Part shown: piece by piece, positions 1 to 64,000 of the stretch
How the letters are laid out: each line of letters opens with the position of its first letter
Position numbering within the stretch: position 1 is the first letter of the stretch
Virus record (IMG/VR): IMGVR_UViG_3300013117_000027
Source of the DNA: a virus
Reading direction: 5' to 3' (one strand)
Length of the DNA: 64,000 bases
Position numbers and translations under genes: made by a program
The notes under the pieces: model-generated
Database searches by the model: none
Seen by the model: only the letters and a program-made list of their open reading frames with translations
Told to the model about the DNA's origin: nothing

Positions 1-86
1 TTTTGTGCATTGAATAAGACGTTCTTAGCTTTTGTTTCAACAGTCTTTGTTCCACGTGTTAGGTCAAATTTAATCTCGTTACTCAT
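1..86 (-). CDS. 5' part of a leftward hypothetical gene (MSNEIKFDLTRGTKTVETKAKNVLFNAQ...), runs off the window
   Basis: ATG at 86-84 on the minus strand, AGGAG SD at 97-93, frame open to base 1. Confidence 0.7.
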   Translation of the reverse strand, partial: MSNEIKFDLTRGTKTVETKAKNVLFNAQ

Positions 87-165
87 ACTATACTCCTACG
101 TATATGTTTAAGTGAAATCTTGAGTGCCGTTCATCGACACCAAGTGCATTTCACAGATTTAACTA

Positions 166-194
166 TTGACATTTGTATGTGAATGTGGTATATT
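166..194 (+). promoter_or_regulatory. sigma70/sigmaA-type promoter
   Basis: TTGACA-N17-TATATT with extended -10 TG. Confidence 0.75.
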
Positions 195-265
195 ATAACA
201 GGGAGGGTTTAAATGATAGAATGATCTTCATTATAACCTCTGTATTTATATGTTTAAAATAGTTA

Positions 266-294
266 TTGACTTCTTTGTGCAAATGTTGTATATT
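266..294 (+). promoter_or_regulatory. sigma70/sigmaA-type promoter for the HTH gene
   Basis: TTGACT-N17-TATATT, exactly 100 bp after the first promoter. Confidence 0.75.
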
Positions 295-323
295 ATATGT
301 ATATTTAACCAAAGGAAAATGAT

Positions 324-548
324 ATGCTTGATATAAATAATGATACTATATTTGATACTCGATTGTCTGCTGATGCTTTCAGATTACTATGTTGTTACTA
401 TAGTCTTCCTGATGGTACTCCTCTTAACTGGGCCAGTCTTAGAAAGTATGGAAAACAAGCTGGACTATCTAATACAGCTGTTGGAAAAGCCATGACTTTA
501 TTAAGACGTTACGGTTATTTAGAGATAGATAAAAAGTCGATGAGGTAG
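324..548 (+). CDS. Small winged-HTH DNA-binding protein resembling the N-terminus of phage replication-initiator proteins
   Basis: INNDTIFDTRLSADAFRLLCCYYSLPD...LSNTAVGKAMTLLRRYGYL pattern; AAGGA SD upstream. Confidence 0.55.
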   Translation: MLDINNDTIFDTRLSADAFRLLCCYYSLPDGTPLNWASLRKYGKQAGLSNTAVGKAMTLLRRYGYLEIDKKSMR

Positions 549-568
549 ATAAAAAGTCGATGAGGTAG
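526..568 (+). repeat. Perfect 20-bp tandem duplication TAGATAAAAAGTCGATGAGG x2
   Basis: 526-545 and 546-565 are identical. Confidence 0.95.
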
Positions 569-822
569 TATACTAGTAATGTAACGAAGTGGTTTAAAAC
601 CCATTATTTTCCTTAAAGATGAGAAAATGAAATGAGAAGTAGTTACCGGAGTAGGACAACGTTACAGGTACCCATGTACTTGGTCTAATGTAGAGACAAA
701 AGTAAGAGTTTGATGATTTCTTCTCTTACGAGGCATTGGAGGTGATTTAACTTCAATCGAGAGAATGAAAGTTCTTGGTCTATGCTTCAGGTGAGAACAC
801 CTCATCGGCTACGTGATAGAGA

Positions 823-939
823 TTTTGAGGGGCTGTATTCCACAGTAGCTTTGTTAATCAACAAAGTTATCAAAATTAAATTTTTGAGGGACTGTATTCC
901 ACAGTGGCTTTGTTAATTAACAGAGTTATCAAAAATTAA
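823..939 (+). repeat. Two ~58-bp imperfect tandem repeats, each able to fold as a 3-way junction
   Basis: 823-879 and 882-939: TTTTGA..[G/A]CTGT-ATTCC-ACAGT..GCTTTGTT-AAT[C/T]-AACA[A/G]AGT..TCAAAA. Confidence 0.9.
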
Positions 940-1027
940 GATGGCTTTAGTGGCCCATGCTCCCTCTATTTTTTCTATAAAAAAATCATTATTGCGGTGT
1001 TCTTTTAATGAGACACAACTTCTTTTC

Positions 1028-1164
1028 GAGCGTATCTTCTACGCGATCAAATAATTTCATATATATTGATACTAGTAATGAATCATACCAACACTTTGTG
1101 TTAATCTAACATATACATAAATAACTACTTCTTACTGTTCTTTTACGAGTTATCCCCTTAACGA
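1028..1164 (+). repeat. Two GA-closed hairpins in a shared TTCTTTT(A)CGAG...CGATC context
   Basis: GA-GCGTA-TCTTC-TACGC-GA at 1028-1046; GA-GTTA-TCCCCT-TAAC-GA at 1147-1164. Confidence 0.7.
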
Positions 1165-1451
1165 TCCAACAAACACTAAACATACAATAACGTATACACT
1201 AAGAAACAGATTGAATATCGCTTAGACGCTAGCATTATGAGTACAACATTCATCTATCTGTCTATCTTTAAGAAGTTTTAATAATGTATATGTAGATAAA
1301 CATCTAGTACTAATGTTGAACCTTCGGTAAAAGATTCAATCTTTAGCCACCCTGTCATCATTATACGTTGTCCGAAGGACATATAAAATAATTATCAATC
1401 ATATATTTTAAATAATATATAATAAAGAACACTCATTAAGGGATTCTTCAA

Positions 1452-1528
1452 GCATGAGCTTGCGAATGCATATAAAGTCGATGAAGCGAAGCGAATCAAT
1501 ACTAACCGTGAAATGCTTCAGCATGAAC
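1452..1528 (+). repeat. Array of 3 GA-closed mini-hairpins, 28-bp period
   Basis: GCATGAGCTTGCGAATGC (1452), GATGAAGCGAAGCGAATC (1480), GTGAAATGCTTCAGCATGAAC (1508). Confidence 0.8.
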
Positions 1529-1543
1529 TTTTTTATTTAACTC

Positions 1544-1571
1544 TTGACTTTTCTAAGTAATGAGGTATACT
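1544..1571 (+). promoter_or_regulatory. sigma70-type promoter pointing antisense into the 1663-2961 gene and its terminator
   Basis: TTGACT-N16-TATACT with the same AATGAGG pre -10 motif as the promoters at 5779 and 9093. Confidence 0.6.
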
Positions 1572-1616
1572 TAGTTTATATGTTGAACCTTCGGTAAGAG
1601 TACCAAATGACCAAAT

Positions 1617-1657
1617 AAAAGGGAGAAGCAACCTCAACCCTTAGGCTACTCCTCCCT
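1617..1657 (-). terminator. Intrinsic terminator of the leftward 432-aa gene
   Basis: Minus strand AGGGAGGAGTAGCCT-loop-AGGTTGCTTCTCCCT-TTTATT just after the stop at 1663. Confidence 0.75.
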
Positions 1658-1662
1658 AAATC

Positions 1663-2961
1663 TTACATCCATACTGCAACATCATCACTTACAGTGTAAT
1701 CATCCAATTCTTCTTCTATTCCTAAGACCTCATTAATTTTATCTGTTAGTACTTCATCATCTATATCATCTATAGATATTTCTTCATATACCTGGATGTT
1801 TGTATCTTCTACTTTATGGAGATACTTACGTTCTTGCCAAGACTCTTCCTTAAGTTGCTTTCTTCCTAACTCATCTAACCTAAGTCTTAAAGCGTGTTTA
1901 ATAACATCTACTTCATAGTCTCCATCGTTTGTAGTATCTTCTAGAAGCTCTCTAACTTCGTCTTCTTTAAGCTTCCATATAGGTGTTCCATCTATCTTCC
2001 AGAAGTTTGTTACCCAATTGTGGTCTTCAGCTTCTGTAACGTCTTCTACTGGTTCATGCATTACCCATACTTTGTATTCGTGGTCTTCCCCAGTAGGCAC
2101 TGTTACTTCCTGATTCAATGCATTAAACCATACCCACTCTCTACTCTTATTACACTCTGATAAAGCTTCATATTCTGAAAACTCTCTGCCGGTTCCCTTC
2201 TCAACGTATATGTGATATGTTTTCTCGTGGGCTCCATCTAAACTTGATACATAATCAGTCTTACCTATTCTCCATGGAGATCTCTTAACTGCACATTCAT
2301 GTATTAACTTATCTTTAGTAGCAGTAAAAATAATTTGATTACTTCCACAACAAGGACACACTTTCTCAATTCCCTGAGTCTTTCTATCATCATATTCAGG
2401 GTCATAATGGTCTAAAGGTATCCAATGTGTACTATCTAAAGGTACTATGCTATCATTCCATACTTCTACTGTGTCTATCACCCTGTTACTATGTGTTACA
2501 CTATACCTATCTGCTTGATACTTCATGTACAAGTCACTTAGTACTCTATGCATTACCGGATACCATTTATTCTTCCTATCTTTGTTAGCATATAAGTGTG
2601 GCCTTTCATATAACTCAGGATTTCTTTGATGTAGAGCTTCTTCTTCCTGGAGTGCTTTCTTATTAGCTACAACATCTACCATGTTATGGATATTAGTCCA
2701 TTTACCTGTCTTGGTCATGAAACTTCCTGACTTATACTTACCATCTTCTCTCTTAGTCTGTTCCATCATTGGATTTACTATAAAAGGTATTCCGTTATAA
2801 TGGCCTATAAGTCCTGCCTTTGACATGGTTTCCCATATGTTTCCTACTTCTTGAGATTCTTTCTCATCTCTTATTCTTGTGTGTCTTCCTGCTTCTGATA
2901 CTAAACATGAATTGTCTGTACAGTTACTCATTGTTGTTTCTGACATTGATATTAAATTCAT
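1663..2961 (-). CDS. Hypothetical protein (~432 aa) with a CPCCG zinc-knuckle-like motif and an acidic C-terminus
   Basis: Long ORF; start moved to ATG 2961, which follows an AGGAG SD. Confidence 0.75.
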   Translation of the reverse strand: MNLISMSETTMSNCTDNSCLVSEAGRHTRIRDEKESQEVGNIWETMSKAGLIGHYNGIPFIVNPMMEQTKREDGKYKSGSFMTKTGKWTNIHNMVDVVANKKALQEEEALHQRNPELYERPHLYANKDRKNKWYPVMHRVLSDLYMKYQADRYSVTHSNRVIDTVEVWNDSIVPLDSTHWIPLDHYDPEYDDRKTQGIEKVCPCCGSNQIIFTATKDKLIHECAVKRSPWRIGKTDYVSSLDGAHEKTYHIYVEKGTGREFSEYEALSECNKSREWVWFNALNQEVTVPTGEDHEYKVWVMHEPVEDVTEAEDHNWVTNFWKIDGTPIWKLKEDEVRELLEDTTNDGDYEVDVIKHALRLRLDELGRKQLKEESWQERKYLHKVEDTNIQVYEEISIDDIDDEVLTDKINEVLGIEEELDDYTVSDDVAVWM

Positions 2962-3416
2962 AATAACTCCTATAAAAAATTGAAGACCAATCTTAAGTGC
3001 GTTATTGCACATTCGATATATTCACTTAGACTTTACTGTCTATGTCTTCGTTTAAAACCGCTCTCTGTCGGCTTGCTTCCGACTCACATTATGCGCGACT
3101 TGATGTCAAGATGTTAAATTGGGGGAACCGTGTTAGAGTTTGTTGTGGTCATACACGGTGAATGCGCTTAATGTCGACAGATAATGTTCTTATCCATTGA
3201 CCATTACTAACATCACATATGACCGCTACAAAGTCTTACATGGGGGAACCGATTTAATGTCTTTACATCAACCAAGGCATAATGTATATTTTGGGAAGCC
3301 GAGAGAGAGAGAAACAATCTCTCAACCTACCAATGTGTTCTGTATTGTTCACTATATATCGCCTTACGAATCTACCACCACATAAGCCCATATGGCGTAT
3401 GAATATATACATATAT

Positions 3417-3556
3417 GATGAACGAAGTGAATCGATTCTTATGGGTGAGAAACTTTAGTTTCGAACGTAGTTCGCATGAACGAAGTGAATGTATAATATA
3501 TCAATGAGGACTTCAGTCCGAATACATTCCTACAGTGGAGGAACTTTAGTTCCGAC
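3417..3556 (+). repeat. Array of 5 GA-closed mini-hairpins, ~28-32-bp period
   Basis: GATGAACGAAGTGAATC (3417), GTGAGAAACTTTAGTTTCGAAC (3445), GCATGAACGAAGTGAATGT (3474), ATGAGGACTTCAGTCCGAAT (3504), GGAGGAACTTTAGTTCCGAC (3537). Confidence 0.85.
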
Positions 3557-3604
3557 TATGCTTTGTCCGGGAGTCTCTACCTGTTAGTAGTGTCCGGGAG
3601 TTAT

Positions 3605-3627
3605 GAAGAAAGGGGCTATTAACCCCT
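3605..3627 (-). terminator. Intrinsic terminator for leftward genes
   Basis: Minus strand AGGGGTTAATAGCCCCT-TTCTTC. Confidence 0.6.
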
Positions 3628-3875
3628 AATCTTCTAACCGTAATACTGCTCTGATGATTCATAATAGTTATTACGTATTCCAACAGTGTAATATCTACAT
3701 TCAGAAGGCAGTATGGCATTACTCATTTAACTGTATCTGTAGTTGTTTCACTAACAGTTCGTCGTTTAACGCTTGGTCTTGATTGTGATGTTTAATTCTT
3801 GTTTCATTGTAATATTGTTCATTATAAACTCCTATAAAAGATTAAATATTTAGTTATATGTGATGATGGTCAATG

Positions 3876-4409
3876 TTACTCTACTACAACTCTATTGGTA
3901 TCACAGTACTTCATAAATGCAGCTACCTTATTCTTAAAGTTACAATCATTCACAGTTAGTACCTTAGTTGTTACTACGTATCCCTTATCTACCATAGCAC
4001 CACTGATGTTACCACATGATACACTCCAAGTATCCTTAGGTACTTTCCTATAGAACGCTTTAGTAAGCGGGTTATTATATACCATGATATGTCCATATAG
4101 TCCACATGTACCACTAGGTTCTAACATTACTATTGTACACCTCATATCTACTACTTTCTCTTGTGTGTGTACTTTAATGTCATCGTTCATTATACCATGT
4201 ACTGCATCCTTCCTTACTTTGTACACATATGGCTTATCGGCTAGTATGTACGTGTTAGCTTTATTGTATGGTACTAGTACACGCCACACATTATGCATCT
4301 TAGTAACTAGATATTTAATACCATCCTTGGATACTTCACGTCCGCTTCTTGTGTTGTATGTGTATGATATACTCTTACTGGTTGATGTTATAACTGTAAT
4401 AATAGACAT
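3876..4409 (-). CDS. Hypothetical protein (~177 aa)
   Basis: ORF; ATG 4409 follows an AGGAG SD. Confidence 0.7.
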   Translation of the reverse strand: MSIITVITSTSKSISYTYNTRSGREVSKDGIKYLVTKMHNVWRVLVPYNKANTYILADKPYVYKVRKDAVHGIMNDDIKVHTQEKVVDMRCTIVMLEPSGTCGLYGHIMVYNNPLTKAFYRKVPKDTWSVSCGNISGAMVDKGYVVTTKVLTVNDCNFKNKVAAFMKYCDTNRVVVE

Positions 4410-4477
4410 AGATACTCCTATGTTAAAAGGTTTAAATAATACATACATATATATGTGATTGATTTGGTTATGTTATA

Positions 4478-4654
4478 TTAATACGTACAGTACTCTACTA
4501 ATGCCCATATAGCAGTGGCAGCCACTACTAACTTAAGGTAAGCCATTGATACTTTACATCTCTTCTTATTAGCATACTTATACTTATATGTACGCTTAGT
4601 ACTGTTAAATCTACCATTCTGTGCTCTTGATACTACATTACTTCTTTTAGACAT
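4478..4654 (-). CDS. 58-aa basic protein with a C-terminal hydrophobic anchor (MSKRSNVVSR...LKLVVAATAIWALVEYCTY)
   Basis: Manually translated; AGGAGG SD upstream. Confidence 0.6.
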   Translation of the reverse strand: MSKRSNVVSRAQNGRFNSTKRTYKYKYANKKRCKVSMAYLKLVVAATAIWALVEYCTY

Positions 4655-4860
4655 ACTGTCCTCCTATAAAGTTTAAACATTAAAGTTACAAAACAAAAGA
4701 CCCCGTCACCGAGAAACGTTCTGTTTATTTTATCTATATTAATAATACCTAGTACACACAAACTATCCATTTTCTGTATTATGAAAAAAAAATCTTGTAA
4801 ATATCACTATAAGAAGATTTCGCGTATACTATAAAATAGTACAATAATGTACTCGAAACA

Positions 4861-5487
4861 ATGAAAAGAGGTATAATGCAAGTAGAACTTTACTGTAAAA
4901 AGTGTGGAAAAGAAGGCAATGAAAACTTTTGCACTTCTAAAGTAGCAAAGTATAAAAGACCTGGTCGGAAGTCTAACTATTGCAAAGAATGTCAGAAAGA
5001 AGTAGACAAAGTAAGAAGAGCATCAAAAGGCACTACCAATAAAGTTATAGAATGTAGACAATGTGGTGTTAAAGGTGGTAACGAGTTATTCACACCGTCT
5101 AGGTTTAAGTTAGCAAATAAGTATCTTACTTGTAATAAGTGTAGAAGAAAACATCAATCAAAAACAATTAACTATCGTATACGTAAAAATATGTCTAACC
5201 GTATAAAAAGTGCGTTTAAAAGGTATAAGGATCTAAAGAAAGACTACGGAACAATGCAGATGTATGTAGGATGCGATATGTACACATTCTTTAAACATAT
5301 AGAAGATCAATGGACTGAAGGTATGTCATGGGATAACTACGGTAAGTGGCACTTAGACCACATACGTCCTATAGCATCATTTGACCTTACAAAAGATGAA
5401 GAAGTAAAAGCTTGCTTTAACTATAAAAATGTACAACCATTGTGGGCAGAAGATAATCTCAAAAAAGGAGATAAATATGAAGAATAG
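4861..5487 (+). CDS. Free-standing HNH-type (homing) endonuclease with N-terminal CxxC zinc fingers
   Basis: GMSWDNYGKWHLDHIRPIASFDL...CFNYKNVQPLWAEDNLKKG; four CxxC motifs. Confidence 0.85.
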   Translation: MKRGIMQVELYCKKCGKEGNENFCTSKVAKYKRPGRKSNYCKECQKEVDKVRRASKGTTNKVIECRQCGVKGGNELFTPSRFKLANKYLTCNKCRRKHQSKTINYRIRKNMSNRIKSAFKRYKDLKKDYGTMQMYVGCDMYTFFKHIEDQWTEGMSWDNYGKWHLDHIRPIASFDLTKDEEVKACFNYKNVQPLWAEDNLKKGDKYEE

Positions 5488-5770
5488 CTTATACTCTTTA
5501 AAAGGTCCCACCTATAGAAAGAGAGGAAAAATGTTTATAGAAGAAGGACTATCGTTACTACAAGAATACGCTTACACAGAGCGTCCAGAAGACCTAGAAG
5601 AAGCTTTAAAAGTACTACGAGAAGGTTCAAGCTCTTTTTTGCCGTCAGTGGCCTCAGAGGAGCTTTCAGAGATACTAGAAGACCTAGAAGGGCATAGAGC
5701 GTCAGGAACTTTAGAGACATTTGTACAAGAAGTAATAGATCGCTTAGATGTTATAGCAAAAGAACTTTAA
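5477..5770 (+). CDS. Hypothetical protein
   Basis: ORF; ATG 5477 after an AAGGAG SD. Confidence 0.65.
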   Translation: MKNSLYSLKGPTYRKRGKMFIEEGLSLLQEYAYTERPEDLEEALKVLREGSSSFLPSVASEELSEILEDLEGHRASGTLETFVQEVIDRLDVIAKEL

Positions 5771-5778
5771 AAAAGGTC

Positions 5779-5807
5779 TTGACTTTCTTAGGCTAATGAG
5801 GTATATT
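5779..5807 (+). promoter_or_regulatory. sigma70-type promoter
   Basis: TTGACT-N17(..AATGAGG)-TATATT. Confidence 0.75.
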
Positions 5808-5989
5808 ATCAATGCCAGAGGGCTTTAAAAGAGATTAAACTTTGTAAGATAGCCTCCCATGGCTATCGGAAAGAACATTATGGAGAAAGATATACAAGAC
5901 ATAGACCTAAGGTATGCATTTGCTTTATCAATGTCAGGAGTATCAGTAAGCTTTCAAGAAGAGCGTGAGAAATACAAAGGAGGAACCAA

Positions 5990-6190
5990 TTGAAAACTAA
6001 CGGAAGGTTTTGCTCTGAGGTTTGTCCGTTTTTATATCCAAACGAATTTCAACAGAATCATATGGAAAAACCAACACAACAACATTGGTGTTCCAGATTC
6101 AACAAAAGGGTTATACACAACGGGAACCATCCAAAAATCGAGCGTTGCCAAATGTGCTTTGAGCATGAAACAAAGACAACGCCAGAGTAA
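5990..6190 (+). CDS. Small Cys-rich hypothetical protein
   Basis: TTG start after GGAGG; CxxxC...C...CxxC. Confidence 0.55.
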   Translation: MKTNGRFCSEVCPFLYPNEFQQNHMEKPTQQHWCSRFNKRVIHNGNHPKIERCQMCFEHETKTTPE

Positions 6191-6594
6191 GTGTTTACTG
6201 GCATTATAGGCATGGTCTTTGACCTTCGAGATATTCATTCTCCTGAAGAGTTCACGTGGATGGTCAGAGAAGCTTCTAGTTATCAATATTGTATCAAGTG
6301 GCAGGGTAAAGACCACGACGTAGGCCTAAAGCCTCAGAAGTTTTAAACCTTAAAGACATCAAGTCTAGTAACATATACGTAAAGAAAGGGACACAGGGAG
6401 GCTAGACATTCAGTGTATAAACGGACAGGAAATAGAAGTTTTTAAACTTCTAAAAGCCTATACTACTCTTTCAGATAGAGTTGAGCACCTAGAAAGAATA
6501 GAAGCTCAACAAAAAAAGATTATAGACGCTTTAGAGAAAGTTATAGAGTACGGGAGTGCCTAATCTTCAAGAGTGTCTAAGATAAGGAGACTAA

Positions 6595-8601
6595 ATGGCA
6601 TTATCATACACATCAGGTATTTACCTACACTTAGAAGGAACAGACGCACAGGTAACGTCTATACAACGTAATAGAGAGCTAGCCTGGACAACAGATCTAG
6701 AACTATTAAGGTACTTAGACTGTAACGGCCTTGCTCATTACATAGCCTCATCTGGTAGCGGAGGCAGTGGTCTGTGGGACAATCATAACGACGAAAGAAT
6801 AAGACCTAAGAATGGCAAGCAGACTTATGTTGCAGAAAGCTACCTCGCCGGTGTTGTCACAGACGAGACAAAGTTTGTACCTTTTAACACATTTGCTGAC
6901 TCAGCAAGTCTATACCTTAGTAACGGTAGCTCAGACAATCCTCTTTACTTACACGCGTATAGTAACGACGGTGCTGACGAGTTCATTATATCGAGGAACA
7001 CTCGAGGAAATGGTACATACCTTAACGATGGACTAGACAAAGCTATTAGGTACTATCAAAGTATGTCAAACTTAGACAGTATTCATGTGTTCGACACTGT
7101 TAACTCGTCTAACCCTGTGTCGTCCGGTGATGGGATATCTTGGGCTAATAGAGTCCTAATAACGTCTACGGCTACACACATGAACGCACTTAACAACGAT
7201 AGTAACTTTTATATCAAGAGTAACAATCCTGACGTATACTTAATGTATGGTAGTGGTGGCCAGTTAACAACAGGTGCACACGACGACATCTTATTCGAGA
7301 ATGTAAACATCGGTGGCGCTTTATACATGAGCGGCTACAGTACATTTGAGCTAGATGGCACACTAAGGTTCGTTCCTTCAGGCTGGTTCGAATTTAGAGA
7401 GTCAGGTGTATGGAAAACTTTGTCAGGCCAAGAGGTTGTTGGTGGATCTGATAAGCAGGTTCAGGTTAACAGTAATGGCTTCATAGCAGGATTTTCTGAC
7501 TTTGTATGGGATTATGATAATGATAGACTAGGGGTAAACACTTCTTCTCCTAGTGTTACCTTAGACGTAAACGGTGTTATTAGAGGTGCTAAGATAAGAA
7601 TTTGGGGTTGCAATATCATAGAAGATGCTACTGATGCAGAGGCTGACTTACAGTTAAATGCGACAGGATACAATGATGGTTCTTCACAGTACAGAAACTG
7701 TGGATGGTACGATGGAAAGCTTAATCGAGTAATGTTTTTAAAAGGTCAAACATCTTCTTTAAGATTAGGTGATAACCAAGAGCCTTCTCCAGGCGTTACT
7801 TTAGATGTTAACGGAACAATAGATAACGGATCACTAAGACTGTGGGGTAATAATTTTCTCGAAGCTGGATTTAACGGAGAAGCTACTCTTCAAGTTAATC
7901 TGTTTGGTTATGATGAAGGAGTTACTCAGTTTAGAAACACTAAGTTTGGTGACGGGAAAAATTCAGGTTTTGTGTTAATGAAAGGATCTACTAAGAGTAC
8001 TAGGTTCGGAGATGACTCTGACCCAAATTATACAGTAGATGTAGAAGGTGATTTTAAATCAGGATCTTCTTCTGATAACACTAATATAAGTATAAGCGGA
8101 CTAATAGATCCTGTTGGCACTCGCGCAGGTTTAAGTAGAGCAGAACTATCTGTTTCTGGTGGTACAACCGGAACAACAATTTCAGCTCTAAATACATGGA
8201 CAAAGTTAACAGGATGGACAAGTGCTTTAAATAACGGTAAACTTGTAGCTAATGTTACAGGTAATACCATAGATGTTGATAATGCAGGAATGTATAAAGT
8301 TCAAGCCGTAGTACATTATTACTACGATGCTCCAAGTGAAAGTAGAGCACAGTACGAATTCATGATAAGAGAAACATCTGGCACTCCTGTTGAGTATGGT
8401 AAAACATTGATGAGAGATTGGCATGAAGATGGTGATGGTGGAACAGATGAAGCGTACGGTCCACCTGTTGTATTAAGTGCTCATATACCTTGTACAGCTG
8501 GTGATGAACTAGAAGTAAGTGTTAAACAAATCTCTGGTACACTAGGAGTTGTACTAAATGGGGGCACGTTTACTGCAGAAAAAATCGGAGGATTAACATA
8601 G
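6595..8601 (+). CDS. Virion fibre/appendage-like protein with an internal ~80-aa duplication and a C-terminal beta-sandwich-like domain
   Basis: G/S/N/D-rich; RLGVNTSSPSVTLDVNG fibre-type motif; repeated WG.N..E....EA.LQ.N..GY..G..Q.RN; TAAGGAG SD. Confidence 0.65.
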   Translation: MALSYTSGIYLHLEGTDAQVTSIQRNRELAWTTDLELLRYLDCNGLAHYIASSGSGGSGLWDNHNDERIRPKNGKQTYVAESYLAGVVTDETKFVPFNTFADSASLYLSNGSSDNPLYLHAYSNDGADEFIISRNTRGNGTYLNDGLDKAIRYYQSMSNLDSIHVFDTVNSSNPVSSGDGISWANRVLITSTATHMNALNNDSNFYIKSNNPDVYLMYGSGGQLTTGAHDDILFENVNIGGALYMSGYSTFELDGTLRFVPSGWFEFRESGVWKTLSGQEVVGGSDKQVQVNSNGFIAGFSDFVWDYDNDRLGVNTSSPSVTLDVNGVIRGAKIRIWGCNIIEDATDAEADLQLNATGYNDGSSQYRNCGWYDGKLNRVMFLKGQTSSLRLGDNQEPSPGVTLDVNGTIDNGSLRLWGNNFLEAGFNGEATLQVNLFGYDEGVTQFRNTKFGDGKNSGFVLMKGSTKSTRFGDDSDPNYTVDVEGDFKSGSSSDNTNISISGLIDPVGTRAGLSRAELSVSGGTTGTTISALNTWTKLTGWTSALNNGKLVANVTGNTIDVDNAGMYKVQAVVHYYYDAPSESRAQYEFMIRETSGTPVEYGKTLMRDWHEDGDGGTDEAYGPPVVLSAHIPCTAGDELEVSVKQISGTLGVVLNGGTFTAEKIGGLT

Positions 8602-8629
8602 TACTAAAAACTTTAAAAGAGGAGACAAA

Positions 8630-8806
8630 ATGGACTTAATGTCATTGATAACAGAAACTGTAGACAAAAGTATAGACTTACTAAGTCTAGTAAAACTAAT
8701 GAAACTAGAACTTATACGTATAGCTAACGAGAATACTGCATTGAAAGCAGAGATAGTACAGAAAGATCAAATTATTGAAAGACTAGGTAATGAAAGCGAC
8801 GAATAA
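8630..8806 (+). CDS. Small coiled-coil protein (58 aa)
   Basis: GAGGAG SD; manual translation MDLMSLITETVDKS... Confidence 0.6.
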   Translation: MDLMSLITETVDKSIDLLSLVKLMKLELIRIANENTALKAEIVQKDQIIERLGNESDE

Positions 8807-8939
8807 CGGTATTCAATTTAGTCCTCCTAAGAAGAAGGAGGCTGCACCTATGGTAGATCCACATAGTGTGTACCTTAAGACTATAATTCGGCAGAATGCA
8901 GAGATTATAGAACTCTTAAGAGAGATAAAGGATAAGTAA
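8790..8939 (+). CDS. Small hypothetical protein (49 aa)
   Basis: Overlaps the upstream gene; TAATG coupling to the next gene. Confidence 0.5.
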   Translation: MKATNNGIQFSPPKKKEAAPMVDPHSVYLKTIIRQNAEIIELLREIKDK

Positions 8940-9091
8940 TGAAAGAATTCCCTAAAGGACTAGACGGACTTTTTTCTCAACGCAAAGGTTCAGAAATAGA
9001 AAGAAAGACAGGAGGAAAATCCTGGAACTTCGATAAATGTTCTAACCATGGTAAGACAAAAAAAGCACCGATGAAAAAACGTAAAAAATAA
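8939..9091 (+). CDS. Small basic hypothetical protein (50 aa)
   Basis: TAATG-coupled start, Lys-rich. Confidence 0.5.
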   Translation: MKEFPKGLDGLFSQRKGSEIERKTGGKSWNFDKCSNHGKTKKAPMKKRKK

Positions 9092-9092
9092 C

Positions 9093-9121
9093 TTGACATT
9101 CTTAGACGAATGAGGTATATT
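9093..9121 (+). promoter_or_regulatory. sigma70-type promoter upstream of nrdJ
   Basis: TTGACA-N17(..AATGAGG)-TATATT. Confidence 0.8.
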
Positions 9122-9179
9122 ATACATGTCAAAAAGAGGCTCTCTTAGAAGAGCCTTTTCTATCTAAACAGGAGACTAA

Positions 9180-11535
9180 ATGAAAAAAAATAAAGAGACT
9201 TTATCAAGAGATATCTTATCAGATATAACTGTCTATGGAAAGTACGGAAAGTATCTTCCGTTAAAAAGGACAAGAGAACAATGGTCAGATATAACTTTAC
9301 GAAATATGGAGATGCATACAAAGAAGTATCCTCATTTAGCAAACGAAATAGCAGAAGCTTACTCGTACGTATTATCAAAGAATGTATTCCCTTCTATGAG
9401 AGCATTAGAAGATTCGACCCCTATTAAGACTAAGAAAGGATGGTCTACAGCTGGAAATATTAAGATTGGAGATGTATTATATTCTTCAGACGGATTAGAA
9501 ACAAATGTTATTGGTGTTCGTAAATTTAAGAATAAACAACTATTTAAAGTTAGTTTTTCGGACAAATCATCATTAACAGCATGTGATGAACATTTATGGA
9601 TTATATCTACTAATGATGATTTAAAAAATAATAAGACACGAGTTGTAGACACGAAATATTTAAGAACACATTTAAAGCAAGGTTCTAAAAATAATATAGT
9701 TATACATAATCCTAATCCTATTCATATGGAAGAAAAAAAGTTATATATTGATCCGTATATTTTAGGACATTGGTTAGGAGATGGATATTCAAATGGTGTT
9801 CAATTATCTACAAGTGTTGAAGATGCTGAATTTATTACAAATGAGTATAAACTTGCTGGATATAACACTATACCTTCTGATTCGTCAAATATATGGACAC
9901 ACTCTGTATATGGATTAAAATGTGATCTAACTAAGTATAATCTTATTAATAATAAACATATACCTGATGATTATATTAACTCTTCTATTAGACAACGATT
10001 AGATATTATACAAGGTTTGATGGACAGTGACGGTCATATTACACCAGATGGTAGATGTTGTTTTCATAATACTAACATGTCTATAATTAATGGGTTAAAA
10101 GAGATACTAGCTAGTTTAGGAATTAAATATACTAGTGTAACAGTTCCTAAAAAACGAGAACACCATAAAGATGCAATTGTTATATCATTCTTTACTACTT
10201 TACAAGTATCTAGAATGCCTAGAAAATCTAAACATATCAGATCAGTAATCACAAATCCAAGAACACAAAGACGACATATTATAGATATAGAGTCTGTCGG
10301 AGTTGGTAATGCGTCTTGTTTTCATGTTGACTCACATGATCATAGTTTTCTTGCCGGAAAAAGAATGATAACAACACATAATAGTATGCAGTTCGGTGGA
10401 CTTCCTATAGAGTTGTCACCTAACAGAATGTTCAACTGCTATAAAAAATCTACAAGATTTATAACAAAAAACGGGGTATCTTCATTTGAAGACTTTGAAC
10501 ATGGAGATAAGATAATTGTTCCATCACATACTGGTAAGATGCAGAATGCTATAGTAAGATCATATGGTACGCAAACTTTTAATAAAGTTACTCTTGTAAG
10601 AGCAAAAGTTAAAAAAGAATTAGAAGTAACTTCTGATCATAAATGGCTACTAAGAGATGGTACAGAGACAACTAATCTTAAAAAAGGAGATGTGATCCTT
10701 GGTTCACCAAAAATATTTCAGAATTTTTCTTGGGTAGAAGCATCTCCAATGGAAAAATTATATTGGTGTTATGGATTCGTGTATGGTGATGGAACCAGGG
10801 TTACTTCTGGTAATAATAAGTATTCTATGGTAAGGTTATGCGGAGATGACTTTAAGTACTTACCTAGATTTAAAGAGATGGGCTTTAAATCATCAGAACC
10901 TAATAGTTGCAATGGTGATACGATAGTGTATACAGGGAAGTATCAAAAGACATCTCCAAACCCAGATATAGATGATCATAATATGATAAAAGCATTTGTT
11001 GTTGGTTATTTAGACGCAGACGGTTCAAAAAATCCAGATTGGTATATAAATAATGATCTTAGTCCATATAAATCTATCCAATCATCTGAAAAAGATCACA
11101 TAAAGTTTATAGAACAATGTTTTGAGTCTGTAGGGTTTTATATAACATCAGAAAAAGATTTAACTGGTCAGAAAACTAATTACGGGACGAGACCTTTTAC
11201 AAAGACATTTAGATTAAGTACAAAAGTTGGAACAACTAATATAAATAATCATTGGGTAGTAGAATCGATAGTTCCATCCATAAGTAAAGATACAGCATGG
11301 TGTCTCGAAGTAGAAGAAGATCATAGTTTTATCTTATCCGGAGGTATAGTGACAGGTAACTGTAGCACATTAGCCTGTGATAATATAGCATCCTTTAATG
11401 AAGCTATGTTTTTACTACTAGGAGGATCTGGCGTTGGTGTAAGTGTACAAAAGCACCATGTTGAAGAGTTGCCAGAATTAACAGGACCAAAGAAACGACA
11501 ACGAAGGTACTTGGTATCAGACTCAATCGAAGGAT
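9180..11535 (+). CDS. nrdJ: Class II (adenosylcobalamin) ribonucleotide reductase, exon 1 (contains two inteins)
   Basis: REQWSDITLRN, VFPSMR|SMQFGG, MFN|CS, MFLLLGGSGVGVSV, DSIEG(W) motifs of monomeric RTPR-type enzymes. Confidence 0.9.
9402..10382 (+). mobile_element. Intein 1 of NrdJ (327 aa), Ala-initiated class 3 intein with LAGLIDADG endonuclease
   Basis: Starts ALEDSTPI, block B ACDEHLW, block F ASCFHVD, ends ITTHN|S; LGHWLGDG and QGLMDSDG. Confidence 0.9.
10437..11360 (+). mobile_element. Intein 2 of NrdJ (308 aa) with LAGLIDADG endonuclease, inserted before the active-site Cys
   Basis: Starts CYKKSTRF, TSDHKW, YGFVYGDG/GYLDADG, ends IVTGN|C. Confidence 0.9.
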
Positions 11536-12503
11536 AAAATAGCCTGTCCTTTTAAAAGCCATTTAACTGCTGGGACGCCCTTAGAGCTATTCTTACTACA
11601 ACATATCCCGTTAAGGGAAGGTGTGAACGTTTAAAAAAAGAGTAGATTGGGTAATCAGCATCTAAGTTCCAATAGTAAGGAGTAAAATGCTAACTGGAAA
11701 AAGATCATCGACTATCTCGAAAGAGAGTACTCATGATACTAAGACAATTCATGAGGAAAAGGTGGCATCATTCTATTTCTATATACTAAAAGATCCAAGA
11801 GATGGACTGATAAAGTATGTAGGAAGAACAATAGACCTAACGTCTAGATATAGACAACATATATACGAGTCTAAGAAGAATAAAAGAACAAAGAAAGACC
11901 GATGGATAGTTTCGTTACTAAGACGAAACATGAAACCTATAATGCGTAAGATATATGCTAAAGAATGTACATTAATTGAAGCTATCAATATAGAAGCTTT
12001 ACTAGTTAAATCTTTTGGTAAAAGGTATACTCTTAAGAATATGCCAGATAATTATCTTGGTACAGTGTTAACAGGTACTCCTGTATATCAGTACACTTTA
12101 GATGGTAAATATGTGTGTAGACATTCTAACTCTAATCAAGCTATGATATCTACAGGCATAAAAGATTGTAATATCCTACGGTGTTGTAAGAATCAGAACG
12201 GTTATGGTTCTAAGACAGCAGGAGACCACTTTTGGTCTTTTATAAAGTACGACACTTATCCACATAAGTATGTTTCTGACTGGAGAAATCGTAAAGGAAA
12301 AACTGTTGTTCAATATTCTATAGATAATACACGTATAAGTGAATTTACTACTGCTCGCGAAGCTGAACGTCAGACTGGTGTATCTTATAAAAAGATATCA
12401 TCTGTGTGTAATAAAAGGCAGAAGAGTGCTGGTGGATTTATATGGTCTTTTAAGAATGATAAGATATAGTCAGACATGTATAGAAATATACATGAGAGCG
12501 TCG
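11536..12503 (+). ncRNA. Group I self-splicing intron (968 nt) in nrdJ
   Basis: Exon AAGGAU pairs with IGS GUCCUU (11546-51); P7 GACUA 11710 / UAGUC 12467; S element AAGAUAUAGUC; P8 AUCAUUCU/AGAAUGAU; P9 hairpin; terminal G 12503; splicing restores DSIEG-W-ADAVK. Confidence 0.92.
11687..12469 (+). CDS. Intron-encoded GIY-YIG homing endonuclease with two NUMOD1-like DNA-binding repeats
   Basis: FYFYILKDP..IKYVGRT; VYQYTLDG.. and VVQYSID..EFTTAREAERQTG..SAGGFIWSF. Confidence 0.85.
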   Translation: MLTGKRSSTISKESTHDTKTIHEEKVASFYFYILKDPRDGLIKYVGRTIDLTSRYRQHIYESKKNKRTKKDRWIVSLLRRNMKPIMRKIYAKECTLIEAINIEALLVKSFGKRYTLKNMPDNYLGTVLTGTPVYQYTLDGKYVCRHSNSNQAMISTGIKDCNILRCCKNQNGYGSKTAGDHFWSFIKYDTYPHKYVSDWRNRKGKTVVQYSIDNTRISEFTTAREAERQTGVSYKKISSVCNKRQKSAGGFIWSFKNDKI

Positions 12504-13939
12504 GGGCAGACGCTGTAAAAATGTTAATAGAATCGTATTTTCATAACAAGTCAAATGTGGTATTTGACTATAGAGATATAAGACCTAAAGGTTCTTTGCT
12601 TGTTACCTCAGGAGGAAAAGCTCCAGGGCCACAACCATTAAAAGATTGTATACATAATATAAGAAAAGTACTAGATAATGCTATAGAATCAAGAGGTAGA
12701 GGGACATCGTTAACTACATTAGAAACTCATGATATAATATGTTTCATAGCCTACTCAGTTCTTTCAGGAGGCATTCGTAGAGCTGCTATTATAAGTTTAT
12801 TTAGTATAGATGATAACGATATGATGAACTGCAAAAATAGGTCTATTCTAGAGACAGAACCTCAGAGAATGTTAGCTAATAACAGTGTTGTACTTGTAAG
12901 ACATAAGATTACTAAGAAAGACTTTTATAATGTATGGGAAAGAGTGAAACAATCAGGCTGTGGAGAACCAGGTATATATCTTACTAATGATAAGAATATA
13001 ATACCAAATCCTTGTGTAGAAGCAACTATGCCACCTAACACATTCTGTAATCTTACAACAATAAACGTGTCAGATGTTAAAGATCAGAAAGATCTTAATG
13101 CACGGACTAAATCTGCCTCATTTATAGGAACGTTACAAGCTGGGTATACAGATTTCCATTATCTTAGATCTATATGGAAAAAGAATACAGATAAACAAGC
13201 CTTGTTAGGAGTTTCTATGACAGGAATAGGTTCAGGAGCAGTTCTTGATCTAGATCTTAAAGAAGCGGCTAATGTAGCAGTAGAAGAGAATAAGAGGGTA
13301 GCTAAATTAATAGGAATAAATCCTGCATACAGAGTAACTTTAGTTAAACCTGAAGGTACATCATCTTGTGTAGCGGGATCAGCGTCAGGTATTCATGCGT
13401 GGCACGCACCTTACTTCATTAGAAGAATAAGACTAGGAAAAGATGAAGTACTCTATTCTTACCTTAAGAGTAAGATACCTCACTTAATAGAAGATGAATA
13501 CTTTAATCCTAATAAACAAGCTGTTATTTCTATACCAGTAAAAGCTCCAGAAGGTTCTATACTCAGAACAGAAAAACCTTTAAAGTTATTAGGAAGAGTA
13601 AAACGTTTTCACGATGAATGGATAAGACCCGGACATATAAAAGGTATTAACACTTATAATGTAAGTGTAACAGTATCTATTAAAGATGATGAGTGGGATG
13701 AAGTAGGCAAGTGGATGTGGGAGAATAAAGAATCTTATAACGGCATAAGTGTTCTGAACTACGATGGTGGTACTTATATACAGGCTCCTTTCAAAGAATG
13801 TACTAAAGACGAATACTATTCTCTTCTAGATCATGTTAAAAGTATAGACTTATCAGAGATAGTAGAAGAACAAGATACTACAAATCTTAAAGGTGAGGTA
13901 GCGTGTGGTGGGGCTGGATGTGAGATCCAGAATATATAG
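12504..13939 (+). CDS. nrdJ: Class II ribonucleotide reductase, exon 2 (mature enzyme ~628 aa after RNA and protein splicing)
   Basis: GGIRRAA, GEPG, NPCVE (thiyl Cys), FCNLT, VKPEGT, C-terminal CGGAGC. Confidence 0.92.
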
Positions 13940-13947
13940 AGGTTATC

Positions 13948-14292
13948 ATGAATTTAAGAATACTCGATGAAGATATGAGATATGAGAAGAGACTTTCAAA
14001 GTCTCTCTCAGGAATGAAGAAAGAACTAGGTTTCGGTGCTAAGAAAAAGATGAGAGAACGTATACGTCAGACATGGTCTGGGTATGTGACGAAGTACGAA
14101 GACGTTCCTGTCACAGATGAGATACTAGAAGAGATAGCCGACGACTTAGGACAGGTCATAAGTAAGTACAAAGGAATAGATGTAGGAATAAAAGTTTTAA
14201 GAGAAGGATCCAAGTTTGTCATAGAACCTACTAACTATGAGACTTGGGAGTTCTTAGACGAAATATACAAGGAGACTAAAAATGAAAGCTAA
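13948..14292 (+). CDS. Hypothetical protein
   Basis: ORF with SD, in operon. Confidence 0.7.
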   Translation: MNLRILDEDMRYEKRLSKSLSGMKKELGFGAKKKMRERIRQTWSGYVTKYEDVPVTDEILEEIADDLGQVISKYKGIDVGIKVLREGSKFVIEPTNYETWEFLDEIYKETKNES

Positions 14293-14581
14293 TAAGGCAG
14301 AGATCCACGTAGGTAAGAATCCAGCTGAGTGCCATCTTATCATAGATGGTAAAGAAGTTAAGAACGTTGTAGAGATAAAACTCTCGTTAGACGTCGAAAA
14401 TGGACCTATCTTACGTTACTACACTACAGTAGGTGGAGTTAAAGAGAATGTACACGATGTTGACTTTGATATCGTGGTAGATCATGAAAAAAGAGAACGA
14501 CAGTTTCAGCAAATTGAAGCAGAACAGAAACGAATATTAACAGTTAAAGAAGGTAAAGATGGCAAAAGATATTTCTCCTAA
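14282..14581 (+). CDS. Hypothetical protein
   Basis: ORF with AAGGAG SD, in operon. Confidence 0.7.
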   Translation: MKANKAEIHVGKNPAECHLIIDGKEVKNVVEIKLSLDVENGPILRYYTTVGGVKENVHDVDFDIVVDHEKRERQFQQIEAEQKRILTVKEGKDGKRYFS

Positions 14582-15119
14582 GCTTTTGATAGAAAGACTA
14601 GAGAATGGTATACTTCCAGAGAAACCAGGAGTACCAACTGATAGTGGATACGATTTATACGCATGTGATGTTAAACGTATATATGCTCACACAGGTAGTA
14701 ATGGTGAAAGACTCTTAGAAGGTGAATGGATGGAACAAAAGTTTTCAGAACCTGGAGTGTTCGAGTTGCAATGCAACGAACGTGCTCTGATAGGAACAGG
14801 TATAAAAGCTACCATAGGTCCAGGGTATGAACTACAGATAAGACCTCGTAGTTCTCTAGCTCTTAAGAGAGGTTTAACTACAGCTAATAATCCTGGTACG
14901 GTAGACGAACAGTATAGAGGTGAGATATGTGTTATCATTTTAAACACTTCTAGAAAGTCACAGACGATAGAGTTAGGAGAAAGAATAGCACAGTTAGTAC
15001 CTGCTCTGGTATTACTTCCTGAGATAGAAGAGAGAGTATTACCAGCTACAAAAAGAGGCGATGGCGGATTCGGTTCCACTGACCAGAAGAAAGAAAAACC
15101 GTTTAATGTTGCTCAATAA
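14559..15119 (+). CDS. dut: Trimeric dUTPase
   Basis: SGYDLYA, QIRPRSSLA, NNPGTVDEQYRGE, RIAQLV, RGDGGFGST motifs. Confidence 0.95.
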   Translation: MAKDISPKLLIERLENGILPEKPGVPTDSGYDLYACDVKRIYAHTGSNGERLLEGEWMEQKFSEPGVFELQCNERALIGTGIKATIGPGYELQIRPRSSLALKRGLTTANNPGTVDEQYRGEICVIILNTSRKSQTIELGERIAQLVPALVLLPEIEERVLPATKRGDGGFGSTDQKKEKPFNVAQ

Positions 15120-15173
15120 CCTATACTAAGAACACAAGTCCTCATTAGAGGGCTTACTTTTAATGGAGGAAAT

Positions 15174-15644
15174 ATGCCAGATATTAATATTACAACTAAC
15201 CTTAGTATTACAGGAACTAAACTGTCCATAGATTCTAAGGATATTACAAAGAAAGAAAAAGTCGTAGGTATCTCGTTATACGCTACATCACCACATAAAG
15301 ATGATAAAGATTCACTTGGTTACATTAGTGTAGATGTTACGACTGTAGACGAAGAAGGGACTGTAGAGACTAAGTCTTATAGAAAAAGTCAGTACCTACA
15401 GAACAAACTTCCACTAGGAAAGATATTAAAAGATTGTTATAAAGACGATAAAGCGTTAACGTATATTGGCAATGATGTTCCAATTGTATTTGCTCAGTTA
15501 ATTGATAAAATCATAGAACATTGTGACGCTAATAAAATAAAGTGTCCTGATAAAGAAGTTCTTTATCAACGCACACTAAGTAGCTTAAAAGATAAAGCTA
15601 CCGACTTAGGTATAGAAAAGGTGGTCATAGATGGCGACAAGTAA
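15174..15644 (+). CDS. Hypothetical protein
   Basis: ORF with GGAGG SD. Confidence 0.7.
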   Translation: MPDINITTNLSITGTKLSIDSKDITKKEKVVGISLYATSPHKDDKDSLGYISVDVTTVDEEGTVETKSYRKSQYLQNKLPLGKILKDCYKDDKALTYIGNDVPIVFAQLIDKIIEHCDANKIKCPDKEVLYQRTLSSLKDKATDLGIEKVVIDGDK

Positions 15645-15813
15645 TGTACAAACAACTATTGTCGGAGATTACGGAACACTTTTTAACGGTTTTCCACCTA
15701 ACTCAGGCAAGAAGAACGGTTATCCTTTCAAACAAGGAAAACAAACCGGCCCTATTAAAAAGAAACAGGGCAAAAGTCCATACCCAAATGGCACTTCGAA
15801 GAAATCGAAGTAG
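15631..15813 (+). CDS. Small Lys/Gly/Pro-rich protein
   Basis: Overlapping ORF followed by a terminator. Confidence 0.5.
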   Translation: MATSNVQTTIVGDYGTLFNGFPPNSGKKNGYPFKQGKQTGPIKKKQGKSPYPNGTSKKSK

Positions 15814-15846
15814 ATAGTCTCCTCCATTTAATCTCTCCTGTGATAT

Positions 15847-15881
15847 AGAGTGTGTCATCCTTTGACATGCTCTTTTTTTTT
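15847..15881 (+). terminator. Intrinsic terminator
   Basis: AGAGTGTGTCA-TCCTT-TGACATGCTCT followed by a T run. Confidence 0.85.
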
Positions 15882-15936
15882 GCCTTAACAATACTATTTG
15901 GCTATACTATATTTGGATGGTTATCAAGGAGACAAT

Positions 15937-16428
15937 ATGCCATGTTTAATTTGTAGGAAAGAAGCAGAAGATAAGCTATGTCCAAGACATGCAAAGAAAT
16001 ACATGTGGGACGAACGTCTTAAAGGTATTAGATTAAGAAAACGTGGTGCGGGTTCGCGGTATACTAAGGCTAAGTATCATAAGACTGAGATAGGACTTAC
16101 AAAGATAGTAGAAAAGATTTATAGTAAGGACCGAGTTGTTACAGCTTGGCATCCTATGTGGGCTAAGAATAGAAAAGGCGTTCTCTACGAATTCGACATA
16201 TATGTTCCTGAAAAGAAATTACTAATAGAATACAATGGTGCACAGCACTATAAGTATACTCCGTTTTTCCACAAGACAAAGAAAGCTTTTCAAAAGCAAA
16301 AGACTAGGGATAGAACTAAGAAACGGATGGCTGAACGAAATGGGTATACACTAGTGATCGTTAAGTATGATGAACCTATCATGTACGATTACATTAAAAC
16401 TAAATTAGGAGATAATAATGGCAATTAG
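15937..16428 (+). CDS. Vsr/DUF559-like PD-(D/E)XK endonuclease, possibly a free-standing homing endonuclease
   Basis: YEFDIYVPEKKLLIEYNGAQHY...RDRTKKRMAERNGYTLVIVKY; ATG 15937 after AAGGAG. Confidence 0.8.
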   Translation: MPCLICRKEAEDKLCPRHAKKYMWDERLKGIRLRKRGAGSRYTKAKYHKTEIGLTKIVEKIYSKDRVVTAWHPMWAKNRKGVLYEFDIYVPEKKLLIEYNGAQHYKYTPFFHKTKKAFQKQKTRDRTKKRMAERNGYTLVIVKYDEPIMYDYIKTKLGDNNGN

Positions 16429-17701
16429 AACAGATGCCGATCTAAGAGAATTATACTTCACAACAAGTGGAGTCTGGCCTGATAATGTAGTCGGAGACAT
16501 AAGTGCTGCTGATCTACGTGCAGGTGTCTTAGATACATATGATACGATAAATGATACTATAACTGACTCAGTCCAAGATTCTGACTTCTCGGCTGATGGT
16601 CTTATGGCGCGAAATGGTGCTGGTGTTTATTACACTATTCCTTCTGGTAACTTTAATACAGCATATGACCATTCACAAGCTACAGGTAACCCTCACAGTG
16701 TTACACCAGAACAAATTGGAGCTATTCCATCTGGTATTGTATCTGGAAAAGGTGAGCTACTTGTAGGTATTAATGCGAATGACGTAGGAGTACTTGCTTC
16801 AGGAGTCGACACATATGTACTTACCGCTGACAGCACAGAAGGTACAGGTTTAAAGTGGGGATCACCTGGTGGGATAACATCTCACGCAGCCACACACACT
16901 AACGGTGTAGACGATATACAAGATGCTACATCAGGACAAAAAGGTCTGATGACAACTGCGTACGCTACTAAGGTAGATGCTATAGAAGCAGGAGCTCAAG
17001 TTAACGTACAATCAGATTGGGACGCTTTATCAACAGAGACAAGTGGTATACTTAATAAACCTACTGTCCCTACAGTAGACGACACAGCATATAATGCCAC
17101 ATCGTGGAATGCTAACACAGATGCAGCAACAAAGAATGCTATACGTGATAAGATAAATGCTATGGACACATCTATAGGAACAGCTATCACACATGTAAGT
17201 AATAATGGTTCAGATCACTCATACATAGATCAAGATGTGACAACAGCAGGAAGTCCTACATTCGATAATCTTACAGCGACAAAAGATATTACTGCTAATA
17301 GTGGTGTACTTAATTCATTGAAGTTAGATAACATTAACTTAAACGGAAATACAATCTCAACAACAGGAAATCTTTTAGATGTACAAGGCGATATAGATGT
17401 TACGGGCGATTTAACTACAGCAGGTATCAATTGGACTAGTAGAGTAAGTGCGGTGGATAATAATTGGCTTGGTGTGACATATGGTAATGGATTATTTGTT
17501 GCCGTAGTAAGTACAAGTACAGGCAACATAGTAATGACTTCAGGTAAGAAGTTAGAAAACACTATATCTGACAATAATATCCACCAAGGTGATCACACTT
17601 TTACCGGTGACTTAGTAATGACTAATTTACCAACAAGTGACCCATTAGTTGCTGGTGCATTGTGGAATGATAGTGGAACCGTTAAAGTTAGTGCTGGATA
17701 A
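16418..17701 (+). CDS. Virion fibre-like structural protein
   Basis: T/D/G/A/N-rich; NPHSVT, KGELLVG, VLTADS, KLDNI, WLGVTYGNGLFVAV, LPTSDP..AGALWND fibre-type motifs. Confidence 0.7.
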   Translation: MAIRTDADLRELYFTTSGVWPDNVVGDISAADLRAGVLDTYDTINDTITDSVQDSDFSADGLMARNGAGVYYTIPSGNFNTAYDHSQATGNPHSVTPEQIGAIPSGIVSGKGELLVGINANDVGVLASGVDTYVLTADSTEGTGLKWGSPGGITSHAATHTNGVDDIQDATSGQKGLMTTAYATKVDAIEAGAQVNVQSDWDALSTETSGILNKPTVPTVDDTAYNATSWNANTDAATKNAIRDKINAMDTSIGTAITHVSNNGSDHSYIDQDVTTAGSPTFDNLTATKDITANSGVLNSLKLDNINLNGNTISTTGNLLDVQGDIDVTGDLTTAGINWTSRVSAVDNNWLGVTYGNGLFVAVVSTSTGNIVMTSGKKLENTISDNNIHQGDHTFTGDLVMTNLPTSDPLVAGALWNDSGTVKVSAG

Positions 17702-17756
17702 ATAAGGTAATATTACAATAGATAAGATGAATTTTCAACTTCATCAACTATAATAA

Positions 17757-17776
17757 TGTGGGCTTCGGCCCACTTC
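17757..17776 (+). terminator. Hairpin/terminator with a UUCG loop
   Basis: GTGGGC-TTCG-GCCCAC-TTCT. Confidence 0.75.
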
Positions 17777-17791
17777 TATAAGGAGATAATA

Positions 17792-17872
17792 ATGGCAATT
17801 AGAACAGATTCAGAACTTCGAGAGCTATACTTCACTAATAGTGGAGTCTGGCCAGACAATATAGGGGTGTAA
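17792..17872 (+). pseudogene. 26-codon truncated duplicate of the start of the 16418 gene
   Basis: MAIRTDSELRELYFTNSGVWPDNIGV* vs MAIRTDADLRELYFTTSGVWPDNVVG; same AGGAGATAATAATGGCAATTAGAACAGAT leader. Confidence 0.85.
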
Positions 17873-17873
17873 C

Positions 17874-18527
17874 ATGAGCGGATCTTTTTCTTCTGCCTTT
17901 TCATCAGCATTTAGTGTATATTCATCATTCGATATACTAACAACCGAGTTACCAGATGCTCGATTACTAAGTGAGTATAGTCAGCAGATAGAATCGACTG
18001 GAGGTTCTGGAACTATATTCAGTGTATACTCCGGTGTACTACCTTCAGGTCTAATCTTATCATCCGAAGGGTTAGTAAATGGTATACCAGAGGAATTAGG
18101 CAGTTCTGACTTTGCTATTTCTGGGATATATAATGGTTATAGTGATGTTTCGTACTATACTATATCTGTATTACAATTGTATAATTTATCAACATCGAGT
18201 CCATTCATAGGACTAGAAGGAAGGATATACTGTCCTTGTACTATGGGGATAACTGTTATGGGTGTACAAAATGATGTAGAGGATCCGAATATCACAGATG
18301 TTTATGTAACATTGAGCGGAAGTTTAGGGACTTACTATAAGTTTAACGCGGTTGTACCAATAGTTCTTGAGGCTAAGTTTAAGAGAGATGAACATATAGA
18401 TGTGGCAACAAGTGGAAATATTATTAATACAATAATAAACTACATAAAGAGAGGTGATCAATCACCTTTTATGACTGGACATCCGTCCAGAGTTATAAGA
18501 CCAGAGATAGGAAAATGGTATGAATAA
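17874..18527 (+). CDS. Structural protein: putative Ig-like domain plus a C-terminal domain paralogous to the 22371 gene
   Basis: ILTTELPDA..YSQQIE..GG..SVYSGVLPSGLILSSEGLVNGIP Ig-type repeat; C-terminal half aligns to 22371-22709. Confidence 0.65.
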   Translation: MSGSFSSAFSSAFSVYSSFDILTTELPDARLLSEYSQQIESTGGSGTIFSVYSGVLPSGLILSSEGLVNGIPEELGSSDFAISGIYNGYSDVSYYTISVLQLYNLSTSSPFIGLEGRIYCPCTMGITVMGVQNDVEDPNITDVYVTLSGSLGTYYKFNAVVPIVLEAKFKRDEHIDVATSGNIINTIINYIKRGDQSPFMTGHPSRVIRPEIGKWYE

Positions 18528-18825
18528 ATATATGTCGTGCTATGCGATGAGAGAAGATATTAAAGGAAAGTTGATATGTATACTACCTTATACAAACATT
18601 AGTGACCATGTTAACTTCTGGAAACTACAAGTCAGTAAAGAACAAAAAGTACACGCTGAAACTATACTTAAAACTCAAGATATATTTCTTAATGTAGATG
18701 TACTTAAAACTATAGATAGTTACTTCGAACAAGTGCCTACCGGTAAGATATTTGATCTTAGCGGTATGGGTCTAGAGATATTTGACTATGTTACATATAA
18801 AGACATAGAATTACCAGGAGAATAA
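18520..18825 (+). CDS. Hypothetical protein
   Basis: Overlapping ORF in operon. Confidence 0.6.
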   Translation: MNKYMSCYAMREDIKGKLICILPYTNISDHVNFWKLQVSKEQKVHAETILKTQDIFLNVDVLKTIDSYFEQVPTGKIFDLSGMGLEIFDYVTYKDIELPGE

Positions 18826-20496
18826 ATGGCAGATTTAGAAACATATAAAGGTTATGAACTACCATTACCTAATGGACAACAAGGATCATCAACAGGAGAT
18901 GATTGGGCCGATTACCTAATGGACTCAGTTAAACGTAAAATAGATGATACATCTATCTTAGTAATAAATGAAAACTTTAATGTATATTCATCTACTGTTA
19001 GTGGATATGAAGATTACGATAATAGATCTGCAATAAACGCTGCTATTCAATATGCTCATCAACATAATATACCAGAAGTACATTTACCGTCAGGTTATTA
19101 TAAAATATCAGTAAATGATCCTGCTGATACATCTTTAGAGGTGGATGATTTAGGTGGTATTTATATAAATGTTCCAATAACATTTACTATGCATAGAGAT
19201 ACTACTGTTAAGGCGTTACCTTCATCAGAACGTGGTTATGCAATGTTTAGTGTTGTTTCGTCAAATGTTCATATAAGAGGCGGTCAAGTAATAGGTGAGA
19301 GATACGAACATATTGGCAGTGCTGGTGCTCACGGACAAGGTGTGAAAGTAGATGGTGAAGTTGAAAATCCTGTTGAAAATGTTTCAGTCACAGATGTAAT
19401 ATTTAAAGAATTATGGGGCGATGGTATAAGATCAAGACCGTTAACTGAAAATATTAATGTGACTAATTGTTATTTTGAAGATAACAGACGAATGGGAGTT
19501 ACGGTAGGTGCAACAGTAGGATTTTCTATCGATAACTGTTACTTTAAAAATCAAAATGGTATTAATCCTCAAGCTGGGATTGATATTGAACCAAACTTAA
19601 CCGAGGGATTTGCCGAAGATATTACAATCACTAATAGTACATTTGATGATAATGTAGGCGAAGGTATAATAGCAGGCGGTGGAGGTCATGGATTTAAACA
19701 TTTAAAAATTTATAATAATAAGTTTATTAATACAAATCAAGAAGGCGCGATCTTAATAGCTAATGTACCAACTACTTGTGAAGATGTAACTATTGACGGT
19801 AATGTAATTTATTTTAAAGACGATTTATTAGGTCATTCTGGGATTGGTACTGGAAACTTTGAACATCTTTTAATAACTAATAATAAAGTTTATGGTGTTT
19901 CAGATCTATCAGGTGAAAATACTGGTGGCATTTCAGTAGGTAATACTGCTAATGGTATTATTGTTAAAAATAATACTATAAAAAATGTTCATATAGGTAT
20001 ATCGTTATCAGGTGGAGACTCTGAAAATTGTATAATTACACATAATAGAATATACAATACTAATCGCGGTATCTTTGTTGTTACTAAAACTGAGAGGTTA
20101 TTATTTAGCGAAAATATTATTGATGGAGTTTTACAATATAATTATTTTAGATGCGACAATAGTGATCTTATTAATAACTTATTCTTAAATCATTATCAAA
20201 CTGTTATTCAAGGCACTTGTAATTTTACAAAAATCGCTAATAATAGATTTGATAATTGCGGATATAAAGCTAAAACGTCAAATGCTATCTTAGATTTTGC
20301 GCCAAATGGATGTATTATTGATAATAATCATTTCCAGTCTAATGAACCTTTACAGAAAGCAATAAAAGAATCAACTGTACCAACTAATAAGAATATATAC
20401 AAGCAAAATATAGCTATGTATGGTACCAATGCTAATGTATATCTATTTGAAGTTGGAGCTATATTACGAGATAATTTATCTTCAGATTCAGTTTAA
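18826..20496 (+). CDS. Right-handed beta-helix (pectate-lyase-like) tailspike/depolymerase
   Basis: DNRSAINAAI..VHLPSGYY; ELWGDGI, NRRMG, PQAGIDIEPN; Asn-ladder repeats. Confidence 0.85.
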   Translation: MADLETYKGYELPLPNGQQGSSTGDDWADYLMDSVKRKIDDTSILVINENFNVYSSTVSGYEDYDNRSAINAAIQYAHQHNIPEVHLPSGYYKISVNDPADTSLEVDDLGGIYINVPITFTMHRDTTVKALPSSERGYAMFSVVSSNVHIRGGQVIGERYEHIGSAGAHGQGVKVDGEVENPVENVSVTDVIFKELWGDGIRSRPLTENINVTNCYFEDNRRMGVTVGATVGFSIDNCYFKNQNGINPQAGIDIEPNLTEGFAEDITITNSTFDDNVGEGIIAGGGGHGFKHLKIYNNKFINTNQEGAILIANVPTTCEDVTIDGNVIYFKDDLLGHSGIGTGNFEHLLITNNKVYGVSDLSGENTGGISVGNTANGIIVKNNTIKNVHIGISLSGGDSENCIITHNRIYNTNRGIFVVTKTERLLFSENIIDGVLQYNYFRCDNSDLINNLFLNHYQTVIQGTCNFTKIANNRFDNCGYKAKTSNAILDFAPNGCIIDNNHFQSNEPLQKAIKESTVPTNKNIYKQNIAMYGTNANVYLFEVGAILRDNLSSDSV

Positions 20497-20510
20497 TATA
20501 AAGAGGTTAT

Positions 20511-22355
20511 ATGAATTTTGGTGGTAATTCGTCATATTTCGGTGGAGATCAATCGAATTTAGGAGTTAAAACAATGAAATATTATGCAGTAGGAACAACA
20601 ACAGCTTGGAACGCTTTAAGTCCTATAGAACAAGCAAAGTATGAAGATCACTTTGAGAACTACGCGTTGTGTGCTGCTGATCCTGACTTTTCTGGTACTA
20701 TAACAGATAATTATACAATAGAACAAATAAGTGATATTACACAAAGTAGTCAAGCTATATTTAATTTTAATAGTGGCGGTTTTGAGATTACTTTTGATGG
20801 CAACAATTATTGGATATATGATAATGTTGCTGGTTCAGATTTGATTAGAGTTATTGACATAGATTCTACATTATGGATCAATTATAGATGTCAAAATATA
20901 GTAACAAAAAGCATTGGATATCATTCATTTTTGCGTTGTGAGGGTGTAGGTGTAATAAATGTTAAAAATGTATTATTTGATGGCAATAGTAATAATGGAA
21001 GTTTATCATATTTATATGATAACGCGAGTGCTACATATGTTAATTGTGTTGTAATAAATGGTTACAGAGGAATGTCAACTACATCAAGTGGTGACGTAGT
21101 TATTGAAAATGCTACTTTTATTGATAATACTAATAGGGGAGTTTTTAGATCTAACGGTAATGTAACATTAAGAAATGTATATTTATCCAATACAGTTGAT
21201 ATTTTTGGTACTGTTATAGATGGCGGAGGCATAGTAACAAATGACGCTACTGCACCAGAAGTTGCTAATAGAAATATAAATTTAGGATTTTTATTCGCAT
21301 CTAATGACCCATCTAACTCTAACTATTTATTTGCAAGAGACGATACATTGTATAAAGGTGTAGATCCTCAAATATCAGAACATGTAAATTATTTAGATGG
21401 TGAACCTATTGTATTAGGAGATGTGTATGTTGGTGCTAGAAGTAATAAAGTTGCTATTCCTGTAAAATATGCAGTAGGAACAACCACTGCATGGAATGCG
21501 TTAAGTCCTGCAGAACAAGCTGAATATGAAGATCACTTTGAGAACTACGCGTTGTGTGCTGCTGATAGTGATTTCACAGGCACTATTACCGATGATTATT
21601 TAGTAGAACAAATAAGTGATATTACTCAATCATCAATCGCATTATATGCATTTGATATTAATGGATTTAATATTGAATTTAACGGTATGAATTATTTGGT
21701 TAGTGATAATTATAGTTCACAGTTAATTAGAATGCAAACCGAAAATGTTACATTTATAAACTTTAATATTAAATCTATTATAGATAAAACTGTAGGATAT
21801 AGAGGAAGTCTACAAACAGAAGGTTTTACTACATTTATAAACTGTGTTTTTGACGGTAATAGTAAATTAGGGTGCGCATTAACATACTATGATAAACATA
21901 TAATGTCAAATTCAATCATATGTAATTACACTGGTGCCAATCTTGGAGCATCGAATAGAAATAGTGCTTATCTAGGAGATTCAACAGTTTATGAAAATGT
22001 AACATTTAGTAATAATTTATCAGACTTTAGAGATACGATTACGTCTGATCATACAATAAGGAATACATATTACAATTTTATTGGATCGCCAACTGATGGT
22101 GGTGGTAATGTGAATAATACTGTAGTTCTACCTATTTCAGCTTTTATAGATCTAGTCGATTTTTTACCTATAATGGATGGACCTTTAAAGGTTGGTGTAG
22201 ATCCACAAATATCTGGACATACAACTTATCTAAATGGTCCTACTATACCAGTTGGTACGAATGAGATATATAGTGGGGCTAATGGTTACGGTCTAGGAGC
22301 ATGGAGATCTAGAGGATCTTGGTATGACTTTAGATTAATAAGACGAATACCTTAG
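20511..22355 (+). CDS. Beta-helix-like virion protein built from two ~295-aa tandem repeats
   Basis: YAVGTTTAWNALSP.EQA.YEDHFENYALCAAD and GVDPQIS.H..YL.G each occur twice. Confidence 0.7.
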   Translation: MNFGGNSSYFGGDQSNLGVKTMKYYAVGTTTAWNALSPIEQAKYEDHFENYALCAADPDFSGTITDNYTIEQISDITQSSQAIFNFNSGGFEITFDGNNYWIYDNVAGSDLIRVIDIDSTLWINYRCQNIVTKSIGYHSFLRCEGVGVINVKNVLFDGNSNNGSLSYLYDNASATYVNCVVINGYRGMSTTSSGDVVIENATFIDNTNRGVFRSNGNVTLRNVYLSNTVDIFGTVIDGGGIVTNDATAPEVANRNINLGFLFASNDPSNSNYLFARDDTLYKGVDPQISEHVNYLDGEPIVLGDVYVGARSNKVAIPVKYAVGTTTAWNALSPAEQAEYEDHFENYALCAADSDFTGTITDDYLVEQISDITQSSIALYAFDINGFNIEFNGMNYLVSDNYSSQLIRMQTENVTFINFNIKSIIDKTVGYRGSLQTEGFTTFINCVFDGNSKLGCALTYYDKHIMSNSIICNYTGANLGASNRNSAYLGDSTVYENVTFSNNLSDFRDTITSDHTIRNTYYNFIGSPTDGGGNVNNTVVLPISAFIDLVDFLPIMDGPLKVGVDPQISGHTTYLNGPTIPVGTNEIYSGANGYGLGAWRSRGSWYDFRLIRRIP

Positions 22356-22370
22356 GAGAAGGGGATAACA

Positions 22371-22709
22371 ATGGAAAACAGTTTTGTAGGATTAAGTGGA
22401 AGTATATATGTACATCCTGGACATGCGGTAACTATGTTATCTGTTCAAGCAGATGTGTCAGATCCATCTGCTAGTGATGTTAATATCCACATAAGTGGAA
22501 GTTTAGGAACAGAATATAATTTTGGTGCAGTCATACCTATTGTGGCTAAACTTAAGTTTCAGTATGATGAACAGGTAGTAATATCGTCATCTGGAACAGC
22601 GTTAAATGTGATAGTAATAAACTATATATTTAGAGGTGATCAATCAGATTACATGACAACAAGCCCATCTAGGGTACAAAGACCAAAGATAGGCAAATGG
22701 AACGTTTAA
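22371..22709 (+). CDS. Small structural protein, paralogue of the 17874 C-terminal domain
   Basis: ISGSLGTEYNFGAVIPIV..RGDQSDYMT..PSRV.RP.IGKW shared. Confidence 0.7.
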   Translation: MENSFVGLSGSIYVHPGHAVTMLSVQADVSDPSASDVNIHISGSLGTEYNFGAVIPIVAKLKFQYDEQVVISSSGTALNVIVINYIFRGDQSDYMTTSPSRVQRPKIGKWNV

Positions 22710-22733
22710 CAAAGCAACAGGAAGTAGGCATCT

Positions 22734-23447
22734 ATGGAAACATGGTTTATTGCATTGCCATTGGTATGGCAGATAATCCTACCTATTCTGGCCATGTTCT
22801 TTCTGACTATAATAGCCGTATACGGTCGTGTATGGATAGGATGGGGAAAGAAAAAGATTGGAATAGGACGCGAAGCAACAGTAAAAGAGAGGACATGTAT
22901 GGATTGTTCATTACATCATAGGTCCGCTGCAGCTAAAGTTAACTTCAAGATTACAAGAATAGAGTCTAGTGTCATGAAGAACAAGATGAACAATGCTGAG
23001 CAAGAGTTATTAGATCTGAAGAGAAACATGTATACAAACTTTAGTAAGATACTAAAAGCTCGTAAAAAGACCGACATAGAGAGCGAACTAAAAGATTTTA
23101 ACACACGTATACGTTTAATACTAAATGATGTTGTTAAAGATGAGATCCGACGCTCTATAAAAGAAAATGGATTTCACCAGAAAACTGGAGACACATTTAT
23201 GAGGTATGTTGATGGTCAGATAAAGGTCATTAACGACATTATAGAAGACAGTCTCTTACTGTACTATACTAATGATGTGATACTGAAGATGTCTGATACT
23301 ATTAAAGACAAACTTATGAAGGTAGTAAAATCTATATACAACGAAGCTAAAGATATAGAGTTAAAAGCTAATACTACTATAAAAAAATACGAAAAGGAAT
23401 ACGACGATGAACTAGATAAGTTCATCACTAGCACAAAAGTAAAGTAG
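22734..23447 (+). CDS. Membrane protein, one N-terminal TM helix plus coiled coil (holin-like candidate)
   Basis: LPLVWQIILPILAMFFLTIIAVYG hydrophobic segment. Confidence 0.5.
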   Translation: METWFIALPLVWQIILPILAMFFLTIIAVYGRVWIGWGKKKIGIGREATVKERTCMDCSLHHRSAAAKVNFKITRIESSVMKNKMNNAEQELLDLKRNMYTNFSKILKARKKTDIESELKDFNTRIRLILNDVVKDEIRRSIKENGFHQKTGDTFMRYVDGQIKVINDIIEDSLLLYYTNDVILKMSDTIKDKLMKVVKSIYNEAKDIELKANTTIKKYEKEYDDELDKFITSTKVK

Positions 23448-23453
23448 GTAAGA

Positions 23454-24110
23454 ATGAGTGATCTTAATTTAAGGCATGACCTTACTACCCAAGACGAGTT
23501 AACACTCCTTAAGGATAAGTATGCACTTGATGAACTATTAAGTGTATATCCTGAGGAAGCAGTTCATAAACTTGTTAAGAACAAAGAGAAGCTTTCAAAG
23601 ATAGTTGAAATGTTTAGTAATAAGGTAGCAGGCATAGCAAAAAATGTAATGGTAATGAAGTGTAACGTAACAGAATGTCCTTACATGAATTCCTGTATAC
23701 TTTTAAAGAATGACATGGCTCCTAATGGTTATAGTTGTCCTATAGAGAGTAAACTTATAGTCGAGTTAGAATTATCTATTGTACAAGAACTAGAGATAGA
23801 TGAGCAGAATACTATAGAGATGGAGTTACTATATGACTTCATAGACGCTAAACTTCTAGACATGAGAACGTCTGGTATGATGGCATCTACTTCTCTTACT
23901 CAAAGTATAAAGTCGCTAAGTGAAGGACAGATAATAGAGACTTCTAAAGATATTGCTCCTGAATTTAGGATAAAGATGGATTTAAAGAAACTTAAAGCTT
24001 CTATTATGGAAGAGTTTATGGCAACAAGGCGTGCTAAGAAAAAGTATGGTCTAGGCGGTGGTGATAAATCTTTCGAAAATATAATCAAAGCAGCAATGGG
24101 TAATAAGTAA
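23454..24110 (+). CDS. Cys-motif helical protein; terminase small subunit candidate by position only
   Basis: C..TECPY..SC.L.....PNGYSCPIE; upstream of the packaging genes. Confidence 0.35.
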   Translation: MSDLNLRHDLTTQDELTLLKDKYALDELLSVYPEEAVHKLVKNKEKLSKIVEMFSNKVAGIAKNVMVMKCNVTECPYMNSCILLKNDMAPNGYSCPIESKLIVELELSIVQELEIDEQNTIEMELLYDFIDAKLLDMRTSGMMASTSLTQSIKSLSEGQIIETSKDIAPEFRIKMDLKKLKASIMEEFMATRRAKKKYGLGGGDKSFENIIKAAMGNK

Positions 24111-24823
24111 TGATAGCCTCTCCTTTTAATAAGTTAGGCCGTATAAACGAGTTTGTAAGAAGACTCGATCCTTATAAAGTTCCTTATACTCCATTTAAAG
24201 AGTTTTCTCTAATGCCTAGAGAGGAACTAAGAACGCGTACAGACTACAGAAGACGTAATATAGATAAATCTACTAAGGCCAGAACAAGAGACAGTATAGC
24301 TAGATTAGAAGGTAGTACTCCAGGAGCTATAGATTCAGTTAAACCAGATAGAGGATCTGTTAAGCGAGGTGTTTCGCATACAACGGTTAACAAATCTACA
24401 GTTAAGAGCGCTGCATCTTCTAGTCCAAGAAAGTTAGATCCTAAATCTTTTATGCAGAAAGCTAGAGGTTCTAAGTGGTTAAAGATAGGACTTGTTGTCG
24501 CAGGTATGGTTGTATCTTCTAATTTTCTTAACTCTTTTGCTGATAGAACATATGGACATATAATGCCTACAGCTCAGAGAGTAGGTCTATGGTCAAGAGA
24601 AAGTACGTATATACCGGAAAAGTACTCAAGAGGATATGATACTATCAAACAATCGTTGACCGATTTCGGTTCAAGAGTTAACTTATCTAAGACTGCTATG
24701 AAGGTGAATGTAACGCCTCCTAGTAGTACCAGGAATGGTATGATAAGAACAACAGGATCTATTACAAGATCTAATATTGCGTTAAGGGCTCACTCTAACG
24801 CTATTCAACATACGAGGTACTAA
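24110..24823 (+). CDS. Basic protein with a hydrophobic segment (possible internal virion protein)
   Basis: R/K-rich, WLKIGLVVAGMVVS; TAATG coupling. Confidence 0.55.
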   Translation: MIASPFNKLGRINEFVRRLDPYKVPYTPFKEFSLMPREELRTRTDYRRRNIDKSTKARTRDSIARLEGSTPGAIDSVKPDRGSVKRGVSHTTVNKSTVKSAASSSPRKLDPKSFMQKARGSKWLKIGLVVAGMVVSSNFLNSFADRTYGHIMPTAQRVGLWSRESTYIPEKYSRGYDTIKQSLTDFGSRVNLSKTAMKVNVTPPSSTRNGMIRTTGSITRSNIALRAHSNAIQHTRY

Positions 24824-25368
24824 TGATAGGCGGAACCAAAACTTTAATGAATCCATGGGGATCGACACCTGTACACAGTAGAGGTACTATGGCTCAACGA
24901 ACAACCGCTAAGATATTTCAAGCAAGTGAAAACAAAGCTGTAGGTTCTTCTATGCTTAGAAGAGCAGCAAGGAAGCCTGGCATGCGAGCAACTGTTGATA
25001 AGATTACTAACTTTATACAATCTTCTAATAGTAAGGTGGTAGCACCTGCTGGTAGAGGTTTATTTGCTACAGGAAATATGGGAGCAAAATCTGTAGGATC
25101 TTTTGGTAAGAAAGTTTTTTCTGTAGGAAGAAAGATGATGGGCGGTGGACTATTTGTCGCAGGTGCTGCTGCTATGGCAGCTGTTGCGATAATGAATGGT
25201 GGAATGTCTCAGGCTCAAGATATTATGTACGAAAGATACATGAGAGATGCTAGATATACTTCTAGACTTTTAAACAATACTAACGTTGGTTCTGCTTCTG
25301 GTAATAGTACGCTTAATACAGGGAATCATGTGGGATTATCGTTAGCACTACATAAGGGGAGGCACTAG
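24823..25368 (+). CDS. Basic Gly/Ala/Met-rich protein with a TM-like segment (possible internal virion protein)
   Basis: GGGLFVAGAAAMAAVAIM. Confidence 0.55.
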   Translation: MIGGTKTLMNPWGSTPVHSRGTMAQRTTAKIFQASENKAVGSSMLRRAARKPGMRATVDKITNFIQSSNSKVVAPAGRGLFATGNMGAKSVGSFGKKVFSVGRKMMGGGLFVAGAAAMAAVAIMNGGMSQAQDIMYERYMRDARYTSRLLNNTNVGSASGNSTLNTGNHVGLSLALHKGRH

Positions 25369-25381
25369 TTTGAGTAAATTG

Positions 25382-25483
25382 ATGGACAAAAATACTATAA
25401 TAGAAGAACAACAAAAGTGTTTTCATTGGAGCAACTTACAAATTCTCACTGCTGAAGAGAATATGCGTAAAGGAAGTAAATAA
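25382..25483 (+). pseudogene. C-terminal remnant of an HNH endonuclease of the same family as 4861-5487
   Basis: EEQQKCFHWSNLQILTAEENMRKGSK* vs EEVKACFNYKNVQPLWAEDNLKKGDK. Confidence 0.8.
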
Positions 25484-26454
25484 TGGCTTACGGATACCAA
25501 GATCAGATACCACAACAAGAGATGATAGGAGTAGGTGACATAGCTGGAGCTATGATCAATCCTGTTAATTGGTATAAGTATAATCCTTCTATGTGGTCTG
25601 TAACCAGAGGACAAATAAAAGTTCCTTTAGTATCAGGAAGAAATATTAGACGTGTATCTAACTTTGTTAGAAAATGGGGCGGTTCTATAGGTAATAGTAC
25701 TGTTGACTTTATTAGAGACAAGTCTGGCCTTAAAGAGCTAGGCGGAGTAATGAAATCCGAGAGTATCTGGGTAGGATCAGCTCCTATGAGTTCTGAAAAC
25801 GTATTTGCTACGACTACAAAGTTCGGTCCTTTAAGAGAACAGCGTCTTGCAGCAGTGGTAGCTGAGAAATCAAGAAGAGCTAATATTGCTGCGTTTGACG
25901 ACGTATTTAGTCCTACAACTCCTAGACAGTTTCCAGGACCTTATACTCCTCCTGAAAGTGTTGTAGCAAGAGCTAAGTTCGGAGCAGATAGAATACAGTA
26001 TGTTAATGAGAACGTTTCTGCTTTAAAAAGGCAAGGTTATAAAGTTACAGATGAGTTGTACGATAGAAGTAGACGCTTTGGTAGAGAGTTAACCAGAAAT
26101 ATCAAGGGTACTTACACACGTATAAGTGGATTCGGTAAGGTAGGGATGAAGTTAGGTATGAGGGCTGGCGTTGCAATTGGCAAAGGGTTTGCTTATTATC
26201 AGATTGCGTCACTAATGTACAGCACAGCACAGATGGCATTCGAACCTTTAGGAAGAAAAGCTATTAGTACTATTGACTCTATTTTTAATGCTAAGACACA
26301 GATAGGAGTCCCAGAGTTAGGCGGTAACCTACCTATGCAATATTTAACAAGAGGTGCAGCAACAGAAAGACAACGAGCACTCCAAGCTATACAGAAGTCT
26401 AGACTTAATGCTAGACAAGCTATGGGTAATGAAGGTCAACTGTATCACCAGTAA
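25483..26454 (+). CDS. Basic protein with a Gly-rich amphipathic segment (possible internal virion protein)
   Basis: GFGKVGMKLGMRAGVAIGKGFAYY; TAATG coupling. Confidence 0.55.
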   Translation: MAYGYQDQIPQQEMIGVGDIAGAMINPVNWYKYNPSMWSVTRGQIKVPLVSGRNIRRVSNFVRKWGGSIGNSTVDFIRDKSGLKELGGVMKSESIWVGSAPMSSENVFATTTKFGPLREQRLAAVVAEKSRRANIAAFDDVFSPTTPRQFPGPYTPPESVVARAKFGADRIQYVNENVSALKRQGYKVTDELYDRSRRFGRELTRNIKGTYTRISGFGKVGMKLGMRAGVAIGKGFAYYQIASLMYSTAQMAFEPLGRKAISTIDSIFNAKTQIGVPELGGNLPMQYLTRGAATERQRALQAIQKSRLNARQAMGNEGQLYHQ

Positions 26455-26522
26455 AGGAGTTATGCTGATACTTAGAGTCGATACCATAATACCGAATATA
26501 AACTTTAATGTAAGGAGTCTAC

Positions 26523-27208
26523 ATGAGTAAGATAAGTACGATACAAGGAATGGTAGATTTTCCTTTAAGAGATTACCAGATAGAAATATTGAATAATCTA
26601 GAAGAACATAAAATACAGCATTCTATTTAGGTAGACGAATGAGTAAGTCAACATTAATATGTTTAGACGCTATATACAATGCTATGACAGCTAATAGACC
26701 TACAAGAATACTTATGTATACACAGGTAAGAATGAAGGATGCATTATTTGATAAGATTCTTGATTATAGTAGAGGTTTTGCTACACGTATAAGAAATAGT
26801 GATGTTAAAGAGGTGTTCTATGGTAATAACGTTATTAGGGTAGAAGGTATTTATCGACACGGTAATCCAACAAGTGCGATTGGACAATCCGCAGATTATA
26901 TATACGTAGATGAGGCAGACTTTATTACTAATGACGCAATGGAGAATACTATATTACCGATATCAAGTACATCTATTAATTGTAGAGTATGTATGATATC
27001 CACAATGTCTGGAATATCTAATACATATTTTAAACGATGGATGACCGACAGAAACCTAACAAATGTATACAGTAATACATTTAATCATGTAAATACTGAA
27101 CACAGTGTATATGTAGAAAACGATGAACTAGAATGGGAGTACTTAGGTTACTCTTACTTAAAAGAAAATGTTTCTATTAGATGGCAAGGAAAAACACATG
27201 AAACATAA
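26523..27208 (+). pseudogene. Frameshifted, intein-free paralogue of the terminase ATPase domain (~228 aa if the frame is repaired)
   Basis: LRDYQIEIL (Q motif) in one frame; GRRMSKS (Walker A-like), ADYIYVDEADFI (Walker B) and MIST in the -1 frame. Confidence 0.8.
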
Positions 27209-30200
27209 TACAGAACAATCAGAATGGTTCGCTGAAGTATGCGGAGATCCAGCGTTGTGGGCAGAGACATTCTTACGAGATCCTACTAACCCTCAAGAAG
27301 CTTTAAGTCTTAGATCATATCAACGAGAGATCTTAGAAGAGTCAAGAAACTATAAGTACATGGTCTTGAGGTACGGCAGGCGCATGGGAAAGTGTAGTAA
27401 GTATAGTGATATCACGCAGTTACACGATGGAACTAGGTTAACTATTCAAGAATTATGGGAAAGATACAACAACGGTGAAGATTTAAGGTTAATGCAACTC
27501 GAGAAAGACTTAAGTATAACTTCTTCTATGCCTATCTTAATGGAAGACAATGGTAAGAAAAAGACTTTTGAAGTAAAGACTAAGAGTGGTAGAAAGATTA
27601 ATGTTACCGAGAATCATCCTTTGTTAAGGATAGATGGTTGGCAACCTATTGCAGATCTTACGGTAGGAGATCAGATACTTGTCCCTTCTAAGGTAGACTA
27701 CGAAACTACCAAAGAGATAGACGATAGGCTTGTTAAGTTCTTAGGATACTTACTAGGCGATGGCATGATTACGTCTAGAATAGAACTAATAAATAAAGAT
27801 ATAAACATTATTAATGAGTTCGAACAATCCTCTAAATACTTTGATATTAATACAAGACATTGGTTAGAACGAGGATGTTACTATTCTAGAGTTGTACGTA
27901 AAGGTACAACTAATAATGAAGCTATAGACTATCTTAGAGAGTTAGGCTTGTTTGGTACTAACTCACATACAAAGTTTGTTCCTAATGTAATATTCGAACT
28001 TTCTAAAGACCAACAAGCTTTGTTCTTATCAAGACTTTACGCTTGTGATGGATGGGCTTCTGTTTCAAAGTCTAACAGGAAGTCTGGGAATTGTGAGATA
28101 GGTTATTGTTCTGTATCAGAAGATCTTATATACGGTGTGTCTGATATATTAGTTCGATTTGGTATTAAACACTTTATAACAGAAAAAAATATAAAGTATA
28201 AAGGTACACTTAAAAAAGCATTTCAAATACTTATATGTACAAAGGAAGACATCACTACATTTATAAATGACATAGGTATCTTCTCAAAAGAAGAACAATG
28301 TAATAATGTTTTACATAATCTAAAAAATAGAAGTGATCTAAAGAATGGATACTTTTATCAAGTGCCAAAAGAAGCTATACATATATATGATATAAAAACG
28401 CCTCGTAAATATGAGATACGAAAAAATTACAATACATCTAAAGAAAAACTTCTCAGAGCAGCCAAAGATCAACGCATAGAAGACTTAGTTAATATATGTC
28501 ATAGTGATACTTACTTTGATGAGATAGTTTCTATAACATCTACTGGTAATAATCAAACTTACGCTATAGAAGTTCCTAGAACTCATAACTATATAGTAGG
28601 TAATGTTATAACTCATAACACTGTAGCTTTCTGTGCAGACGCTTTATGGTGGACGTGCGCTCAACCTTTAGCGAGACTGTACGACGAAAGTGGTACTAAG
28701 CAGGTACCTTTAAAAGTCCTCGTTCTCACTCCTATGGACTCACAGATTAAGTTAATATTCGATACACTACTAGAGCTATGCTCTGATTCGCCTTTTATAC
28801 AAGAGTTAAATCCTAAGATAAGAAGATCAGACGTGAACGAGATATCATTTTCTAATGGAAGCGTTATCAAAGGTATGACTATAGGTATATCTTCTGCTAA
28901 CAAAGGAACATCTTGTCGTGGACAAAATGCTGACTATATATTTTTAGATGAGTGTGACTATATACCTAGAGAGATAATGGAAGAATCTATTCTACCTATT
29001 TCTAATACTAATCCTGATTGTAAGATAAGAGCTTGTTCTACTCCATCAGGTAAACGTGACCTTTACTTCGAATGGTGTTTCACTAAAGGTAATAAAGTTA
29101 ACACATCTAACGGATTCATTAACATAGAAGATATTAGACCTGGAGATAAAGTGTTCGGTGAAGATGGAGAAGAAGAGTTTGTTGTTAGACGTTATAAACA
29201 ACCATATAAAGGTCAAGTATATTCCGTTGATACTTCTGTTGGTAAGTTTGAATGTACTCCTAATCACGAAATTAAGACGTTCGAAGGTTTTAAAAGATGC
29301 GAAGATATAACTAAAAAAGATTATATAGCTATTCCTAAAGAGTCATATTCTAAAGAGAGAATTATTATAGATCCAAAAGTTTACTATAATGAATTTGATA
29401 AAGAAAGATGTAAAAACTTTAAAAGATATAAAGAGATTGGTTGTAAGACAACAGCAGCAAAAGAGATATATGGATCATCGTCGATGAGACGAATACTATT
29501 AAAATACGAGAATAATCAACGAGAGTATAGTGATCTATGGCCTATAGATAAACGACGACGAGATAATATTATGCGTGCTCAGAAGTTTCTCGATAACATA
29601 TATACAATAGATAGTAAGAAACTATATAGATTTCTAGGATATTATGTTGCTGAAGGAAATATACTAAAAGATTTCTCTGGAAATAGACACTACTATGCCG
29701 GTATTCAGCTAACATTTAATAGTAATGAGAAAGACTATATTAATGAGGTTATAGATACTTCAACGTGTTTGTTTCCTGATGCCAAAATAAGTCAAACCAA
29801 GGATAGAACAGATAATTCAACATCTATTCTTATATACTCGTCTTGGATATCTTATGCGTTCATAGAACTATGTGGAGAATATTCTAAGTATAAACGTATA
29901 AATCCTTCGTTATTATATCATGAGAACACTAAGTGTCTACTCGAGACAGCCATACGTGGAGATGGAACAGGCAGTATAGATACTCATTGGACGTATGTGT
30001 CAAAATCTGAATCTTTGATTAATCAACTTTTATCAATAGCGTATAGATTTGGTATGCCTGTTGGTAAATATTATAACGCAGCGTCTGACTCATATCAGTT
30101 AGGAAGAATATCTAGATTTGTTAGACACGAAGATGATACATACTTTATCAAGGTTAGAGATATAAAAGTTAGAGAATATGATGATTATGTTTATAATTTA

Positions 30201-31421
30201 GAAACTAATAGGACACACACATATAATGTTGAGTTTATGTGTACTCACAATTGTACAAAGGCTGACGAACTAGGTTGGTGGCATAGACATTATCCTTCAT
30301 GGCACGAAGATAACCCTAACTGGCTTTCTATCGACGAATGTCTTAGACAAGGGAGACCTAAACATGAGAGTACAGAGTTTCAGTACAGATCTGTTATGTC
30401 TACAGAAGCATATAATCGTGAGTTCGGTGCAGAGTTCGGTGAAGAGAATCAAGGTGTTTATAAACATGAGTTATTAGATCGATCTATGGTACGGTATTGT
30501 AAAGAATACTTGTCACATAATACAGATGTATTCGATCCTGGGTTTCCTCAAAATCCTCATAACTTATACGTTATAGGTGTTGACTGGAACACTTACAAGA
30601 ATGGCGGACAGGTCGTTATGATAGAGTATTGTAGAGAACCTACAATAGTTAACTACTTTGACGACGAGAAAGGTGAAGATGTTTACATAGACTTCACTGG
30701 TAAGTTCAGACTCTTTTATAGAAAAGGTGTTAAGTCTAAACAGGCTACTCAACGTGAGACAAGAAAAGAGATCATAAGACTTTTAAAGAACTATAAAGTT
30801 GATCACGTATACGTTGACTATGGAGCTGGTGATACTAATATAGAAGAACTTACACATTACGGTAAAGATCATCCAGCACTTAACATAACTCAAAAACTTC
30901 ATGTTGTAGACTCAGGTTCTAATATAGAACACTATGATCCCGTCCTAAAACAAAAAGTTAAGAAGAGAGCTAAGTCGATGATGATTAATACAAGTGTGGT
31001 ATCTTTAGAAGAAGGCAGACTTGTACTTCCTAAAGAAGAAGATTCTAATCATAGATTAGTGTCTCAGATGCGCGGTTACGTTATTAAGAGTACTACCATG
31101 AAAGGCGACTTTACATATGAAGGTGAAGACCACGTACTAGATGCATTTAATCTAGCTATATGGGGATTCCATCATCAGTATAGTCTTCTACTAACAAGTA
31201 ACTATGATAACAAAGTAAGATTCATGGCAAATCCTCTACTAGATAGAGCACCTGTACGACAACAAAAACCTCAGAGTCCTATACTAAGTGATTCAATGAC
31301 GGTACTTAGGGATCCCGAGTTACCAGTTGTTAAAGATGGACCAAAAAAGAGACAATTTAATCTTCCTTCGTGGGGTAAGCGATCGGTTGGTCTACAAAAA
31401 GGTTTTAGGAGACAGTTTTAA
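27198..31421 (+). CDS. terL: Terminase large subunit (1407-aa precursor, ~606 aa after removing two inteins)
   Basis: LRSYQ, GRRMGK|T Walker A, IFLDE Walker B, CSTP, IGVDWN nuclease Asp, DHVLDA. Confidence 0.95.
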   Translation: MKHNTEQSEWFAEVCGDPALWAETFLRDPTNPQEALSLRSYQREILEESRNYKYMVLRYGRRMGKCSKYSDITQLHDGTRLTIQELWERYNNGEDLRLMQLEKDLSITSSMPILMEDNGKKKTFEVKTKSGRKINVTENHPLLRIDGWQPIADLTVGDQILVPSKVDYETTKEIDDRLVKFLGYLLGDGMITSRIELINKDINIINEFEQSSKYFDINTRHWLERGCYYSRVVRKGTTNNEAIDYLRELGLFGTNSHTKFVPNVIFELSKDQQALFLSRLYACDGWASVSKSNRKSGNCEIGYCSVSEDLIYGVSDILVRFGIKHFITEKNIKYKGTLKKAFQILICTKEDITTFINDIGIFSKEEQCNNVLHNLKNRSDLKNGYFYQVPKEAIHIYDIKTPRKYEIRKNYNTSKEKLLRAAKDQRIEDLVNICHSDTYFDEIVSITSTGNNQTYAIEVPRTHNYIVGNVITHNTVAFCADALWWTCAQPLARLYDESGTKQVPLKVLVLTPMDSQIKLIFDTLLELCSDSPFIQELNPKIRRSDVNEISFSNGSVIKGMTIGISSANKGTSCRGQNADYIFLDECDYIPREIMEESILPISNTNPDCKIRACSTPSGKRDLYFEWCFTKGNKVNTSNGFINIEDIRPGDKVFGEDGEEEFVVRRYKQPYKGQVYSVDTSVGKFECTPNHEIKTFEGFKRCEDITKKDYIAIPKESYSKERIIIDPKVYYNEFDKERCKNFKRYKEIGCKTTAAKEIYGSSSMRRILLKYENNQREYSDLWPIDKRRRDNIMRAQKFLDNIYTIDSKKLYRFLGYYVAEGNILKDFSGNRHYYAGIQLTFNSNEKDYINEVIDTSTCLFPDAKISQTKDRTDNSTSILIYSSWISYAFIELCGEYSKYKRINPSLLYHENTKCLLETAIRGDGTGSIDTHWTYVSKSESLINQLLSIAYRFGMPVGKYYNAASDSYQLGRISRFVRHEDDTYFIKVRDIKVREYDDYVYNLETNRTHTYNVEFMCTHNCTKADELGWWHRHYPSWHEDNPNWLSIDECLRQGRPKHESTEFQYRSVMSTEAYNREFGAEFGEENQGVYKHELLDRSMVRYCKEYLSHNTDVFDPGFPQNPHNLYVIGVDWNTYKNGGQVVMIEYCREPTIVNYFDDEKGEDVYIDFTGKFRLFYRKGVKSKQATQRETRKEIIRLLKNYKVDHVYVDYGAGDTNIEELTHYGKDHPALNITQKLHVVDSGSNIEHYDPVLKQKVKKRAKSMMINTSVVSLEEGRLVLPKEEDSNHRLVSQMRGYVIKSTTMKGDFTYEGEDHVLDAFNLAIWGFHHQYSLLLTSNYDNKVRFMANPLLDRAPVRQQKPQSPILSDSMTVLRDPELPVVKDGPKKRQFNLPSWGKRSVGLQKGFRRQF
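27393..28619 (+). mobile_element. TerL intein 1 (409 aa, LAGLIDADG) in the Walker A motif
   Basis: GK|CSKYSD...TENHP...LGYLLGDG...SRLYACDG...VITHN|T. Confidence 0.95.
29076..30251 (+). mobile_element. TerL intein 2 (392 aa, LAGLIDADG)
   Basis: FEW|CFTKGN...TPNH...LGYYVAEG...AIRGDG...CTHN|C. Confidence 0.95.
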
Positions 31422-32722
31422 TGGCAGATAATAAGAAGTTAACACAGTTAGATAATCTTGTTGGTTCAGAGGTAACACCCGAGTTTCTTAATGAGATGAT
31501 GATAGAGGGAAGGATAAGCTTCCCTTTTAAACCTACCACAACAGCAGCCGTGTCTATTCCAGGAGATCAATCAGACGATGATGGGAATATTGAACAGTAT
31601 ATAGATGGTATTCTTAACAACGAAGATCAGATAAAACTTTTAGAAGACATGAGAGACGATATGCTGCAAGGTATGAAGATTCCTCCTGCTAATGACGATA
31701 TAGCAGATGCGGCTAAAAAGTTAGGCTCAGAAGATGGTACTATTACAAAGAAAGTTTTTGATACAGCTGAAGCTATCCTTGATCCTGATATATTTATACC
31801 TAATCAGATAGGTGTAGCCCCTGACATAGGAGCGCTTATCGGTGATAGTAACATAACAGGCGACTTTGTTGCTTGTAGTGAGGTTACACAAGGTATAGCG
31901 GATAACTGGGAGATAACAGGCCAAGACACTGGTACTAACGTAGAAGGTGATAAACATAAGGTTAAGAATACTGTTCAAAAAGCTAAGAAAAAGTACGATA
32001 AGAAGTTATGGGATATGTTCGTATACATCTTCAGAATGTTATGGTGGAATGAGATATGGCCACGTGTTGTACTCTTTCACATAGAGATGACAGAGAAACT
32101 TGTAGCAGTTCCTATCGATATACCTTTCCTTATCCTACGATTCTTTAAGAAGTTCACTAAGAAAAACTTCTACAAGTACGGACCTGTACACAGACTTCTT
32201 AATAAGTTGAAAATATTCTTACTATGTTCTCTTCCTAGAGCTATATTCAAAGACTACGATCCTAGAAAAGAGATAAAAGTCTTTTACAACGATAAGATAA
32301 CACCTGTTGTAGATATGTGTAGTATAGCTAAGCCTGTTAAAGAATGCTTAGAAAATGATGCACATGCACCTAAGTCTTTTAATAGTAACGCTGAAGGTGA
32401 TGAAGATGGATGGCCTAAAGATCAGAAGAAAGCCAGAGACATGCAAGAAGGTATACGTGATACTATTAATAGAGAAACATCATCAACAGATGCTACATGT
32501 GCTCCTATGAAGTTCATGGAGTTACTAAAAGAAGAAGCTGTAGAAGGTCCAGGACTTCCTCCTAACTGCGTAGAAGCAGCTAAGAAAGTTCTAGATGCTG
32601 TATACGAAGATGCTATAAAATTCGGTGAGTATGATGGTCTAGATGATAGTGCTATAGATCAGATAAAGTCTACCTTAGATGGTAGTATTAAAGATGCGAT
32701 TAAGGAGTCAAAGAATGGTTAA
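31421..32722 (+). CDS. Hypothetical protein with a central hydrophobic stretch
   Basis: Long ORF, TAATG-coupled to terL. Confidence 0.75.
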   Translation: MADNKKLTQLDNLVGSEVTPEFLNEMMIEGRISFPFKPTTTAAVSIPGDQSDDDGNIEQYIDGILNNEDQIKLLEDMRDDMLQGMKIPPANDDIADAAKKLGSEDGTITKKVFDTAEAILDPDIFIPNQIGVAPDIGALIGDSNITGDFVACSEVTQGIADNWEITGQDTGTNVEGDKHKVKNTVQKAKKKYDKKLWDMFVYIFRMLWWNEIWPRVVLFHIEMTEKLVAVPIDIPFLILRFFKKFTKKNFYKYGPVHRLLNKLKIFLLCSLPRAIFKDYDPRKEIKVFYNDKITPVVDMCSIAKPVKECLENDAHAPKSFNSNAEGDEDGWPKDQKKARDMQEGIRDTINRETSSTDATCAPMKFMELLKEEAVEGPGLPPNCVEAAKKVLDAVYEDAIKFGEYDGLDDSAIDQIKSTLDGSIKDAIKESKNG

Positions 32723-32978
32723 GAATAAACACGGGTATACCCCAGCAGCTGTCATGTTTAATAATGTGATCAAAGAGATGAGAGACTATATAGAGTATCA
32801 AAAATTCCTAGCGAGAACTATAATAGATAACGAGACTACAAGAGAGTTCAAGAAAAGAACAGATGAACATCCTCAGTCTAAGTATAGATTTAAGTATAAT
32901 AATAAACTTGTTAATGCACATACAGCCGAAGGTAAGAAAGAGGTATTAGATGCCACTACCGAACAATCAAGCGAATAA
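32715..32978 (+). CDS. Hypothetical protein
   Basis: ATG 32715 after TAAGGAG. Confidence 0.65.
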   Translation: MVKNKHGYTPAAVMFNNVIKEMRDYIEYQKFLARTIIDNETTREFKKRTDEHPQSKYRFKYNNKLVNAHTAEGKKEVLDATTEQSSE

Positions 32979-34275
32979 ACAGAAAGAGATACAAGACAAG
33001 ATTAGTAACTTTGCTGACCACTTAGGTCCAGCAGGAGCTAAGGGTGTTGTGGACTTGATAGGTCTTGCTACAGACTCTAAGTTAGACGCTATAGGTTTCT
33101 TGAAAAGACTTACTAACGACGTTAATGTTCCCGTCTTACAACCTCTTGCTAATGACTTAATAGAAGTTTTAGGTTCATTTTATACATCAGAAGAAGTATT
33201 GTGTTGTTTAATAAAGAATCTACTTGTTACCACTAAATTAGGACAAGCTATAGAGGACGCTAAGAAGAAGTTAAAAGATGAGTTAGATAGACTGTCTGAT
33301 AAAGAGAAAGCTGCAATTGTAGTAGGTACAGCTTCTGATCCTGTTACCTTATTAACTTTTAGTGTAGCAGAGTTAGGCTTTATAGATACAATAGATCAAC
33401 TTATATTTATAATAGATACTATCTTGGCTATTATGGGAACAAATATCACAGACATAATGATCCCACCTTTAGATTTTTCTAAGTTACTATCTGATTCTAT
33501 TGTTGGAATGATATGTATAGCGTTACAAGAAATTATATTCACGTTAAGAGATAGCGCTATTGCATGGATAGTAGACGCTTTAACAAAGAATGTTGGTAAC
33601 CAGGCATGGATTAAGTGCTTCCCTTATATGGGTCTTATACAGATTCTGAAAGAATATATACACGACTATGGTCTTCTAGATAAGTTGTTCAAGTTAATAG
33701 AAGGATTTGTAGGCGGTAAGCATGCAAAGTTTAAGAAATATTTAGAGGCTAAGTATCCAAAAAATGTTAAAGATATGGAGTTCTTGAAGTGGTTAAGAGA
33801 TGTTCTTATAAAGATTAGGAATGCTGCTATTAGTTGGGAATTCTGTGTAGACTTAAATTTTGATCCTACCGATGCAGATGAAAAGACAGAAGTGCAAAAG
33901 AATATAGGTATAGAGATTCTTAAAGATGATTTCAAGAAAAAGATAACAGGAAAGCCAGATGATAATATAAACACGACATTAGGCGATAACAATACTATAC
34001 TAATAAACGGAGATATAGAGAATCAAATTAATAAAGATAAGATCGGTGACTTTAGACCTCCGTCTAACAGTGAAGTAAACACCTTTCTAGTCAATCATAT
34101 GGGAATATCAAAAGATTTGGCTGATCAACTAACAGGTTTAACCGATAGAGACAATGTTCAAGGTAGCCTTAGTAGTGATCCACATACGACGAATAACGAT
34201 TGCGGTTATGTTCTAAGTGTTTCTGACCTTGATTCGCAGATTCGTAAACTATTAAGAAGTAATGGATTAGTGTAA
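32950..34275 (+). CDS. Hypothetical helical protein
   Basis: Long ORF in the head operon. Confidence 0.75.
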   Translation: MPLPNNQANKQKEIQDKISNFADHLGPAGAKGVVDLIGLATDSKLDAIGFLKRLTNDVNVPVLQPLANDLIEVLGSFYTSEEVLCCLIKNLLVTTKLGQAIEDAKKKLKDELDRLSDKEKAAIVVGTASDPVTLLTFSVAELGFIDTIDQLIFIIDTILAIMGTNITDIMIPPLDFSKLLSDSIVGMICIALQEIIFTLRDSAIAWIVDALTKNVGNQAWIKCFPYMGLIQILKEYIHDYGLLDKLFKLIEGFVGGKHAKFKKYLEAKYPKNVKDMEFLKWLRDVLIKIRNAAISWEFCVDLNFDPTDADEKTEVQKNIGIEILKDDFKKKITGKPDDNINTTLGDNNTILINGDIENQINKDKIGDFRPPSNSEVNTFLVNHMGISKDLADQLTGLTDRDNVQGSLSSDPHTTNNDCGYVLSVSDLDSQIRKLLRSNGLV

Positions 34276-36338
34276 TGTTTGAAGACCTTAAGTATAACAA
34301 TACCATAAGAGAGCAAGATTACGATATGTATGGACAACCGCTAGCAGACGCTGCTAAGATAGGAGATCCTGTTATAAAGTTTTCTCGTCCTGTGTATATT
34401 AAAAGACAAAGTACCCAGTATCGTCCTGAAGGGGTTCAGTTTTATAGACCAGAGTATGATCTTCCTACTATAGCAAACGCAGTCGCCTTAGATGGTATAC
34501 TTAATAGATCGGTAGCTATATATGTAGAACAGATTATGAAGAACGGGTTTGAATATGTATCAACGTCAGACAGAATGCAGAATCATGCTAACAAACGTAT
34601 ACGTGAGATAGAACTAGGTACTAATATTAAACTTACCGAGATAGTGTCTACGATTGCTAACCAGTTAGTTACATACGGTACTGCTTATCTTATTAAAGTA
34701 AGGAAAAACTCTAAGATAGGGAAAACTTATAAGTTGTATAATAGAAAAGTTAAACCTGTAGTAGGAGTATTTGTTGCTGACGCTACTACCATGGAAGTTG
34801 GTCTTAACGCTAAACAAAAGGTTACTCATTACAGACAAAATCTTAATGGACAATGGAATACTTTTATGGTAGACGATGTTATTCAGTTTACTTATAATAA
34901 AGTTCCAGGACAGTTAACTGGAAGATCTAATATTAATCAAGTGTTAGACGATGTAAGAGCGTTAAGAAAACTAGAAGAAGAAGTAGAGATCTTAGGTTTT
35001 CAATATGCTATACCTTTATACTTATATAAAGTAGGAACAGACTCCCATCCTGCTGCACCTGGTGAAGTAGACGCTGTAAGTACTACTATTAATCATATGC
35101 CTACCTATGGTATGATGTGTGTACCTCATACACACGATATGGAAGCCGTATCTCAATCTAATGCTAATATTGATATAATGCCGTTTATAGATCATTACAA
35201 GAATAGAATAAACGCTGGTCTTGGTATATCATCTGTTGCTATGGGACAGTCAGATACTTCTAATAGGAATACATCAGAGATACAAGATTTATCAATGCAG
35301 ACTATTACAAAGTCTTACCAACAAATTATAAAGAACAAGTTAGACCTAGAGTTATTCAAAGAGATAATACTTGATGCTGGCGCTAATCCAATGAACTTCG
35401 ACCTAGAGATAAGATTCCCAGAGATAGATCTAGAAGCACAGATAAAGCATGAGACACATGTTCTACAAAAATATCAAGGTAACCTTATATCAAGAGAAGA
35501 AGCAAGATTACAAATAGATATGGAATCTAAGATAAACGAACAAGACTTTCACTTAGAAAATGTTCAGATACCTCTTATAGAAGCAGAAGCTAAAGCTAAG
35601 ATGGGTATACAAGAACCTGCTCTTAAGACACAAGAAAAGATAGCACGTATGGGTGCTGCCGCTAAGCCAACAACGTCAACCGGTAGATCATCTAGTATAG
35701 GAGCTAAGGCTAAGTCTAAGACAACGAAGTCTACAAATAGTACTACATCTAAAAGTCAACCTTCTAATCAATCAGGTAAACAGTTATCTAGACCTAAGAT
35801 TAAGAGAGACTTTATAGACAGTATGACTGATTACACAGATACTATCGGTGGTATCTTCATAGACGGTAACGGACATAAGTCAGACATTAACCGTAGTACA
35901 TACCTTAAGAAGGTTAGAAACAATATAAAATCTAATGTTACAGAGTATTTGAACTATACTATTAAAGACTATTCAGAGTATTATCATACAGACAGTGACA
36001 TAGATAAATGTAAGGTCAGAGATGAGATAACAGACTACATAATGCTTCGAGTAGAAGATAAGGTTAAAAGACTTGCTAAAGTAGATTCATTAGCTATAGT
36101 AAGATATACGTTAGATTCTATTAAAGACGAAGTAGATTGTGAAGAACGTATAGATAACTATGTTAGAGCATATTTCTTAAGAAGTATGGGTTACACAAGT
36201 ATACTATATAATTCTGACGATTGTATATTACATTCTGACTATAATATAGATATAGAGAATGTGTCTATAGGCACAGTACCTCCATTAAAGTATGGATGTG
36301 GTTGTATAATAAAGGATCATACAGATGGCAATAGCTAA
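34275..36338 (+). CDS. Portal protein
   Basis: Position between terL and protease; DDVRALRKLEE, PLYLYKVG, AGLGISSVAMG..SNRNTS, NLISREEAR. Confidence 0.85.
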   Translation: MFEDLKYNNTIREQDYDMYGQPLADAAKIGDPVIKFSRPVYIKRQSTQYRPEGVQFYRPEYDLPTIANAVALDGILNRSVAIYVEQIMKNGFEYVSTSDRMQNHANKRIREIELGTNIKLTEIVSTIANQLVTYGTAYLIKVRKNSKIGKTYKLYNRKVKPVVGVFVADATTMEVGLNAKQKVTHYRQNLNGQWNTFMVDDVIQFTYNKVPGQLTGRSNINQVLDDVRALRKLEEEVEILGFQYAIPLYLYKVGTDSHPAAPGEVDAVSTTINHMPTYGMMCVPHTHDMEAVSQSNANIDIMPFIDHYKNRINAGLGISSVAMGQSDTSNRNTSEIQDLSMQTITKSYQQIIKNKLDLELFKEIILDAGANPMNFDLEIRFPEIDLEAQIKHETHVLQKYQGNLISREEARLQIDMESKINEQDFHLENVQIPLIEAEAKAKMGIQEPALKTQEKIARMGAAAKPTTSTGRSSSIGAKAKSKTTKSTNSTTSKSQPSNQSGKQLSRPKIKRDFIDSMTDYTDTIGGIFIDGNGHKSDINRSTYLKKVRNNIKSNVTEYLNYTIKDYSEYYHTDSDIDKCKVRDEITDYIMLRVEDKVKRLAKVDSLAIVRYTLDSIKDEVDCEERIDNYVRAYFLRSMGYTSILYNSDDCILHSDYNIDIENVSIGTVPPLKYGCGCIIKDHTDGNS

Positions 36339-37869
36339 CATAGAAACATTTTGTGACACAAAAGACTTTATAGATATTAAGATGAGAGCTACTCACTTAG
36401 AGTTTATTAATAGTAATAGTTTATGGTATACATTGAAAGCTGCTAAGAGATGCGGTAAGTCATGGGTTTCGCCTTACAATCTTCCGCAGTTACTTCATCA
36501 TGATAAACGTAAAGATCCTGTTGGTCGAATTATCGACTACAAGATAAAGAATACAAAGAAAGATACTAATCCATTAGACGGCGAACCAGAGAACTTCGTT
36601 GAACTTACTGTGCGTATAAGTGACAAGAAAGCTATGGCAAATGTTTTACGTGGACTATATAATACTGGATCAGTAGGTAGTTCTGCTGATAAAGTTATAT
36701 GTAGTGAATGCGGACAGGTCATTACTGAAGAAGGACTTTGTGAACACGATAAAGGTACCCTTAATGATAAGGGACAAACTATATATTGGATTATAGATAA
36801 TATAACATATAGGGAGAACTCGTTCGTTAATACTCCTGCTGACTCGTTCAGTAGAATAGTAGATATTAATCTTGGTAACGGCTTTACTCCTTATAACGAT
36901 TTCCTGGACAACCGGGAAGTAATAATAAAAGGAATAATCACGGAGGATTCGATGATTAAAGATGCAAAACTCACTGCTGCGGCAAGAAAGAAACTTCCTG
37001 AGTCTATTTTTTGCGGTCCGGGACGCACTTTTCCATCACATGACGAAGCACATGTGAAGAGTGGTCTTAAACTAATAGATTCATTAGAACTATCTGATGA
37101 AACAAAGAATAAGATAAAAGGAACCTTGTATCGTAAAGGTAAGAGGTTTAATGTCACTCCAACAGATGAAGAACTAACAACTAATCCAGAACTTCTAATG
37201 TATCGTAAAGATGAAGACTTCAGTGATGAAGAAAAGACATCTTTAGAAGATTACTTTAAGGCAAATCCTGAAGCAGATCTTCCTGTAGTAGAAGATACTA
37301 TACCAGAAGTAAAAGATGAAGAAGTTAAAGACGAAATCAGTTTCGACGACATCAAGAAGAAAAATAAAGATGAAATCGTAGCATATACAGAAAACATTAT
37401 AAAAGAACATAATGATGCAGTAAGTACGTATACTAAAGAAGTAACAGATCTTAAGACTGAAAAAGAAAGATTAAGTACTGAATTATCTGACAAAGATAGT
37501 ATACTAAATGCTAAAGAGGATGAAATTAGTAAGCTATTAGACGATAATGCAGTTTTAGAAAATAAGTATAAGAAAACTCTTGTTTCAACTATTCTAGATC
37601 TTAAAGAACTAGATGTAGAAGATAAGAAAGATGAGTTAGAAAATAAATATATGGCGCGTGGATTCGATAGTTTAATTGATACTATTAACGATCTACGAAG
37701 TCTTAATCTAGATAGCCCATCTGAAAAGGTTGATGATCCAACTATTACAGATGATGGCCAAGGAGATAACAAAGGCACAAAACCAGAAGAACAAGAGGAT
37801 AGTGAAGAACTCACACCACCTGAAACTCTTGATCCAAAGTTCGGTGTTTTTTACACAAAACGAAACTAG
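36325..37869 (+). CDS. Prohead protease fused to an acidic coiled-coil scaffold
   Basis: LLHHD..DPVGRI, TGSVGS, CSECG..CEH, RENSFVNTPAD; E/D/K-rich C-terminal half. Confidence 0.85.
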   Translation: MAIANIETFCDTKDFIDIKMRATHLEFINSNSLWYTLKAAKRCGKSWVSPYNLPQLLHHDKRKDPVGRIIDYKIKNTKKDTNPLDGEPENFVELTVRISDKKAMANVLRGLYNTGSVGSSADKVICSECGQVITEEGLCEHDKGTLNDKGQTIYWIIDNITYRENSFVNTPADSFSRIVDINLGNGFTPYNDFLDNREVIIKGIITEDSMIKDAKLTAAARKKLPESIFCGPGRTFPSHDEAHVKSGLKLIDSLELSDETKNKIKGTLYRKGKRFNVTPTDEELTTNPELLMYRKDEDFSDEEKTSLEDYFKANPEADLPVVEDTIPEVKDEEVKDEISFDDIKKKNKDEIVAYTENIIKEHNDAVSTYTKEVTDLKTEKERLSTELSDKDSILNAKEDEISKLLDDNAVLENKYKKTLVSTILDLKELDVEDKKDELENKYMARGFDSLIDTINDLRSLNLDSPSEKVDDPTITDDGQGDNKGTKPEEQEDSEELTPPETLDPKFGVFYTKRN

Positions 37870-37881
37870 GAGGATTTAAAA

Positions 37882-38982
37882 ATGGCAGTAGGAAATTTTA
37901 GTTTGCCGTTCAATATCCATAATATCCAAGAACAACCTATCAGAAATAGACCGGATAGATACGCACAGACTCCTTTAGCGGAAAGATTTCGCTTTGAAGT
38001 AAGTGAAGGTGTACGTCCTGCCGAATTTCTAGGCGTTTATAAGTATCTACCAGTAATGCAAAAAGATGTTACTACAGAAGATTACATTGTTCTTCCTAAA
38101 GGTAGAATAGTCTCAGCAATAAGCTCTGAAGATTCAACACCAACAGGTGGAATGGTAACTCCATCGGGTGAAGGAACAATATACTCTTTTACTAGTGCTA
38201 TCGATGGAACACTTAAAACACGTTCTATAGATAATTCTTTCTGGGGATATGACGAAGATATAAATGGATTAATCGTTCCATGTAATGGTGGAACAGATCA
38301 CTTAGCATACTATAGTGCTAATGATGCTACTAACGAAACTATAACAAATTCCGGTACAGTAGCAGCAGCTGGCGACGGCATTGTTATACCTGCTAACTAT
38401 CCTATAGGTACAATCTATCATGATTGGTATCAAGATATACGTGGTAGAGACCTTAACTATCAAATGTGGCCAGATGGTGGTCATGTACTTTGCGACTGGT
38501 ACGTAGAAGTTCCTTTTGTTAAAGTTACAGATGGTGCTAATTGGACTCCACTTGGATCTGGTATAACACCAGTAGCAGAAGCTTATAATCTTACAGATTA
38601 CAATGCTAAGTATAATATAAATAAGAAGTTCACATACCTCGCAGTTAACATTGACACCGATACATTCAGACCAGGTGTTTTCATTCAGTCTGACCTTATA
38701 GGTAACTATACTTATCAAGGTGTTGGCAATAAAACTGTACAAACAGTCGGAAGGCTTATGAGTATCGATAATAGATACCCTAAAAATGGTATGGAAGATG
38801 TACAAACATATCCAGGCAGTGATATGCCAGGAACACAAACAGCAGGTTTACCTGGATTCTTATTCGAATTCGTGTATGCTTGTCAATCATTAACTGGCAC
38901 AGCGCCAACAGTTGAGGAAATCCTTAACTACGTGCAAGCTGGTTACTATGGCGTAGCCAAGATTCAACTTTCAATAGCATAA
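37882..38982 (+). CDS. Capsid decoration/stabilising protein
   Basis: Between scaffold and MCP, AGGAGG SD, beta-rich. Confidence 0.6.
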   Translation: MAVGNFSLPFNIHNIQEQPIRNRPDRYAQTPLAERFRFEVSEGVRPAEFLGVYKYLPVMQKDVTTEDYIVLPKGRIVSAISSEDSTPTGGMVTPSGEGTIYSFTSAIDGTLKTRSIDNSFWGYDEDINGLIVPCNGGTDHLAYYSANDATNETITNSGTVAAAGDGIVIPANYPIGTIYHDWYQDIRGRDLNYQMWPDGGHVLCDWYVEVPFVKVTDGANWTPLGSGITPVAEAYNLTDYNAKYNINKKFTYLAVNIDTDTFRPGVFIQSDLIGNYTYQGVGNKTVQTVGRLMSIDNRYPKNGMEDVQTYPGSDMPGTQTAGLPGFLFEFVYACQSLTGTAPTVEEILNYVQAGYYGVAKIQLSIA

Positions 38983-38988
38983 GGAGTT

Positions 38989-40326
38989 ATGATGAGTATG
39001 TATATTAGAGACGAAGTAGCGATAAAGGCTTTTCCGAAAGCAAAAGAAAGAAATGCATTTTATAATGTATACAATGCTTTTACTAATCGCGGACTTATGA
39101 AAGATGACAAAGGCGATGCTGATTACTTTGAACTTCGAGATTTAGTTACTCAGCAAGGTCTTACACGTTTTATACCACAAAGTATAGAAGTAGTTGTAAG
39201 AGAAGCTTTAGAACCTAATCTATTCATCGTTGATAGACTCTTTCAACCTGTTCACATTCCTCGTGGAACACGTATCCAAATCGGTGCGGTCGGAGCAATG
39301 GAAGCAGCAAGAGTTGATCAAGGTGGTGAATACAAGGAAAAGTTCATGGACTTAGACGGTGGGAACATGATCGGACTCACAACTCATAAACATGGTCTTA
39401 AGATCTCTATGACTCAAGAAGTCTTAGATGATAACCTTTTCGATGTCGTTGGAATCTGGCTTAGAGCAGCTGGTAGAGCATTAGCTCGTCACAAAGAACG
39501 TCAAGGTGCGAAGATTATAAATGAAATAGGTTATGACGTATACGATAATATGGATCCTCTAAATTCATATCTAGGTAATACTACAGGTAGAGATATCTCT
39601 GGTACACCTAATGGTACAATGACTGTAAACGATGTATTCGGTATGTATACATACTTACTACACCGTGGATTCAATCCTAATGTACTTATGATGCACCCAT
39701 TTGCTTGGAAAACATTTATGACTGACACAGAAATGCGTGAAGTCGTTCTCCAAGGATCAACAGTAACAAGTGTAAGAAATCCTGCTGGATCATACGCTGA
39801 AAACTGGGGAACATCACATGAAGGATATGGTCTAAGAACAACTGCAACAGGTTATAGTGAAACATCTGGCAACCAAGTTAAGGGTGGAAACGCTTGGACA
39901 CAAACACTTAACCCTCTAGGTGCTACATTTAATATAGCCCCATCATACTTACCTTCTCCAGTAGAAGTGATTGTTACACCATACATTCCTTTCAGAGTTG
40001 GTAACAGAGGCGATGCTAGTGCAGGTAATGAATCTACAAGAGGTTCAATGTCTAACCTTGTCATGGTTGATTCAAGCAACTGTGGTATAATCGGACAATC
40101 AATGCCAGTAACAGTAGATAAGTGGACAGACCCAGAACGCGATATCGAAAACGTTAAGTTAAGAGAAGCGTATGGATTTGCAGTACTTGAACAAGGTAAG
40201 AGTATAGCAGTAGCTCGTAATGTAAGTACAGAACGTAACTACAACTTTGAAAATAGTAATAATCAAACTCTTAGTGAAATAACTAAGGATAGTGGTATCA
40301 TACCTAACTTAGGTAACTCTCTGTAA
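38989..40326 (+). CDS. Major capsid protein (HK97 fold)
   Basis: IPQSIEVVVREALEP, KHGLKISMTQEVLDD, AAGRALARHKE, PNVLMMHP, KLREAYGFAVL; followed by a strong terminator. Confidence 0.9.
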   Translation: MMSMYIRDEVAIKAFPKAKERNAFYNVYNAFTNRGLMKDDKGDADYFELRDLVTQQGLTRFIPQSIEVVVREALEPNLFIVDRLFQPVHIPRGTRIQIGAVGAMEAARVDQGGEYKEKFMDLDGGNMIGLTTHKHGLKISMTQEVLDDNLFDVVGIWLRAAGRALARHKERQGAKIINEIGYDVYDNMDPLNSYLGNTTGRDISGTPNGTMTVNDVFGMYTYLLHRGFNPNVLMMHPFAWKTFMTDTEMREVVLQGSTVTSVRNPAGSYAENWGTSHEGYGLRTTATGYSETSGNQVKGGNAWTQTLNPLGATFNIAPSYLPSPVEVIVTPYIPFRVGNRGDASAGNESTRGSMSNLVMVDSSNCGIIGQSMPVTVDKWTDPERDIENVKLREAYGFAVLEQGKSIAVARNVSTERNYNFENSNNQTLSEITKDSGIIPNLGNSL

Positions 40327-40353
40327 AATAGAAGTAGTTAGTTAAATATATAT

Positions 40354-40386
40354 AAGAGGGGCGTACAATAGTACGTCCCTTTTTTG
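40354..40386 (+). terminator. Intrinsic terminator after MCP
   Basis: GGGGCGTAC-AATA-GTACGTCCC-TTTTTT. Confidence 0.9.
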
Positions 40387-40478
40387 TTGTCTTATTACTT
40401 ATGATCTAAAGTTACTATACTAATTCATTAGGTGCTCTACACCTATATACGAAGTATACTATAAACATTGGAGATAAT

Positions 40479-41177
40479 ATGGGAAAAGCAAAAACAATAA
40501 AGTTGCCTAAGTATCTTAAACTAGCAAAGGGATTAATGTGGTTTGATATAGATGGCGAGAACGCAAGTGGCGTTCAACTTATAGCAACAGATGAGCAATT
40601 TGTTGGAAGAGGATATAACACTGATTCTGAATGGAATAAGTACAAACAAGATGGTTATATGTCGGTGAAACCTGTGGTTAACGATCTTAACGATAATAAG
40701 AATTCAGAAGATGGTCAGTATGGATACGTTAAATTACAAAAAGATAGATCATATTTTTGTACAACAAATATACCTAATACGAAGTTAGGTCATATACTTA
40801 CTGCTTATCAAAATGGAATACTTGTTAAGTATGATCCTAAGAAAGCGACTAAAATTAGATCAGAAGATGAAAAAGATCGCGAAATATTTCCTACACAACA
40901 AAAAGACTTCGCTTATAGACATGATGGAGACATAGTGTTCGAAGGAAATAATAAGGAAATATTTAGTAAGCTTCAAACTCTTAGTTATGAGAAACTTTGT
41001 AAGTTTATAGACGATTGCACACCAAGGTCTAGAGAACACTTACAAGATATGCTCGAATATGAACAAAAGGGTTATAATCCTCTATCAAGACCAAGAGATG
41101 AAGTTCTTAGATATATAAGAAAGAAACTTAATTCTTTTGGTAGCGGAATATCATCTATACGTGTAGATGAAGATTAA
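40479..41177 (+). CDS. Hypothetical (head-associated) protein
   Basis: ORF after MCP. Confidence 0.7.
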   Translation: MGKAKTIKLPKYLKLAKGLMWFDIDGENASGVQLIATDEQFVGRGYNTDSEWNKYKQDGYMSVKPVVNDLNDNKNSEDGQYGYVKLQKDRSYFCTTNIPNTKLGHILTAYQNGILVKYDPKKATKIRSEDEKDREIFPTQQKDFAYRHDGDIVFEGNNKEIFSKLQTLSYEKLCKFIDDCTPRSREHLQDMLEYEQKGYNPLSRPRDEVLRYIRKKLNSFGSGISSIRVDED

Positions 41178-41188
41178 AGGTTGTAACA

Positions 41189-41887
41189 ATGGCAAACTTC
41201 TATGTATCTGGACATTATCCTAATATAAATCAAGAGGCTATTCCTCGTAACCCTGAGATAAGGGTTATTTTTAACAAGGCATTAAGAACGAGTTCTATAG
41301 ACTATAGAACTATTAGTGTTCATGATGATCTTTACACTACTATACCTGGTACAGAAGGATGGGACTATACTAGTCGCGGCACATCGAGTGGTATGGCTAA
41401 CATCTTAACTTTTACACCTTCTATCTTGTTAGCTTCTAATACAAGATATACTGTATATGTTCATAGAAAACCAGATTCTGTTATAAGTATGTATGATGAT
41501 CAGTTAGATGATTCTTATACATTCTCTTTTATAACAGGAAGTGGTAGTATAGAAGGTCAACATCTTACACGAGAAGAACAATTAGAACTAGACCTTCAAC
41601 GAGCTATAGATCTAGAAGATTGGGAGTTAGCTGCACAAATACAGGCGTTACTAGATAGTGTTGACGAAAGCGGAGTTCTTCCGACTGAACCTGTTATAAG
41701 TGGACAACCTGTACCAGAAGTAATAGAAGACCTAGCGTTAACTTCTTCCTATCCTACTAACGGACAAGGAAATGTTTCCTTGACTAATCTTAAGTTTATA
41801 AAACTAGGATTTAATGATGTAATTTATTCGTCAGGTATTGCATTCGAACGATACATCTCAGTAGTTAAACGTAACGTTCTTAGTTAG
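41189..41887 (+). CDS. Ig-like domain virion protein
   Basis: YP......IPRNPEIRVIFN..L...ILTFTPS..LASNTRYTVYV...YTFSFITG. Confidence 0.75.
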   Translation: MANFYVSGHYPNINQEAIPRNPEIRVIFNKALRTSSIDYRTISVHDDLYTTIPGTEGWDYTSRGTSSGMANILTFTPSILLASNTRYTVYVHRKPDSVISMYDDQLDDSYTFSFITGSGSIEGQHLTREEQLELDLQRAIDLEDWELAAQIQALLDSVDESGVLPTEPVISGQPVPEVIEDLALTSSYPTNGQGNVSLTNLKFIKLGFNDVIYSSGIAFERYISVVKRNVLS

Positions 41888-41895
41888 GAGATATA

Positions 41896-43038
41896 ATGGA
41901 CACATTTATAAAGCAAGAAAGTGGAATATACTCATTAGTCCACAACTATCAGTATCAATTCAATCCTGGTGAAGTTATACAATCATTTAATATATATATA
42001 GATGATGTAGATCCTGTAGACGCGGCAGCGTCAGGATTATACTCTAGTGGTATGGTATACAACTACGCTAAATACGACGCTACAAGTCTCGTATTTACAA
42101 TAGCGAGCGGTGTCCATGAATCAGGATACTATATAAAGAGTGAAGTTACAACTAATGCTGGTAACTCGTATGATAGAACAACATATCTATATGTAGATGA
42201 AACGAACTATCCTAATGTATACGAAGACTTTTACTATAGATTTCAACACTCTATCTATGATAGAAATTTATACATTGTTCCTGACTTAAATCACACGTTT
42301 ATTTATAATCACGAATATCATGTTAATATACTAGCTGGTCTTTCAGGTGTTTACAATGGATATATGGAAGAGAGTGATAAGTTCTGGTTTACTTCACAGT
42401 ACTGTCCGTTATTTGCTACTATAACTACAATAGAGTTAATGGGTGGACCTACTATAGAGAATTTCTCTGAAGATACTGTTTATAGAATGATACATAAGAA
42501 TTCTATAGACGTGATAGATATTTATAATCTAGGTAATGGAACAAGTTATCCTTATAGTTATTGGGGATGCACGCCTCAGAACGTACCATTCTTAATGAGA
42601 AGATATGTAGAATGTAAGACTACTTATGATCTTCTTAATATAGCAGAGAACTATGTAGGTGTATCTAATACAGTTGGTCAGACTAAACACTTAGGTGATC
42701 TTGATATCAAGTATACAGGAACTCCAGGATCAAGTGGATCTAAAGAACTTACTGCTCCTGATATAAAGAAAAGATTGTTTGATTGCTTTAACTCTATTAT
42801 AGATTACTTCTCTAGAGGAGTATCAATAGCTATTAAAGGTATATACGATTGTTCTAAAGGTTATCCTCATCCTGTATTAGATGTAGGACATAACAGAGTT
42901 ATTAAAGGAATAGATCCATGGCTAGAATCATCTTCTGGACCAGGATTTAATGGACTAGGGTGGAGGTATGTAGATAAAGGTGGTTCACGTATACATTCTA
43001 GATCTAGGTATTATAGAACTGGAAGAGGAACATTCTAA
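41896..43038 (+). CDS. Head completion/neck protein candidate
   Basis: Position; FTSQYCPLFAT, RRYVECKT, TKHLGDLDIKY. Confidence 0.55.
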   Translation: MDTFIKQESGIYSLVHNYQYQFNPGEVIQSFNIYIDDVDPVDAAASGLYSSGMVYNYAKYDATSLVFTIASGVHESGYYIKSEVTTNAGNSYDRTTYLYVDETNYPNVYEDFYYRFQHSIYDRNLYIVPDLNHTFIYNHEYHVNILAGLSGVYNGYMEESDKFWFTSQYCPLFATITTIELMGGPTIENFSEDTVYRMIHKNSIDVIDIYNLGNGTSYPYSYWGCTPQNVPFLMRRYVECKTTYDLLNIAENYVGVSNTVGQTKHLGDLDIKYTGTPGSSGSKELTAPDIKKRLFDCFNSIIDYFSRGVSIAIKGIYDCSKGYPHPVLDVGHNRVIKGIDPWLESSSGPGFNGLGWRYVDKGGSRIHSRSRYYRTGRGTF

Positions 43039-43574
43039 TGGGAGTATTCACAGACCAAGTTATAACAACCAACGAGTTTATACGTGAAAGTATGTACTCT
43101 ACTACTTCAGAAGCCGATGGTATCGATCTTAGAGTAGAGATGAATTGGTTACTTTACGGAGATGGCGTTAACAAACCTAAAGGTCATTGGGTAGTAGTAA
43201 GACACTTCAATAGAACTGAAAAGTCTAAGTATTGGAATAAGTTTTCTAAAGAAGGTGTAGGAGGACCTGCTCACCCTTATACGGATTACCTTGTTAGATC
43301 AAGACGTATGCCTTATCCTATGACTGATACGAGTGATTACACTAAAGTCGGTGATATCTTTAGTGATAAGTTTATTTACTGGATAGAGTATACTGTTAAT
43401 ATTCACGCTGGCGATCAAATATTCGAGTTAAATGTTGTAGATCATAAAGTCGAACCTACTTCTTACAAGTTCGACGAGAAGTATAATGTTAAAAGATTAC
43501 ATCCTTACAGATTAGAGAATGGTAATGTACAATACTATGCTGCTCTCTGCGAACTTGATCATATTGACTACTAG
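43038..43574 (+). CDS. Neck/head-tail connector candidate
   Basis: Position; TAATG coupling. Confidence 0.5.
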   Translation: MGVFTDQVITTNEFIRESMYSTTSEADGIDLRVEMNWLLYGDGVNKPKGHWVVVRHFNRTEKSKYWNKFSKEGVGGPAHPYTDYLVRSRRMPYPMTDTSDYTKVGDIFSDKFIYWIEYTVNIHAGDQIFELNVVDHKVEPTSYKFDEKYNVKRLHPYRLENGNVQYYAALCELDHIDY

Positions 43575-43582
43575 GAGGAAAT

Positions 43583-44560
43583 ATGGTAGTAACTAATACA
43601 TCAGCATCACCACAAATACTTTTACCGGAGGTTACTCCGGACCTTAAGTTTACGTTATATGAACCTATTAGTAATAAGATATACGAGTATAATCGTGACA
43701 CTAATAATAGACTCACAAGTGTAGGTAATTTACAATCAGTGTTTGAGATGATGTGCTTACTAGAGAAGTCTATAAGAATAGTTAATCCTAGTGTTGTTTT
43801 TAGTCCAGACTTTCCCGACTATATGTTAGACAGAGATGATCCTAAGTATCTAAAAGATTACCCTATTATACAGACAACTGATGTGGGAAAGCTTCCTCAT
43901 CATAGAACAGATATGTTCCAGAGGAACTACGATGAGTATAAGACGGTAGATAGAATTCCTGCTCCTCATATAACATGGGCAACTGTTAGACAAGAGGCTG
44001 GAGGAACAGAACCTTTTAGAGGTACACAAGAAAGAAAACCTAGACAACGTAATTTTATAGGAAGATATGAACCGACTTATAAGATATACGATGATGGGCG
44101 ACAAGAACTTATTAGTAAGTATGGAGATAAAGTAGGATACTATCAGATAGAAGGTCAGACTTTTGATAATCTTGTACAGTTTAATATGTGGGCCCAGAGT
44201 GGATGGGAAGCAGAAGAACTTACTGATTGGTTTGAAGAATATATGAAGAAATATACAGGAATGTTCAGGGAAGCAGGAATAGTACAGATGTGGTTTGATA
44301 GACGTGTACGAGACGATAGACTTGTACAAATAAAAAACAAGTACCATATACGTTCGTTCCTATACTATGTTAGAACTGAACGTATTGATATAAACACTAT
44401 TAATCCTATTAAGCGGATTGAGGCCAAGTTTCACGTTGACGCAGGTGGTGACGGAGGACCTTTCCTTGATTCTTATGAATATGTCGCAAATAATTTTGAC
44501 GACAAACTGTTAAGAAAGTGGCATGGTGAATACTTTCTTCACGTTAATAATAAAATATAG
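43583..44560 (+). CDS. Tail completion/terminator candidate
   Basis: Directly before the sheath; FDNLVQFNMWAQS..EAEELTDWFEEYM. Confidence 0.5.
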   Translation: MVVTNTSASPQILLPEVTPDLKFTLYEPISNKIYEYNRDTNNRLTSVGNLQSVFEMMCLLEKSIRIVNPSVVFSPDFPDYMLDRDDPKYLKDYPIIQTTDVGKLPHHRTDMFQRNYDEYKTVDRIPAPHITWATVRQEAGGTEPFRGTQERKPRQRNFIGRYEPTYKIYDDGRQELISKYGDKVGYYQIEGQTFDNLVQFNMWAQSGWEAEELTDWFEEYMKKYTGMFREAGIVQMWFDRRVRDDRLVQIKNKYHIRSFLYYVRTERIDINTINPIKRIEAKFHVDAGGDGGPFLDSYEYVANNFDDKLLRKWHGEYFLHVNNKI

Positions 44561-44571
44561 AGGAGTACAAC

Positions 44572-47478
44572 ATGGCAAGAGAACATGCAATACCGAGTAC
44601 TTCTACGTTCATCCAGGACTTTGGACTGAATGTTACACCACAACCTGTTACTAAGAACAGACGTGTTGTAATAATCGGAACTGGCGAAGACGGTCCAATG
44701 TATGAACCAGTCTTAGTGGATAAACCAGAAGATTCTGAAATCATATGGGGACGCAGCGGCGCAGGAACATTAGTTCGTGGAATATTCGAATGTTGGGAAG
44801 CGCAAGCAGGAAGTCCTGATGTGGTTGGACTTAGAATAGGTAACGGCGTTAACGCGTATGTTGATATACTAGAAACAGATTCGTATGGGGTTCATGAGGA
44901 ACAGCCAGATAATAATGGTGATGGCGTTAGTTCATTACGATTAGATGCTCGCTTTCCAGGTGGAATCTATAATCAAATAACAGTACGTTACGACGATAGA
45001 CGTAACGTTGCTATATATAACCCTAAGACAGGACTAACATCGGTATTTACAGTTGATATAAATAACCCTAATAACACAAGTGTTGATACGCATAATGTTC
45101 AAGAGCTAGTAGATGCTATAAACGCAGATCCTAATCTTAACAGTGTGTTAACAGCTTCAACATCTGGAGTACTAACTGATTACGAACTAAAAGTAAGAAG
45201 TACTACCCCTGGTGTTAATGTTACTGATAATGGAGTTAAGCTTGATCTTAATACTATTATACAGGAATCAGAGATCATAGCTACAGAGAACGACGCGTTC
45301 TTAGTACCTTCTCCTATACTCCCTTACGGGTCTGGAGAAATAGGTAACGGTAAGTTAAAGATCTTAACAGTAACAAATAACCTTTTAGACGTAGAAGCTA
45401 TTGAATCAGTTTCTTATTCTGAATGGGAAAAGATAGACTTTACTGGAACAACAGGTAAGTTTGACTATACACCATTAGACGGTAAGGGAACAAGCCGGTG
45501 GGATACTATACAATGTATGTATGACTATGGTGATGGAGAAAATGTTATACCTGGCGATACAAAACTTGGAACACCAGACTCTAAGTACATGCATTCACCT
45601 TCAGGTAATGTTAAATCTGAGTATACTTATTACTTAGGTAACGTACTAATAGATGAGGTACCGACTGATCCAGCTGGTAAAGATGGCGCTAATGAATTTA
45701 CAATTAAATGCGACCTTCCTTTAGATGAAACTGAAGAGTTAGTTAATAGCGGGGTTACAGAAGCTTGGTTATCTACTAACGGCGCAACATACGCAGACTA
45801 TTACGATACAGCACTATCTGGTTATCTTTGGGCAACAAATCAGTATGTAGAAACAAAGACAGTAAATGGTATAGAAGTAAGACCTTCCGGACATATACAT
45901 GTATACGTTAGTGAAGATTTAGATCCTAACGGAAATTGGGTAGAAGTACCTTACGATAATGTGTCTGGTGTTTACATGAAGTCTTATACAGATCCTGATG
46001 GAATCGATCCAGGTGTTATAACTTTTGGTATTGGTCCTAATGCTTACCTTGCGAATTCAGGTGGATACGCAACTCAATACTCAGGTAAGACAGGAACAGG
46101 TGACTATATCAAGTTTACTAATATGGCTATACTTGTTGATGGTAATAATGATATTCGCGAGAATAGATATGTACGTATTACTGGTAGTACAGTAAAAGGT
46201 TTCATAAACGAAGTAGAAACTTTACCACAACTAGAAGCGAATACAAGTGCTTCTCTTACTCACTATTTCACGAGAGGACCTGAGTTGTTAATGAATACAC
46301 CACCTCAGTATCCTATACAATGTAACTATGGAACACGTATAACTTATGAACTAGATAGTAATGTTGCTATAAGTGATGCACTTAACGGCGAAATAGCTTT
46401 CACTAATCCTGAGCTACTTCCTGGACCAGGTGGTGGACCACTAGCTAGTGATAAAGATTCACATATAAGACTTAGGTATAAATACCTGCCTAACTTCCCT
46501 GCTATTACAACAGCAGCTATCTCTTTAAAGCATGGTACTAATGGTGCTAAACTTACACCAAAAGAGAAAGAAGAAGAATTTAAAAAGGTATATGAATATC
46601 TAAGAGACTTTGAAGCAACTTTATGGGTTCCTATGGAAGCTTATATAGATGATATCAAAGAAGATTACAATGCTATAACAGGACTTAAAGAACAATTGAG
46701 TACAACATATGCTCAAGATATGCAGGACTTCTTAGAAGAACTATCTATTAACTCTATACAACCACATGCAGTGTTTGGTGTTACACCTATTGTTGGTAAT
46801 ACATTAGGTGATAGAGATAATTGGGTGAAGAATCTTACAGAAGTAGATCTTAATGATGGTACAAGAGCAGCGAACGTGATGATAAATATACAAAGTAAGT
46901 TTGTATCTGTGTCAGCGTTTGAACCTATCTTCCTTAATCTTGGAAGAGGTAATCCCTATGCAGCAAATGGTCAAGCTGCTTACGCTGGTATGCTTGCTTC
47001 ATTACCTTACGATATAAGTCCAACAAATAAAGAGCTTGCTAATGTAACAGCATTACGTAAAGAGTTCTCTATGAGACAGTACGAAGCGCTTAATAATATG
47101 AGATATGTTGCTATGAAAACCAGAGCAACAAGACCTGTAATAGTCAATGACGTTACAGCAGCTCCTTATGGAAGTGACTTTGTGACTTGGAGTACTTACA
47201 GTATAACAGCCGAAGCTGCTGATAGAGTAAAGAGAATCGCTGACGCTTATCTAGGTCAACCTAATAGTGTTGTTCTTAGAAACGCAATGGACCAAGAGAT
47301 TGCTCAAACTTTAAACAATATGTCTGGACTACAAGCGTCTAATCATGTCATTACTTCAACAATCGAACAACAAGTTCGTGGAATTGTAGAAATCGATATA
47401 ATCCTAGTACCTATCTTCCCCATGAAGAAGATTCGTACTACTGTTAAACTCCGTAAGAGTTTACCAACTAACGAATAA
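44572..47478 (+). CDS. Contractile tail sheath protein with a large inserted domain
   Basis: VIIGTGEDGPMYEPV N-terminus; AYAGMLASL...SPTNK, VTAA..SDF, IDIILVPIFPMKKI C-terminus. Confidence 0.9.
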   Translation: MAREHAIPSTSTFIQDFGLNVTPQPVTKNRRVVIIGTGEDGPMYEPVLVDKPEDSEIIWGRSGAGTLVRGIFECWEAQAGSPDVVGLRIGNGVNAYVDILETDSYGVHEEQPDNNGDGVSSLRLDARFPGGIYNQITVRYDDRRNVAIYNPKTGLTSVFTVDINNPNNTSVDTHNVQELVDAINADPNLNSVLTASTSGVLTDYELKVRSTTPGVNVTDNGVKLDLNTIIQESEIIATENDAFLVPSPILPYGSGEIGNGKLKILTVTNNLLDVEAIESVSYSEWEKIDFTGTTGKFDYTPLDGKGTSRWDTIQCMYDYGDGENVIPGDTKLGTPDSKYMHSPSGNVKSEYTYYLGNVLIDEVPTDPAGKDGANEFTIKCDLPLDETEELVNSGVTEAWLSTNGATYADYYDTALSGYLWATNQYVETKTVNGIEVRPSGHIHVYVSEDLDPNGNWVEVPYDNVSGVYMKSYTDPDGIDPGVITFGIGPNAYLANSGGYATQYSGKTGTGDYIKFTNMAILVDGNNDIRENRYVRITGSTVKGFINEVETLPQLEANTSASLTHYFTRGPELLMNTPPQYPIQCNYGTRITYELDSNVAISDALNGEIAFTNPELLPGPGGGPLASDKDSHIRLRYKYLPNFPAITTAAISLKHGTNGAKLTPKEKEEEFKKVYEYLRDFEATLWVPMEAYIDDIKEDYNAITGLKEQLSTTYAQDMQDFLEELSINSIQPHAVFGVTPIVGNTLGDRDNWVKNLTEVDLNDGTRAANVMINIQSKFVSVSAFEPIFLNLGRGNPYAANGQAAYAGMLASLPYDISPTNKELANVTALRKEFSMRQYEALNNMRYVAMKTRATRPVIVNDVTAAPYGSDFVTWSTYSITAEAADRVKRIADAYLGQPNSVVLRNAMDQEIAQTLNNMSGLQASNHVITSTIEQQVRGIVEIDIILVPIFPMKKIRTTVKLRKSLPTNE

Positions 47479-47524
47479 TAAGGTAGTGGGAGAGATCCCA
47501 CTTCCATTTACTTGGAGGTAAAAA

Positions 47525-48238
47525 ATGGCAAATGGAATAGGTGGCGCTAACACTTTAAGTGATACACTTACAAGAACGTATAACGCGTTCTCAGGGTGTG
47601 ACATAGTTGCTACAATCAATGGAGTTGTGGTTGGTAACCTGAATGGTATATCTTATTCATCTACTAGAGAAAAGGCACCTATCTATACGATGGGTAATGT
47701 AGATGCTGTAGCTTTTGGTAGAGGTAAACGTGGTCATGCTGGCTCGTTAATCTTCACTAATTTCGACGCATCTCCTTTAACTGACATAATGGACGAAGCA
47801 GAAAAGAGCGGAAGACCACTTCATTATTACGCTAAAGGTAGTGATGTTCCAGCTGGAGGCAGAAGCTTCTTACTAGGACAACAAATCGACGAAGGTGATC
47901 TACGAGCATTCGGACATTCTAAACTTGCAAGACCGAACTACGCTGACCAACTTCCACCGTTTACTATAACTTTAACAGGACAAAACGAATACGGTAATAC
48001 ATCTGTGATGGCAATCTTAGGTGTAGAACTTATAAACGAAGGTTCTGGTATGAGTATAGACGACATCGTCACAGAGACACAAATGACGTTTGTGGCTCGT
48101 GGTATTATACCTTGGAGACGTGTGGTAGGTGGAGATCTAAGAGCTTTTGATCCTGCTACAGTAGGACCATCATCTCCTCTAGCAGCAGTTAGAGCAGCAT
48201 GGGCAGCACGAAGAGTACAAGAACAACAAGGTAACTAA
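47525..48238 (+). CDS. Tail tube protein
   Basis: Follows the sheath; FSGCDI, ISYSSTREKAPIYTMG, GKRGHAGSLIF, GMSIDD. Confidence 0.85.
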   Translation: MANGIGGANTLSDTLTRTYNAFSGCDIVATINGVVVGNLNGISYSSTREKAPIYTMGNVDAVAFGRGKRGHAGSLIFTNFDASPLTDIMDEAEKSGRPLHYYAKGSDVPAGGRSFLLGQQIDEGDLRAFGHSKLARPNYADQLPPFTITLTGQNEYGNTSVMAILGVELINEGSGMSIDDIVTETQMTFVARGIIPWRRVVGGDLRAFDPATVGPSSPLAAVRAAWAARRVQEQQGN

Positions 48239-48244
48239 TCATAA

Positions 48245-48270
48245 TAGCCCGGGTAACTGGGCTACTTTTT
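48245..48270 (+). terminator. Intrinsic terminator after the tube gene
   Basis: TAGCCCGG-GTAA-CTGGGCTA-CTTTTT. Confidence 0.85.
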
Positions 48271-48286
48271 CTCCAAAGGAACAGAT

Positions 48287-49627
48287 ATGGCAAGAAAGTT
48301 CTACACAAAGAATTTCTTAGATCCTGCTGAAGATTTACTAAAAAATGTAGAGCTTCGCGGAACAAATGTAGTGGCTGGAGGTCCTATAGCTACAAAAACT
48401 ATAGGTGAGTATTCTCCTATACAACAAGCTAAGGATGTACAAAATCTGGGCGGACAGACTGTAGCAGGTAATATGCAAGACGGTCCTCTACAGAGTCGTG
48501 TTCCTTTTCAAGAAGATATGTTACATACATATAGTGGTACAGATGTTACTGTAGCTATAGTATATAACGAGCATATACTTTTACTTAATAATGTTGAGAC
48601 ATTCGCTTGGTCTATTCATAGAGAGAAGGTTCCTGTGAGAAGATTAGGTGATACTAACGCTAAGAATTATACGTATGGATCCAGGACAATAGCTGGTTCT
48701 ATAGTTTTTGTACAGTTTGACGAGCATCCTTTATACGGTCTTTTTCAGTTCCTTAATGAACGTACCGCTAAGAATACACGATATAGTTCGCCATTATCAG
48801 ACGATATCCCTCCTTTTGATATTATACTATACTTTTCTAACGAAGCTGGTGCTGGATCTATAATGAGATTCTACGCAATAGATATAGCTGATGAAGGTGG
48901 AGTTGTAAGTATCAATGATATATACTCTGAGAATACAATGCAGTGGGTATGTAAAGATATGGATCCTATGATATCTGAAGGCGAAGTAGGTTCTTGGAAA
49001 GCACTTTTATTTCAGAAGCAACTAGAAGGTAAGGTTGTAGATGAACAGTTTACTGCTATGCTTAGATATAGACAGAAACTAGAAAATGATGTATCAAGAC
49101 TCTCTGCGGAGATACAGACTATTGATAAACAAATAATAGAGTTAGGTACAAGAAATACCGACGTGAACGGCATAGGAACTATGGCTCGTACAAATATGGT
49201 TAACTCTGATCCGGGTATCACACAAAGAAGAAACGCACTTACCAAACAAGCTAATATAAAACAAAGTAAGATAGATAGATTGGTAGCAGAGATATCTAAA
49301 GTAGATGCATCTATCGCGGCTTACGAACAATCTAATATGACTTGGGACATGGACGCTAACCTATATGGTATGACTAGGTCGGAAAGGTATATTAAACCGT
49401 ATACCACTAATAATGTCGACGGAACTATAGCTCCAGGATATCAACCTTATGGAGACTATGATGACATTGTTACTAATAAACCTGAAGATGAATCACCTCT
49501 CCAATATCAAGGAGGAGCTAAAGGTAGTAATCCTCCGTACTATAAGAAGGGCGGTTATAAGCCTAGACCTTATGTAGATCAAAGACGTCCACCTCGTAGA
49601 GGGGATCAACGTTATCCATCTCAATAG
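48287..49627 (+). CDS. Tube-fold paralogue (tube initiator/baseplate) with a coiled-coil extension
   Basis: YSGTDV, WSIHREKVPV, GSRTIAGSIVF, VSINDIYSE parallel the tube motifs. Confidence 0.75.
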   Translation: MARKFYTKNFLDPAEDLLKNVELRGTNVVAGGPIATKTIGEYSPIQQAKDVQNLGGQTVAGNMQDGPLQSRVPFQEDMLHTYSGTDVTVAIVYNEHILLLNNVETFAWSIHREKVPVRRLGDTNAKNYTYGSRTIAGSIVFVQFDEHPLYGLFQFLNERTAKNTRYSSPLSDDIPPFDIILYFSNEAGAGSIMRFYAIDIADEGGVVSINDIYSENTMQWVCKDMDPMISEGEVGSWKALLFQKQLEGKVVDEQFTAMLRYRQKLENDVSRLSAEIQTIDKQIIELGTRNTDVNGIGTMARTNMVNSDPGITQRRNALTKQANIKQSKIDRLVAEISKVDASIAAYEQSNMTWDMDANLYGMTRSERYIKPYTTNNVDGTIAPGYQPYGDYDDIVTNKPEDESPLQYQGGAKGSNPPYYKKGGYKPRPYVDQRRPPRRGDQRYPSQ

Positions 49628-49636
49628 GAGACCTAA

Positions 49637-52318
49637 ATGCCTTACGATATAAGAAAAAATGAAGAAAAGTTAGCAAATCTTCAACAACAACACAAGAATG
49701 GACAGACACGAGGAGATCTATTAGCCCCAGACGTTAACGATATACGTCATAACTATAATACATATAGATATGATTACTTTAGTGGAGCACAGGCTAAAGT
49801 GTTTTTCGGTGATGTACTAGTGGACGATATTGTTACGCTTAGTTATGCAATGAGACAGACTAAAGAACCCATATACGGTTATGCTTCTCAAAGGTACGAT
49901 GCGGTTGCTATGGGAACTGTAATAGGAGAGGGTTCACTTACTATAGCTTTTAAAGAGGTAGGTTATCTTAATGTTATACAGTCTTACTTAGAAAACCAAA
50001 GAGAAGGTATAGATCTCGCGAAAGATAATGTTATCAGACGACTAACAAGTGGTAGAGAAAGAAACATTTCACAAGAGATACAGAATACGTCTACTTTATC
50101 AGCAGTGATGGCTCCTAACCTTACTCCTTCTCTTGTAAGAAGATCAGAGAATATCGAGAAGATTCTAGACGATCTAAAAGAGAAAGATATATCTCCTTTT
50201 AAAGTTCGCGGTAGAGAAGATGGCACTATTACTACAGGTGCTCAAGACTTTGACGATATGGCAGAACTCTTAGAAGATACTATCTGGGGAGATCACAATG
50301 GTAAACCATTTGATCTAAAAGATGTAGAGTTAAAGAGAGCAGATGAGTTCGATTACAGGTATGGTCGTAGCGGTAAGATAGGTATCAAAGCTGGTAACAG
50401 AAATAACTACAGAGATACTTTAAATATAATGGTAATTTTTGGCGATATAAACGACTTCAAAGCGGAGCATACATTTGTTTTATTAAACGATGTACACTTT
50501 AACTCACATTCAATGGTTATGGGTCCAACCGGTGATCCTATAGGAGAAACGTATAACTTTTTCTTTCATGATATGAACAAGTCTTTATCTACACAAACTT
50601 TTAATGTTAACGGTATCAAGTTAAACGTAGGAACAAAGAATGAGGATATTACTCTTCCTAGAAAAGAAGACATGGAATACCTAAATGACTTTATAGGTAG
50701 ACCTGAACAATTCTTTAAGATCAACGTAGTTTCTGCTTTTAGAGGCGGAGTATGGACTAATGATATACCGTTATTCTTCGAAGATAAAGCTAGTAAAAAT
50801 AATCAAGTAGGTTTTACTAGAAGAGACGATATACCTTATGTTCCTCAGTTAACAAAGTTTGTAGAACAAACTGTTACAGAGAAAGCGTTAGGACAAACAG
50901 ATTTACCAGAGAAACTATTAGTAAAGATAGAAGCAGAAAGCAACGATATACAAGGCACAGAGACTATGCACTTTATCTTAGATAAAGGATCAGACTTCTC
51001 ATCTTTATACGTTGTAACTGTTCCTACTAAGAATGACTTCTACGCTGTTAATCTTGTACAACGTGAAGACTTCTTTTTTAATCCTGCTCCACCTGAACCA
51101 ATCTTAGAACCTATACAGTCACCTGATCTTAATAGTGAGACAACTGTTACAGATCCTAAGACTGGAGAAGTTTTCACATCTGCCGGTTCACAAGAAGATA
51201 TTGATACAGGACCTAACGTCTCAACGTTTGCTGATACAGGTAAAGTAGATAATACAGATCCAGTGTCTCCGTTAGATAAGACACAACAAGATATTATAAA
51301 TGAACAACAACAACTTCTAGATCAACAAGTGCAAACACTTAATCAACAAGTTAAGAGTGAAGGTCTCACACAAGCTGAGTATGATGCTAGGATTAAAGCT
51401 CTACAGATTAGTAATCAAGCATTACTACAATCTCAGGTTAATGCATTAGAAGCTGATAAGAAGTTAATACAAGATTTAGGTAGTACTCCAGAATCAAGAG
51501 GACAACTTCTAGGGGACAGGACAGCAAAAGAGAAAGCATCTTTTGAAGCTATATACGGTCCAGGAAGCTATGAAACTTCTCTACAAAAACGTAATAAAGA
51601 GATTATAGAATCACAAACAAGAGGTAATAATCCAGATCCTTCAGATGTTCAACAAATATTACCTGATAGTTATCAACTTGAAGGGATAAGTAATAAGCAA
51701 GAGTATAATGGTACTTACTCAGAGACTCCAGGTACCGATGCTCCAGGATTTGTTCCTAGAACATCACCTATAGATAAACATTTACCTCAGTTAGATAAGG
51801 TAAGAGAAGACTACGGAGAAATAGCAGATAGAACTGCACAAAACTATCCAGACATAGATAAAGAAACTTTACTAGCTATTATATACCAAGAGTCTAAAGG
51901 TTTTAGATATGCTAGACCGCAAGATCCTAGAACTGGTAAATTCTTATCAAGCTCAAGAGGTGTTGGTCAGTTTAAAGAAGGAACAGGTAAAGATGTAGGT
52001 TTTGAGAAAAGACCTTCTAACTATAGGAAAGGTACAACAGAGTGGGATAGAGAAGTTTATGCAGATTGGTATGATCCTAATAAAGCTATTCCAGCTATAG
52101 CTACTTATCTACAACGCAATGGAGATAAGAAGTGGTTGGAAGATCTTAAGTACTCTAATCCTAAAGCTTATCAACAGGTAAGGAATTCTTTTCATCACTC
52201 AGGACCATATGGTAAGTTACAAAGACAAGGTCAGATTAATACAGCAGACCCTAATACAGTTAATTGGTTATCAAATGTTGAAGCATGGAAAGAGTATTAT
52301 AAACAATCATCACAATAG
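49637..52318 (+). CDS. Tube-fold/baseplate hub protein with a C-terminal lytic transglycosylase (SLT-like) domain
   Basis: YFSGAQ, YAMRQTKEPIYGY; C-terminal LLAIIYQESKG..SSSRGVGQF..YDPNKAIPAIATYL. Confidence 0.75.
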   Translation: MPYDIRKNEEKLANLQQQHKNGQTRGDLLAPDVNDIRHNYNTYRYDYFSGAQAKVFFGDVLVDDIVTLSYAMRQTKEPIYGYASQRYDAVAMGTVIGEGSLTIAFKEVGYLNVIQSYLENQREGIDLAKDNVIRRLTSGRERNISQEIQNTSTLSAVMAPNLTPSLVRRSENIEKILDDLKEKDISPFKVRGREDGTITTGAQDFDDMAELLEDTIWGDHNGKPFDLKDVELKRADEFDYRYGRSGKIGIKAGNRNNYRDTLNIMVIFGDINDFKAEHTFVLLNDVHFNSHSMVMGPTGDPIGETYNFFFHDMNKSLSTQTFNVNGIKLNVGTKNEDITLPRKEDMEYLNDFIGRPEQFFKINVVSAFRGGVWTNDIPLFFEDKASKNNQVGFTRRDDIPYVPQLTKFVEQTVTEKALGQTDLPEKLLVKIEAESNDIQGTETMHFILDKGSDFSSLYVVTVPTKNDFYAVNLVQREDFFFNPAPPEPILEPIQSPDLNSETTVTDPKTGEVFTSAGSQEDIDTGPNVSTFADTGKVDNTDPVSPLDKTQQDIINEQQQLLDQQVQTLNQQVKSEGLTQAEYDARIKALQISNQALLQSQVNALEADKKLIQDLGSTPESRGQLLGDRTAKEKASFEAIYGPGSYETSLQKRNKEIIESQTRGNNPDPSDVQQILPDSYQLEGISNKQEYNGTYSETPGTDAPGFVPRTSPIDKHLPQLDKVREDYGEIADRTAQNYPDIDKETLLAIIYQESKGFRYARPQDPRTGKFLSSSRGVGQFKEGTGKDVGFEKRPSNYRKGTTEWDREVYADWYDPNKAIPAIATYLQRNGDKKWLEDLKYSNPKAYQQVRNSFHHSGPYGKLQRQGQINTADPNTVNWLSNVEAWKEYYKQSSQ

Positions 52319-52361
52319 ACATATACTATATGTGTCCCTGATGAATTAACAAGGAGAAACT

Positions 52362-52667
52362 ATGGGAAAAGAAGTTACACAAGACATGATTAATGAATGG
52401 AAAGTTCAACACGGTAGTGTTTTTAGAGTTCCAGTTGGAGATATAGATATATACTTTACTACTCTAACTAGAGAGAACTACGTAGAGATCATGGGTAGAC
52501 AAAATACAATTCCTACATTCGATCCAGAGGTAGAGACTGTGAAGATATGCGTTCTAAATGAACTACCAGATGGTGCTCTTGATAATAAAGGCGGAATCGC
52601 GACTGTTGTCCATGAACATATCATGGTAAAGAGCGGTTTTGTTGTAGTAGAATCTGAAGAACTATAA
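52362..52667 (+). CDS. Tail assembly chaperone
   Basis: INEWKVQHGSVF..IYFTTLTRENY..IMVKSGF; position before the tape-measure locus. Confidence 0.7.
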   Translation: MGKEVTQDMINEWKVQHGSVFRVPVGDIDIYFTTLTRENYVEIMGRQNTIPTFDPEVETVKICVLNELPDGALDNKGGIATVVHEHIMVKSGFVVVESEEL

Positions 52668-52690
52668 CGACCAAATATTAATTAGGTAAT

Positions 52691-52726
52691 AAGGGGACGG
52701 GAGTTATATTCCCTTCCCCTTTTTTT
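52691..52726 (+). terminator. Intrinsic terminator
   Basis: AAGGGGACGGGA-GTTATAT-TCCCTTCCCCTT-TTTTT. Confidence 0.85.
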
Positions 52727-52739
52727 GTATGGAGGAAAC

Positions 52740-53366
52740 ATGACAAAAAATACAAAGTTCTATAAAGCTAAAGTAGAAGGTTCAGACGATACTATTATAT
52801 ACAGAACTCTTACTGTTAAAGAGTTAGGTATTGTAAATGGTATACAAAATCCTGCTTATAAAAATGAACTTACTGCAAAGCTTGGAATAACAGAAGGATA
52901 CTCTACAGACTTACATTACACTGCTATTAATCAGATAGGTATAGATATACTTAATAAGTCTACAGAAATAATGACCGACAAAGATTTGTTCGATATAGTA
53001 GTAGATACTTACAGAGCATCTGTTCAAGACGATACTACATTAGAGTTAATAAAACATATACTTACTGTGATGCCTAATCTTTCGATACAATATCTTTTAG
53101 ATCAGACATACGCAGATCTGATAGAGTTAGTATGTTTTTGTGAGAACGTAAGTGGTAAGAAAATCTTTCAACGTAAATCGTTTACACAACCACCGATGCC
53201 AGCAGATCCTTTTCAGGATAATAGTAGTAAAACATTAAATCTACAAGGCGTAGATCATACACTTTCTCCTATCCAAGAGTTCGACGGGAAGAAGTATCTT
53301 CATGAAGATAAAGAGAAGTCTCTTGTCGATAAGATGAAGGAAGATCAAAAATTCTTTAAGGATTAA
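52740..53366 (+). CDS. Second tail assembly chaperone-like protein
   Basis: IIYRTLTVKEL motif; ATG 52740 after GGAGG; precedes the giant gene. Confidence 0.55.
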   Translation: MTKNTKFYKAKVEGSDDTIIYRTLTVKELGIVNGIQNPAYKNELTAKLGITEGYSTDLHYTAINQIGIDILNKSTEIMTDKDLFDIVVDTYRASVQDDTTLELIKHILTVMPNLSIQYLLDQTYADLIELVCFCENVSGKKIFQRKSFTQPPMPADPFQDNSSKTLNLQGVDHTLSPIQEFDGKKYLHEDKEKSLVDKMKEDQKFFKD

Positions 53367-53368
53367 CT

Positions 53369-56300
53369 ATGGCTTATTACGATCCAAGAACAAGTGACGA
53401 AAGATACTATGATCCTCATAGGAATACTAGTGGTAGTCTTACTAGTAGCGTCACGTCTGGTATAGGTTCATTTGCTAAAAATGCTGTAGGATACATGGTT
53501 ATGTACTCTGCTATGACGTTCGCGGGTGGCGTCACTAGTAAGTTCATAGGTAATATAGCTAAAACGCAAGCTCTTAAAGGTACAGGTACTATAGCTAAAA
53601 GAATATCTGCCCTAAAGGCTCCTACCTTAGGTAAGATAGCTAAGCAATTCACACCTGTGCGTCACGCTGCTACAAGAGTGAGGATGGCCACGCGTCCTTT
53701 AAGACAAGCCTATAAAAAGAGAGCTAGACTTCTCGAACGAGTTAATAGGAAAGATTCGTTATTAGGAGATAAAGCAAGATTTACTAGTGCTTTTAGAAAC
53801 GGTAAGACATTAGCAGCAACAGCAGGAAATCTTTTATATAAACATGGAATCAAAGGATCTGTAGCAGGATATGCTTGGGATAGTGTAGCCGGTAACCTTC
53901 CTATGTATGGCTTAGAAGAAAAGGCTGCTTGGAATGTTCCTGGACACGTAATGAATTACGCTAAATATATGAAGGATAATATCATTACATTTAGCGCGTT
54001 TGGCGCTATCGGTCCTATATATAAAGGTGCTAGGGGTACTATAGGTCTAGGTCTAAGAAACGTAATGGAGAAGAATACTGCGTTTAGAGATAAGATTTTA
54101 GGTAACTTAGCTAAGATTACAAGACCTAGATACTCGTCAGTTCAAGCTCCTACAAAAGCTACTAATTCTATATTCAAAGAAGATGTTAATAATTTTAATA
54201 CTGCTAATTCTTATAATGTCTTTAATAAAGCTATAGATGCAACAAAGGCTGCTGGTAAAACGTTTTACTCTGCGTTTATAGAGAATGCTAGAACAATGTT
54301 CGCCGAAGCTGGTAGACATGGTTCTCATAATATTCATAAACCTACAAAAGGAAGTGTTACATCTTTCTTATCAAGGTTTAAGAAGAATATAACTGATCAT
54401 TGGCAAATGCATCGCGAGCAAGCAAGGTATGGAAGAACTGTAGGTGTTCTTGAGTCCGAAGGTATGCGCACAATGAAGACCTTTGAACACTTAGGTAACA
54501 TTGAAAGTACAGCCGGACAAGCATTAGAACAGACTACAGCTAAGAATACCAACATGAATCTCATTAACTCTATACGTGACGATCAGTTAAAACCTAAGAA
54601 TTTTTTAGCACAAGTCCTAAGTCTTAGACCTACTGTTACTGGTGATGTTATGAATACCGACTATATCAGTAGAGTAGGTAGTAACTTCGCTAAGTACTTT
54701 CCTAAGAGCAAAGCTCATGTTGTTGATCAGGCTATGAGTAATGTTAGAATGGGTAATGATTATTATTCAAGAGGTAAGTTCAATGTAGACTTATCAATGC
54801 TTAGTCCTCTACATCAGTTAAAGAGGGTTACTAATAAGATAATGGGTCTTAATCTTTCTTTTATGATCGGACTACCTCCTGTAGGAAGAGATCTATCTCT
54901 AGGTAACATAACTGGTTGGAACTCATTAATGGGCGGTAGTGTAAGATCTACTCCTTTTAATAAAGATACGACAGGACTAGGTCTCATAGTTAAGTCTGGT
55001 GGAGTAACAGATACTAGAGGCAATCTTGTACAACGTGGAACTCCTAGAACATTACAACAACTAGCTGCCGATACTTTAGGTGAGAACATGAGTGATAACC
55101 TAAACGTATCTCTTATTAATGGGAAGTTCTATGCTGCTGATGGAGTCAACCTTACCAATCTTAATTCAATGAATACTGTTCTTAAATATTCTCATCCTGA
55201 GATCTTTGGTAAAGCAGGAGAAGCAAAACTTTCTAATATTAAAGAATGGATTTATCATAGCTCTAGAGAACCTGGTAGTATCATGGAAGCTAATAAGTGG
55301 TTAACAGACGCTAATAGAAATACTGCGTCTAATCCTTTTCAATGGGCAATGAAGAAACTTGATTGGGGAGTACCAGAAGCTATTCCTAATGCGTGGAGAA
55401 AACTCAAAGAAATACTAACACCAGGACGTATACGTCATGCTGGTAAGAACTTGAATCACTCTCAAGATCTACAGGCAGAAATGTGGGAAAATTTATTAAG
55501 TAAAAGAATCGATTACGATAAACTTAAAGCACATATACCTATTATGCGTGACTCTATGGAACATACTGGGCAAGAAGTCGGTATGTTGATGCAATCTCCT
55601 ACTATATACCAAGAGATTGCTCATAATAGCAGATACCTTCAAGCTAATCAAATGGACTCAGCTATATTTCATAGCGATGAGAAGTTTATGACAAAACTTT
55701 TCAATATGCAAGAGAGTGCATTAGATCAAAATGATGTCTTCTGGAAACTAATGAAGAACCCTGATTCTAAAGCTATTTACGAGACAGCATTATGGAATCC
55801 TAAAAAAGCCAAGGATGCTATTCCTTTTAAGAGACAAGGACGATTATCTGATTATAACTCAATGAATGTACTGAAGACTCAGTTTGTGACAGAAGGTCTT
55901 AATGTTGACTATTCTATGACTAATATGCATCCATTCGTAGATGCAGCTGATACTTTGTTTAAACAAGGACATATATCTGGTACTCAATCTACTGCTATGA
56001 AGATGTATGGTTTTGTTAGTACGTTATTCGCTGATGGCAATCTAGATAACTTCGCTAAAGGAACTCCTACACCTCAAGATAAGACAGCCTTAGGTGCTGT
56101 TATTAATACTTTTAAAAAGAGACACAATATTGAACTAGAGCACGCTATGGACTACATTAGTAGAACAGAGTTTAGAACTCCTAGTAGAGATGGTAAGTTG
56201 TTTCAAACTTTGAAAGAGACAATCTTAGATCCTAGACTTCTTCCTAGTGTAAGAGAACAAGTTTATGATAAGAGTCCTTTCTTTGCTTTAAGTGTAGGCG

Positions 56301-59300
56301 ATAACGGATCTGGTAAGTTTCAAACCGGCATTAAGAAAGCATTAGATATTGGAGCAGAGCGTCTTACTAACCTTATTAAGATGACAACAGGTCTTAGGAG
56401 AGATCCTTTTAAGTACGGTGACGGTGTACGCGGTGCAGCCAGATTTATTAGTACAAGAGGTGGACAGTTAGCTGCAGCAGGACTTGCTTATAAAGCGTTA
56501 GATGCGCTCATAGCAGATAATCCTATGCTCGACGAGACAGCTCTTGATCAAGGTATAACAGGATTTATCGCCGATAATGTAGCTAAGACTCATTTACTAT
56601 CATCAAGAATAGCTAATATGACAGGTATAGCTGGCGTAGGTAGATACTTAGACGGTTTAATGCCAGGGTTTGTATCTAGTGCTCCTGGGGCTATTGTCGG
56701 AGCTGCTCTAAACTGGCGACGAGGAATAACTGAGACAGCTGTAGGAGCTGTTAAAGGTGCTATCTCTAATAGAGTTCTTTCGCCATTAATGCCTGATATG
56801 ACTAAAACTTACGATCAGTTAGAAGCCGAGTACTCAGGTAAAGAAGAAGTTCCTATCATCGAAGGTAGAATGTGGCTCATGGGTACTACTCCATGGCAAG
56901 GTAAAAGAGTTATTGGATGGAGACCTAACTGGTATCAACGTATGCATTCGAGATGGAAAGCTTCTGATAGTTTATACGGTAGTGAATTAAGAAAGCTTTT
57001 ACATGAGCCTATATTCCCGGTTGGAATAAGTGTTGGAGACATTATCGACCCTTACTACATGGAACGAAAACACTACTTCTCAAGGCCTTATGCGGAATGT
57101 ATTTATCCGCAAGCATTTGTTCAAATACATAATGGTATTAAAATGGTTAAGGATATTGTAAAAGGTGATAAGATATACGATGTGGATGGTGTGATTTATA
57201 ATGTTAAAGATGTTACTAGTAGAAATGTTAAAAATAATGAGAATATTCACTCTGTTAATTTGGTAGGTATTCATGAACCATTAATAATAAGCGAAGATCA
57301 TAAACAACCAATTATAAAAGATATTAAATGTAAGTATAAGTCAGCATCGAATAAATCATGTGTAGGAGAACACAAAGGGATATGTAAAAAATGTAAAAGT
57401 AAAAGAACCTCGTTTGAAATTGATTGGGTTGAAACAAAAGATATAAATGTTGGTGATTTTCTAGTTAAACCTATAGTTAGACCAGTGTATAATGGTGATG
57501 TTATACAATTATCAAAATATATCAACTTTCGTAACTATGTTGTTGAAAAAGATATATGTTATATTATCGATAAGAATAATAAAAAAACAAAAACAAATGC
57601 ACAAAATACATTCCGTATTGATGACAAAATAGCTTATTATTTTGGATTGTATCTTGCTGAAGGTTGGATAAACTTTGGAAGAAACAAACCTCATACAGTT
57701 AATACTGTTCATAATATGAAAGAATATGATTATGTTAAAACATATATTACACATATGTGTTCAGTATTCAAATGTAGTTACTCAGAGGAAAAACATGATA
57801 ACTATGTAACATTTCATATACATAATGTTCTGTTAGCTGAATTAATATTTGGTCTATTTAATAAAGCATCTGATAAAAAATGTATTCATTTTACTAAGGA
57901 AATAGATAGAAAAATAGTGGCTGGAATTATATTCGGTGATGGTCATTATGATATATCAAATGTTGTCTTAACTAATACATCATTAAATATTCATGGATAT
58001 GTTACAACTGTTCTTGAAAATGATATGATTCCAATATGTATTAAAAAACATTGTAATAACGGAAAACAATCATATAGAACTTCATTCCCATATTCGTATC
58101 TAGATGAGTATAGAATGAAGTATGATTCTAACTATAAAAATAAATGTATACAAACTCCTAAAGGGCGATCTAATAGAATATATTTTCGTAATGGATCAAT
58201 ACTAAGACGGGTATTATCTAATGATATTATAGAGTATAAAGATAAACTATACGATATAGTAACAGATTCACCAAAGCAAAGTTTCACTTTATTATCTCAT
58301 TGTATACATAATTCTGCAGACTTTGGTGCAGATATACCGTTAGGATTAGGACCTATAGTTAGTGCTACATTAGGACAAGTTATTAAACCTAAGAAACAGA
58401 TGCATAGAGAGTTCATGGAAGGTGACGATGTTATAGGTGACTCAGACTTCGCGGCCAATCCGCCTCCTACGTATAAAGAGATGAGAGGTATGATGAAGAC
58501 TGGTACATGGAATTCTAATAGTATTGGCAGCAGATCATCATTTATGGGAACAGCTAGATATGGTGGAACAAAACTATATGGACAACGTATGGCTGACCAA
58601 GTACTAGATAACTTTGAAAGTGCAATGGGTCTTGTAGGTTTCGCAGGTCATTCTATTAGACAAGGTCTTACCTCGGACGCTGCTATTATTCCGACTGTTG
58701 AAACTGCTGGTAGAATAGCTTCACAGTCAAGGTCTTACTATGATATGAATCTTGGTGGTCTCGGTGTATACTGTTTACCTTATGATGGTAAGGTTCTAAC
58801 ACCTAACGGACTAACTAATATAGGTGAGATTAATAGTGGTGACATAGTTTACGATCAATGTTATAGTAAAAAAAAGGTAACGAATACATTCTCACGTATA
58901 TGTGATGATGATGAGCGAATGTATACCTTTACTTTAAACGCTGGCAAAACGCAAATTGATTGTACATGGAATCATCCATTAGCTATATATAGGAAAGAAA
59001 CATGTCATGACGGTAAAGTAAAACCATGTATACCTAATAGTAAAAAACATTGCACTATATGTACGAAACAAGATAAAGAAGTTTATTGGGATTGGGTCCA
59101 AGCTCAAGATGTTAAAGTCGGTGATTACGCAGTGATGCCTCTGCCTAAATCAGATACTAGTGTTGAAACTGTTGATCTTAGTGCTTATTCAGACTATTCT
59201 TTTTCTGATAAATATATATATACGAGAGCAGGTAACGGATATATAACTGCATTAGAGATGCTAGAACATAATCCATCATTAACAAGAAAACAACTAAGAG

Positions 59301-62300
59301 AGTATGTAGATGATAAAGATGCTAAAGAAGCACTATATTCTATTAGAAAAAATAAAATACCTACTAGATACGGTAGATATTTAGATATTACACATAATAT
59401 TGCTTGGTTTATAGGATGGTGGTTAGCTGAGGGATCATCTAACATTAGGAATGAAGAAGTGATGTTTTCATTAAATATTAATGAACTACATATAGCTAAA
59501 ACTCTGGGGAAGATATATGCTGAATCGTTCGGTGGAAAGTTTAGAATATATGAGTATCCAGATAGAACAATATGTGTGTTAGTTATAAAGAATAAAGTAT
59601 TAGCATCTTATCTTAAGTCGTTTGGTAACGTTTATACTAAATCTATGAACTCACTAGTTCATCTATCTGATAATAAACTTAGAGCTTTAATCGATGGAAT
59701 AATTCAAGGTGATGGTTGGATAAATCATAAGTTACAGCGAGGAGGATTTAAGAGTGCATCATCTAAACTTGTTAGAGATGTGTGGTTATCGTTATTTAGA
59801 CTTGGTATTCAATCATCTATAACTATAGATTATCTCGAAAAAGCTAATGGCAGATTGTTAAATGGAAAAGTTAGAAAAGATCATGTAAGATCTGAACTTC
59901 AGATGTCTAGAGGTGGTTATACCAATTATAGTGATGTTGTTCTAAATCATAAAAAATCTAAAGATGTCTCAACTGGTAGAGTGTTTACTAGAGATGGAAA
60001 CTTATACATTAAGATATCAAATATATCTTCTCTTGATTGTTCAGGAACAAAGGTATATGATATAGAAGTAGAAGAATCTCATTGTTTCATAGGAAACTAT
60101 TTACTACTTCATAACTCTGAAGCATTAAGAAGGTTTGTTACTAAACCTGATTGGAGAGAATACGGAGTTAATCCTATTCCTAATTTGATGCCTAACTGGC
60201 TTCCTGGAAAGTTCTTAAAGGGTGATCCTTTTTGTGTAACAGCGTCAACTATGATAGAAGTCAATGGTAATAATCTTAAGCGAGCGGAAGATGTTACAAC
60301 AGACGATCTTATAAGAACGCACACTGGTAAACTAGTAAAACCATCTTTTATAAAGAAAAGAAGTATGAAAAATAGTGAATCATTATATAGATTAAAAGTA
60401 TCATCGTTAAGTTCGTTTCCAATAGAAGCATCTGAAGAGCATCCTATATGGACCGAATCTGGGTGGAAACATATTAAGGATATTAATATCGGCGAATATG
60501 TAGGATATCCTATTTCTGATATTAACGATCTTACTACAACTGATAAGATATTAGACTGTTCTAAACTCACACCATATCCATTTGATCATAAATATATATA
60601 TACGTCTGGTTGTGATCAAGAATTCGTAGATATGATAAGTTATATCGAAACTATTCAATCTTCATTCAAAAGAGGAGAACTTAAAAATCTTCTATTTAAG
60701 AATAACTGGGATCGTAGAAAGTTCGAAAGAGCACAAGTTGCAGTGAGAAATAATATAAATAGACGTATTCCTCGCTATATAGATATAAGTTCGCCAGAAT
60801 GGGGATCGCTGATTGGTTATTATTTGTCTGAAGGATGTATAAATATAAAAGATGATAAGTTTATTGGGGTAGGATTCGCTTTTAATATTAATGAGAAAGA
60901 ATATCATGATGAAGTAATGTCGTGTTTAAAATCAGTATTTAATATTCATTCTAAGTTATATCAAGCGAAAGGAACCAATGGTTGTAGTGTAATAGTTAAT
61001 AATTTAGCAATCCCACATATACTATGTGGTTTGTTCGGCAGATACTTTGATGAAAAACATATAGGTTTGCAGCATATTGATTCTATAAAAGAAACAGTTA
61101 GAACCTTGATAAATGGCGATGGATCTTATTATTTTGATAGAGGAAAACCAAGACTATCATTGAAGTTAGAGAATCACCAACTACTATATCAGATAAGACA
61201 AATATTATTAAGTTATGGGTATGTTGGATATATAAATGATAATAATTTAATAATTAGAGGTCAAGCAGCTAAAGAATGCGCTTTGTTTATTAATACAACC
61301 AAATATAAGGACACAAAGGACTCATCTTATACTTGTAGACACACGTATATAAAAGATGGATACGTATGGATGAGGGTATTTGATAACATAGTTATTAAGA
61401 ATGAAAATGTTTATGGTTTTCAAGTGGACACAGATGACTCATTTTGTACAGCTGGGATAGCTACTCATAACACAAAGATAAATAATGGAGAGTTAAGACT
61501 TCCTGGTCCTGCATACGAGAAGACACACGCTGGTGTAGATAAGTCAATGCCCGCTAGAGCGTCTATGTTGGGAAGTCCTACTGAACATAGTATTCAGTAC
61601 TTTACTGGATTGTTACCTCCTCATTTAAAAGAACAGTACGATATTCTTGAGACAGGAACTAGATACCATGAACAAATACAACAATGGTTAGCAGCCGAAA
61701 ATCTTTTAGTACAAGCTGAAGCTCTAGTGTATGACGAGAAGAATAATATCTCTGGTCACGTCGATGCTATCATTAAAGACGGTATGGGTGGTAGAGGTAA
61801 GAAAGCTCTTGAAATTAAAACTATAAGTGAAGAAGGCCTTAAGAGATTAGACGGTCCTAAGTGGCAACACGTTGGACAGATAAACTTTTATATGAACCAG
61901 TTAAAGCTTAAGAAGGGTGGCATCCTATATGTGTCTAGAGACAATCCTGCTAACTTTAAGATGTTTGATGTTAACTATAGTCATAATAGACTAGAGAAAG
62001 ACTTAGAGAAACTTCATAAAGCTAGATCTGTATCTTCTCAAATGCTTGCTAAGAGTATAGAAGGTGACGGGTATGGATTTTCTTATTCTTGGTTAGACAG
62101 ACTTTATATCTTATCTGACGTAGCTCCTACCTCTAAAGAATATAAAGAAGCTAAGTTCATAGTAGAAAGACAGATAAAAGCTGGTATGCTAGATCCTGAT
62201 GGAATAGCTAAGTATCACAGAGCTAAGAAACACAGAGATGCTACTGTTAGAAAGTACGAATTGTATCCTCTAAGATTTAAAGGAAGAGTCATGTCTCCTG

Positions 62301-64000
62301 ATACAGAAGCTAATATAATGTCTATCAATGATAATATAAAAGCTGGAGCAGAGTACAGTCTTCCTGAAAGATGTTTCGATAAAGATACCAATATTGAAAC
62401 TGATAAAGGAATAAAGCGTATATGTGATGTATTGATTGGTGACTATGTGAGAACACATGATAACAAGTGGAAACAAGTATATAACACTTCTAATAGGAAT
62501 GTTGATCATAATGAAAAGGTGTATGAAGTTAAAGTTCAATCAAGAGAAAAAGTTAAAGTTACAGAAGAGCATCCATTCTATGTAATAGAATCTAAACAAT
62601 GTCATAATTGGTCTCATAAAGATTCTGTTTGCGTTCTAAAGAATAATAAGAAATGTAGTAAATGTAAACACACATATTATAAAGAATATGAACATCAATG
62701 GATACCAGTTAAAGACCTAACTAATAACCACTTTGTAGCAACTCCAATATTGGATATAACTGAAAACTCAGAACCTATCGATGTGTATTCATTATTAAAA
62801 GAATATACAAATATAGAAACAGTTGATAATATTATACGATTCTCAAATTATAATGTTAAAGGAAAAAAACAAGGGATTCAGATACCAAGATATATAGAAC
62901 GAACACCAGAACTATATGAGTTATTTGGATGGTATCTTGCTGAAGGATCAAGAAATTCTGCAAAATACCCATATAATGGCTTAAACTTCGCTCTTAATTC
63001 ATCAGAAGAGAATATAGCACAACGAATATGTTACTTATTTAATCGTATCTTTGGAGTTCGTTCTTTCTCTATTAAGAATGTATCAGATAATGGAATAAAT
63101 GTAAGAATATATTCATCTCTGGTTTCGTTAGTGTTTCAGAAGTTATTTAAACATGGCTCAAATAATAAATATATTCCATCACTTATATATAATACATCTG
63201 AAGATAATCTTAAATCTATGATTAACGCTGTATGGTTAGGTGATGGTTGTTATAATAAGAATAGAAAAATAATAAAAGTTATATCATCTTCTTTAATATA
63301 CGATATAAATAACTTGTTATTAACATTAGGATATATGCCGAGTGTTAACTTTATTAAAGGTGGAAAGAAAAAAAAGATATATCGTAATAATAAAGAGTCA
63401 GTTATTAGTGACTGTTGGACTGTTGAGTGGATTGAGAATCCAAAATGTACAAAAGATAGATATATACATGATGATTATTATTATACACGAGTATTATCTA
63501 AAAAAAACATATCAATAGATGAAGTATATAATATCGATGTTATTGATTCTAATTCATATATAGCTAATGGTTTGGCTGTTCATAACAGTATTGGGGCTGC
63601 TTGGGAAAACTTCACTAACACTAATACGTTTCTTGTCAACAAGTTCTTTGCTTACAAAGATCCGTTAGAGCATTACAAACAGTATCAATTGTACGGTCAA
63701 GAATATACACCATGGACAGATCCTTATGGAAGTTTTATAGCTCCTCAAACTAGAACTATGATGGCTCAAGAGAATCCTATAAGTGCTGCAATTAATTGGG
63801 GTTTTGGACTTCCTTATCTATTAGGTGGAAGAGCTGGAGGTATATATGGAGCAGTTGCAGGAGGTGCATATGGTGCTATTCATGGTATGGTAAGAAAAGC
63901 TTCTGGAACAATTTATACACCAGAACATATGCAGAAAGAGCGCCAGATAAATGACTATTTCGATCAGTTAAAATTCGACAGGAACATGAGAATGGCGTCT
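53369..64000 (+). CDS. Giant tape-measure-position virion protein (>3544 aa, 3' truncated) with four inteins and a PD-(D/E)XK nuclease domain
   Basis: ATG 53369 (MAYYDPRTSDERYY); same frame at every checked point to DQLKFDRNMRMAS at 64000; the ORF track lists no + ORF here, as expected for a frame with no stop; Gly/Ala-rich TM-like segments. Confidence 0.9.
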   Translation, partial: MAYYDPRTSDERYYDPHRNTSGSLTSSVTSGIGSFAKNAVGYMVMYSAMTFAGGVTSKFIGNIAKTQALKGTGTIAKRISALKAPTLGKIAKQFTPVRHAATRVRMATRPLRQAYKKRARLLERVNRKDSLLGDKARFTSAFRNGKTLAATAGNLLYKHGIKGSVAGYAWDSVAGNLPMYGLEEKAAWNVPGHVMNYAKYMKDNIITFSAFGAIGPIYKGARGTIGLGLRNVMEKNTAFRDKILGNLAKITRPRYSSVQAPTKATNSIFKEDVNNFNTANSYNVFNKAIDATKAAGKTFYSAFIENARTMFAEAGRHGSHNIHKPTKGSVTSFLSRFKKNITDHWQMHREQARYGRTVGVLESEGMRTMKTFEHLGNIESTAGQALEQTTAKNTNMNLINSIRDDQLKPKNFLAQVLSLRPTVTGDVMNTDYISRVGSNFAKYFPKSKAHVVDQAMSNVRMGNDYYSRGKFNVDLSMLSPLHQLKRVTNKIMGLNLSFMIGLPPVGRDLSLGNITGWNSLMGGSVRSTPFNKDTTGLGLIVKSGGVTDTRGNLVQRGTPRTLQQLAADTLGENMSDNLNVSLINGKFYAADGVNLTNLNSMNTVLKYSHPEIFGKAGEAKLSNIKEWIYHSSREPGSIMEANKWLTDANRNTASNPFQWAMKKLDWGVPEAIPNAWRKLKEILTPGRIRHAGKNLNHSQDLQAEMWENLLSKRIDYDKLKAHIPIMRDSMEHTGQEVGMLMQSPTIYQEIAHNSRYLQANQMDSAIFHSDEKFMTKLFNMQESALDQNDVFWKLMKNPDSKAIYETALWNPKKAKDAIPFKRQGRLSDYNSMNVLKTQFVTEGLNVDYSMTNMHPFVDAADTLFKQGHISGTQSTAMKMYGFVSTLFADGNLDNFAKGTPTPQDKTALGAVINTFKKRHNIELEHAMDYISRTEFRTPSRDGKLFQTLKETILDPRLLPSVREQVYDKSPFFALSVGDNGSGKFQTGIKKALDIGAERLTNLIKMTTGLRRDPFKYGDGVRGAARFISTRGGQLAAAGLAYKALDALIADNPMLDETALDQGITGFIADNVAKTHLLSSRIANMTGIAGVGRYLDGLMPGFVSSAPGAIVGAALNWRRGITETAVGAVKGAISNRVLSPLMPDMTKTYDQLEAEYSGKEEVPIIEGRMWLMGTTPWQGKRVIGWRPNWYQRMHSRWKASDSLYGSELRKLLHEPIFPVGISVGDIIDPYYMERKHYFSRPYAECIYPQAFVQIHNGIKMVKDIVKGDKIYDVDGVIYNVKDVTSRNVKNNENIHSVNLVGIHEPLIISEDHKQPIIKDIKCKYKSASNKSCVGEHKGICKKCKSKRTSFEIDWVETKDINVGDFLVKPIVRPVYNGDVIQLSKYINFRNYVVEKDICYIIDKNNKKTKTNAQNTFRIDDKIAYYFGLYLAEGWINFGRNKPHTVNTVHNMKEYDYVKTYITHMCSVFKCSYSEEKHDNYVTFHIHNVLLAELIFGLFNKASDKKCIHFTKEIDRKIVAGIIFGDGHYDISNVVLTNTSLNIHGYVTTVLENDMIPICIKKHCNNGKQSYRTSFPYSYLDEYRMKYDSNYKNKCIQTPKGRSNRIYFRNGSILRRVLSNDIIEYKDKLYDIVTDSPKQSFTLLSHCIHNSADFGADIPLGLGPIVSATLGQVIKPKKQMHREFMEGDDVIGDSDFAANPPPTYKEMRGMMKTGTWNSNSIGSRSSFMGTARYGGTKLYGQRMADQVLDNFESAMGLVGFAGHSIRQGLTSDAAIIPTVETAGRIASQSRSYYDMNLGGLGVYCLPYDGKVLTPNGLTNIGEINSGDIVYDQCYSKKKVTNTFSRICDDDERMYTFTLNAGKTQIDCTWNHPLAIYRKETCHDGKVKPCIPNSKKHCTICTKQDKEVYWDWVQAQDVKVGDYAVMPLPKSDTSVETVDLSAYSDYSFSDKYIYTRAGNGYITALEMLEHNPSLTRKQLREYVDDKDAKEALYSIRKNKIPTRYGRYLDITHNIAWFIGWWLAEGSSNIRNEEVMFSLNINELHIAKTLGKIYAESFGGKFRIYEYPDRTICVLVIKNKVLASYLKSFGNVYTKSMNSLVHLSDNKLRALIDGIIQGDGWINHKLQRGGFKSASSKLVRDVWLSLFRLGIQSSITIDYLEKANGRLLNGKVRKDHVRSELQMSRGGYTNYSDVVLNHKKSKDVSTGRVFTRDGNLYIKISNISSLDCSGTKVYDIEVEESHCFIGNYLLLHNSEALRRFVTKPDWREYGVNPIPNLMPNWLPGKFLKGDPFCVTASTMIEVNGNNLKRAEDVTTDDLIRTHTGKLVKPSFIKKRSMKNSESLYRLKVSSLSSFPIEASEEHPIWTESGWKHIKDINIGEYVGYPISDINDLTTTDKILDCSKLTPYPFDHKYIYTSGCDQEFVDMISYIETIQSSFKRGELKNLLFKNNWDRRKFERAQVAVRNNINRRIPRYIDISSPEWGSLIGYYLSEGCINIKDDKFIGVGFAFNINEKEYHDEVMSCLKSVFNIHSKLYQAKGTNGCSVIVNNLAIPHILCGLFGRYFDEKHIGLQHIDSIKETVRTLINGDGSYYFDRGKPRLSLKLENHQLLYQIRQILLSYGYVGYINDNNLIIRGQAAKECALFINTTKYKDTKDSSYTCRHTYIKDGYVWMRVFDNIVIKNENVYGFQVDTDDSFCTAGIATHNTKINNGELRLPGPAYEKTHAGVDKSMPARASMLGSPTEHSIQYFTGLLPPHLKEQYDILETGTRYHEQIQQWLAAENLLVQAEALVYDEKNNISGHVDAIIKDGMGGRGKKALEIKTISEEGLKRLDGPKWQHVGQINFYMNQLKLKKGGILYVSRDNPANFKMFDVNYSHNRLEKDLEKLHKARSVSSQMLAKSIEGDGYGFSYSWLDRLYILSDVAPTSKEYKEAKFIVERQIKAGMLDPDGIAKYHRAKKHRDATVRKYELYPLRFKGRVMSPDTEANIMSINDNIKAGAEYSLPERCFDKDTNIETDKGIKRICDVLIGDYVRTHDNKWKQVYNTSNRNVDHNEKVYEVKVQSREKVKVTEEHPFYVIESKQCHNWSHKDSVCVLKNNKKCSKCKHTYYKEYEHQWIPVKDLTNNHFVATPILDITENSEPIDVYSLLKEYTNIETVDNIIRFSNYNVKGKKQGIQIPRYIERTPELYELFGWYLAEGSRNSAKYPYNGLNFALNSSEENIAQRICYLFNRIFGVRSFSIKNVSDNGINVRIYSSLVSLVFQKLFKHGSNNKYIPSLIYNTSEDNLKSMINAVWLGDGCYNKNRKIIKVISSSLIYDINNLLLTLGYMPSVNFIKGGKKKKIYRNNKESVISDCWTVEWIENPKCTKDRYIHDDYYYTRVLSKKNISIDEVYNIDVIDSNSYIANGLAVHNSIGAAWENFTNTNTFLVNKFFAYKDPLEHYKQYQLYGQEYTPWTDPYGSFIAPQTRTMMAQENPISAAINWGFGLPYLLGGRAGGIYGAVAGGAYGAIHGMVRKASGTIYTPEHMQKERQINDYFDQLKFDRNMRMAS
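57098..58312 (+). mobile_element. Giant-protein intein 1 (405 aa, LAGLIDADG)
   Basis: YAE|CIYPQA...SEDH...FGLYLAEG...GIIFGDG...CIHN|S. Confidence 0.92.
58772..60115 (+). mobile_element. Giant-protein intein 2 (448 aa, LAGLIDADG)
   Basis: GVY|CLPYDG...TWNHP...IGWWLAEG...GIIQGDG...LLHN|S. Confidence 0.92.
60233..61471 (+). mobile_element. Giant-protein intein 3 (413 aa, LAGLIDADG)
   Basis: GDPF|CVTAST...SEEHP...IGYYLSEG...LINGDG...ATHN|T. Confidence 0.92.
61553..62030 (+). other. Cas4/RecB-like PD-(D/E)XK nuclease domain inside the giant protein
   Basis: GTRYHE, QAE, ISGHVDAII, LEIKT, HVGQINFYM, GGILYVSRD. Confidence 0.8.
62372..63586 (+). mobile_element. Giant-protein intein 4 (405 aa, LAGLIDADG)
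   Basis: PER|CFDKDT...TEEHPF...FGWYLAEG...AVWLGDG...AVHN|S. Confidence 0.92.

Follow-up and report, generated by a model that had tools for sequence, protein, structure and literature searches.

A selection-maintained, strand-asymmetric array of GA-clamped mini-hairpins in a non-coding region of an uncultured contractile-tailed phage

Five short hairpins on the + strand of an uncultured contractile-tailed phage form a strand-asymmetric array that is maintained by selection. We consider this firmly established, and the same holds for the assignment of the commonest unit, type A, to a near-universal class of hairpin caps. The array lies within the window, by which we mean the whole stretch of 64,000 nucleotides that was analysed; it covers part of the phage genome and encodes portal, head, sheath and terminase-like genes. 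The original prediction had proposed a strand-specific structural signal at this place, which our results support together with its maintenance by selection. Our preferred reading of its role, put forward tentatively, is that the array may be a DNA-level, strand-specific folding signal that would keep a non-coding control region open or free of SSB, in the manner of an origin or entry site. The additions made here are a context rule for the GA clamp, a test for wobble pairs, an antisense bias in viral loci, a lineage-specific second unit (type B) and the covariation between two phages.

All five originally predicted units were recovered (Table 1), and in each of them outer stem, GA, inner stem and loop are followed by inner stem, GA and outer stem. 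From A1 through B1, A2 and B2 to B3 the units start 28, 30, 29 and 33 nt apart, and neighbours are separated by gaps of 7-12 nt in arrays of 5-8 units. The stems comprise 2-5 bp, the GA clamp and a further 1-3 bp, and the loops are 4 nt long in three of the five units. Two types can be distinguished: type A reads GA-AC-GAA-GT-GA, and type B carries an AC-TTYA-GT apex. We found a C.G-closed GNA triloop in A1 and A2, in a mini-hairpin whose 5' arm is shared with the 3' end of B1 (3462-3474), in two hairpins further upstream (1369-1381 and 1480-1497) and in most type A units of the related contig L227. A few units deviate from this apex, with AAA loops or T.A closure. Across the window and L227, 17 of the 18 units have a T before the first GA, an A after the second and an inner stem that begins with a purine. 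A repeat search linked only two 36-nt stretches at 75% identity, and the units differ in the sequence as well as the length of their stems.

Table 1. Positions of the hairpins, of neighbouring elements and of carrier loci in other contigs
Feature	Contig	Positions	Strand	Description
Hairpin A1	window	3417-3433	+	GAT/GA/AC-GAA-GT/GA/ATC; type A cap
Hairpin B1	window	3445-3466	+	GT/GA/5-bp stem, TTTA loop/GA/AC; type B
Mini-hairpin	window	3462-3474	+	overlapping alternative; 5-bp stem, C.G-closed GTA (GNA-class) triloop
Hairpin A2	window	3475-3491	+	CAT/GA/AC-GAA-GT/GA/ATG; type A cap
Hairpin B2	window	3504-3523	+	AT/GA/4-bp stem, TTCA loop/GA/AT; type B
Hairpin B3	window	3537-3556	+	G/GA/5-bp stem, TTTA loop/GA/C; type B
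Cluster 1 (array 1)	window	1452-1528	+	three hairpins of the same grammar: 1452-1469, 1480-1497, 1508-1528
Lone hairpin	window	1369-1381	+	5-bp stem, GAA triloop (AAA in L227); ahead of cluster 1
Imperfect palindrome	window	3075-3330		~250 nt, conserved; adjoins the array on its 5' side (+ strand sense)
Putative promoter	window	3262-3290	+	sigma-70-like (TTTACA, 17 nt, TATATT); points at the array; identical in L227
Repeated word	window	3565-3601	+	10-nt word GTCCGGGAGT; two direct copies between array and terminator (three in L227)
Terminator-like hairpin	window	3611-3627	-	intrinsic type; ends leftward transcript of gene 3876-4448; conserved in L227
Capped pair	L126	9033-9244		T4-like phage
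Capped pair	L193	1830-2470		T4-like phage
Capped pair	L216	3650-4510		T4-like phage
Capped pair	L168	2700-4100		T4-like phage
Tandem cap array	L368	1200-1760		6 to >15 copies, 32-35 nt units, one cap each
Tandem cap array	L406	1-240		6 to >15 copies, 32-35 nt units, one cap each
Tandem cap array	L011	1800-2010		6 to >15 copies, 32-35 nt units, one cap each

In order to quantify the clustering we used a strict descriptor (outer stem of at least 2 bp, GA, inner stem of 2-6 bp, loop of 3-4 nt, GA), which recovers four of the five units and misses B3 because its outer stem is only 1 bp long. The comparison with shuffled sequence that the original prediction had called for showed that the + strand total in the 64 kb is at background (7 matches vs 5 +/- 2.2 in dinucleotide shuffles), but that four hairpins within 150 nt occurred in none of 200 shuffles; the shuffle maximum was three, reached once. 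When TC, AG, CT, AA or GG was substituted for GA in the strict scan, the + strand showed no cluster. Furthermore the window holds five C-TTYA-G hairpins with stems of at least 4 bp, all of them on the + strand and four of them inside the two arrays.

The second array, cluster 1, and the mini-hairpin overlapping B1 are parts of one system with the array at 3417-3556. The last hairpin of cluster 1 (1508-1528) is followed by a T6 run and then by a promoter at 1544-1571. Several side observations were made in the same part of the window. A 21-nt word is repeated at 1313-1333 and 1580-1600, just past -10-like boxes; it can be read as a 5-codon mini-ORF, and its minus strand has a 3-bp hairpin with a GAA triloop. 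A 58-nt tandem duplicate of 90% identity spans 823-939, an exact 20-nt duplicate (529-568) overlaps the stop of a 74-aa HTH-like gene, and a word related to these duplicates leads into the hairpin at 1480-1497. Elsewhere, a lone 5-bp hairpin with a GAA triloop is located at 40446-40458 (+), in the gap after the head-protein-like gene 38989-40326.

We compared the array with its counterpart in a relative. Close phage relatives were found neither by blastn of the phage collection, nor via the 449-aa and 190-aa neighbour proteins in IMG/VR, nor among GTDB genomes. The sole relative found is the metagenome contig L227, which encodes a homologue of the 449-aa protein at 57% identity and carries both arrays in synteny on the corresponding strand. 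Its array 2 has eight hairpins (6648-6870) compared to five in the window and its array 1 has seven (9300-9504, minus strand) compared to three, so that entire hairpins have been gained or lost between the two phages. In L227 the 3-bp outer stem of A1 is replaced by a different 4-bp stem (GCAT/ATGC) and its loop is AAA. The outer stem of B1 changed from GT/AC to AT/AT and the middle A-T pair of its inner stem to T-A; the inner pairs of A2 underwent a double change from AC/GT to AT/AT, one G-C pair in the inner stem of B3 became T-A, and in array 1 GAT/ATC became GGT/ACC, again a double change. B2 is unchanged (6682-6701, minus strand). All changed homologous stems are thus altered on both sides, without wobble intermediates. 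Aligning nine type B hairpins on their loops gave a similar picture: 36 of 36 cells are paired, nine cells show two-sided changes and none a one-sided change. The covariation score was 0.69 compared to 0.16 in shuffles, it was matched by none of 500 shuffles, and all slid controls collapsed. Constant in these nine hairpins are the two sub-loop pairs (A-T and C-G) and the clamp-adjacent T..A. The claim that the units conserve structure and not sequence therefore stands, as does the expectation of covariation in a relative. The GA/GA mismatch, said to be invariant, proved nearly but not strictly so: in the L227 homologue of B3 it is replaced by GT/GC, which gives G-C and T.G pairs, the sole clamp replacement. 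These comparisons show that selection keeps each hairpin foldable while sequence and copy number drift.

The same changes bear on the possibility that the hairpins are duplex operators, in which each inverted repeat binds a dimeric repressor and the type B cores correspond to GAAC-N4-GTTC boxes. Such a core is present in B3, and the mini-hairpin overlapping B1 resembles a Cheo-type box with the wrong spacing. However, half-sites change jointly to stay complementary without conserving their sequence, neither stem length nor loop size is constant, and the conserved parts are the mismatched GA dinucleotides, whose arrangement in a DNA duplex is asymmetric. We regard this explanation as extremely improbable. 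LexA Cheo boxes in particular were rejected, as the spacing is wrong and the half-sites covary. Coding sequence was also rejected: a 30-codon frame across A1-A2 is broken by indels in L227.

The array is located in a non-coding gap of ~900 nt between the leftward genes 1663-2961/3012 and 3876-4448. As originally stated, the + strand is the template of both. The alignment of the first gene's protein with the L227 homologue suggests that its true start lies near 2961. For the 449-aa neighbour protein we found no functional lead in Pfam, PHROG, PDB or Atlas, and no tRNA or tmRNA genes were found. We tried GC skew as an origin marker, but it merely tracks gene direction. Elsewhere in the window, a giant ORF in the tape-measure slot (53369-64000) is interrupted by four LAGLIDADG-type inteins, and its PDB matches are intein endonucleases only; the terminase-like ORF 27168-31421 contains two Hint/intein regions.

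The gap itself contains several further elements. The palindrome next to the array shows 90% identity to L227 over the aligned positions, compared to 69% at the nucleotide level for the adjacent gene. Within it lie promoter-like sites arranged back to back, a G-rich 11-mer in three direct copies (3119, 3240 and 3292) and a symmetric GGGAA/GGGAA purine loop, which favours the + strand as the GA clamps do. With its palindrome, promoter-like sites, word repeats and conserved terminator the array region looks like a dense control region and not like a spacer. The promoter-like site at 3262-3290, 120 nt upstream of array 2, belongs weakly to a family of + strand promoters in this phage, whose other members lie at 165, 265, 1543, 5778 and 9092, all on the + strand. 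Both arrays share their strand with every recognisable strong promoter of the phage. The strong promoters on the array strand, the conserved promoter-like site upstream of array 2 and the T6 run after array 1 make transcription of the GA strand likely.

Such transcription raises the question of an RNA-level function. Starting at the promoter-like site, the host polymerase could produce a non-coding + strand RNA of ~330 nt that ends near the hairpin at 3609-3630, with the five hairpins as its working part. They could titrate an RNA-binding protein at several sites, as a decoy or sponge, or they could halt + transcripts and 3' exonucleases ahead of antisense entry into the leftward genes. The upstream site, which belongs to a promoter family and is conserved in L227, is in line with this, and so is the position of array 1 at the end of the unit transcribed from the promoters at 165 and 265, with a T-tailed last hairpin. 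The copy number differs between the relatives, as it does for sponge RNAs. We consider an RNA-level function, taken as a whole, a serious but somewhat less likely alternative, for reasons that emerge from the wider distribution and the chemistry of the hairpins.

Hundreds of contigs from viruses, bacteria and archaea, unrelated to one another, carry the type A cap. Single 15-mer matches in IMG/VR are at the level expected by chance for the size of the collection, and we therefore used only multi-copy loci. There are 114 IMG/VR stretches with two type A cores within 8-38 nt. Most of them are SSU5-like phage-plasmids of enterobacteria, in which two capped hairpins lie just upstream of an RNase H gene, on its template strand; the others are a mix of unrelated contigs, giant-virus bins and T4-like marine phages among them. 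The latter phages have a pair of capped hairpins inside a non-coding gap of 0.6-1.4 kb between uvsW and gp55, and a second pair is often found on the opposite strand ~200 nt away. This gap, which in L168 contains several iteron families, may be a candidate origin region. A variant of the cap with G-C sub-loop pairs occurs in more than 117 stretches, of which 99 differ in context. The A-T/C-G variant occurs in more than 120 bacterial and archaeal contigs of many phyla, where it often sits at the end of the contig or in tandem arrays with a unit length of 32-35 nt. The three tandem arrays in Table 1 belong to a Bacteroidota MAG (L368), an actinobacterial MAG (L406) and a viral contig (L011). Of the first 91 distinct cap instances, 69 are flanked by two or more complementary pairs, compared to ~14% expected by chance; the flanking stems vary in sequence and can be as long as 10 bp. 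Type B is not a universal unit: a pattern made up of its apex and the clamp gave 93 distinct matches, of which 7 have complementary inner pairs where 5.8 were expected by chance, and this type is specific to the lineage of the window phage and L227.

As a separate observation, the SSU5-like phage-plasmids carry a structured element of ~150 nt (L226 3501-3712, corresponding to SSU5 79016-79227) that is 94-99% conserved among them and whose outer helix encloses the two capped hairpins; it carries no annotation in the records examined.

The tandem arrays, the many matches at contig ends and the gain or loss of whole hairpins between the two phages could also indicate palindromic mini-repeats of the REP/MITE kind, which would turn up, multiply and degenerate in non-coding DNA, have no dedicated phage function and act mainly as recombination or template-switch points at cassette borders, a role that has been proposed for PeSL cassettes. 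The content of the region around array 1 fits this suggestion, as the arrays flank one gene where the cassettes differ: an HTH gene and ~1 kb at array 1 are present in the window and absent from L227. In L227 an HNH endonuclease gene (8695-9225, minus) follows directly after array 1, where the window has the promoter and ~50 nt, which indicates gain or loss of a cassette at array 1. We nevertheless find an origin as mini-repeats quite unlikely. Copies within the genome are dissimilar and are hence not products of recent transposition, the compensatory changes show selection on each stem, the GA clamp and its Py/Pu context are kept across domains of life, and no transposase or RAYT-like gene was seen nearby.

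We used the large number of caps to study the chemistry of the motif. Sheared tandem G.A pairs require a Py-GA-Pu context. Across 378 distinct caps the pair beside the GA clamp is C.G in 197 cases, T.A in 85, G.C in 23 and A.T in 3; thus 282 of the 308 paired cases show the Py-GA..GA-Pu context and 26 the Pu..Py arrangement. The data agree with the tandem sheared G.A pairs and C-GNA-G triloops named in the original prediction, to which the Py-GA..GA-Pu rule is an addition. Structured RNAs are typically rich in G.U pairs and poor in A.C. At the internal stem positions of 647 caps we counted 410 Watson-Crick pairs, 12 G.T and 15 A.C, so that there is no RNA-style tolerance of G.U among these hundreds of independent stems. 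A TTTA loop with an internal T.A pair is a classical DNA mini-loop, and neither GNA-class triloops nor TTYA loops are favoured in RNA. The GNA triloop mini-hairpin is likewise a known DNA motif, which resists SSB and nucleases (PMC13037366). Where C.G closes the loop its sequence is GAA, GTA, GGA or AAA, and the remaining loops are TTYA. These loop types and the missing wobble pairs favour the DNA over the RNA reading.

Other results bear on the RNA-level function in the same direction. Of the caps whose stem has 3 bp or more, 8% are followed by at least five Ts in the next 8 nt compared to 4% in the mirror control, which is no enrichment of T tracts. Neither the window nor five carrier loci gave an Rfam match at the gathering score, and with the threshold relaxed to E = 5 nothing relevant was found in positions 1-6700 of the window. 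Nor do bacteria, archaea and giant viruses share a candidate binding protein. As RNA, the array region folds no better than shuffles do (z = -0.07), and nearest-neighbour models assign type A 0 kcal/mol on either strand; as these models lack the motifs, thermodynamic folding is uninformative for the region and for single units alike, and the claimed stability rests on the literature and not on calculation.

The orientation of the caps relative to genes points both ways. In viral loci the flanks of the cap are purine-poor in 83 cases vs 41 (p = 2e-4), i.e. the GA strand is antisense at a ratio of ~2:1, and with a crude ORF caller the 5'-side gene is on the strand opposite to GA in 62 cases vs 28. 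In cellular genomes the same crude caller places the cap mostly sense and 3' of genes (43 vs 20), as would be expected of hairpins at RNA 3' ends. There is no orientation rule relative to transcription of the kind expected for an mRNA element, which counts in favour of the DNA reading.

Several named RNA elements and repeat classes were also tried and rejected. For RNA of the K-turn, K-loop or box C/D kind the 3-nt bulge is missing and the outer stems abut GA on both sides. An intrinsic terminator is contradicted by the T6 run, which follows only 1508-1528, and by the lack of T-tract enrichment. A hammerhead core would need the CUGA box, which is missing, the strand order is wrong for sarcin-ricin or loop E, and a CsrA-type sponge is contradicted by the position of GGA, which is in the stems and not in the loops. 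The units are not near-identical, which speaks against a CRISPR repeat, Racr or type III antitoxin array. The original prediction had called the array undescribed. This does not hold for the GNA mini-hairpin core, which is already known (PMC13037366), but the GA-clamped cap and its arrays have no Rfam family, we found no open paper on either, and the cap's literal 11-mer turned up in primers only.

Another option of the original prediction was that the hairpins are promoters in the manner of phage N4, where a virion-delivered polymerase would read the template-strand hairpins and transcribe leftwards into gene 1663-2961. The hairpins are indeed on the template strand and upstream of a leftward gene, the C-GNA-G apex resembles that of N4 P1 and P2, and the usual opposite strand of the viral 5'-side gene would suit such a promoter. 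Like the N4 early promoters, the array combines a template-strand hairpin and a C-GAA/GGA-G apex with one strand whose fold is much the stabler. However, the proposal fails on stem length, on the -17..+1 flank, on the distance to the start and on the packing of the units. Promoters of the N4 vRNAP have a Watson-Crick stem of 5-7 bp and a 3-nt loop centred at -11, a conserved stretch from -17 to +1, one hairpin each and a fixed start 8 nt away, and the array departs from all of these. The flanks of its units are conserved neither between units nor between phages, the type B loops are 4 nt long, and N4 has no GA clamp. With units 7-12 nt apart, starts would fall inside the next hairpin, and the gene lies ~455 nt away here and at variable distances in other loci (median ~165 nt). 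The only characterised polymerase fused to a tape-measure protein uses AT-rich linear promoters (PMC10770324), the SSU5-like and T4-like carriers have no virion polymerase, and a T7-like polymerase was not detected within the 64-kb window. Promoters of this kind are therefore very unlikely.

We return to the preferred reading, a folding signal at the level of DNA. Two tandem sheared G.A pairs clamping a short stem with a GNA cap or a T..A-closed TTYA cap mean that only the + strand folds well. The hairpins would act whenever this strand is unpaired, by supercoil-driven extrusion or during replication or recombination. Once folded they would be expected to resist SSB and nucleases, and the complementary strand would be left single-stranded over ~140-190 nt. 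The array region may in this way form a polar, easily opened landmark in the non-coding control region, possibly an origin-like or entry site at which priming or helicase loading takes place or a polymerase gains access (compare G4 oric, ssiA/ssiB and the N4 early promoters). The presence of the cap in SSU5-like, T4-like, giant-virus, bacterial and archaeal DNA argues for a physical property of DNA and not for one RNA-binding partner. Counting against the DNA reading are the likely transcription of the GA strand, the sense and 3' bias in cellular genomes and the stability of G.A pairs in RNA, as tandem sheared G.A pairs are stable there too. Both arrays are also confined to one strand, unlike a bidirectional origin. 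A bolder proposal is that viruses and cells make general use of GA-clamped mini-hairpins as a polar structural signal in DNA, a class without a name so far, and that the arrays of this phage would be a supercoil-extruded, one-sided unwinding element where the replisome or a tail-delivered polymerase enters as infection begins; in this extended form we judge it unlikely.

To our knowledge functional DNA hairpins in double-stranded genomes are limited to few cases, namely N4 promoters, ssi signals, attC sites and single-strand origins. The exact design described here, with its GNA cap, two sheared G.A pairs, Py/Pu rule and absence of wobble pairs, recurs with unrelated stems in hundreds of contigs. 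Should it act at the DNA level, many uncultured viruses would have their origins, entry sites or strand polarity marked by it, and such sites could be located by a simple sequence rule. If it acts at the RNA level, it would be a new and widespread hairpin module. Whichever applies, the array packs five variants into 140 nt, a compact test object for which L227 offers natural compensatory mutants.

Among known systems, REP/BIME elements share with the arrays the short imperfect palindromes, the intergenic clusters and the variable number. REPs, however, have a sequence shared within each genome, alternating orientation and a GTAG head, none of which was seen in the array. The PeSL (promoter-early stem-loop) cassettes of T4-type phages consist of one G/C-run stem-loop acting as an RNA terminator (PMC2839356), fused to a sigma-70-like promoter just ahead of an ORFan. 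As in PeSL, the hairpins are joined to sigma-70-like promoters in non-coding joints of differing cassettes, and array 1 with the promoter at 1544-1571 resembles such a cassette, with the HNH gene there in L227. In contrast to PeSL each array comprises 3-8 mini-hairpins that carry purine-purine clamps and lack U tracts, and array 2 has its promoter upstream and no gene downstream.

GNA mini-hairpins are found in phage replication and transcription start regions (review PMC13037366; the GCGNAGC class of Hirao and co-workers). The array units have the C.G-closed GNA triloop with a sheared G.A pair in common with this class. They differ from it in that their sub-loop pairs are mostly A-T and C-G and in that two tandem G.A pairs, a variable outer stem and the arrangement in arrays are added. 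The comparison also extends to the priming signals of the G4-type origin and of RSF1010, i.e. ssiA and ssiB, which are used by the RepB' primase. Unlike these signals, the array is located in a double-stranded tailed-phage genome with all units on one strand, and we identified neither a primase start site nor an initiator gene nor iterons beside it. It shares with them the strand-specific hairpins with a mini-hairpin cap, the ~140 nt of folded sequence and the putative exclusion of SSB, and the opposite-strand capped pairs of the T4-like phages resemble the layout of ssiA and ssiB.

Follow-up and report, generated by a model that had tools for sequence, protein, structure and literature searches.

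The 3' part of the stretch of viral DNA analysed here (64,000 nucleotides of IMG/VR record IMGVR_UViG_3300013117_000027, hereafter the window) is occupied by a single long open frame, which raises the question of what kind of phage protein it encodes and what a nuclease is doing inside it. The first-pass annotation had read the frame as a tape-measure-position protein of more than 3500 residues, packaged into the virion and ejected with the genome to deliver a Cas4/RecB-like nuclease. Its description of the upstream context is borne out: the frame follows genes for the tail sheath, the tube, two tube paralogues and two small genes in the position of chaperones. The reported absence of the frame from the ORF track is probably explained by its running off the window end.

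44572..52318 (+): four tail genes, syntenic with orf139-142 of phage 0305phi8-36: sheath (968 aa), tube (237 aa) and two paralogues of the tube protein (446 and 893 aa)
52362..53366 (+): two short genes, of 101 aa and 213 aa, placed where 0305phi8-36 encodes its tail chaperonins gp143 and gp144
53369..64000 (+): predicted gp145-family virion protein precursor gene, with ATG start and 3,543 codons inside the window

The ATG at 53369 is preceded by a Shine-Dalgarno sequence, AAGGA, and the frame runs stop-free through all 3,543 codons to the window end, as had been claimed. The end of the gene was read on JGI 3300009320 Ga0117909_1000101 (139,679 bp), a contig sharing 20,632 identical nt with the window. 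A TAA stop lies 684 nt past the window end, so that the complete precursor gene comprises 3,771 codons (11.3 kb), and neither a stop nor a frameshift cuts the nuclease off from the N-terminal part. The annotated size of more than 3500 aa applies to the precursor of 3,771 aa but not to the mature protein, for which in-silico excision of four predicted inteins (1,671 aa) leaves 2,100 aa. Megablast of the 5' part against phage records gave no match.

Comparison of the spliced exteins with known phage proteins leads to 0305phi8-36 gp145. Spliced extein residues 1115-1865 are colinear with gp145 residues 605-1624 at 28-32% identity, and the four underlying HSPs (E 1e-13 to 2e-20) together span every one of the four intein sites. 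Judged by this similarity, the open frame specifies the precursor of a virion protein of the gp145 family. The proposed packaging into the virion is plausible, because the record of the homologue gp145 (YP_001429636, ORF145, 'virion structural protein') states 'identified as virion protein by mass spectrometry'. Over the window and the continuing contig, the gene order is sheath, tube, tube paralogues, two chaperonins, the gp145-like gene, a 2,440-aa giant and the hub, an order common to the window phage, 0305phi8-36, Acinetobacter phage ME3 and Moorella phage MTATph1. At E<=1e-3 the family comprises 646 representative proteins, of which the best 150 are nearly all ~2,000 aa or longer; these 150 give a coverage of about 20 over the N-terminal half and of 100-150 over mature residues 1150-2000. 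The window protein and gp145 have in common a colinear core of ~1,000 aa, the chaperonin/tape-measure slot, the lack of cysteine and the same nested nuclease, while the window protein differs by its four inteins and an unrelated N-terminal half. Homologues of gp145 in the Bacillus phages vB_BceM_WH1, Edson and vB_BauM_KLEB27-3 are annotated as virion/structural or hypothetical proteins, and no nuclease annotation was found in the records of gp145 and its homologues.

The precursor is divided into exteins and inteins as follows:

53369..57097 (+): extein 1 (aa 1-1243); its first ~1,000 aa are lineage-variable and have no family match, the conserved core begins at about aa 1050
57098..58312 (+): predicted intein 1 (405 aa, aa 1244-1648), from Cys1 to ...HN, then +1 Ser
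58313..58771 (+): extein 2 (aa 1649-1801)
58772..60115 (+): predicted intein 2 (448 aa, aa 1802-2249), matching Intein_splicing and LAGLIDADG_3, +1 Ser
60116..60232 (+): extein 3 (39 aa); it contains NPIPNLMPNWLPG...GDPF, a conserved motif of the scaffold
60233..61471 (+): predicted intein 3 (413 aa, aa 2289-2701), matching LAGLIDADG_3 and Intein_splicing, +1 Thr
61472..62371 (+): extein 4 (aa 2702-3001), with the GELRLPG scaffold motif, the nested nuclease and a helical region with the LSDVAPTS motif, in this order
62372..63586 (+): predicted intein 4 (405 aa, aa 3002-3406), Intein_splicing, Hint, +1 Ser
63587..64000 (+): extein 5, C-terminal part of the conserved core, with 228 aa more past the window

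All four insertions begin with Cys1 and end in HN, and their +1 residues are S, S, T and S. With the Pfam model Intein_splicing (cut-off 35.8 bits), inteins 2 and 4 score above the threshold (38.2 and 42.5 bits) and intein 3 below it (24.2); with LAGLIDADG_3 (cut-off 22.5 bits), inteins 2 and 3 lie above (36.0 and 39.1) and intein 4 below (18.0). Intein 1 has no match in Pfam; it carries the LAGLIDADG-like motifs YFGLYLAEG and VAGIIFGDG and is similar by BLAST to the other three (E 1e-7 to 3e-14). Alignments to the intein-free gp145 and to homologues of ~2,050-2,100 aa cross every junction uninterrupted. By these sequence features the insertions are class 1 LAGLIDADG inteins, whose splicing is predicted. 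About nine recurrent insertion sites are found in the gp145 family, four of them occupied in the present gene, and the site of intein 3 (mature residue ~1436) is the one most frequently filled. For a structural gene, such an intein hot spot is unusual, and it identifies the core as strongly constrained.

The mature protein contains no cysteine in 2,100 aa, compared with 0.98% in the other ORFs of the window (P about 1e-9). Relatives of intein-free size behave in the same way, with no cysteine in 58/66 and a single one in 8/66, and the tape-measure-position neighbours have 0 or 1. Cysteine avoidance also extends to other virion proteins of the window phage, e.g. the 893-aa tube paralogue. Structure modelling of the conserved half of an intein-free homologue (1,070 aa) gave a compact body (pLDDT 82.9, pTM 0.82), in which the enzymatic core is flanked by two Gly-rich helical hairpins. 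These correspond to two segments of the window protein:

56654..56716 (+): GLMPGFVSSAPGAIVGAALNW, hydrophobic and rich in Gly/Ala, where the conserved core starts; a helical hairpin in the homologue model
63758..63901 (+): glycine-zipper-like segment GGRAGGIYGAVAGGAYGAIHG with a family-conserved GxxxGxxxGxxxG, modelled as a long helical hairpin

In the homologue model, the region of GLMPGFVSSAPGAIVGAALNW weakly resembles the glycine-zipper membrane proteins SlyB and TraT (Z 5-5.7, within the chance range). Both the hydrophobic, Gly-rich sequence and these weak fold matches suggest that the segments may form membrane hairpins. A fold search with the 1,070-aa core model gave clear matches in the nuclease region only, the remainder reaching Z values around 5 (glycine-zipper, membrane helices); as such a search barely tests these parts, we claim no new fold for them. 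Pfam searches of the single exteins (E up to 10) returned nothing for exteins 2, 4 and 5 and two chance-level matches for extein 1 (E 0.13-0.15), an NCBIfam search with the homologue P0009 returned nothing, and all ESM Atlas scores for the N-terminal 1,050 aa were <=0.85 and are leads only.

Is the protein a tape measure, as its position had suggested? Here the first-pass annotation is not supported. Two giants follow the chaperonins, and in 0305phi8-36 the tape measure was assigned to the second of them, gp146 (Hardies 2007, PMC2147016), whose slot is occupied here by the separate 2,440-aa gene, translationally coupled to the gp145-like gene by an 8-nt overlap. The published assignment was made mainly by length/tail correlation (PMC2147016), which leaves some room for the gp145-like protein being the tape measure, or half of a two-part tape measure in which the nuclease rides the length ruler; it lies directly 3' of the two chaperone-position genes, and, as in many tape measures, it is giant, cysteine-free and provided with Gly-rich hydrophobic segments. 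However, it is the second gene that varies in length between phages (1,309, 1,603, 2,338, 2,440 and 2,537 aa), whereas the gp145-like gene keeps a constant core of ~1,000 aa. This core, modelled over the C-terminal 1,070 aa, is compact and globular instead of an extended coil, and no tape-measure HMM in Pfam, PHROGs or NCBIfam matches. Hence, we regard a tape-measure role as quite unlikely. BLAST of the 2,440-aa protein against gp146 found no significant similarity, and Hardies et al. likewise found none between members of the lineage (PMC2147016).

The nuclease is located in extein 4, in agreement with the earlier description of an H / E / D / ExK / QxxxY set in this extein:

61529..62062 (+): predicted nested PD-(D/E)XK nuclease domain (aa ~2721-2898), from motifs, HMM and predicted structure
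61667-61669, 61718-61720, 61763-61765 (+): putative catalytic codons for H, E and D
61811-61813, 61817-61819 (+): putative catalytic codons for E and K
61877-61879, 61889-61891 (+): codons for Q and Y of the QxxxY motif

The corresponding residues are H2767, E2784, D2799, E2815-I-K2817 and Q2837-xxx-Y2841. Extein 4 matches PHROG 1706 (E 6e-17) and PHROG 1990 'Cas4-domain exonuclease' (E 1e-8), while no nuclease model matched in Pfam (E up to 10) or NCBIfam (E 0.1), a sequence search of the PDB gave no match at E<=1, and a peptide-pattern scan of viral contigs gave no confirmed locus. The AlphaFold model of the extein (pLDDT 87.9, pTM 0.81) was compared with known structures. Foldseek returned Cas4 SSO0001 (E 1e-6), lambda exonuclease, MGME1, Dna2 and RecE, and the structures matched were 4ic1, 3syy, 1avq, 5zyt and 5ean (Z 10-12; Foldseek E 1e-6 to 1e-4). 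VIA-align gave a Z of 12.2 for SSO0001 over 150 aa at 3.1 A, of 12.0 for LHK-Exo and of 11 for lambda exonuclease, and the modelled intein-free homologue yielded the same nuclease fold matches. The PD-(D/E)XK fold of the Cas4/RecB/lambda-exonuclease type is thereby backed by both HMM and structure prediction. gp145 itself, whose nuclease region covers residues ~1029-1355, has H, E, D, DxK and QxxxY, with an additional insert of ~70 aa between the D and DxK motifs that the window protein lacks.

To the Cas4 (SSO0001, PDB 4ic1) and lambda exonuclease/RecE/YqaJ/MGME1 group the nuclease is linked by a common core fold (Z 10-14.7, 150-177 aligned residues) and the same motif set H, E, D, ExK and QxxxY. 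It differs in being neither free-standing nor part of a helicase-nuclease, but embedded in a loop within a virion protein of 2,100 aa. The absence of the Cas4 Fe-S cysteines, already recognised in the first-pass annotation, extends to the whole mature protein, and since they are lacking the domain is not a Cas4 in the strict sense. According to the model, extein 4 contains an intact-looking PD-(D/E)XK nuclease of the Cas4/lambda-exonuclease type, predicted to be without an Fe-S cluster.

To evaluate the catalytic positions, 128 diverged homologue representatives were compared. D2799 is kept in 127/128 and K2817 in 123/128, an acidic residue is found at 2815 in 112/128, and Q2837, Y2841, H2767 and E2784 are conserved in 116, 118, 110 and 111 of the 128, respectively. 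The overall identity among these homologues is only 30-60%. The conservation of each position at 86-99% points to purifying selection on the chemistry and not on binding alone, which speaks against the domain being an exapted, non-cutting nucleic-acid binder that grips the leading DNA end in the tail. A structural virion protein with a Cas4 fold is documented, the nucleocapsid protein TP1 of TTV1 (Krupovic et al. 2015, PMC4625639); both cases have a Cas4-type fold recruited to a virion protein, but TP1 is a structural DNA-binding derivative, whereas the catalytic residues of the window nuclease are strongly conserved. The missing Pfam nuclease match and the loss of the Fe-S cluster would fit such an exaptation as well. 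Yet among the top fold matches, lambda exonuclease, RecE and MGME1 are active without this cluster, and altogether we consider a non-cutting binder very improbable.

Within the gp145 family, the nuclease behaves as an insert of ~175 aa that most members carry. The spacing from GExRLP to ILADVAP is ~206 aa in nuclease-bearing members compared with ~31 aa in nuclease-free ones, and the nuclease is missing from about 40/97 of the more distant members and from two cultured phages; it is cleanly absent, e.g., from Moorella phage MTATph1. Its presence is clustered by clade, with 5 changes on the tree compared with 35 in shuffles. As part of the family does without it, the nuclease cannot be the core function of the gp145 family; it is an accessory payload, dispensable for a scaffold that presumably has another essential role.

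The same distribution bears on the possibility that the nuclease does its work before ejection, inside the producing cell or the particle itself, trimming or holding DNA ends at the head-tail joint or completing packaging as reported for T4 gp4. Virion nucleases required for packaging have a precedent in T4 gp4 and the jumbo-phage TnsA-like 'head completion protein' (Iyer et al. 2021, PMC7824862), and conserved catalytic residues in a protein whose 0305phi8-36 homologue is a virion component would be expected here, too. But entire clades that have this virion gene plan do without the nuclease, which would not be expected of a packaging function, and the gene follows the tail chaperonins in the tail-core block instead of lying among head and neck genes. 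Cysteine avoidance in common with the tape-measure-position neighbour suggests the same route through the tube. The T4 gp4 type (PMC7824862) resembles the window protein as a restriction-endonuclease-superfamily nuclease in a myovirus particle; it is a small head/neck packaging protein of the TnsA-like branch, neither part of the tail-core block nor nested in a giant protein. A role before infection is thus unlikely.

We now turn to a role after infection, and the reading that we favour, and hold to be probable though far from certain, is that of a gp145-family virion protein that leaves via the tail with its nested nuclease, which then acts on nucleic-acid ends in the cell. The protein would be assembled into the tail together with the tape-measure-position giant, helped by the two upstream chaperonins, and on infection would exit by way of the tail; that neither the gp145-like protein nor its neighbour contains any cysteine fits a passage in which they are threaded unfolded. 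At the entry site it may be anchored by its glycine-zipper hairpins, and its ready-made nuclease could then work on the ends of nucleic acids within the cell. Its most probable task would be 5'-3' resection, either of the terminal repeats of the entering phage genome, which could prime annealing or concatemer formation, or of host or competitor DNA.

The neighbouring giant also raises the question whether RNA is the substrate. The 2,440-aa protein contains DNDVD at 1934, aligned with DFDGD of a homologue on contig L002, and ME3 gp036 has DHDQD; P23-45 gp96 was found with DxDxD, the metal motif of RNA polymerases (PMC10770324). The motif is absent from 0305phi8-36 gp146 and Moorella CDS0027, and HMM, PDB sequence and ESM Atlas searches with the 2,440-aa protein yielded no RNA-polymerase support; its first 1,200 aa scored <=0.85 in the ESM Atlas, with one row of a DnaQ-like exonuclease cluster at 0.81. 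Iyer et al. list a YonO-like RNA polymerase, ABS83659.1, for 0305phi8-36 (PMC7824862); its identity with gp146 was rejected, as gp146 is ABS83704.1. A nuclease directed at RNA could serve host mRNA shutoff, or process 5' ends together with an RNA polymerase on the neighbouring giant, and among the fold matches of lower rank are herpesvirus SOX/alkaline nuclease (Z 7-8) as well as Rai1/Dxo1 and the bunyavirus cap-snatching endonuclease (Z 5-6). However, DNA exonucleases account for all of the best fold and HMM matches, and the polymerase reading of the neighbour comes from a five-residue motif only, missing in two of the phages as stated. We consider RNA a highly unlikely main target.

More tentatively, both cysteine-free giants of 0305phi8-36-like jumbo myoviruses might constitute one injected machine, threaded through the contractile tail and anchored by glycine zippers, in which the nuclease would trim ends (of phage terminal repeats, host DNA or host RNA) and the neighbour, with its DxDxD polymerase-type motif, would transcribe the entering genome. 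We regard this extension as possible but doubtful. For the favoured reading, an enzyme delivered on a tail-core protein has a precedent in gp96 of Thermus phage P23-45, in which a virion RNA polymerase is fused to the tape measure (Chaban et al. 2024, PMC10770324). Both are nucleic-acid enzymes on giant tail-core proteins, and gp96 is thought to exit via the tail and to act at the DNA entry site. The enzyme is a two-barrel RNA polymerase in gp96 and a PD-(D/E)XK nuclease here; it is carried by the tape measure of a siphovirus in one case and by the upstream neighbour of the tape measure in a contractile tail in the other. For gp96, activity and early transcription have been demonstrated, whereas the window nuclease is known from sequence and model.

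Enzymes known to be carried into the cell by phages are the virion RNA polymerases of N4 and P23-45, tape-measure wall hydrolases and the P1 Dar proteins. In the open-access literature we found no description of a nuclease in gp145-like or tape-measure proteins, and a recombination-type nuclease nested in a giant tail-module protein is apparently undescribed there. The nuclease-bearing family includes hundreds of uncultured jumbo phages and the cultured 0305phi8-36. The near-total absence of cysteine over ~2,000 residues may mark proteins that pass through the tail. If delivered and active, the nuclease would represent a new class of pre-made infection factor, serving genome-end processing, attack on host DNA or counter-defence.

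The frame opening at position 53369, with an ATG preceded by an AAGGA ribosome-binding site, is the sole long ORF between there and position 64000 and runs to the window end through 3,543 stop-free codons. As stop codons are frequent at the 31-36% G+C of this region, such a length cannot be due to chance. A 3,771-aa database protein (P0008) is identical to the window frame across all 3,543 residues. It is encoded on contig Ga0117909_1000101 (JGI sample 3300009320, 139,679 bp), which is identical to the window over a 20,632-nt overlap and thereby places the TAA stop 684 nt past the window, for a total gene length of 11,316 nt. The continuous frame described in the first-pass annotation is thus confirmed and the gene completed.

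The precursor is interrupted by four inteins, all with a Cys start and a His-Asn end:

Intein 1: residues 1244-1648, nt 57098-58312, followed by Ser
Intein 2: residues 1802-2249, nt 58772-60115, followed by Ser
Intein 3: residues 2289-2701, nt 60233-61471, followed by Thr
Intein 4: residues 3002-3406, nt 62372-63586, followed by Ser

The Pfam models Intein_splicing, Hint and LAGLIDADG_3 match inteins 2-4, some with scores below the Pfam cut-offs. Intein 1 had no match in the Pfam search; it is similar to the other three by BLAST (E 1e-7 to 3e-14) and contains two LAGLIDADG-like motifs. With a pairwise identity of only 22-25%, the four are not recent copies of each other. Their in silico excision, as the first-pass annotation had proposed, yields a mature protein of 2,100 aa, whose alignments to intein-free homologues are continuous across every junction. 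Family comparison shows a conserved core with large insertions recurring at about nine places (mature residues ~1172, ~1235, ~1396, ~1436, ~1450-65, ~1574, ~1652, ~1725-50 and ~1969), and there are relatives as long as 4,392 and 4,920 aa. Including these four, there are at least seven inteins in the window. Further observations elsewhere in the window are:

27168-31421: 1,417-aa ORF with 29 cysteines, C-terminal part matching terminase large subunit; two intein regions, one with Intein_splicing and LAGLIDADG_3 over aa 85-484 and one with Hint around aa 637-750
9180-11537: P-loop protein of 785 aa, interrupted by an intein/LAGLIDADG insert; its PHROGs matches are terminase-like
11687-12469: free-standing GIY-YIG/NUMOD1 homing endonuclease, after the P-loop protein
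12476-13939: ribonucleotide reductase fragment beginning at profile position ~195; this gene may be split by selfish elements

Phage records were searched by tblastn with an intein-free homologue and the extein between inteins 3 and 4 (61472-62371). The search matched ORF145 of Bacillus phage 0305phi8-36, as well as proteins of Moorella phage MTATph1, Bacillus phages Edson, vB_BceM_WH1 and vB_BauM_KLEB27-3, and Acinetobacter phage vB_AbaM_ME3, which are unannotated or labelled 'virion structural'. Residues 1115-1865 of the spliced protein are colinear with residues 605-1624 of gp145, the ORF145 product, which was found in virions by mass spectrometry according to the phage record. The compared phages share the gene order sheath, tube, tube paralogues, two small chaperone genes, gp145-like gene, second giant and hub. 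On a related contig, Ga0645780_03536, the gp145-like gene (8049-14230) was called as two ORFs of 568 and 1,409 aa, 245 nt apart, a split that may stem from an intron, a frameshift or faulty assembly.

In 0305phi8-36 the tape-measure role was given to the second giant, gp146, by Hardies et al. 2007 (PMC2147016). Here this slot is filled by a separate gene:

Ga0117909_1000101, 21309-28631 (start at window-equivalent ~64677, 8 nt ahead of the gp145-family stop): second giant, 2,440 aa, one cysteine

The second giant varies between 1,309 and 2,537 aa across the compared phages, while gp145-like proteins have a constant C-terminal core of ~1,000 aa and a variable N-terminal half. An AlphaFold model of this core (1,070 residues of the intein-free homologue P0004, 46 relatives in the alignment) is confident and compact (pLDDT 82.9, pTM 0.82), unlike a tape-measure rod, with two conserved Gly-rich segments folded as helical hairpins. 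Given the gp146 assignment, the separate, length-variable second giant and the constant, compact core, the earlier 'tape-measure position' label is wrong; the gp145-family protein is the upstream neighbour of the tape measure.

No match was obtained in the family search with the second giant. Its DNDVD at 1934 aligns with DFDGD at 1880 of the homologue on Ga0645780_03536 (full-length similarity E 6e-35) and with DHDQD of ME3 gp036; neither gp146 nor Moorella CDS0027 contains a DxDxD. DNDVD may bind the metal of an RNA polymerase carried in the tail, for which Thermus phage P23-45 gp96 is a precedent (PMC10770324); the likeness is at the motif level only, and HMM, PDB sequence and atlas searches gave no support for a polymerase core. 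Between the second giant and the 2,467-aa hub-position gene lies a 222-aa HNH/endonuclease VII-like gene with 10 cysteines (Ga0117909_1000101, 28835-29503), probably another homing endonuclease.

The extein 61472-62371 matches PHROG 1706 (E 6e-17) and PHROG 1990, 'Cas4-domain exonuclease', and none of the Pfam and NCBIfam models. Its AlphaFold model (31-sequence alignment; pLDDT 87.9, pTM 0.81) resembles the following structures:

Cas4 SSO0001: Foldseek E 1e-6, VIA Z 12.2 (150 aa, 3.1 A)
LHK-Exo: Foldseek E 4e-5, VIA Z 12.0
Lambda exonuclease: Foldseek E 3e-5, VIA Z 11
MGME1: Foldseek E 3e-5, VIA Z 10.4
Dna2: Foldseek E 3e-4, VIA Z 9.9

RecE, Exo5 and AdnAB also matched. In a viral structure library the top match was a piece of UniProt entry A7KUR9, followed by phage Cas4 and PD-(D/E)XK proteins. 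The predicted fold is hence in agreement with the intact-looking Cas4/RecB-like nuclease proposed earlier, as is the conservation of its catalytic residues. Among 128 representatives with a mutual identity at or below 50%, D2799 is kept in 127, K2817 in 123 and an acidic residue at 2815 in 112, while Y2841, Q2837, E2784 and H2767 are kept in 118, 116, 111 and 110, respectively; gp145 retains the whole set. The Fe-S cysteines are absent, as had been noted, which is like lambda exonuclease, RecE and MGME1 and unlike Cas4 proper. The window contains no second copy of the domain.

The nuclease is not present throughout the family. In MTATph1 three residues separate the scaffold motif GEvRLPGeAY from YGAVDRFLILADVAPYS, the ~175-aa nuclease core being exactly absent, and ME3 gp035 gave zero match to the extein. 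Among 97 further members, retrieved from the database with the part of the core that precedes the nuclease, 57 have the domain and 40 lack it, with a spacing of the flanking motifs of ~206 and ~31 aa, respectively. On a FastTree tree of the C-terminal core, calculated without the nuclease, presence and absence require 5 changes versus 35 in shuffles; given several long branches, the distribution may still go back to one gain or one loss. As the domain is missing in part of the family, the scaffold has a function of its own, and the nuclease nested in it is an accessory payload.

The precursor has 44 cysteines, every one of them within an intein, which leaves none in the mature protein (average in the window's other ORFs, 0.98%; zero by chance, ~1e-9), and the residue following an intein is never Cys. 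Among the 66 relatives whose size points to a lack of inteins, 58 have no cysteine and eight have one; gp145, ME3 gp035, Moorella CDS0026 and their tape-measure-position neighbours have none. The second tube paralogue (49637-52318, 893 aa) is likewise Cys-free and the sheath and tube genes are very low in Cys (0.2-0.4%), so that the depletion is graded over the tail module and not restricted to the giant gp145-family protein. We infer that cysteine avoidance is a sign of unfolded travel through the tail.

The gp145-family protein would be assembled into the tail alongside the protein in the tape-measure position, leave by way of the tail on infection and anchor at the entry site, where the nuclease could act on nucleic-acid ends inside the cell. 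A 5'-3' exonuclease would fit the resection of terminal repeats, given as 6.5 kb for 0305phi8-36 (PMC3357382), and would fit an attack on host DNA equally well. In the open-access literature we found no mention of a nuclease in gp145 or its homologues, gp145 being described there as a virion protein only. Enzymes delivered on tail-core proteins are already known as a kind; beside the nuclease cargo, the Cys-free family of giants and the four inteins within one structural gene add to the interest of this protein.
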